A DNA stretch of 37,849 bases from Nemertoderma westbladi. Its lineage: Eukaryota; Animalia; Xenacoelomorpha. The translations under genes were made by a program, and so were the position numbers. The DNA lies in contig JAUCBJ010000255.1 of NCBI GenBank assembly GCA_032718475.1, forward strand, positions 1-37,849, in the 5' to 3' direction. Each line of letters opens with the position of its first letter. The stretch's first letter is position 1. Below, in pieces: positions 1-37,849 of this stretch. The notes under the pieces are model-generated. The model was not told the DNA's origin and searched no databases. It was given only the letters and a program-made list of their open reading frames with translations.

Positions 1-1
1 G

Positions 2-985
2 AAGTCCACAACTTCTACAACAGACATATCTTCACCATCAGAGACTGATGAGTATATAACAGTAGATAATATATCAGACAATTCAAATGAAACTGAAATG
101 GATCCTACTTACTCATACAGCATAAAGGAAAAGAAAGGTGAATCCCTACAAGGAAGTCAGGTACCAACAAACATAAGAAAAGACTCTGTAATAATCACAA
201 ACCCATCAGTGAAATGTCCCTCTACTCTAGAACAAGTCCTCAAAAACAATGAGACCTGGCAAGAACCAAAAAGATCTGCCAAACCAACCTTCAAATCAAA
301 GATCCAGATGCAGCACAACATTAAGACTGAAAACAAATATAGTGAACTAGATAATGATACCAAAATTACCATACTTCCACAACAACTGACTGATTTCTTG
401 GTGAATCTAAATAATGTTTCCAAAGAAACTGTCAATCTAAGAAAATCACAAGGTAGTAGCAAGAATGAACACAACAACTTTAAGCAACATCAAACGAGAT
501 ACGAACAAGAAACCCAACGAAGCACCCCTTCCAACAAACGGAAGCAGTAGAAGCAGCACAGATATGAAGCGGAATAATAAAGGGTTTGATCTACACTACA
601 AAACCTCTAGGGATTCATACTGACACAATAACAATCAAGCCAACTATAATGGTAATCAATATAAATCTATCCTGCAAGATAATAATAGGCATACGGAGTA
701 TGTGAGGAACTCTTGGAGACATGCCCCAGAATCATCTCGACACCAAAGTCAAACATACCAGCAGTATCAGAAGAACAGAGTGAGTAGACATGATTATCCA
801 CATCAACACTTCCCAAACCCTCATCTAAGAGACCAATCTGAACATACCTCGTACCCCAGTAATGACCAATGTGACATAACCTATGACAACAGGTATTACA
901 ACCGATCCAACAGAAGTCATATGGCTAGGAATCGTTTTTAAGCTGGCTCCGAGTATCACAACTGGAGACCTAAATTTCAAAAATG
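2..985 (+). pseudogene. Decayed low-complexity coding sequence, possibly the C-terminal part of a LINE ORF1
   Basis: Frame is open from position 2 to 550, then broken N/Q/R/Y-rich frames. A-rich sense strand. IKTENKYSEL resembles the 'NRF..L' motif of LINE ORF1 proteins. Confidence 0.3.
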
Positions 986-1724
986 CTGGAAATACGAGTA
1001 ATATTTTGCAGAGAAGTGAAATCAGTCTTACTCAGTTTTTAAGACTTGCATTTTAATTTTCACATTTTTTACTCAAAATAGATAGATAGACAATTTGTTG
1101 TCAAAGAATAGTTAAGGAATGTCTCGCAAAGTTTATTCATGTGATTTTTCAGTGAATCTAATTTCGCAATAAAAAAATGTCAAATTAATAGTGCTAAAAC
1201 CCAGCATCACTCTGTAGAACCAATATATTATAAAAAATGTAATATACTATATTAACACTGACACATTGACTTACCTACACATAGTTGCAACACTACAGTG
1301 TATACATGAGACATTGTTTCATAATGTTACATATCGAATAACACTATTACTGCTATATCTAGCACATACTCACAACAATCAATACCCTACATCTAAACAT
1401 TAATTATCATTCCATCTTATATTCAAACGTAATTAACCTGTCAATATTGTACTGATAATGTATGTAGAACAAGTAAATTATTATTATTAGTTAGATGTAT
1501 TTCGTATTAATTAATATGCATTTTATGCTATCGAAATCATTAGAATAATTGGATCTCGTTGGTAACATATGCTATAGTATAGAATTCAATGAACAATAAT
1601 TTATAATTGATACTACCACAAGCTATTTGTAAACATCTGCGACCAGTTATGATGAATAAATCGATATTGAATAATTATTACTTGGCATTCAACAGCTATA
1701 ACTCGGATATTTATCGCCTTTTTC

Positions 1725-1797
1725 TCTCGAGGTTGGGTGGAAGAGTGGGTGACGAGTTGTGAGGAGTTATAACAGTCCCGAGTTCGAACCCGGTTGA
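1725..1797 (+). mobile_element. tRNA-derived (SINE-like) head of an unclassified repeat
   Basis: B-box-like CCCGAGTTCGAACCCGG at ~1777-1793. Weak A box. No cloverleaf. Confidence 0.35.
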
Positions 1798-1810
1798 ATA
1801 TTTTGTTATC

Positions 1811-2099
1811 TGAAAAATTGCGAAATTAAATTTAGTTACTGGTGAAAAATAGTAGAAGTTACCTGTAGACACCTCTAGCGTCTGTAAAATAAAGGTTTGT
1901 AAATATGAAAATACTGGTTGCTGAAAAATAGCGATTTGAAAAATAGTAGACGTTACCTGTAGACACCTCTAGCGTCTGTAAAATATAGGTTGGTGAATAT
2001 GAAAATACTGGTTGCTGAAAAATTGCGATTTGAAAAATAGTAGAAGTTACCTGATGCTAAGTGTAGACACTCGAACACCTGTAAAATAAAGGTTGGTGA
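1811..2099. repeat. ~94-bp tandem repeat, about 2.7 copies
   Basis: GAAAAATAGTAGA recurs at 1844, 1938 and 2032. Confidence 0.85.
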
Positions 2100-2326
2100 T
2101 TGGACGGAGTACTAGCGCTGGGTGACTAATAACGCCTCTAGCGGAATAAGCGGGAACTTGAGAAGTTGCCATGGTTACGGATGAAATGCTGACATCTGAT
2201 TGGTTGAAATAATAACGACCACCGCAAAAGGTTGAAATAGTGGCATCTGATTGGACAGAGTACTAGAAATGGATGGTAATGATGGGCTACGGGTGACCAT
2301 GGCCGGGTGTCATAGTATCTTATACT

Positions 2327-2605
2327 ACTGATAGGTAGCTGGTGATAGGCCGACCTTAAATCGAATTTTGAAAAAACCTTACCAACAGCTATACGATCAA
2401 TAATTTCCGAAACCACTGGGAAGGGGTATGCATCATGTTCAGTGAACTGGTTTATCGTCGAAGCATAATCTATGCAAAACCGACGCTTATCCCCCTCGTG
2501 GGAAATCACACACTGGGACCTCCATGGGCTTTGGGAAGGTTCTATTACCCCATCTCCTAATAGTCGTGTTACTTCGGATTGAATAAACTTACGGTCATCA
2601 CTGCT
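2327..2605 (-). pseudogene. Gypsy reverse transcriptase N-terminal fragment
   Basis: Frame DDRKFIQSEVTRLLGDGVIEPSQSPWRSQCVISHEGDKRRFCIDY...DLRSAYHQLPIS. Catalytic YxDD region absent. Confidence 0.85.
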
Positions 2606-4098
2606 CTGCTCCTGTAACGGGATGCAGAACGGATGGGAGTGGCCTCGGAATTCAGTATAATGACTGACACAGGTTCCACAGCTAACCCCACATTTTCTTC
2701 AACAAACAATTCCTGAAATTCTTCGAGTAACCCACCACTACAGCTTGAGACCCGTAAGTTACCCTGATTACCTCCAAAAGGCAACTGAACCTCGGTAAAC
2801 TCCTTCAGAGCTGACACACCCAGAATTGCCGGATCACACAACTCCCTAGCAATAAACACTGGGACAACTATATAACGGTTATCAATTTCTATAATGGTTT
2901 CAACTTTCCCCAATATATTAAGCGACTGGTTCCCAATAGAAAGACATGAAGTGCCTATTGTGGACCCATTTATCTGCCATTTAAACTTCTTAGCAGTATG
3001 TAAATCAACTAGCGTTATATCCGAACCAGGATCCACAAGCCAATCTAATAGTATATCATTCACCTTTGCCGTTACAAACTTCCTTAAACTTCCACCGGTA
3101 TTCTGGTGTCCGTCATTGGCGGCAACCCGAAATGCAGCCGAACTTGAACTGTTTCCCGGCGCCACATTCCCAGTAGGTTTAGAACCTGGAGTGGTAGAGC
3201 GACACATTCTAGCGAAATGGCCCGGTTTACCACACTTGTGGCAATCAACACTCCTTGCTCTACATTCAGTTTTAGAATGAAAAGCTGCAGAACCGCAACC
3301 AAAACACCTCCATTTCCCTGATGGACTTGACTGTTGGGTCGCCCGACCAGAACATACATAGGCGGGGTTATGGATTGATGACCCATCCACACCGGGTCCA
3401 GTTTCAGCCAATCTTGTGAGAGCCCTTGGGACATTCGCAACTTTAGACCCATGTGACGCTGTAACGCCCCCAGAATGTTCCACAGCTGCTCTCACAGAGG
3501 ACTGTTCAATCTCTGCCGTCGAGAACGCATCCTCAAATCCAAACACATTCCCCGACTTTTCCGCCGATTTATAAGCCCGGAACACTGCAACGCGAATGTC
3601 GTCCGAGGCAACTCCAGTACAAAACGCATCCCGAAGCGCCTCGTTCTCAAAGGCTGCAGGGAAACGACAAAAACTAATATTCTTCCTCAGGTCCGATACA
3701 AAATCATCTAAACTCGCTCCATCACTTGGCTTTGATGAATAAAGCTTAACTCGTTCGCTTAACGCGTTTCTCTCCATCATCAGCTTCTTTTCGAGGAAGC
3801 TAACCGCTTGAGTGAACTCGGTTTCTCCAGGATTTAAGGTTCCCCACACCTTCACCTCGTCGTAATATCTAGCTGCTTTCTCGCCGGAGTAAAGCAACAG
3901 CCAATCTACCTTTTCCGAATCGGGAACTCTGGATAGACGTATGAAGCGCTTAAACTGATTCATCCACTGAGAGAAGTCATCTTTGTCAGGGTTAAACTTC
4001 TCCAAAACACGGCTTAGTGTAGGACCGGTTCTCCGTTGTCCAGTACCAACGTCGTAGGGTTCAGTGTTAGTACTGGTACTCTGATCGGCTTCAGCCAT
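2569..4098 (-). CDS. Gypsy gag-protease polyprotein (ends prematurely after frameshift at ~2605)
   Basis: 509-aa ORF with CCHC knuckles and retropepsin motifs. Confidence 0.85.
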   Translation of the reverse strand: MAEADQSTSTNTEPYDVGTGQRRTGPTLSRVLEKFNPDKDDFSQWMNQFKRFIRLSRVPDSEKVDWLLLYSGEKAARYYDEVKVWGTLNPGETEFTQAVSFLEKKLMMERNALSERVKLYSSKPSDGASLDDFVSDLRKNISFCRFPAAFENEALRDAFCTGVASDDIRVAVFRAYKSAEKSGNVFGFEDAFSTAEIEQSSVRAAVEHSGGVTASHGSKVANVPRALTRLAETGPGVDGSSIHNPAYVCSGRATQQSSPSGKWRCFGCGSAAFHSKTECRARSVDCHKCGKPGHFARMCRSTTPGSKPTGNVAPGNSSSSAAFRVAANDGHQNTGGSLRKFVTAKVNDILLDWLVDPGSDITLVDLHTAKKFKWQINGSTIGTSCLSIGNQSLNILGKVETIIEIDNRYIVVPVFIARELCDPAILGVSALKEFTEVQLPFGGNQGNLRVSSCSGGLLEEFQELFVEENVGLAVEPVSVIILNSEATPIRSASRYRSRAVMTVSLFNPK

Positions 4099-4781
4099 AT
4101 CAGAATTGAATTAATACTTGTATTTTGTCGAGCGTTGAGAAAGAGATACAACTTCAATATTCCAAATACAATATAATATAATAGGCTAACATCATATAGC
4201 CTAACTAACGGTAACGCAATACAAGTATTAATACATCAGGCACAGCTACTACAATCTGTATGTAGGCCTATATATATAACCATAGGTACGGTACCGTATT
4301 TCGCCCTGTACTACACACTACACAAACTCTACAAAGATAATGAAAAAAATATACAGTAGTTGCACCGATTCGGTCGTCCTTACCTTATGTTAGAGGCAAT
4401 GAGTGCGGAAATGAAAAAAAAACAAGGAGACCTCCTTGTAACAAGTACGAAAAATAGAAAAGAAGGTCTCACGACTCATTTCCAGTATAGACCCCACTGG
4501 TACTCATTTAACGATCATTTAATTAACAAAGCATATGCATATATGCGCCCTGGTTTGGTTAGTACCTTTAAAGCATTTGTGCCAAAACGAAAACTATCCC
4601 TGCCCGCCTGCAGGGGTAGAACCCCACGACCTCTGGAGCGATATTAATTCAAGGAAATGAATTTAAATGCTACGCAAGGCTTGAAAAATTGAATACGCGT
4701 GTTTGTATTAGAACACGATCCTTAAAAATACAAAGTATGCTGTCATGTTGTTCGTTCAATATGCTCTAATTAACAATAAAC

Positions 4782-5021
4782 ACAATATTAAAATGTTCTA
4801 GAGTTAATATACGGAAATAAATACCTTCAGCGAATAAAACTGTAATAATCACTTCTGCCTTATCCTTCAGCAAATTAACCTAATATAATAACCTCGGCCT
4901 GCGGCCTCAGGCCTAATTATACAGGTTAATTTGCTTCTGAAACGGCATCCAGTGATTATTCAGTTTTATTCGCTTCAGGTTATTATTTCCGTATATTAAC
5001 TCCAGAACATTGCAATATTGT
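4782..5021. mobile_element. Foldback/MITE-like element with ~100-bp imperfect inverted arms
   Basis: ACAATATT..AATGTTCT.GAGTTAATATACGGAAATAA..GCGAATAAAACTG..AATAATCACT..AGCAAATTAACCT is mirrored on the right. GC-rich centre CCTCGGCCTGCGGCCTC. Confidence 0.75.
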
Positions 5022-5305
5022 ATGTATATAGTATATATTTCTATACTGTATAGTGGTACTATATACTATATAGTAGGCCATGGTGGTTGGGTACCCAGAG
5101 ACCTAATAGAGAGGATTGCATAACGAAGAAACATTAATTTGTTCTAGAATAAGCAATAATATTTAAAGAGCAATGTTTACCATTTATTAACCTTATATTT
5201 TGTTATTTTTCCGGGTAATTTAACCCGAAGAGCACGAACTAGCCGAGGCCTAGTCGAGGCTTTCCTGTTCCGTGGGTAGCATATGATTTAAATTTGAAAA
5301 AAATA

Positions 5306-5327
5306 GGGGGGGGGGGGGGGGGGGGGG
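5306..5327 (+). repeat. G22 homopolymer
   Basis: Seen directly. Confidence 0.95.
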
Positions 5328-5629
5328 TCCGATACCGTAAAAATGGTTGTTGTATTAAGGGGGGAGATGGTGTAATTATAAAATACTTAAATTATCTAAA
5401 TCACTAGCTACAATAACAATAATTAACAATAAACTTTGTTGATCATTATCAACAGCAAATTACTCTGTCATTTCCATGACATGATGTCATAGGTATGTCT
5501 TTATTATATAGTATAGAATATAACATAACCCCTTGGAAATAACCACATAAATAAATATACCGGTACAGTAAAACGATATACATATGTAATGTGCGATATT
5601 TGCCATTTAATTGAATATACCATCGGATA

Positions 5630-7045
5630 ATGTTTAAGTTATTTCGTGAAGAACTATTATCTACAAACAGTTTTAATCAATGCTTAATTTTAATATCAAT
5701 TATGTCAACATCAACTGCAATTAAACTAGGAATCGAAGATGACTTCTATTTAACTAATGAAGGGACCTGTGGCTACACTAAACATGTTAAACCAGAGATC
5801 CAATATATATGTGACCCTTACAATGTCCTTGAAGGTCATGTTGGAATAGTCAATAAAGAGTTGATTGTCTTCGTTGACAATAACAAGAATACAGAAGGCG
5901 ATTGTACAATAAGAGACCTCACTCTCTACATGGTGATACTACCGTCATTCACTTGGTACGATGGTGACAACGTCGCTAGTCAATACGCCTTAAAACTTTA
6001 TAAACAATATATTGAAATTCTCTCCCCAGAATGCGCAGACTTCGCAGTTCTCTATATTATTGGTAAGGACAATAAATTATCATTAGCAGTTCATAAAGAC
6101 CTTCCGAATATCTCAAGGGAACTACATGAGTTCATGGAAGACATGTTGGATGGTTACGTACGAAGGGGAAAGCTCGTGGAGGGTCTCATACAAGTTGTCT
6201 ACACCCTAGACTCCTACATCGAAACTCGGCGCATTCCTAACTATTATTGGTTCGGTCGGCAAATTGCGACCACGTACGATGGGATCGCTGTTTTCGTATT
6301 GTTTTTAGTTTCAGTTTGGTTGGTAATTCTTGCTGTTAAGTCTCGAAAGAGAAAACAAAATGTTATTAATCATATAAGCGAGATCGCGTATATTACAAGT
6401 AGGAATGAACAACGGGATAATGGTTCTAGTTCGGGGAATAATCAACGTGGTTTATGGGACAAAGAAACGTGTAGCGATGTTCCTCCGGCTCCTCTCTCCC
6501 GAATCGAGGAAGATGCATTTAATTGTACGCCGTGCGAATCGGTTCCTCCGAAGGGGCCCCCGCAATGGAGTTCTCTGGTATACCCGGCCATCCCGCCCCT
6601 CCCAAAATTAGGAAAAACGCATAACAATTATTCTGCCTTTAAGCCCAAATGTTGCTGCAGTTGCCATGTAGATAGATGCAGAAATTCTATCAATGATTGT
6701 CAGAGTTGTTGCCAAAGTCACGGCTCGGATTCACGTACAATATCAGTCCCGTCACTGACGAGAGACTCCGCTGCCCGTGGTATCCAGTCGTCAGGACGGC
6801 AGAACATTTGCTCGGAAAACTACAGAAGCTTATCTACAGAACAGAAATGTAGTTATTCAACGAGTTGTAAAAGCGATGGGGATCAATGTAGATGTCCCTG
6901 TAACTGTAAATGTCGAGGATTTAAAAGCAGCTCTCCAATAAAGAGATCGTGTAAACAATATGTGTTGGACAACTTGTGTGGGACGGAATGCGTTTGTAAA
7001 CAAAAAAGGAAAGAGGATGTACACAACAAAATAAAAAAATCGTAA
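5630..7045 (+). CDS. Single-pass membrane protein with extracellular TPM/MOLO-1-like domain and Cys-rich cytoplasmic tail; uninterrupted ORF nested antisense in a Cav2 intron
   Basis: 471-aa ORF. Hydrophobic N-terminal segment (CLILISIMSTSTA). CG..ICDP..VL and Y.R.G...EGL motifs recall the MOLO-1/TPM family. TM helix IAVFVLFLVSVWLVILAV followed by KSRKRK. Cys clusters in the C-terminal third. Confidence 0.72.
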   Translation: MFKLFREELLSTNSFNQCLILISIMSTSTAIKLGIEDDFYLTNEGTCGYTKHVKPEIQYICDPYNVLEGHVGIVNKELIVFVDNNKNTEGDCTIRDLTLYMVILPSFTWYDGDNVASQYALKLYKQYIEILSPECADFAVLYIIGKDNKLSLAVHKDLPNISRELHEFMEDMLDGYVRRGKLVEGLIQVVYTLDSYIETRRIPNYYWFGRQIATTYDGIAVFVLFLVSVWLVILAVKSRKRKQNVINHISEIAYITSRNEQRDNGSSSGNNQRGLWDKETCSDVPPAPLSRIEEDAFNCTPCESVPPKGPPQWSSLVYPAIPPLPKLGKTHNNYSAFKPKCCCSCHVDRCRNSINDCQSCCQSHGSDSRTISVPSLTRDSAARGIQSSGRQNICSENYRSLSTEQKCSYSTSCKSDGDQCRCPCNCKCRGFKSSSPIKRSCKQYVLDNLCGTECVCKQKRKEDVHNKIKKS

Positions 7046-7120
7046 CATTATAATATTTCGTATAACGCAAATTTATGCTCTGTATTTTATTATTAACCTA
7101 CGTAGATTGTCTAGACTTAC

Positions 7121-7325
7121 CAAAAATGAGCACAAGAAAATAAAAGTAACAAAGTAACAGATAGCGACTGCACGAGGCTGACTGCAGCCTGACGTCAAGC
7201 AGGTCTGATAGTCGGCTCCCATTCGTTCGGTTTCATTAAATGTAGCGTCGCAATAATGCTGGGCGCAAGGTTGGTACCCACTGACACTCAGCATTATTAG
7301 TTGCCATGCCTCACCCGTAGCGCAT
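7121..7325 (-). CDS. Cav2: Cav2-type calcium channel alpha-1 subunit, exon encoding domain IV selectivity filter and start of S6 (CATGEAWQLIMLSV...YFVTFIFLCSFL)
   Basis: 205-nt exon, acceptor ACTAG, donor GTAAGT, phase 2/0. It joins the previous exon to complete an Arg codon (AG|A) across a 20,948-bp intron. TGEAW filter glutamate and YFV.FIFLCSFL S6 motif. Overlaps track ORF 7073..7294. Confidence 0.95.
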
Positions 7326-7357
7326 CTAGTAACAAAACAATAAACAATTATACATAG

Positions 7358-8994
7358 GAGTTAAAACGGGGCAATAACGGCTGGGTGGGAAGTTTATAGA
7401 AGAGTTTAAACGGGGCAATAACGGGTGGGTGTGAAGTTTATAGAAGAGTTTAATTTAAACGGGGCAATAACGGGTGGGTTGGAAGTTTATAGAAGAGTTA
7501 AAACGGGGCAATAACGGGTGGGTGGGAAGTTTATAGAAGCGTTAAAACGGGGCAATAACGGCTGGGTGGGAAGTTTATAGAAGAGTTAAAACGGGCCAAT
7601 AACGGCTGGGTGGGAAGTTTATAGAAGAGTTAAAACGGGCCAATAACGGCTGGGTGGGAAGTTTATAGAAGAGTTTAAACGGGGCAATAACGGGTGGGTG
7701 TGAAGTTTATAGAAGAGTTTAATTTAAACGGGGCAATAACGGGTGGGTTGGAAGTATATAGAAGAGTTAAAACGGGGCAATAACGGCTGAGTGGGAAGTT
7801 TATAGAAGCGTTAAAACGGGGCCATAACGGCTGGGTGGGAAGTTTATAGAAGCGTTAAAACGGGGCAATAACGGCTGGGTGGGAAGTTTATAGAAGAGTT
7901 AAAACGGGCCAATAACGGCTGGGTGGGAAGTTTATAGAAGAGTTAAAACGGGCCAATAACGGCTGGGTGGGAAGTTTATAGAAGAGTTAAAACGGGGTCT
8001 TAACGGCTGGGTGGGAAGTTTATAGAAATTTTAAAACGGGCCAATAACGGCTGGGTGGGAAGTTTATAGAAGAATTTAAACGGGGCAATAACGGGTGGGT
8101 GGGAAGTTTATAGAAGAGTTAAAACGCGGCAATAACGGCTGGGTGGGAAGTTTATAGAAGCGTTAAAACGGGGCAATAACGGTTGGGTGTGAAGTTTATA
8201 GAAGAGTTAAAACGCGGCAATAACGGCTGGGTGGGAAGTTTATAGAAGAGTTTAAACGGGGCAATAACGGCTGGGTGGGAAGTTTATAGAAGCGTTAAAA
8301 CGGGGCAATAACGGCTGGGTGGGAAGTTTATAGAAGAGTTAAAACGGGCCAATAACGGCTGGGTGGGAAGTTTATAGAAGAGTTAAAACGGGCCAATAAC
8401 GGCTGGGTGGGAAGTTTATAGAAGAGTTAAAACGGGGTCTTAACGGCTGGGTGGGAAGTTTATAGAAATTTTAAAACGGGCCAATAACGGCTGGGTGGGA
8501 AGTTTATAGAAGAGTTTAAACGGGGCAATAACGGGTGGGTGGGAAGTTTATAGAAGAGTTAAAACGCGGCAATAACGGCTGGGTGGGAAGTTTATAGAAG
8601 CGTTAAAACGGGGCAATAACGGTTGGGTGTGAAGTTTATAGAAGAGTTAAAACGCGGCAATAACGGCTGGGTGGGAAGTTTATAGAAGAGTTTAAACGGG
8701 GCAATAACGGCTGGGTGGGAAGTTTATAGAAGAGTTAAAACGCGGCAATAACGGCTGGGTGGGAAGTTTATAGAAGAGTTTAAACGGGGCAATAACGGGT
8801 GGGTGGGAAGTTTATAGAAGAGTTAAAACGCGGCAATAACGGCTGGGTGGGAAGTTTATAGAAGAGTTTAAACGGGGCAATAACGGGTGGGTGGGAAGTT
8901 TATAGAAGAGTTAAAACGGGGCAATGACGGGTGGGTGGGAAGTTTATAGAAGAGTTAAAACGGGGCAATAACGGTTGGGTGTGAAGTTTATAGA
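7358..8994. repeat. 44-bp satellite, left arm (~37 units), consensus GTTAAAACGGGGCAATAACGGCTGGGTGGGAAGTTTATAGAAGA
   Basis: Period counted directly (7360 to 7404). Confidence 0.98.
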
Positions 8995-9020
8995 TGTTTA
9001 AATGTATGTATAGATGTTTA

Positions 9021-9767
9021 ACTCGAGTACTTGGACAAATATGGGACCTTGACAACGACGAACTCGGATATAATGTATCAAATGTTCACAACTTTATATC
9101 TTCAATTAAACCATGCAAACGAGCAGTTCTTCAATTATTTGCTCGTTTATATGATCCTCTAGGTCTTATTGCTCCGTTTACAGCAAAAATGAAAATTGCC
9201 TTCCATGAACTTTGTGTAGAAAAGGCTGATTGGAATGACGAATTACCACCATCTATTCTAAAGCAATGGAATGAATGGATGAAAACATTACAACTTATTA
9301 ACGAAGTTCGGATACCAAGATATTTATTTAATAAGATCAGCGAGAACGTCTCAACTCAAATCCATGGATTTGGAGATGCCAGTAAAGACATATATGCAGC
9401 GGCAGTATATGTGAGATCTACATTCATTGATGGTTCAATATCAGTACAACTCATAGCATCACGTTCAAAATTAAGCAAACCTATAAAAACAAGCAAAGTC
9501 AAGTTAAACATACCAAGACTGGAATTACAAGCATCGCTCATTACATCAAGGCTTGTTAAGTTCGTAGACAAAGGTCTCAGAATTGAAAATTGTGAACATA
9601 TCATGTGGTCAGATGCTACAGATGTACTTTATTGGATTCATTCTACAAGCAAAGAATGTAACGCATTCGTACAACGTCGTGTGGAAATTATACGACAACT
9701 TACAACTGAACTTAATGCAACTTGGAGGCATATACCAGGTACATTAAACCCTGCGGACATTGCAACA
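9021..9767 (+). pseudogene. BEL/Pao pol, RNase H (Peptidase_A17-like) part, 5' of the LINE insertion
   Basis: Track ORF 8994..9776. The ATG is a satellite/filler junction product and the stop lies in the LINE tail. Confidence 0.88.
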
Positions 9768-12180
9768 GTTAGTTAGTTAGTTAAAATCTTTTATTCATCA
9801 AAACTCCGATGTTTAAAAAACATATGGAGGCAGCCCGTCTGGATGGCCCAGACATGGCTGATGATTGGTGATGAATAAGCGTCAGCAGCCGCACGTTATT
9901 TGTTCTAAATCTAAATCTATACTACAGTACATACTACTAGTATTAAACACATCTCACTCTAATATATTTATACATACTCATACACACACAATCGTAATTT
10001 ACACTAATATAACAGCACAATAAATAATAATCACCAATAAGTATAGCAGGTTGCAATGTAGGGCTAGTGGCAGTTAATAATACTGTTCGTTAAAAAACGG
10101 TTGAATAATTGTAACTGGTTGTTGTCTTTTAGTTGAAGTTATGTAATTGCATTTCTGTCGTATTTTGTATGAAAGTGTTTTTTTAACGCGCGCATGAATT
10201 CCTTGTATTGCCTTATGAGTGTTAGTGTTTTATTTGTGCAGTTCCATAGGCGTGCAAAACTTAACATAGCGCTGTTGTATGATATTGTGTTTTTCGTTAT
10301 TGGAATTTTTACTTTATTCGTTCTCGGGTTTAATAGTTGTTTCTGACTGTTGCTAATAAATGGTAGTTCTAAGTTTTGGAATGGTTTGGTAATTTTGAAT
10401 ATATATTGATAAAAAAATCGTAAAGCAAAATATTCCCTAAGGGCTGTTAGTGTTGGTAGTTTTGATAGACGACGTAATTCGGTGCCAGAAATATCAGAAA
10501 TCTTTTTGCTATGGACAATGCGAAGTCCATAGTTTTGTATTTTCTCTAAGCTATATAAGATAGTTTTAAAGCCGTGGACATTATGCAATGATACTAGTAC
10601 TTCACAGCAGTAATTGTGGTATGGTAATACTGTAGCCTTATAAATATTTAGTTTTGTGCCTACTGGTAGCTGACCCTTTATCTGCCGAAGTCCAGAGACG
10701 GCCTGGATCATTTTATTTGAGGTGATCTTAATTTGTTCGCGCCATTCAAGTTTGTTGTCAATGGTTAGACCAAGGTAATTGATGTGTGTAGATTGTGGAA
10801 TGTTAGTCTGTTTATTTGTATCCTCACTGAGATCCAGTTGTATGCTATTTATCTCGTCTGTTCTAGAATTAGGGGATATTAACATGAATTCAGTCTTATC
10901 GTTATTTAGTTGGAGGTGCAAAGAGCTAAAAATGTCCTTTAGTTCATTTATGTGTTTACTCAATGATATTGCAGCTCTGTTTGGATTTTTATCATGACAG
11001 TATACTAAGGTGTCGTCTGCATATTGGATTAGTTGGAGTTTACTTTTGCTAGCTATGGAATTTACATACATTAAAAATATAATCGGGCCAAGGAGTGTTC
11101 CCTGTGGAATTCCGTGATTGATTAGTTTCCACTCAGAAGTGGTTCCGTTGAGTTTCACTCTTTGATATCTGTTTACTAAAAAAGTGCGCAGCATAGAGAT
11201 AGCAGTGTTGTGGAATCCAAACTCGCCTAATTTTTGTAATAATATTGTGTGGTTCAATGAATTGAATGCTTTTCTAAGGTCTAGGGCTCCAATAGCTACA
11301 TATTCACCAGTATTTAAGTAATTGCGCCAAGATTCTGTCGCATATAGTATAGCATCCCTAGTGGAGTAAGATTTCCTAAATCCAAATTGAGTTTTGTTTA
11401 TTAGCTTGTGTTTGTCCAGATAGTGTGTTATTTGAATGTATAAAACCTTTTCGAATATTTTCTCAAGTGCCGATGTTATTGATATGGGTCTATAGTTTTC
11501 TGGCTGTAGTCGGTCCCCTTTTTTGAAAACTGGGGTTACCTCTGCTATTTTCAATTTAGTTGGAAATGTAGATCTGGTTATACATTCATTTATGAGGTAA
11601 GTTAGTGGGGCAATTATTTTAGGTTTTATTAGCTTCAGCAGTTTCGGTGTGATTGGTGAGGGGCCAGCTGATTTGTTAATGTTAAGTCCATCTATGATAT
11701 CATCTATCAAGAATTCATGAATATTCGAGAAACTAAAGCATGGTAAATTTCGTTGGTCCCGCATTACAATGGGGTTTGTTAATATATTAATGTTATTTGC
11801 TAAGTTAGGGATTCCTGTGAAGGTCCCCATTGCAATATAGGTTGTGTTAAAAATAGTCGCCATGCGTTTTGAATTTGTTGTAGTATTGCTAATGTCATTA
11901 AGCGCTGTTATTGTACATGTTTTCTTGTCCTTGTTAAGTATTCTGTTTATAACTTTCCATTTGTCTCTATTTGTACAGCTATTGTTAAATTTATTTTTAA
12001 TATATTTATTTTTCATTTGCCGGTTGTAGGTGTTAAATTTATTTCTTGCTATTTTAGATTCTTTGTGTGCTTCTATATTTTTGTTCTGGCGCCACAATTG
12101 TAATGTTGTGTTCTTTATGTCATGTAAATGTTGCAAATAGTCATTCCACCAAGGTGGTTTATTTGTTATTTTGTTTTTCA
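9768..12180 (-). mobile_element. 5'-truncated non-LTR retrotransposon of the CR1/L2 group
   Basis: RT ORF, ~370-bp 3' UTR, AATAAA, (TAAC)n tail. Removing this interval rejoins the BEL motif NPADIAT-RG. Confidence 0.92.
10139..12180 (-). CDS. LINE ORF2 reverse transcriptase (endonuclease domain lost by 5' truncation)
   Basis: PWWN, KSAGP, NYRPIS, QFGFR, DLRKAF, GIPQGTLLGP, YADDT, YLG motifs; open for 680 codons. Confidence 0.9.
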
Positions 12181-14154
12181 AGGGGGTTAAATGCGCAACA
12201 ATTAATCAACAATAAAGTATGGTTTAACGGACCGCAATTCTTATATCAACCCAGTGAGAAATCATGGCCGAATAATAGCACACTAAGTCTTCATCCATCA
12301 GTAGATTGTCAAGTGGAATTCAAAGCGTTAACAATAACACACAATACAACAAATAACAGCATAAACATAAATGAAACATTAGAAAATGTACTAGATATAA
12401 ACAAATTCAACAATAAGCAAGCACCTATAAGACGTTTAGCATGGGTGACTCGTTTCATAAGTAATCTGAAAGCAAAACGTAATAATACGCAATTGATATT
12501 AGAATCAAACTTGACAGCAGATGAATTAAATAATGCAGAAACAATTATTATTAAACACATGCAAATGAAATCTTATCCCTCTGAATACAAGTACTTGAAA
12601 AACCCAACGAAATCAAAGTGTCCAAATATGGTAAAGGTTCTAAATCTTTATCTAGACCCTAAAGGTATCATTCGACTCAATAGTCGAATTAAATCACCTC
12701 TCCAATCACTGGAGTCACAAAAACCCATATTAATACACCCCACAAGCTATTATGCAACATTGATAATAAGAGAATCCCACATTCAAGTATGTCACTCTCG
12801 TGTTCGAGATACACTTGCTCAAGTACGTGAAAAGTACTGGATTCCTAGAGCAAGACAAATAATTAAACGTACAATTCGAGATTGTGTTATTTGTAAGCAC
12901 ATTCAAGGCTATCCTTATAGGAGACCTCCGTTCAGCCCCTTACCTGAGGAAAGATTAACATCAAATATCCTTCCATTCACCAATGTAGGTATTGATTTCC
13001 TAGGTGCGATTTCTGTAGTCAAATCATTATCTGATCCAGTAGGTTCAATGACAAAGGTATATATTTGCCTATTTACATGTGCGGTTATACGAGCAATTCA
13101 TTTAGAAGTAGTTACAAGTCTCCATTCCTCGTCTTTCATTGCGGCATTGACTCGTTTCGTAGGAAGACGAGGCATTCCATCAGTCATCTTCAGTGACAAT
13201 GCATCAAATTTTAAGAGTTCATCAGAGGAAATCAAGGCATATAAGGCATTTTTAACAGACCCAATCATACTTAGAGAATTTGGTAAACTAAATATTACAT
13301 GGAAATTCAATGTACAAAGATACCCAGCAGCATATGGGTTTATAGAGCGTTGTGTGGGGACAGTGAAATCTAATTTGAAAAAACTAATGGGGCGTGCGGT
13401 GCTAACAGAAGAGGAATTACAAACAGTATTGATTTCATGTGAGGCTGCTATAAATAGCAGACCACTAACATACATCTATTCAGACAATAATGAGTGCTTA
13501 ACACTATCACCCAGTCATTTCTTGGTCGGCAAAAGGCTATGCGCTTTACCAAGCACCACTATAAATCTTAACAACATGGAAATGACACATCGAAATTTTC
13601 AAGATCGTCTTCGATACCAAGAGATGGCTGCGAACTATTTTTGGTCAGTATGGCGGAAAGACTACCTCAGAGAATTAAGAGCTAGTCATCGTTCGAATAA
13701 TATCAGCCCACATTCACTTGTAGTCCCAGATATTGGAGATATATGCCTTCTAGTGGATAAGAAACTTCCAAGATGCCTTTGGAAACTATGTAAGGTAGAC
13801 AGATTGATTGTCAGTAAGGATGGTCATATACGAGCAGTTGGGGTTATCATTGTAAAACGTGGTAAACAACATAAACAACTGGTACGATCCATTTCTCATG
13901 TAATACCATTAGAAATCAATGACAAAAACCACACTAGTACAACAAAAACAAAACAAACAACCGCGACGTATGATATAGAATCAATAGAATCAATAGACAT
14001 TGACACGTCGGATGATGATTATTCTAATGATGAAAATGACGTCAAAAGTGATGACGTCGAAATCGTTGAATGCAATAGCAATGAGGACCGTGTTCAGGTT
14101 CGACACCCAAGAGTAGCCACTAAAAAAATCACGAAGGGATTTTATAGATACTAA
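12181..14154 (+). pseudogene. BEL/Pao pol, integrase part, 3' of the LINE insertion
   Basis: Track ORF 12067..14154. The first 38 codons are antisense LINE sequence. The BEL frame starts RGLNAQQL and stays open to the stop. Confidence 0.9.
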
Positions 14155-14437
14155 AAATCGGAATTTACTTATTTATTTTTTAATGTTAACAAGATCATGC
14201 CATGTAACAAGTTATTTATTGGTATATATGAATAATATATATATAAATATGGTGGAGGGTGTTGACAATACCTAATAACATATTAACTTATGAAACGAAA
14301 CTGTCATTAGTGTAGTATAGCATGCCTGTCATACATTGTGATGAAACTCAATTATTATTAACGTAACGTGTGTTTTGTTATTTATATTTACAGTTTTATG
14401 TGTTGCTTAAAAACAATTCTTTTTTAGCAAGGGGGAG

Positions 14438-14663
14438 TGTCATAAATTATACTTAGGCCATAGTTAATATCCAATATAAGATACAAGTATATTAGCTTGC
14501 CAATATTGTAAACTGTTGAAAGAAGTTGAAACATATGTTAATCTTGGAGGTTTGCCGGCAGTATTGTAAAGTAAATATATATAGGTTATTCAATTTAGAT
14601 AAAGATTATTATTAAAGTTTATTAGAAGTTTGTAGCTATCATTTTCCTTTCAATTTATCCACA
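14438..14663 (+). repeat. Putative 3' LTR of the BEL element (~226 bp) with polypurine tract at 14429-14437
   Basis: AAGGGGGAG directly followed by TGTCATAAATT. Ends AATTTATCCACA, an imperfect terminal inverted repeat. ATTAAA at 14611. An alternative start after GGTGGAGGG (14260) cannot be excluded. Confidence 0.65.
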
Positions 14664-14672
14664 ATTCACTAT

Positions 14673-17600
14673 AGAGTTAAAACGCGGCAATAACGGCTGG
14701 GTGGGAAGTTTATAGAAGAGTTTAAACGGGGCAATTTACGGTTGGGTGGGAAGTTTATAGAAGAGTTAAAACGGGGCAAAAACGGATGGGTGGGAAGTTT
14801 ATAGAAGCGTTAAAACGGGGCAATAACGGCTGGGTGGGAAGTTTATAGAAGAGTTAAAACGGGACAATAACGGGTGGGTGGGAAGTTTATAGAAGAGTTT
14901 AAACGGGGCAATAACGGGTGGGTGGGAAGTTTATAGAAGAGTTAAAACGGGGCAATAACGGCTGGGTGGGAAGTTTATAGAAGAGTTAAAACGGGGCCAT
15001 AACGGCTGGGTGGGAAGTTTATAGAAGAGTTAATACGGGGCCATAACGGCTGGGTGGGAAGTTTATAGAAGAGTTAAAACGGGCCAATAACGGCTGGGTT
15101 GGAAGTTTATAGAAGCGTTAAAACGGGGCAATAACGGCTGGGTGGGAAGCTTATAGAAGCGTTAAAACGGGGCAATAACGGCTGGGTGTGAAGTTTATAG
15201 AAGAGTTAAAACGCGGCAATAACGGCTGGGTGGGAAGTTTATAGAAGAGTTAAAACGGGGCAATAACGGCTGGGTGGGAAGTTTATAGAAGAGTTAAAAC
15301 GGGGCCATAACGGCTGGGTGGGAAGTTTATAGAAGAGTTAAAACGGGGCCATAACGGCTGGGTGGGAAGTTTATAGAAGAGTTAAAACGGGCCAATAACG
15401 GCTGGGTTGGAAGTTTATAGAAGAGTTTAAACGGGGCAATAACGTGTGGGTGGGAAGTTTATAGAAGAGTTAAAACGGGGCAATAACGGGTGGGTGGGAA
15501 GTTTATAGAAGAGTTAAGACGGGGCAATAACGGATGGGTGGGAAGTTTATAGAAGCGTTAAAACGGGGAAATAACGGCTGGGTGGGGAGGTTATAGAAGA
15601 ATTAAAACGGGGCAATAACGGGTGGGTGGGAAGTTTATAGAAGCGTTAAAACGGGGCAATAACGGCTGGGTGGGAAGTTTATAGAAGCGTTAAAACGGGG
15701 CAATAACGGCTGGGTGGGAAGTTTATAGAAGAGTTTAAACGGGGCAATTTACGGGTGGGTGGGAAGTTTATAGAAGAGTTAAAACGGGGCAAAAACGGAT
15801 GGGTGGGAAGTTTATAGAAGCGTTAAAACGGGGCAATAACGGCTGGGTGGGAAGTTTATAGAAGAGTTAAAACGGGGCCATAACGGCTGGGTGGGAAGTT
15901 TATAGAAGAGTTAAAACGGGGCCATAACGGCTGGGTGGGAAGTTTATAGAAGAGTTAAAACGGGCCAATAACGGCTGGGTTGGAAGTTTATAGAGGCGTT
16001 AAAACGGGGCAATAACGGCTGGGTGGGAAGTTTATAGAAGAGTTAAGACGGGGCAATAACGGCTGGGTGGGAAGTTTATAGAAGCGTTAAAACGGGGCAA
16101 TAACGGCTGGGTGGGAAGTTTATAGAAGAGTTAAAACGGGCCAATAACGGCTGGGTGGGAAGTTTATAGAAGAGTTTAAACGGGGCAATAACGGGTGGGT
16201 GTGAAGTTTATAGAAGAGTTTAATTTAAACGGGGCAATAACGGGTGGGTTGGAAGTATATAGAAGAGTTAAAACGGGGCAATAACGGCTGAGTGGGAAGT
16301 TTATAGAAGCGTTAAAACGGGGCAATAACGGCTGGGTGGGAAGTTTATAGAAGCGTTAAAACGGGGCAATAACGGCTGGGTGGGAAGTTTATAGAAGAGT
16401 TAAAACGGGCCAATAACGGCTGGGTGGGAAGTTTATAGAAGAGTTAAAACGGGCCAATAACGGCTGGGTGGGAAGTTTATAGAAGAGTTAAAACGGGGCC
16501 TTAACGGCTGGGTGGGAAGTTTATAGAAATTTTAAAACGGGCCAATAACGGCTGGGTGGGAAGTTTATAGAAGAGTTTAAACGGGGCAATAACGGGTGGG
16601 TGGGAAGTTTATAGAAGAGTTAAAACGCGGCAATAACAGCTGGGTGGGAAGTTTATAGAAGCGTTAAAACGGGGCAATAACGGTTGGGTGGGAAGTTTAT
16701 AGAAGCGTTAAAACGGGGCAATAACGGCTGGGTGGGAAGTTTATAGAAGAGTTTAAACGGGGCAATTTACGGGTGGGTGGGAAGTTTATAGAAGAGTTAA
16801 AACGGGGCAAAAACGGATGGGTGGGAAGTTTATAGAAGCGTTAAAACGGGGCAATAACGGCTGGGTGGGAAGTTTATAGAAGAGTTAAAACGGGGCCATA
16901 ACGGCTGGGTGGGAAGTTTATAGAAGAGTTAAAACGGGGCCATAACGGCTGGGTGGGAAGTTTATAGAAGAGTTAAAACGGGCCAATAACGGCTGGGTTG
17001 GAAGTTTATAGAGGCGTTAAAACGGGGCAATAACGGCTGGGTGGGAAGTTTATAGAAGAGTTAAGACGGGGCAATAACGGCTGGGTGGGAAGTTTATAGA
17101 AGCGTTAAAACGGGGCAATAACGGCTGGGTGGGAAGTTTATAGAAGAGTTAAAACGGGCCAATAACGGCTGGGTGGGAAGTTTATAGAAGAGTTTAAACG
17201 GGGCAATAACGGGTGGGTGTGAAGTTTATAGAAGAGTTTAATTTAAACGGGGCAATAACGGGTGGGTTGGAAGTATATAGAAGAGTTAAAACGGGGCAAT
17301 AACGGCTGAGTGGGAAGTTTATAGAAGCGTTAAAACGGGGCAATAACGGCTGGGTGGGAAGTTTATAGAAGCGTTAAAACGGGGCAATAACGGCTGGGTG
17401 GGAAGTTTATAGAAGAGTTAAAACGGGCCAATAACGGCTGGGTGGGAAGTTTATAGAAGAGTTAAAACGGGCCAATAACGGCTGGGTGGGAAGTTTATAG
17501 AAGAGTTAAAACGGGGCCTTAACGGCTGGGTGGGAAGTTTATAGAAATTTTAAAACGGGCCAATAACGGCTGGGTGGGAAGTTTATAGAAGAGTTTAAAC

Positions 17601-20600
17601 GGGGCAATAACGGGTGGGTGGGAAGTTTATAGAAGAGTTAAAACGCGGCAATAACAGCTGGGTGGGAAGTTTATAGAAGCGTTAAAACGGGGCAATAACG
17701 GTTGGGTGTGAAGTTTATAGAAGAGTTAAAACGCGGCAATAACGGCTGGGTGGGAAGTTTATAGAAGAGTTTAAACGGGGCAATAACGGGTGGGTGGGAA
17801 GTTTATAGAAGAGTTAAAACGGGGCAATGACGGGTGGGTGGGAAGTTTATAGAAGAGTTAAAACGGGGCAATAACGGTTGGGTGTGAAGTTTATAGAAGA
17901 GTTAAAACGCGGCAATAACGGCTGGGTGGGAAGTTTATAGAAGAGTTTAAACGGGGCAATTTACGGGTGGGTGGGAAGTTTATAGAAGAGTTAAAACGGG
18001 GCAAAAACGGATGGGTGGGAAGTTTATAGAAGCGTTAAAACGGGGCAATAACGGCTGGGTGGGAAGTTTATAGAAGAGTTAAAACGGGACAATAACGGGT
18101 GGGTGGGAAGTTTATAGAAGAGTTTAAACGGGGCAATAACGGGTGGGTGGGAAGTTTATAGAAGAGTTAAAACGGGGCAATAACGGCTGGGTGGGAAGTT
18201 TATAGAAGAGTTAAAACGGGGCCATAACGGCCGAGTGGGAAGTTTATAGAAGAGTTAAAACGGGGCCATAACGGCTGGGTGGGAAGTTTATAGAAGAGTT
18301 AAAACGGGCCAATAACGGCTGGGTTGTAAGTTTATAGAAGCGTTAAAAAGGGGCAATAACGGCTGGGTGGGAAGTTTATAGAAGAGTTAAGACGGGGCAA
18401 TAACGGCTGGGTGGGAAGTTTATAGAAGCGTTAAAACGGGGCAATAACGGCTGGGTGTGAAGTTTATAGAAGAGTTAAAACGGGGCAATAACGGCTGGGT
18501 GGGAAGTTTATAGAAGAGTTAAAACGGGGCAATAACGGCTGGGTGGGAAGTTTATAGAAGAGTTAAAACGGGGCCATAACGGCTGGGTTGGAAGTTTATA
18601 GAAGCGTTAAAACGGGGCAATAACGGCTGGGTGGGAAGTTTATAGAAGAGTTAAGACGGGGCAATAACGGCTGGGTGGGAAGTTTATAGAAGCGTTAAAA
18701 CGGGGCAATGACGGGTGGGTGGGAAGTTTATAGAAGAGTTAAAACGGGGCAATAACGGTTGGGTGTGAAGTTTATAGAAGAGTTAAAACGCGGCAATAAC
18801 GGCTGGGTGGGAAGTTTATAGAAGAGTTTAAACGGGGCAATTTACGGTTGGGTGGGAAGTTTATAGAAGAGTTAAAACGGGGCAAAAACGGATGGGTGGG
18901 AAGTTTATAGAAGCGTTAAAACGGGGCAATAACGGCTGGGTGGGAAGTTTATAGAAGAGTTAAAACGGGACAATAACGGGTGGGTGGGAAGTTTATAGAA
19001 GAGTTTAAACGGGGCAATAACGGGTGGGTGGGAAGTTTATAGAAGAGTTAAAACGGGGCAATAACGGCTGGGTGGGAAGTTTATAGAAGAGTTAAAACGG
19101 GGCCATAACGGCTGGGTGGGAAGTTTATAGAAGAGTTAAAACGGGGCCATAACGGCTGGGTGGGAAGTTTATAGAAGAGTTAAAACGGGCCAATAACGGC
19201 TGGGTTGGAAGTTTATAGAAGCGTTAAAACGGGGCAATAACGGCTGGGTGGGAAGTTTATAGAAGCGTTAAAACGGGGCAATAACGGCTGGGTGTGAAGT
19301 TTATAGAAGAGTTAAAACGGGGCAATAACGGCTGGGTGGGAAGTTTATAGAAGAGTTAAAACGGGGCAATAACGGCTGGGTGGGAAGTTTATAGAAGAGT
19401 TAAAACGGGGCCATAACGGCTGGGTGGGAAGTTTATAGAAGAGTTAAAACGGGGCCATAACGGCTGGGTGGGAAGTTAATAGAAGAGTTAAAACGGGCCA
19501 ATAACGGCTGGGTTGGAAGTTTATAGAAGAGTTTAAACGGGGCAATAACGTGTGGGTGGGAAGTTTATAGAAGAGTTAAAACGGGGCAATAACGGGTGGG
19601 TGGGAAGTTTATAGAAGAGTTAAGACGGGGCAATAACGGATGGGTGGGAAGTTTATAGAAGCGTTAAAACGGGGCAATAACGGCTGGGTGGGGAGGTTAT
19701 AGAAGAATTAAAACGGGGCAATAACGGGTGGGTGGGAAGTTTATAGAAGCGTTAAAACGGGGCAATAACGGCTGGGTGGGAAGTTTATAGAAGCGTTAAA
19801 ACGGGGCAATAACGGCTGGGTGGGAAGTTTATAGAAGAGTTTAAACGGGGCAATTTACGGGTGGGTGGGAAGTTTATAGAAGAGTTAAAACGGGGCAAAA
19901 ACGGATGGGTGGGAAGTTTATAGAAGCGTTAAAACGGGGCAATAACGGCTGGGTGGGAAGTTTATAGAAGAGTTAAAACGGGGCCATAACGGCTGGGTGG
20001 GAAGTTTATAGAAGAGTTAAAACGGGGCCATAACGGCTGGGTGGGAAGTTTATAGAAGAGTTAAAACGGGCCAAAAACGGCTGGGTTGGAAGTTTATAGA
20101 AGCGTTAAAACGGGGCAATAACGGCTGGGTGGGAAGTTTATAGAAGAGTTAAGACGGGGCAATAACGGCTGGGTGGGAAGTTTATAGAAGCGTTAAAACG
20201 GGGCAATAACGGCTGGGTGGGAAGTTTATAGAAGAGTTAAAACGGGCCAATAACGGCTGGGTGGGAAGTTTATAGAAGAGTTTAAACGGGGCAATAACGG
20301 GTGGGTGTGAAGTTTATAGAAGAGTTTAATTTAAACGGGGCAATAACGGGTGGGTTGGAAGTATATAGAAGAGTTAAAACGGGGCAATAACGGCTGAGTG
20401 GGAAGTTTATAGAAGCGTTAAAACGGGGCAATAACGGCTGGGTGGGAAGTTTATAGAAGCGTTAAAACGGGGCAATAACGGCTGGGTGGGAAGTTTATAG
20501 AAGAGTTAAAACGGGCCAATAACGGCTGGGTGGGAAGTTTATAGAAGAGTTAAAACGGGCCAATAACGGCTGGGTGGGAAGTTTATAGAAGAGTTAAAAC

Positions 20601-23600
20601 GGGGCCTTAACGGCTGGGTGGGAAGTTTATAGAAATTTTAAAACGGGCCAATAACGGCTGGGTGGGAAGTTTATAGAAGGGTTTAAACGGGGCAATAACG
20701 GGTGGGTGGGAAGTTTATAGAAGAGTTAAAACGCGGCAATAACGGCTGGGTGGGAAGTTTATAGAAGCGTTAAAACGGGGCAATAACGGTTGGGTGTGAA
20801 GTTTATAGAAGAGTTAAAACGCGGCAATAACGGCTGGGTGGGAAGTTTATAGAAGAGTTTAAACGGGGCAATAACGGGTGGGTGGGAAGTTTATAGAAGA
20901 GTTAAAACGGGGCAATGACGGGTGGGTGGGAAGTTTATAGAAGAGTTAAAACGGGGCAATAACGGTTGGGTGTGAAGTTTATAGAAGAGTTAAAACGCGG
21001 CAATAACGGCTGGGTGGGAAGTTTATAGAAGAGTTTAAACGGGGCAATTTACGGGTGGGTGGGAAGTTTATAGAAGAGTTAAAACGGGGCAAAAACGGAT
21101 GGGTGGGAAGTTTATAGAAGCGTTAAAACGGGGCAATAACGGCTGGGTGGGAAGTTTATAGAAGAGTTAAAACGGGACAATAACGGGTGGGTGGGAAGTT
21201 TATAGAAGAGTTTAAACGGGGCAATAACGGGTGGGTGGGAAGTTTATAGAAGAGTTAAAACGGGGCAATAACGGCTGGGTGGGAAGTTTATAGAAGAGTT
21301 AAAACGGGGCCATAACGGCTGGGTGGGAAGTTTATAGAAGCGTTAAAACGGGGCAATAACGGGTGGGTGGGAAGTTTATAGAAGAGTTAAAACGGGGCAA
21401 TAACGGCTGGGTGGGAAGTTTATAGAGGAGTTAAAACGGGGCAATAACGGCTGGGTGGGAAGTTTATAGAAGAGTTAAAACGGGCCAATAACGGCTGGGT
21501 TGGAAGTTTATAGAAGCGTTAAAACGGGGCAATAACGGCTGGGTGGGAAGTTTATAGAAGAGTTAAGACGGGGCAATAACGGCTGGGTGGGAAGTTTATA
21601 GAAGCGTTAAAACGGGGCAATAACGGCTGGGTGTGAAGTTTATAGAAGAGTTAAAACGGGGCAATAACGGCTGGGTGGGAAGTTTATAGAAGAGTTAAAA
21701 CGGGCCAATAACGGCTGGGTGGGAAGTTTATAGAAGAGTTAAAACGGGGCAATAACGGGTGGGTGGGAAGTTTATAGAAGCGTTAAAACGGGGCAATAAC
21801 GGCTGGGTGGGAAGTTTATAGAAGCGTTAAAACGGGGCAATAACGGCTGGGTGGGAAGTTTATAGAAGAGTTTAAACGGGGCAATTTACGGGTGGGTGGG
21901 AAGTTTATAGAAGAGTTAAAACGGGGCAAAAACGGATGGGTGGGAAGTTTATAGAAGCGTTAAAACGGGGCAATAACGGCTGGGTGGGAAGTTTATAGAA
22001 GAGTTAAAACGGGGCCATAACGGCTGGGTGGGAAGTTTATAGAAGAGTTAAAACGGGGCCATAACGGCTGGGTGGGAAGTTTATAGAAGAGTTAAAACGG
22101 GCCAAAAACGGCTGGGTTGGAAGTTTATAGAAGCGTTAAAACGGGGCAATAACGGCTGGGTGGGAAGTTTATAGAAGAGTTAAGACGGGGCAATAACGGC
22201 TGGGTGGGAAGTTTATAGAAGCGTTAAAACGGGGCAATAACGGCTGGGTGGGAAGTTTATAGAAGAGTTAAAACGGGCCAATAACGGCTGGGTGGGAAGT
22301 TTATAGAAGAGTTTAAACGGGGCAATAACGGGTGGGTGTGAAGTTTATAGAAGAGTTTAATTTAAACGGGGCAATAACGGGTGGGTTGGAAGTATATAGA
22401 AGAGTTAAAACGGGGCAATAACGGCTGAGTGGGAAGTTTATAGAAGCGTTAAAACGGGGCAATAACGGCTGGGTGGGAAGTTTATAGAAGCGTTAAAACG
22501 GGGCAATAACGGCTGGGTGGGAAGTTTATAGAAGAGTTAAAACGGGCCAATAACGGCTGGGTGGGAAGTTTATAGAAGAGTTAAAACGGGCCAATAACGG
22601 CTGGGTGGGAAGTTTATAGAAGAGTTAAAACGGGGCCTTAACGGCTGGGTGGGAAGTTTATAGAAATTTTAAAACGGGCCAATAACGGCTGGGTGGGAAG
22701 TTTATAGAAGGGTTTAAACGGGGCAATAACGGGTGGGTGGGAAGTTTATAGAAGAGTTAAAACGCGGCAATAACGGCTGGGTGGGAAGTTTATAGAAGCG
22801 TTAAAACGGGGCAATAACGGTTGGGTGTGAAGTTTATAGAAGAGTTAAAACGCGGCAATAACGGCTGGGTGGGAAGTTTATAGAAGAGTTTAAACGGGGC
22901 AATAACGGGTGGGTGGGAAGTTTATAGAAGAGTTAAAACGGGGCAATGACGGGTGGGTGGGAAGTTTATAGAAGAGTTAAAACGGGGCAATAACGGTTGG
23001 GTGTGAAGTTTATAGAAGAGTTAAAACGCGGCAATAACGGCTGGGTGGGAAGTTTATAGAAGAGTTTAAACGGGGCAATTTACGGGTGGGTGGGAAGTTT
23101 ATAGAAGAGTTAAAACGGGGCAAAAACGGATGGGTGGGAAGTTTATAGAAGCGTTAAAACGGGGCAATAACGGCTGGGTGGGAAGTTTATAGAAGAGTTA
23201 AAACGGGACAATAACGGGTGGGTGGGAAGTTTATAGAAGAGTTTAAACGGGGCAATAACGGGTGGGTGGGAAGTTTATAGAAGAGTTAAAACGGGGCAAT
23301 AACGGCTGGGTGGGAAGTTTATAGAAGAGTTAAAACGGGGCCATAACGGCTGGGTGGGAAGTTTATAGAAGCGTTAAAACGGGGCAATAACGGGTGGGTG
23401 GGAAGTTTATAGAAGAGTTAAAACGGGGCAATAACGGCTGGGTGGGAAGTTTATAGAGGAGTTAAAACGGGGCAATAACGGCTGGGTGGGAAGTTTATAG
23501 AAGAGTTAAAACGGGCCAATAACGGCTGGGTTGGAAGTTTATAGAAGCGTTAAAACGGGGCAATAACGGCTGGGTGGGAAGTTTATAGAAGAGTTAAGAC

Positions 23601-26600
23601 GGGGCAATAACGGCTGGGTGGGAAGTTTATAGAAGCGTTAAAACGGGGCAATAACGGCTGGGTGTGAAGTTTATAGAAGAGTTAAAACGGGGCAATAACG
23701 GCTGGGTGGGAAGTTTATAGAAGAGTTAAAACGGGCCAATAACGGCTGGGTGGGAAGTTTATAGAAGAGTTAAAACGGGGCCATAACGGCTGGGTGGGAA
23801 GTTTATAGAAGAGTTAAAACGGGGCCATAACGGCTGGGTGGGAAGTTTATAGAAGAGTTAAAACGGGCCAATAACGGCTGGGTTGGAAGTTTATAGAAGA
23901 GTTTAAACGGGGCAATAACGTGTGGGTGGGAAGTTTATAGAAGAGTTAAAACGGGGAAATAACGGGTGGGTGGGAAGTTTATAGAAGAGTTAAGACGGGG
24001 CAATAACGGATGGGTGGGAAGTTTATAGAAGCGTTAAAACGGGGCAATAACGGCTGGGTGGGAAGGTTATAGAAGAATTAAAACGGGGCAATAACGGGTG
24101 GGTGGGAAGTTTATAGAAGCGTTAAAACGGGGCAATAACGGCTGGGTGGGAAGTTTATAGAAGAGTTTAAACGGGGCAATTTACGGGTGGGTGGGAAGTT
24201 TATAGAAGAGTTAAAACGGGGCAAAAACGGATGGGTGGGAAGTTTATAGAAGCGTTAAAACGGGGCAATAACGGCTGGGTGGGAAGTTTATAGAAGAGTT
24301 AAAACGGGCCAATAACGGCTGGGTGGGAAGTTTATAGAAGAGTTAAAACGGGCCAATAACGGCTGGGTGGAAAGTTTATAGAAGAGTTAAAACGGGGCCA
24401 TAACGGCTGGGTGGGAAGTTTATAGAAGCGTTAAAACGGGGCAATAACGGGTGGGTGGGAAGTTTATAGAAGAGTTAAAACGGGGCAATAACGGCTGGGT
24501 GGGAAGTTTATAGAAGAGTTAAAACGGGCCAATAACGGCTGGGTGGGAAGTTTATAGAAGCGTTAAAACGGGGCAATAACGGGTGGGTGGGAAGTTTATA
24601 GAAGAGTTAAAACGGGGCCATAACGGCTGGGTGGGAAGTTTATAGAAGAGTTAAAACGGGCCAATAACGGCTGGGTTGGAAGTTTATAGAAGCGTTAAAA
24701 CGGGGCAATAACGGCTGGGTGGGAAGTTTGTAGAAGAGTTAAGACGGGGCAATAACGGCTGGGTGGGAAGTTTATAGAAGCGTTAAAACGGGGCAATAAC
24801 GGCTGGGTGTGAAGTTTATAGAAGAGTTAAAACGGGGGCAATAACGGCTGGGTGGGAAGTTTATAGAAGAGTTAAAACGGGGCAATAACGCGTGGGTGGG
24901 AAGTTTATAGAAGCGTTAAAACGGGCCAATAACGGCTGGGTGGGAAGTTTATAGAAGAGTTAAAGCGGGGCAATAACGGCTGGGTTGGAAGTTTATAGAA
25001 GAGTTTAAACGGGGCCATAACGGCTGGGTGGGAAGTTTATAGAAGAGTTAAAACGGGCCAATAACGGCTGGGTTGGAAGTTTATAGAAGAGTTAAAACGG
25101 GGCCATAACGGCTGGGTGGGAAGTTTATAGAAGAGTTAAAACGGGGCCATAACGGCTGGGTGGGAAGTTTATAGAAGAGTTAAAACGGGCCAATAACGGC
25201 TAGGTTGGAAGTTTATAGAAGAGTTTAAACGGGGCAATAACGTGTGGGTGGGAAGTTTATAGAAGAGTTAAAACGGGGCAATAACGGGTGGGTGGGAAGT
25301 TTATAGAAGAGTTAAGACGGGGCAATAACGGATGGGTGGGAAGTTTATAGAAGCGTTAAAACGGGGCAATAACGGCTGGGTGGGAAGGTTATAGAAGAAT
25401 TAAAACGGGGCAATAACGGGTGGGTGGGAAGTTTATAGAAGCGTTAAAACGGGGCAATAACGGCTGGGTGGGAAGTTTATAGAAGCGTTAAAACGGGGCA
25501 ATAACGGCTGGGTGTGAAGTTTATAGAAGAGTTAAAAGGGGAAATAACGGCTGGGTGGAAAGTTTATAGAAGCGTTAAAACGGGGCAATAACGGCTGGGT
25601 GTGAAGTTTATAGAAGAGTTAAAACGGGGCAATAACGGGTGGGTGGGAAGTTTATAGAAGCGTTAAAACGGGCCAATAACGGCTGGGTGGGAAGTTTATA
25701 GAAGAGTTAAAGCGGGGCAATAACGGCTGGGTGGGAAGTTTATAGAAGCGTTAAAACGGGGCAATAACGGCTGGGTGGGAAGTTCATAGAATAGTTAAAA
25801 AGGGGCAATAACGGCTGGGTGGGAAGTTTATAGAAGCGTTAAAAAGAGGCAATAACGGCTGGGTGGGAAGTTTATAGAAGCATTAAAACGGGGCAATAAC
25901 GGCTGGGTGGGAAGTTCATAGAAGAGTTAAAAAGGGGCAATAACGGCTGGTTGGGAAGTTTATAGAAGCGTTAAAACGGGGCAATAACGGCTGGGTGGGA
26001 AATTTATAGAAGAGTTAAAAAGAGGCAATAACGGCTGGGTGGGAAGTTTATAGAAGAATTAAAACGGGGCAATAACGGGTGGTTGGGAAGTTTATAGAAG
26101 CGTTAAAACGGGGCAATAACGGCTGGGTGGGAAGTTTATATAAGAGTTAGAACAGGGCAATAACGACTGGTTGGGAAGTTTATAGAAGCGTTAAAAAGGG
26201 GCTATAACGGGTGGGTTGGAAGTTTATAGAAGAGTTAAAACGGGGCAATAACGGGTGGGTGGGAAGTTTATAGAAGAGTTAAAACGGGGCAATAACGGCT
26301 GGGTGGGAAGTTTATAGAAGAGTTTAAACGGGGCAATTTACGGGTGGGTGGGAAGTTTATAGAAGAGTTAAAACGGGGCAAAAACGGATGGGTGGGAAGT
26401 TTATAGAAGCGTTAAAACGGGGCAATAACGGCTGGGTGGGAAGTTTATAGAAGAGTTAAAACGGGCCAATAACGGCTGGGTGGGAAGTTTATAGAAGAGT
26501 TAAAACGGGCCAATAACGGCTGGGTGGAAAGTTTATAGAAGAGTTAAAACGGGGCCATAACGGCTGGGTGGGAAGTTTATAGAAGCGTTAAAACGGGGCA

Positions 26601-27820
26601 ATAACGGGTGGGTGGGAAGTTTATAGAAGAGTTAAAACGGGGCAATAACGGCTGGGTGGGAAGTTTATAGAAGCGTTAAAACGGGGCAATAACGGGTGGG
26701 TGGGAAGTTTATAGAAGAGTTAAAACGGGGCCATAACGTCTGGGTGGGAAGTTTATAGAAGAGTTAAAACGGGCCAATAACGGCTGGGTTGGAAGTTTAT
26801 AGAAGCGTTAAAACGGGGCAATAACGGCTGGGTGTGAAGTTTATAGAAGAGTTAAAAGGGGAAATAACGGCTGGGTGGAAAGTTTATAGAAGCGTTAAAA
26901 CGGGGCAATAACGGCTGGGTGTGAAGTTTATAGAAGAGTTAAAACGGGGCAATAACGGGTGGGTGGGAAGTTTATAGAAGCGTTAAAACGGGCCAATAAC
27001 GGCTGGGTGGGAAGTTTATAGAAGAGTTAAAGCGGGGCAATAACGGCTGGGTGGGAAGTTTATAGAAGCGTTAAAACGGGGCAATAACGGCTGGGTGGGA
27101 AGTTCATAGAATAGTTAAAAAGGGGCAATAACGGCTGGGTGGGAAGTTTATAGAAGCGTTAAAAAGAGGCAATAACGGCTGGGTGGGAAGTTTATAGAAG
27201 CATTAAAACGGGGCAATAACGGCTGGGTGGGAAGTTCATAGAAGAGTTAAAAAGGGGCAATAACGGCTGGTTGGGAAGTTTATAGAAGCGTTAAAACGGG
27301 GCAATAACGGCTGGGTGGGAAATTTATAGAAGAGTTAAAAAGAGGCAATAACGGCTGGGTGGGAAGTTTATAGAAGAATTAAAACGGGGCAATAACGGGT
27401 GGTTGGGAAGTTTATAGAAGCGTTAAAACGGGGCAATAACGGCTGGGTGGGAAGTTTATATAAGAGTTAGAACAGGGCAATAACGACTGGTTGGGAAGTT
27501 TATAGAAGCGTTAAAAAGGGGCTATAACGGGTGGGTTGGAAGTTTATAGAAGAGTTAAAACGGGGCAATAACGGGTGGGTGGGAAGTTTATAGAAGAGTT
27601 AAAACGGGGCAATAACGGCTGGGTGTAAAGTTTATATAAGAGTTAGAACAGGGCAATAACGACTGGTTGGGAAGTTTATAGAAGAGTTAAAAAGGGGCAA
27701 TAACGGGTGGTTGGGAAGTTTATAGAAGGGTTAAAACGGGTCAATAACGGCTGGGTGGGAAGTTTATATACAGTAAGAGATAAAACAGGGCAATAACGGG
27801 TGGGTGGGAAGTTTATAGAA
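14673..27820. repeat. 44-bp satellite, right arm (~300 units) with higher-order block duplications
   Basis: Same monomer with recurring variant strings. More divergent units toward 27820. Confidence 0.98.
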
Positions 27821-28273
27821 ATGGGTTTGGGTGCTTTAGTTTGACTCTTCATATGAATACGACAAGGATGTCTTTGACAGACAACTTAAATAAAATAACA
27901 ATAAATATTAATCAAAAATGAAAATATTATGTTTTTAACTCGTTAGGTAGAAATGAATGTATATACGGCGGGTGAGAATGGTTTGTATTATGGAAGAGAA
28001 CCTATTGCCGCCTAGAACTCTGCACGGGGGTTGAGCCCGTTACCGTAAGATAACGTCGTAGTTATCTTACTAAGTAAGATTGCCAATTACTTTCATTTAC
28101 CAGACCATCTGTATACTTTTAACTGCGCATCGGGACAATACACATGCCATTGAGATGCCATCGCAATTATTTTATAGTAACATTACGGGTTGGTATGGTG
28201 AGTGACGGTTCAGGTACCTCGACAATACGGTGTATTAAATAGAGAACACCATTGTCTAAGCTGTAATACTCAC

Positions 28274-28371
28274 CTGAATAGAAGAAGTAAAGCCATTAAT
28301 ATGTTCTGGAAATTGTTATTTCGCGTCAGTGCTGAGTTTTCAGTGGCATCTAATTCGACATTACCAAACAT
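28274..28371 (-). CDS. Cav2: Cav2-type calcium channel alpha-1 subunit, exon encoding IVS5-P loop (MFGNVELDATENSALTRNNNFQNILMALLLLFR)
   Basis: 98-nt exon, acceptor TTATTTCAG, donor GTGAGT, phase 0/2. FGN...NNF...ALLLLFR motif. Confidence 0.95.
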
Positions 28372-28485
28372 CTGAAATAAGATATAAAACGGTTTCAACT
28401 ATAATAATATAATATATATCATACTGCCAATCAAACTCTTGTTTGGGTTGTTTCGTTTCATCCAGCGCCCCATACCGGTACCAAC

Positions 28486-28686
28486 CTGCATTCCAACTAT
28501 AGCGTAAATAAAAAATATCATTCCGATGAGGAGACAGACGTATGGTAAGGCGAGGAAAGCCTGTCCGAAAGTCCACATGAGGATCCTAATGTCGCTTCCT
28601 TGTCTCAGTAGTTTGATTAGTCTAGCAGCCCGGAACAGTCTCAGTACACCGACCGCAGGAAACGATGCGGAACCCTCAACCAGATT
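28486..28686 (-). CDS. Cav2: Cav2-type calcium channel alpha-1 subunit, exon encoding IVS4-IVS5 ([67 protein letters not shown])
   Basis: 201-nt exon, acceptor GTTCTAG, donor GTTGGT, phase 0/0. [16 protein letters not shown] and ALPYVCLLI are Cav2 (CACNA1A/B/E, cacophony, unc-2) signatures. Confidence 0.96.
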
Positions 28687-28959
28687 CTAGAACGTTATAA
28701 TAAATAGTTATTATGCATGTTTCCATTGAAAATATACAAAATAAAACATAAAAGAACATATAAAACAAAGAATAAAATATGCAATGAATATAAAATTGAA
28801 TACATGAGACAAGGTACTGACTGGTACATAGCGAATGAGGGAGTTATACTTATAGTTCAACGTGGAAAATAGATAACCTTTTAGTGTAATGCGAAAATAA
28901 TTGTTGCAGTATTTAAAACTATAGGAGTAAGAGTTCAGTTAGCATACAGTTTCTACAGC

Positions 28960-29190
28960 CATTATTTAGACCAGGGAGTACGAATAAAGTCTAACGACTT
29001 ATTTTCAGAGGGAATTGTTACTCATTTTGCGACAATTCAAGGATACAATGCAGGTGTGTCCTGGCTATAGTCAATCTCTAGCGTTCATAACGAGACGAAA
29101 AATCCATGTCCCCGATGCGGGGATCGAAACCACGACCTTTGGAATCAAGTATATGAATTCAACGGATTAAACCATTACGATTCAAGATGG
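28960..29190 (-). mobile_element. Degenerate tRNA-derived SINE-like element in Cav2 intron
   Basis: Minus strand CGTAATGGTTTAA...AAGGTCGTGGTTTCGATCCCCGC resembles A box and T-arm/B box. Boundaries approximate. Confidence 0.45.
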
Positions 29191-29541
29191 TACCACCATG
29201 TAGGAATGAACAGGAATAACTATAAACAGCATGCTGCATGTTGCAGTTTCATTCATAATGATATGCCGGATTATCGTCAAAATTGTGCCGCCACAACTTC
29301 CTATTATAAATATGAAATAACGATGCTTATAGCTGTTGCTTATGCAACGTCCTTATAGTTCGGATGCAGATCTTGAGTGTTACAGGCAGCAGTAACTATA
29401 GCAACACTGGCCAATAAGAGTAGTATTTATTTTACTGTACAAATGTAATTTTATCAGTACGATACTCACATAAAATTAAAAATATGTCAATATGTGTCCA
29501 AATTTCACGAACAAAAGATTAGCGAAATAGTTATTACTTAC

Positions 29542-29631
29542 GAATTGTTCTATAGTTGTCAGCGCCACATCAACTATGCTGCCAATAACAGTGATCGCAT
29601 CGAATATATTCCACATTTCATAGAAATAATA
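29542..29631 (-). CDS. Cav2: Cav2-type calcium channel alpha-1 subunit, exon encoding domain IV S3 (YYFYEMWNIFDAITVIGSIVDVALTTIEQF)
   Basis: 90-nt exon, acceptor TTTCCTCAG, donor GTAAGT, phase 0/0. WNIFD..TV.GSI.D is the IVS3 motif of Cav channels. Confidence 0.93.
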
Positions 29632-29799
29632 CTGAGGAAAAAAAGATAAATAGTAAATTAAACGGCCAAACTGTCAAAAACCGCATTGTGATTGCAGGTT
29701 ATTTCCTACAAAAATCAATATAATTCTTTTAATATTTTTCTGTTGCCCAAATAAATGCAAACTTTGATCAAACACAAGTGTATCGAATATATAATTAAC

Positions 29800-32700
29800 G
29801 AACGCCACCATTAAAAATATACATGTAACCATAGGAACGCCACCGTTAAAAATATAAATGTAACCATAGGAACGCCACAGTTAAAAATATACATGTAACC
29901 ATAGGAACGCCACCTTTAACACTATACATGTAACCATAGGAACGCCACCTTTAACACTATACATGTAACCATAGGAACGCCACCGTTAAAAATATACATG
30001 TAACCATTGGAACGCCACCGTTAAAAAATATAAATGTAACCATAGGAACGCCACCGTTAAAAATATACATGGAACCATAGGAACGCCACCTTTAAAAATA
30101 TAAATATAACCATAGAAACGCCACCTTTACCACTATACATGTAACGATAGGAACGCCACCGTTAACACTATCCATGTAACCATAGGAACGCCACCTTTAA
30201 CACTATACATGTAACCATAGGAACGCCACCTTTAACACTATACATGTAACCATAGGAACGCCACCGTTAACACTATCCATGTAACCATAGGAACGCCACC
30301 GTTAACACTATCCATGTAACCATAGGAACGCCACCTTTAACACTATCCATGTAACCATAGGAACGCCACCTTTAACACTATACATGTAACCATAGGAACG
30401 CCACCTTTAACACTATACATGTAACCATAGGAACGCCACCGTTAACACTATCCATGTAACCATAGGAACGCCACCGTTAACACTATCCATGTAACCATAG
30501 GAACGCCACCTTTAACACTATACATGGAACCATAGGAACGCCACCGTTAACACTATCCATGTAACCATAGGAACGCCACCTTTAACACTATACATGTAAC
30601 CATAGGAACGCCACCGTTAAAAATATACATGTAACCATAGGAACGCCACCTTTAACACTATCCATGTAACCATAGGAACGCCACCTTTAACACTATACAT
30701 GTAACCATAGGAACGCCACCGTTAAAAATATACACGTAACCATAGGAACGCCACCTTTAGCACTATACATGTAACCATAGGAACGCCACCTTTAACACTA
30801 TACATGTAACCATAGGAACGCCACCGTTAACACTATACATGGAACCATAGGAACGCCACCGTTAAAAATATACATGTAACCATAGGAACGCCACCTTTAA
30901 CACTATCCATGTAACCATAGGAACGCCACCGTTAACACTATCCATGTAACCATAGGAACGCCACCTTTAACACTATCCATGTAACCATAGGAACGCCACC
31001 TTTAACACTATACATGTAACCATAGGAACGCCACCTTTAACACTATACATGTAACCATAGGAACGCCACCGTTAACACTATCCATGTAACCATAGGAACG
31101 CCACCGTTAACACTATCCATGTAACCATAGGAACGCCACCTTTAACACTATACATGGAACCATAGGAACGCCACCGTTAACACTATCCATGTAACCATAG
31201 GAACGCCACCTTTAACACTATACATGTAACCATAGGAACGCCACCGTTAACACTATCCATGTAACCATAGGAACGCCACCGTTAACACTATCCATGTAAC
31301 CATAGGAACGCCACCTTTAACAATATACATGGAACCATAGGAACGTCACCTTTAACACTATACATGTAACCATAGGAACGCCACCGTTAACACTATCCAT
31401 GTAACCATAGGAACGCCACCTTTAACACTATACATGGAACCATAGGAACGCCACCGTTAAAAATATACATGTAACCTTAGGAACGCCACCTTTAACACTA
31501 TACATGTAACCATAGGAACGCCACCGTTAACACTATCCATGTAACCATAGGAACGCCACCGTTAACACTATCCATGTAACCATAGGAACGCCACCTTTAA
31601 CACTATACATGGAACCATAGGAACGCCACCGTTAACACTATCCATGTAACCATAGGAATGCCACCTTTACCCTATCCATGTAACCATAGGAACGCCACCG
31701 TTAACACTATCCATGTAACCATAGGAACGCCACCGTTAACACTATCCATGTAACCATAGGAACGCCACCGTTAACACTATCCATGTAACCATAGGAACGC
31801 CACCTTTAATACTATACATGTAACCATAGGAACGCCACCGTTAACACTATCCATGTAACCATAGGAACGCCACCGTTAACACTATCCATGTAACCATAGG
31901 AACGCCACCTTTAACACTATACATGGAACCATAGGAACGCCACCGTTAACACTATCCATGTAACCATAGGAACGCCACCGTTAACACTATCCATGTAACC
32001 ATAGGAACGCCACCGTTAGCACTGTCCATGTAACCATTAGGAACGCCACCTTTAACACTATACATGTAACCATAGGAACGCAACCGTTAACATTATACAT
32101 GTAACCATAGGAACGCCACCTTTAACACTATACATGGAACCATAGGAACGCCACCGTTAACACTATCCATGTAACCATAGGAACGCCACCTTTAATACTA
32201 TACATGGAACCATAGGAACGCCACCGTTAACACTATCCATGTAACCATAGGAACGCCACCGTTAACACTATCCATGTAACCATAGGAACGCCACCTTTAA
32301 CAATATACATGGAACCATAGGAACGCCACCGTTAAAAATATAAATGTAACCATAGGAACGCCACCTTTAACACTATACATGTAACCATAGGAACGCCACC
32401 TTTAACACTATACATGTAACCATAGGAACGCCACCGTTAACACTATCCATGTAACCATAGGAACGCCACCTTTAACACTATACATGTAACCATAGGAACG
32501 CCACCGTTAAAAATATACATGTAACAATCATAGGAACGCCACCGTTAACACTATACATGTAACCATAGGAACGCCACCGTTAACACTATCCATGTAACCA
32601 TAGGAACGCCACCTTTAACACTATACATGGAACCATAGGAACGCCACCTTTAACACTATACATGTAACCATAGGAACGCCACCGTTAACACTATCCATGT

Positions 32701-34308
32701 AACCATAGGAACGCCACCTTTAACACTATACATGGAACCATAGGAACGCCACCTTTAACACTATCCATGTAACCATAGGAACGCCAACTTTAACACTATA
32801 CATGTAACCATAGGAACGCCACCTTTAACACTATCCATGTAACCATAGGAACGCCACCGTTAACACTATCCATGTAACCATAGGAACGCCACCGTTAAAA
32901 ATATAAACGTAACCATAGGAACGCCACCTTTAACACTATACATGGAACCATAGGAACGCCACCGTTAACACTATACATGTAACCATAGGAACGCCACCGT
33001 TAACACTATACATGGAACCATAGGAACGCCACCGTTAACACTATACATGTAACCATAGGAACGCCACCTTTAACACTATACATGTAACCATAGGAACGCC
33101 ACCGTTAACACTATACATGGAACCATAGGAACGCCACCGTTAAAAATATACATGTAACCATAGGAACGCCACCTTTAACACTATCCATGTAACCATAGGA
33201 ACGCCACCGTTAACACTATCCATGTAACCATAGGAACGCCACCGTTAGCACTGTCCATGTAACCATAGGAACGCCACCTTTAACACTATACATGTAACCA
33301 TAGGAACGCCACCGTTAACACTATACATGTAACCATAGGAACGCCACCGTTAAAAATATACATGTAACCATAGGAACGCCACCTTTAACACTATCCATGT
33401 AACCATAGGAACGCCACCGTTAACACTATCCATGTAACCATAGGAACGCCACCGTTAACACTATCCATGTAACCATAGGAACGCCACCTTTAACACTATA
33501 CATGTAACCATAGGAACGCCACCTTTAACACTATCCATGTAACCATAGGAACGCCACCGTTAACACTATCCATGTAACCATAGGATCGCCACCGTTAACA
33601 CTATCCATGTAACCATAGGAACGCCACCTTTAACACTATACATGGAACCATAGGAACGCCACCGTTAAAACTATACATGTAACCATAGGAACGCCACCTT
33701 TAACACTATACATGTAACCATAGGAACGCCACCGTTAACACTATCCATGTAACCATAGGAACGCCACCGTTAACACTATCCATGTAACCATAGGAACGCC
33801 ACCTTTAACACTATACATGGAACCATAGGAACGCCACCGTTAACACTATCCATGTAACCATAGGAACGCCAACTTTAACACTATACATGGAACCATAGGA
33901 ACGCCACCGTTAACACTATCCATGTAACCATAGGAACGCCACCTTTAACACTATACATGGAACCATAGGAACGCCACCGTTAACACTATCCATGTAACCA
34001 TAGGAACGCCACCGTTAACACTATCCATGTAACCATAGGAACGCCACCTTTCACACTATACATGGAACCAAAGGAACGCCACCGTTAACACTATCCATGT
34101 AACCATAGGAACGCCACCTTTAACACTATACATGGAACCATAGGAACGCCACCGTTAACACTATCCATGTAACCATAGGAACGCCACCGTTAACACTATC
34201 CATGTAACCATAGGAACGCCACCGTTAACACTATCCATGTAACCATAGGAACGCCACCGTTAACACTATCCATGTAACCATAGGAACGCCACCTTTAACA
34301 CTATCCAT
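29800..34308. repeat. 35-bp satellite (~129 units), consensus GTAACCATAGGAACGCCACC(G/T)TTAACACTAT(A/C)CAT
   Basis: Period counted directly (30211 to 30246). Confidence 0.98.
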
Positions 34309-37300
34309 ACACATAAACAACCAACCTTTCCGAATCCGATGAGTTTCATGACGGCCTCCACAGTAAATATCAACCAACCTTTCTGAATCCGATGAGTTTC
34401 ATGACGGCCTCCACAGTAAATATCAACCAACCTTTCTGAATCCGATGAGTTTCATGACGGCCTCCACAGTAAATATCACACATAAACAACCAACCTTTCT
34501 GAATCCGATGAGTTTCATGACGGCCTCCACAGTAAATATCACACATAAACAACCAACCTTTCTGAATCCGATGAGTTTCATGACGGCCTCCACAGTAAAT
34601 ATCAACCAACCTTTCTGAATCCGATGAGTTTCATGACGGCCTCCACAGTAAATATCACACATAAACAACCAACCTTTCTGAATCCGATGAGTTTCATGAC
34701 GGCCTCCACAGTAAATATCACACATAAACAACCAACCTTTCTGAATCCGATGAGTTTCATGACGGCCTCCACAGTAAATATCAACCAACCTTTCAGAATC
34801 CGATGAGTTTCATGACGGCCTCCACAGTAAATATCAACCAACCTTTCTGAATCCGATGAGTTTCATGACGGCCTCCACAGTAAATATCAACCAACCTTTC
34901 TGAATCCGATGAGTTTCATGACGGCCTCCACAGTAAATATCAACCAACCTTTCTGAATCCGATGAGTTTCATGACGGCCTCCACAGTAAATATCAACCAA
35001 CCTTTCTGAATCCGATGAGTTTCATGACGGCCTCCACAGTAAATATCACACATAAACAACCAACCTTTCTGAATCCGATGAGTTTCATGACGGCCTCCAC
35101 AGTAAATATCACACATAAACAACCAACCTTTCTGAATCCGATGAGTTTCATGACGGCCTCCACAGTAAATATCACACATAAACAACCAACCTTTCTGAAT
35201 CCGATAAGTTTCATGACGGCCTCCACAGTAAATATCAACCAACCTTTCTGAATCCGATGAGTTTCATGACGGCCTCCACAGTAAATATCAACCAACCTTT
35301 CTGAATCCGATGAGTTTCATGACGGCCTCCACAGTAAATATCAACCAACCTTTCTGAATCCGATGAGTTTCATGACGGCCTCCACAGTAAATATCACACA
35401 TAAACAACCAACCTTTCTGAATCCGATGAGTTTCATGACGGCCTCCACAGTAAATATCAACCAACCTTTCTGAATCCGATGAGTTTCATGACGGCCTCCA
35501 CAGTAAATATCAACCAACCTTTCTGAATCCGATGAGTTTCATGACGGCCTCCACAGTAAATATCACACATAAACAACCAACCTTTCTGAATCCGATGAGT
35601 TTCATGACGGCCTCCACAGTAAATATCACACATAAACAACCAACCTTTCTGAATCCGATGAGTTTCATGACGGCCTCCACAGTAAATATCACACATAAAC
35701 AACCAACCTTTCTGAATCCGATAAGTTTCATGACGGCCTCCACAGTAAATATCAACCAACCTTTCTGAATCCGATGAGTTTCATGACGGCCTCCACAGTA
35801 AATATCACACATAAACAACCAACCTTTCTGAATCCGATGAGTTTCATGACGGCCTCCACAGTAAATATCACACATAAACAACCAACCTTTCTGAATCCGA
35901 TGAGTTTCATGACGGCCTCCACAGTAAATATCAACCAACCTTTCAGAATCCGATGAGTTTCATGACGGCCTCCACAGTAAATATCAACCAACCTTTCTGA
36001 ATCCGATGAGTTTCATGACGGCCTCCACAGTAAATATCAACCAACCTTTCTGAATCCGATGAGTTTCATGACGGCCTCCACAGTAAATATCAACCAACCT
36101 TTCTGAATCCGATGAGTTTCATGACGGCCTCCACAGTAAATATCAACCAACCTTTCTGAATCCGATGAGTTTCATGACGGCCTCCACAGTAAATATCACA
36201 CATAAACAACCAACCTTTCTGAATCCGATGAGTTTCATGACGGCCTCCACAGTAAATATCACACATAAACAACCAACCTTTCTGAATCCGATGAGTTTCA
36301 TGACGGCCTCCACAGTAAATATCAACCAACCTTTCTGAATCCGATGAGTTTCATGACGGCCTCCACAGTAAATATCACACATAAACAACCAACCTTTCTG
36401 AATACGAAGAGTTTCATGACGGCCTCCACAGTAAATATCAACCAACCTTTCTGAATCCGATGAGTTTCATGACGGCCTCCACAGTAAATATCAACCAACC
36501 TTTCTGAATCCGATGAGTTTCATGACGGCCTCCACAGTAAATATCACACATAAACAACCAACCTTTCTGAATCCGATGAGTTTCATGACGGCCTCCACAG
36601 TAAATATCACACATAAACAACCAACCTTTCTGAATCCGATGAGTTTCATGACGGCCTCCACAGTAAATATCACACATAAACAACCAACCTTTCTGAATCC
36701 GATGAGTTTCATGACGGCCTCCACAGTAAATATCAACCAACCTTTCTGAATCCGATGAGTTTCATGACGGCCTCCACAGTAAATATCACACATAAACAAC
36801 CAACCTTTCTGAATACGAAGAGTTTCATGACGGCCTCCACAGTAAATATCAACCAACCTTTCTGAATCCGATGAGTTTCATGACGGCCTCCACAGTAAAT
36901 ATCAACCAACCTTTCTGAATCCGATGAGTTTCATGACGGCCTCCACAGTAAATATCACACATAAACAACCAACCTTTCTGAATCCGATGAGTTTCATGAC
37001 GGCCTCCACAGTAAATATCACACATAAACAACCAACCTTTCTGAATCCGATGAGTTTCATGACGGCCTCCACAGTAAATATCACACATAAACAACCAACC
37101 TTTCTGAATCCGATGAGTTTCATGACGGCCTCCACAGTAAATATCACACATAAACAACCAACCTTTCTGAATCCGATGAGTTTCATGACGGCCTCCACAG
37201 TAAATATCAACCAACCTTTCTGAATCCGATGAGTTTCATGACGGCCTCCACAGTAAATATCAACCAACCTTTCTGAATCCGATGAGTTTCATGACGGCCT

Positions 37301-37849
37301 CCACAGTAAATATCACACATAAACAACCAACCTTTCTGAATCCGATGAGTTTCATGACGGCCTCCACAGTAAATATCACACATAAACAACCAACCTTTCT
37401 GAATCCGATGAGTTTCATGACGGCCTCCACAGTAAATATCACACATAAACAACCAACCTTTCTGAATCCGATGAGTTTCATGACGGCCTCCACAGTAAAT
37501 ATCACACATAAACAACCAACCTTTCTGAATCCGATGAGTTTCATGACGGCCTCCACAGTAAATATCAACCAACCTTTCTGAATCCGATGAGTTTCATGAC
37601 GGCCTCCACAGTAAATATCACACATAAACAACCAACCTTTCTGAATACGAAGAGTTTCATGACGGCCTCCACAGTAAATATCAACCAACCTTTCTGAATC
37701 CGATGAGTTTCATGACGGCCTCCACAGTAAATATCAACCAACCTTTCTGAATCCGATGAGTTTCATGACGGCCTCCACAGTAAATATCACACATAAACAA
37801 CCAACCTTTCTGAATCCGATGAGTTTCATGACGGCCTCCACAGTAAATA
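34309..37849. repeat. 53/63-bp tandem array (~60 units, continues past window) derived from the Cav2 IVS2 exon end and its splice donor
   Basis: Minus-strand unit ATATTTACTGTGGAGGCCGTCATGAAACTCATCGGATTCAGAAAG|GTTGGTTG(TTTATGTGTG) encodes IFTVEAVMKLIGFRK followed by GT. Confidence 0.93.

Follow-up and report, generated by a model that had tools for sequence, protein, structure and literature searches.

In Nemertoderma westbladi, the end of the IVS2 exon of a probable Cav2 calcium channel gene is repeated in tandem together with the start of the following intron, and with a probability of about 75% only the first donor of this array is used while all further copies are removed with the intron. 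The window, i.e. the whole stretch of 37,849 nucleotides that was analysed (contig JAUCBJ010000255.1), contains the array and four downstream exons of the gene as follows:

34309 to 37849, minus strand: donor-spanning tandem array in which the IVS2 exon end and its 5' splice site occur 61 times and which extends past the window end
34326 to 34373, minus strand: last 48-nt copy of the exon part, to which the spliced contig of run X4 aligns with one letter different
29800 to 34308, no strand assigned: 35-bp satellite of ~129 copies, beginning 18 bases into the intron past the last donor
29542 to 29631, minus strand: IVS3 exon, 90 nt, phase 0/0
28486 to 28686, minus strand: IVS4-S5 exon, 201 nt, with a GTTGGT donor at 28485, accepting the IVS3 exon as well as an IVS1-like exon end (X4 record 26)
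28274 to 28371, minus strand: repeat IV S5-pore linker exon, 98 nt (X4 record 25)
7121 to 7325, minus strand: repeat IV exon with the pore (GEAW) and S6, 205 nt, joined to 28274 in X4 over a 20.9-kb intron

Read on the minus strand from 37849 to 34309, the 45-nt coding part of the unit is found 60 times in whole and once cut by the window edge. The first-pass annotation had estimated about 60 tandem 5' splice sites, which agrees with the 61 AAG/GTTGGT donors counted in 34309-37849; all of them read AAAG/GTTGGT, span 37805 to 34325 and, as head-to-tail copies in the intron, precede the IVS3 acceptor in the direction of transcription. These donors are followed by a 63-nt unit in 30 cases, by a 53-nt unit in another 30 cases, and by the native intron start in the case of the last one. 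The coding parts are nearly invariant, since 52 of 60 are identical to the majority sequence and only 11 of 2700 bases are mismatched, and the TRF score of 4822 is far above chance. Compared to the longer unit, the shorter one lacks 10 bases between two TG copies. A TTG that is common to exon and intron fits the junction of the shorter unit as well; in this form the exon part comprises 48 nt, because TTG precedes ATA in the real exon. The difference affects the reading frame: read-through of the 63-nt unit keeps the frame open over 21 codons, that of the 53-nt unit leads to a stop after two codons.

The order of the units was analysed for traces of the array's history. A recurring variant is peculiar to the 53-nt units, and these units lie within repeated blocks. 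For the shared neighbourhood of rare variants, a score of 33 was obtained, compared to a mean of 6.3 in shuffled arrays and reached in none of 2000 shuffles; such sharing is expected if blocks were duplicated by unequal exchange. The longest repeated block in the unit order (10 versus 6.7 when shuffled, reached by 55 of 2000 shuffles) was weakly above expectation, hence the case for block duplication is carried by the rare-variant context test. No Rfam match was obtained in 27800-37849, and the fold of four units was less stable than that of any of 200 shuffled sequences (z +2.9), which gives no indication that the later donors are masked in hairpins.

The decisive evidence on the nature of the unit came from sequencing runs. 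The locus was found in four runs (X1 to X4) from three studies, and next to no words of it in the runs X5 and X6; none of the listed runs with the locus is recorded as RNA. X4 is the sole spliced run and was seen as contigs, from which rare forms are dropped. Although it is labelled "DNA?", it has to be regarded as spliced RNA, because further introns are skipped at CT..AC ends until the pore exon is reached. Its record 20 (164 nt, depth 80.6), the single X4 record (1 of 1) on one unit with flanks, consists of 89 unique upstream letters, 48 unit letters and 27 letters from the start of the exon at 29631, and it is unbroken at the donor. Hand translation of 30 of the 89 upstream letters, which are absent from the window, continues the S2 frame like in homologues; the body of the upstream IVS2 exon was likewise not found in the window by sequence search. 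Because this contig joins unique upstream sequence, one unit and the next exon, the array unit is the real IVS2 exon end of the host channel. The tandem amplification of the IVS2 exon-intron junction that the first-pass annotation had proposed is thereby borne out, including the phase-0 join of the unit to the YYFYEMWN exon at 29631; the real upstream exon ends in the unit sequence and not in another one, the outcome that had been named as contrary to this proposal. The additional GTTGGT donor it had pointed out at 28485 is indeed spliced in X4 (joint 28371/28486). The single letter by which the X4 contig differs from the last copy is probably due to that copy's own variant at 34331.

The same run bears on the question which donor is chosen. 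Within the intron part of the unit (34270-34324) the depth of X4 is 0, and no X4 contig reads past the donor. This lack of intron-part coverage and the unbroken join in record 20 fit the use of the first donor. Hence, the earlier suggestion of an active competition among the donors found no counterpart in the lone spliced run, in which no contig enters the intron part.

The gene hosting the array appears, on protein similarity, to encode a divergent Cav2 (N/P/Q/R-type) alpha-1 subunit, of which the window covers part of repeat IV. The four exons have GT-AG ends and together give 198 codons without a stop, with 41-60% identity to the longer database hits. The best solved-structure hits of the S4-S5 exon were Cav2.2/2.1/2.3 (80-77 bits), followed by Cav1 (75-71 bits); an identity as Nav was rejected, because Nav reached 37 bits at most compared to 80-77 bits for Cav2. 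The top database hits are named mostly Cav2 or type A, and the Cav2 features present comprise the repeat IV S4-S5 segment nearest to Cav2, the pore glutamate motif and the conserved phase-0 introns around IVS2 and IVS3. The divergence is evident as well: the best protein match to the conserved S4-S5 exon amounts to ~70-82%, and for the pore exon none of nine candidates in the protein searches was a close relative, while a second search gave three hits at 28-32%. A 25-row tree, built without the named hits whose alignments had 150 columns or fewer, placed the window protein on a long branch (2.81) and inside no starred set. A short S2-S3 loop in common with cnidarian Cav2 was rejected as a means of placement, since the branch is long and unplaced.

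Two observations on this coding region may be added. At 29575-29577, three adjacent substitutions occur in X2, X3 and X4, which replace Ile by Ala (the latter by hand translation) at codon 19 of the IVS3 exon and represent a coding polymorphism in S3. Moreover, in the Schistosoma bovis Cav2 model P0003 the IVS4-S5 exon is repeated several times in tandem, which is either an oddity of annotation or assembly, or a whole-exon analogue of the array.

The array is not confined to the assembled sample. The DNA runs X1 to X3 stem from two studies and carry two sample labels that differ from the assembled sample. In these runs, the unit contigs showed word depths of ~865-929 (X1), 2330 (X2) and 187 (X3), compared to ~24, 19-22 and 22 (with one piece at 6.5), respectively, for single-copy pieces. 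The depth ratios correspond to roughly 37 copies in X1, 106-121 in X2 and 8 or 29 in X3, bearing in mind that word depth does not equal copy number. The junction records among those listed from the three runs were all of the 63-nt kind, and record 19 of X3 (93 nt) has the same length as the loop simulated from a pure 63-nt array. In contrast to the 30 of 61 window donors that precede it, the 53-nt junction was found in none of the three DNA runs; its diagnostic stretch 34375-34390 had a depth of 0 in all four runs when summed over all aligned records, whereas the window haplotype would give records of this junction with 37-41 exact letters on that stretch according to simulation. Neither the junction between the exon and the first repeat nor that between the last repeat and the 35-bp satellite was seen among the DNA contigs listed. 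Collectively, the presence of the array in runs of two other sample labels confirms that it is real and common to several samples, contrary to the possibility of an assembly artefact that had been kept in reserve earlier. Length and unit make-up of the array likely differ between individuals, because the depth ratios range from ~8 to ~120 and the 53-nt junction is absent from the DNA runs.

These data are consistent with a rather simple course of events. A single small duplication, which spanned the splice site and would have comprised the last 45-48 exon bases and the intron start, likely gave rise to the array, and the array likely grows and shrinks by unequal exchange; its amplification may have proceeded like that of the other satellites filling the introns of this gene. 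The 63-nt unit, the sole form seen in the three DNA runs, would then represent the older form, and the 53-nt unit a younger one that may have arisen by the 10-base deletion between the TG copies and spread in the present haplotype. Exon definition could underlie the choice of the first donor, or else 5'-3' scanning of the kind tested in human F7. If a later donor were rarely used, the product would meet a stop after two codons in the case of the 53-nt unit or would contain a hydrophobic extra copy of S2 of 21 residues in the case of the 63-nt unit. The array is presumably neutral: if the first donor is chosen, all other copies leave together with the intron, which likely explains why the array is tolerated. 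In this regard, introns of the same gene are still spliced although they are filled with satellites, which make up 8050 of the 8218 visible bases of the array-bearing intron and 14785 of the 20948 bases of the intron before the pore exon.

The term tolerated may be too simple, because not all X4 transcripts contain the IVS2 exon. Record 26 of this run (60 nt, depth 43.6) joins 30 bases of an IVS1-like exon end to position 28686. Its upstream end reads ...LNTIALMVK on hand translation, is in frame with the IVS4 exon and matches the IVS1 end of starfish Cav2 at 8 of 10 residues. The junction depths were 102.1 for IVS3 to IVS4, 80.6 for IVS2 to IVS3 and 43.6 for IVS1 to IVS4, corresponding to shares of ~55% for the present IVS2 exon, ~30% for the loss of IVS2 together with IVS3, and ~15% for a third path. 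This third path of ~21 depth units seems to be implied by the record lengths. In a graph simulation, all three record lengths were reproduced by only 1 of 27 isoform sets, the one combining a 108-nt IVS2 exon (36 codons, the same length as in the Nematostella homologue) with three paths. A break after the first 27 bases of IVS3 was produced by all nine sets with three paths and by none of the 18 others. The third path might be a skip of IVS2 alone or the use of a twin of the IVS2 exon whose end is similar; the simulated sets covered skip paths, the twin-exon reading being outside of them. A beetle model contains two IVS2 exons in a row, and mutually exclusive exons 33a/33b have been described at the IVS2 position of Aplysia Cav2 in the available text of PMC10657410. 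Joint skipping of IVS2 and IVS3 was not found in a literature search with partial coverage that excluded supplements, and the accessible portions of PMC12149502 and PMC10078293 hold nothing on a Cav donor array or on joint skipping.

It is conceivable that the array itself weakens the recognition of the IVS2 exon in a dose-dependent manner, with decoy donors binding U1 and copies of the exon end causing the skipping of IVS2 with or without IVS3, such that the proportion of full-length channel would depend on how long the array is. We regard this explanation as unlikely. It would agree with the depth of the IVS1 to IVS4 junction in X4 (43.6, against 102.1 for IVS3 to IVS4), with the fact that the three-isoform set with the 108-nt IVS2 exon is the only one fitting the record lengths, and with the apparently about tenfold different copy number among the runs; furthermore, the downstream exons, one of them with a GTTGGT donor, are contained in a single unbroken contig of 1518 nt. 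The further away the usable donor lay in F7 minigenes, the more the exon was skipped (PMC1557585). However, the same paper reports that deletion of F7 repeats left splicing unchanged while the authentic donor was intact. The skipping was observed in one RNA run from one animal, and the sample of X4 has no DNA run, hence its splicing shares stand apart from any array length measured. Moreover, IVS3 is skipped together with IVS2 although it has a consensus GTAAGT donor 4.7 kb off the array, for which a donor decoy offers no simple explanation. Finally, IVS2 is subject to regulated alternative splicing in Aplysia Cav2 (33a/33b) where no array is reported in the available text of PMC10657410, and the third path may correspond to such a twin exon. 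The extension of this idea, according to which the decoy-donor array, variable in copy number, is a heritable rheostat for a calcium channel of the presynaptic type, with longer arrays leading to more loss of IVS2 or of IVS2 plus IVS3, has to be viewed as rather doubtful. If true, half of the fourth voltage sensor would be lost from part of the channels and individuals would differ in the amount of working channel.

It appears quite improbable that the later donors are used at an appreciable rate and add S2-like helices via the 63-nt unit, or that the AG/GT of each unit takes part in recursive splicing or gives rise to a new intron. Some features would suit such a role: 30 of the 61 donors precede an open frame of 21 codons with a higher best hydropathy over 19 residues (2.04) than the IVS3 exon (1.84), the in-frame 63-nt unit is the sole unit seen in the three DNA runs, and the human genes 6-16 and CBS make use of their nearest pseudo-sites according to the available text of PMC1557585. 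However, the intron part of the unit is covered by no X4 contig, and the AGs in the unit lack a pyrimidine tract. They are poor acceptors with a pyrimidine share of 0.47 compared to 0.65-0.88 at four real acceptors, and by this crude proxy no functional 3' splice site was found directly before the regenerated donor. Furthermore, one extra helix would be expected to reverse the topology of what follows in the repeat, and a unit length divisible by three has a prior of one in three. That the array or its 53-nt units are an artefact of assembly or library preparation, to which the end of the window within the array and the lack of the 53-nt junction in all four runs could be attributed, is highly improbable given the deep coverage of 63-nt units in all three DNA runs with the locus (two sample labels, two studies), while the recurring variant and the repeated blocks of the 53-nt units are unlike independent read errors.

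We return to the favoured reading, the use of the first donor and removal of the remaining copies with the intron, for which precedents exist. By the defining features tested, the array belongs to the known class of donor-spanning minisatellites (F7/CBS type, "mirage"). The following comparison refers to the accessible parts of the two papers concerned, PMC1557585 (Borensztajn et al. 2006) and PMC3087553 (Ebner et al. 2010). Intron 7 of human F7 contains a polymorphic 37-bp VNTR, the first monomer of which lies across the exon-intron boundary, and mutation has shown that the most upstream donor alone is used (PMC1557585). In minisatellites of this class, the first donor usually wins. The Nemertoderma array resembles F7 in having an authentic donor followed by identical pseudo-donors in polymorphic copy number. 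However, the F7 unit contains 4 exon bases and is present in 5-9 copies, whereas the array comprises at least 61 copies (perhaps ~100 in X2) with 45-48 coding bases per unit, occurs in two unit lengths and resides in an invertebrate-type Cav2 gene; first-donor scanning has been tested by mutation in F7 and is presumed for the array. Donors are also reiterated in the next intron of 6-16 (25 pseudo-sites), CBS (intron 13, 15-20 repeats), lamin B2 (10-15 x 100 bp) and PDGF (intron 4, 16-18 x 81 bp), with unit sizes bracketing those of the array but fewer copies; 6-16 and CBS additionally use two nearby pseudo-sites, whereas none was seen for the array in the X4 contigs (PMC1557585). The amphioxus "mirages" in Adh3 and the globins BflGb6 and BflGb9 are tandem duplications of exon-intron boundaries, the length of which varies between haplotypes, and no harm to splicing is reported in the text available (PMC3087553). 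They share with the array the invertebrate host, the sizeable exon parts and the unstable length. However, BflGb6 has 3-6 units that are 81-100% alike, whereas the array has tenfold more and nearly identical units and adjoins an unrelated satellite.

The novelty claimed earlier is thus to be restricted: the class itself has already been described (PMC1557585, PMC3087553, as far as their available text goes), while the size and the channel host remain. The array is larger than the F7, 6-16, CBS, lamin B2, PDGF and amphioxus cases as printed in those portions, and a donor array in a Cav gene was not found in the partial literature search, which excluded supplements. With regard to the host, alternative splicing of Aplysia Cav2 likewise affects the exon for the S1-S2 loop and S2 of repeat IV, but in the consulted part of that paper twin exons are swapped, whereas the alternative directly seen here drops IVS2 and IVS3 together.

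The array therefore represents a large natural case of a described oddity, with dozens of perfect donor copies in an expressed and spliced channel gene. It offers a ready test of first-donor choice outside mammals, because its alleles seem to differ about tenfold in copy number, and their read-through seems either to keep or to lose the frame. Should skipping track array length, this would be an unusual splicing-QTL mechanism acting on a Cav2 channel. For applied genome analysis the array is a trap in gene prediction and assembly, because the end of the IVS2 exon maps to at least 60 places.

Several other repeats and elements were found in the window. The 35-bp satellite next to the array is also present in the DNA runs X1 to X3; its derivation from the array unit was rejected, because the best local match comprised 6 bases. 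The 20.9-kb intron before the pore exon harbours a 44-bp satellite of one unit in two tracts, 14673-27820 (~298 copies) and 7358-8994 (~37 copies), which stops ~32 bases before the acceptor of the pore exon. A Pao/BEL-type retrotransposon (8994-14154, plus strand) with Peptidase_A17, integrase zinc finger and DUF5641 domains is inserted in this satellite, and is itself interrupted by a reverse-transcriptase ORF on the minus strand (10139-12205) that looks LINE-like on reading. The intron after the pore exon contains a frame of 513 codons with a zinc knuckle (2569-4110, minus strand; gag-like) and one of 476 codons (5615-7045, plus strand) that gave no Pfam match. Finally, short pieces of high-copy interspersed repeats, matched by many unrelated contigs, are situated in the IVS3-IVS4 intron at 28966-29008, 29111-29143 and 29257-29304.
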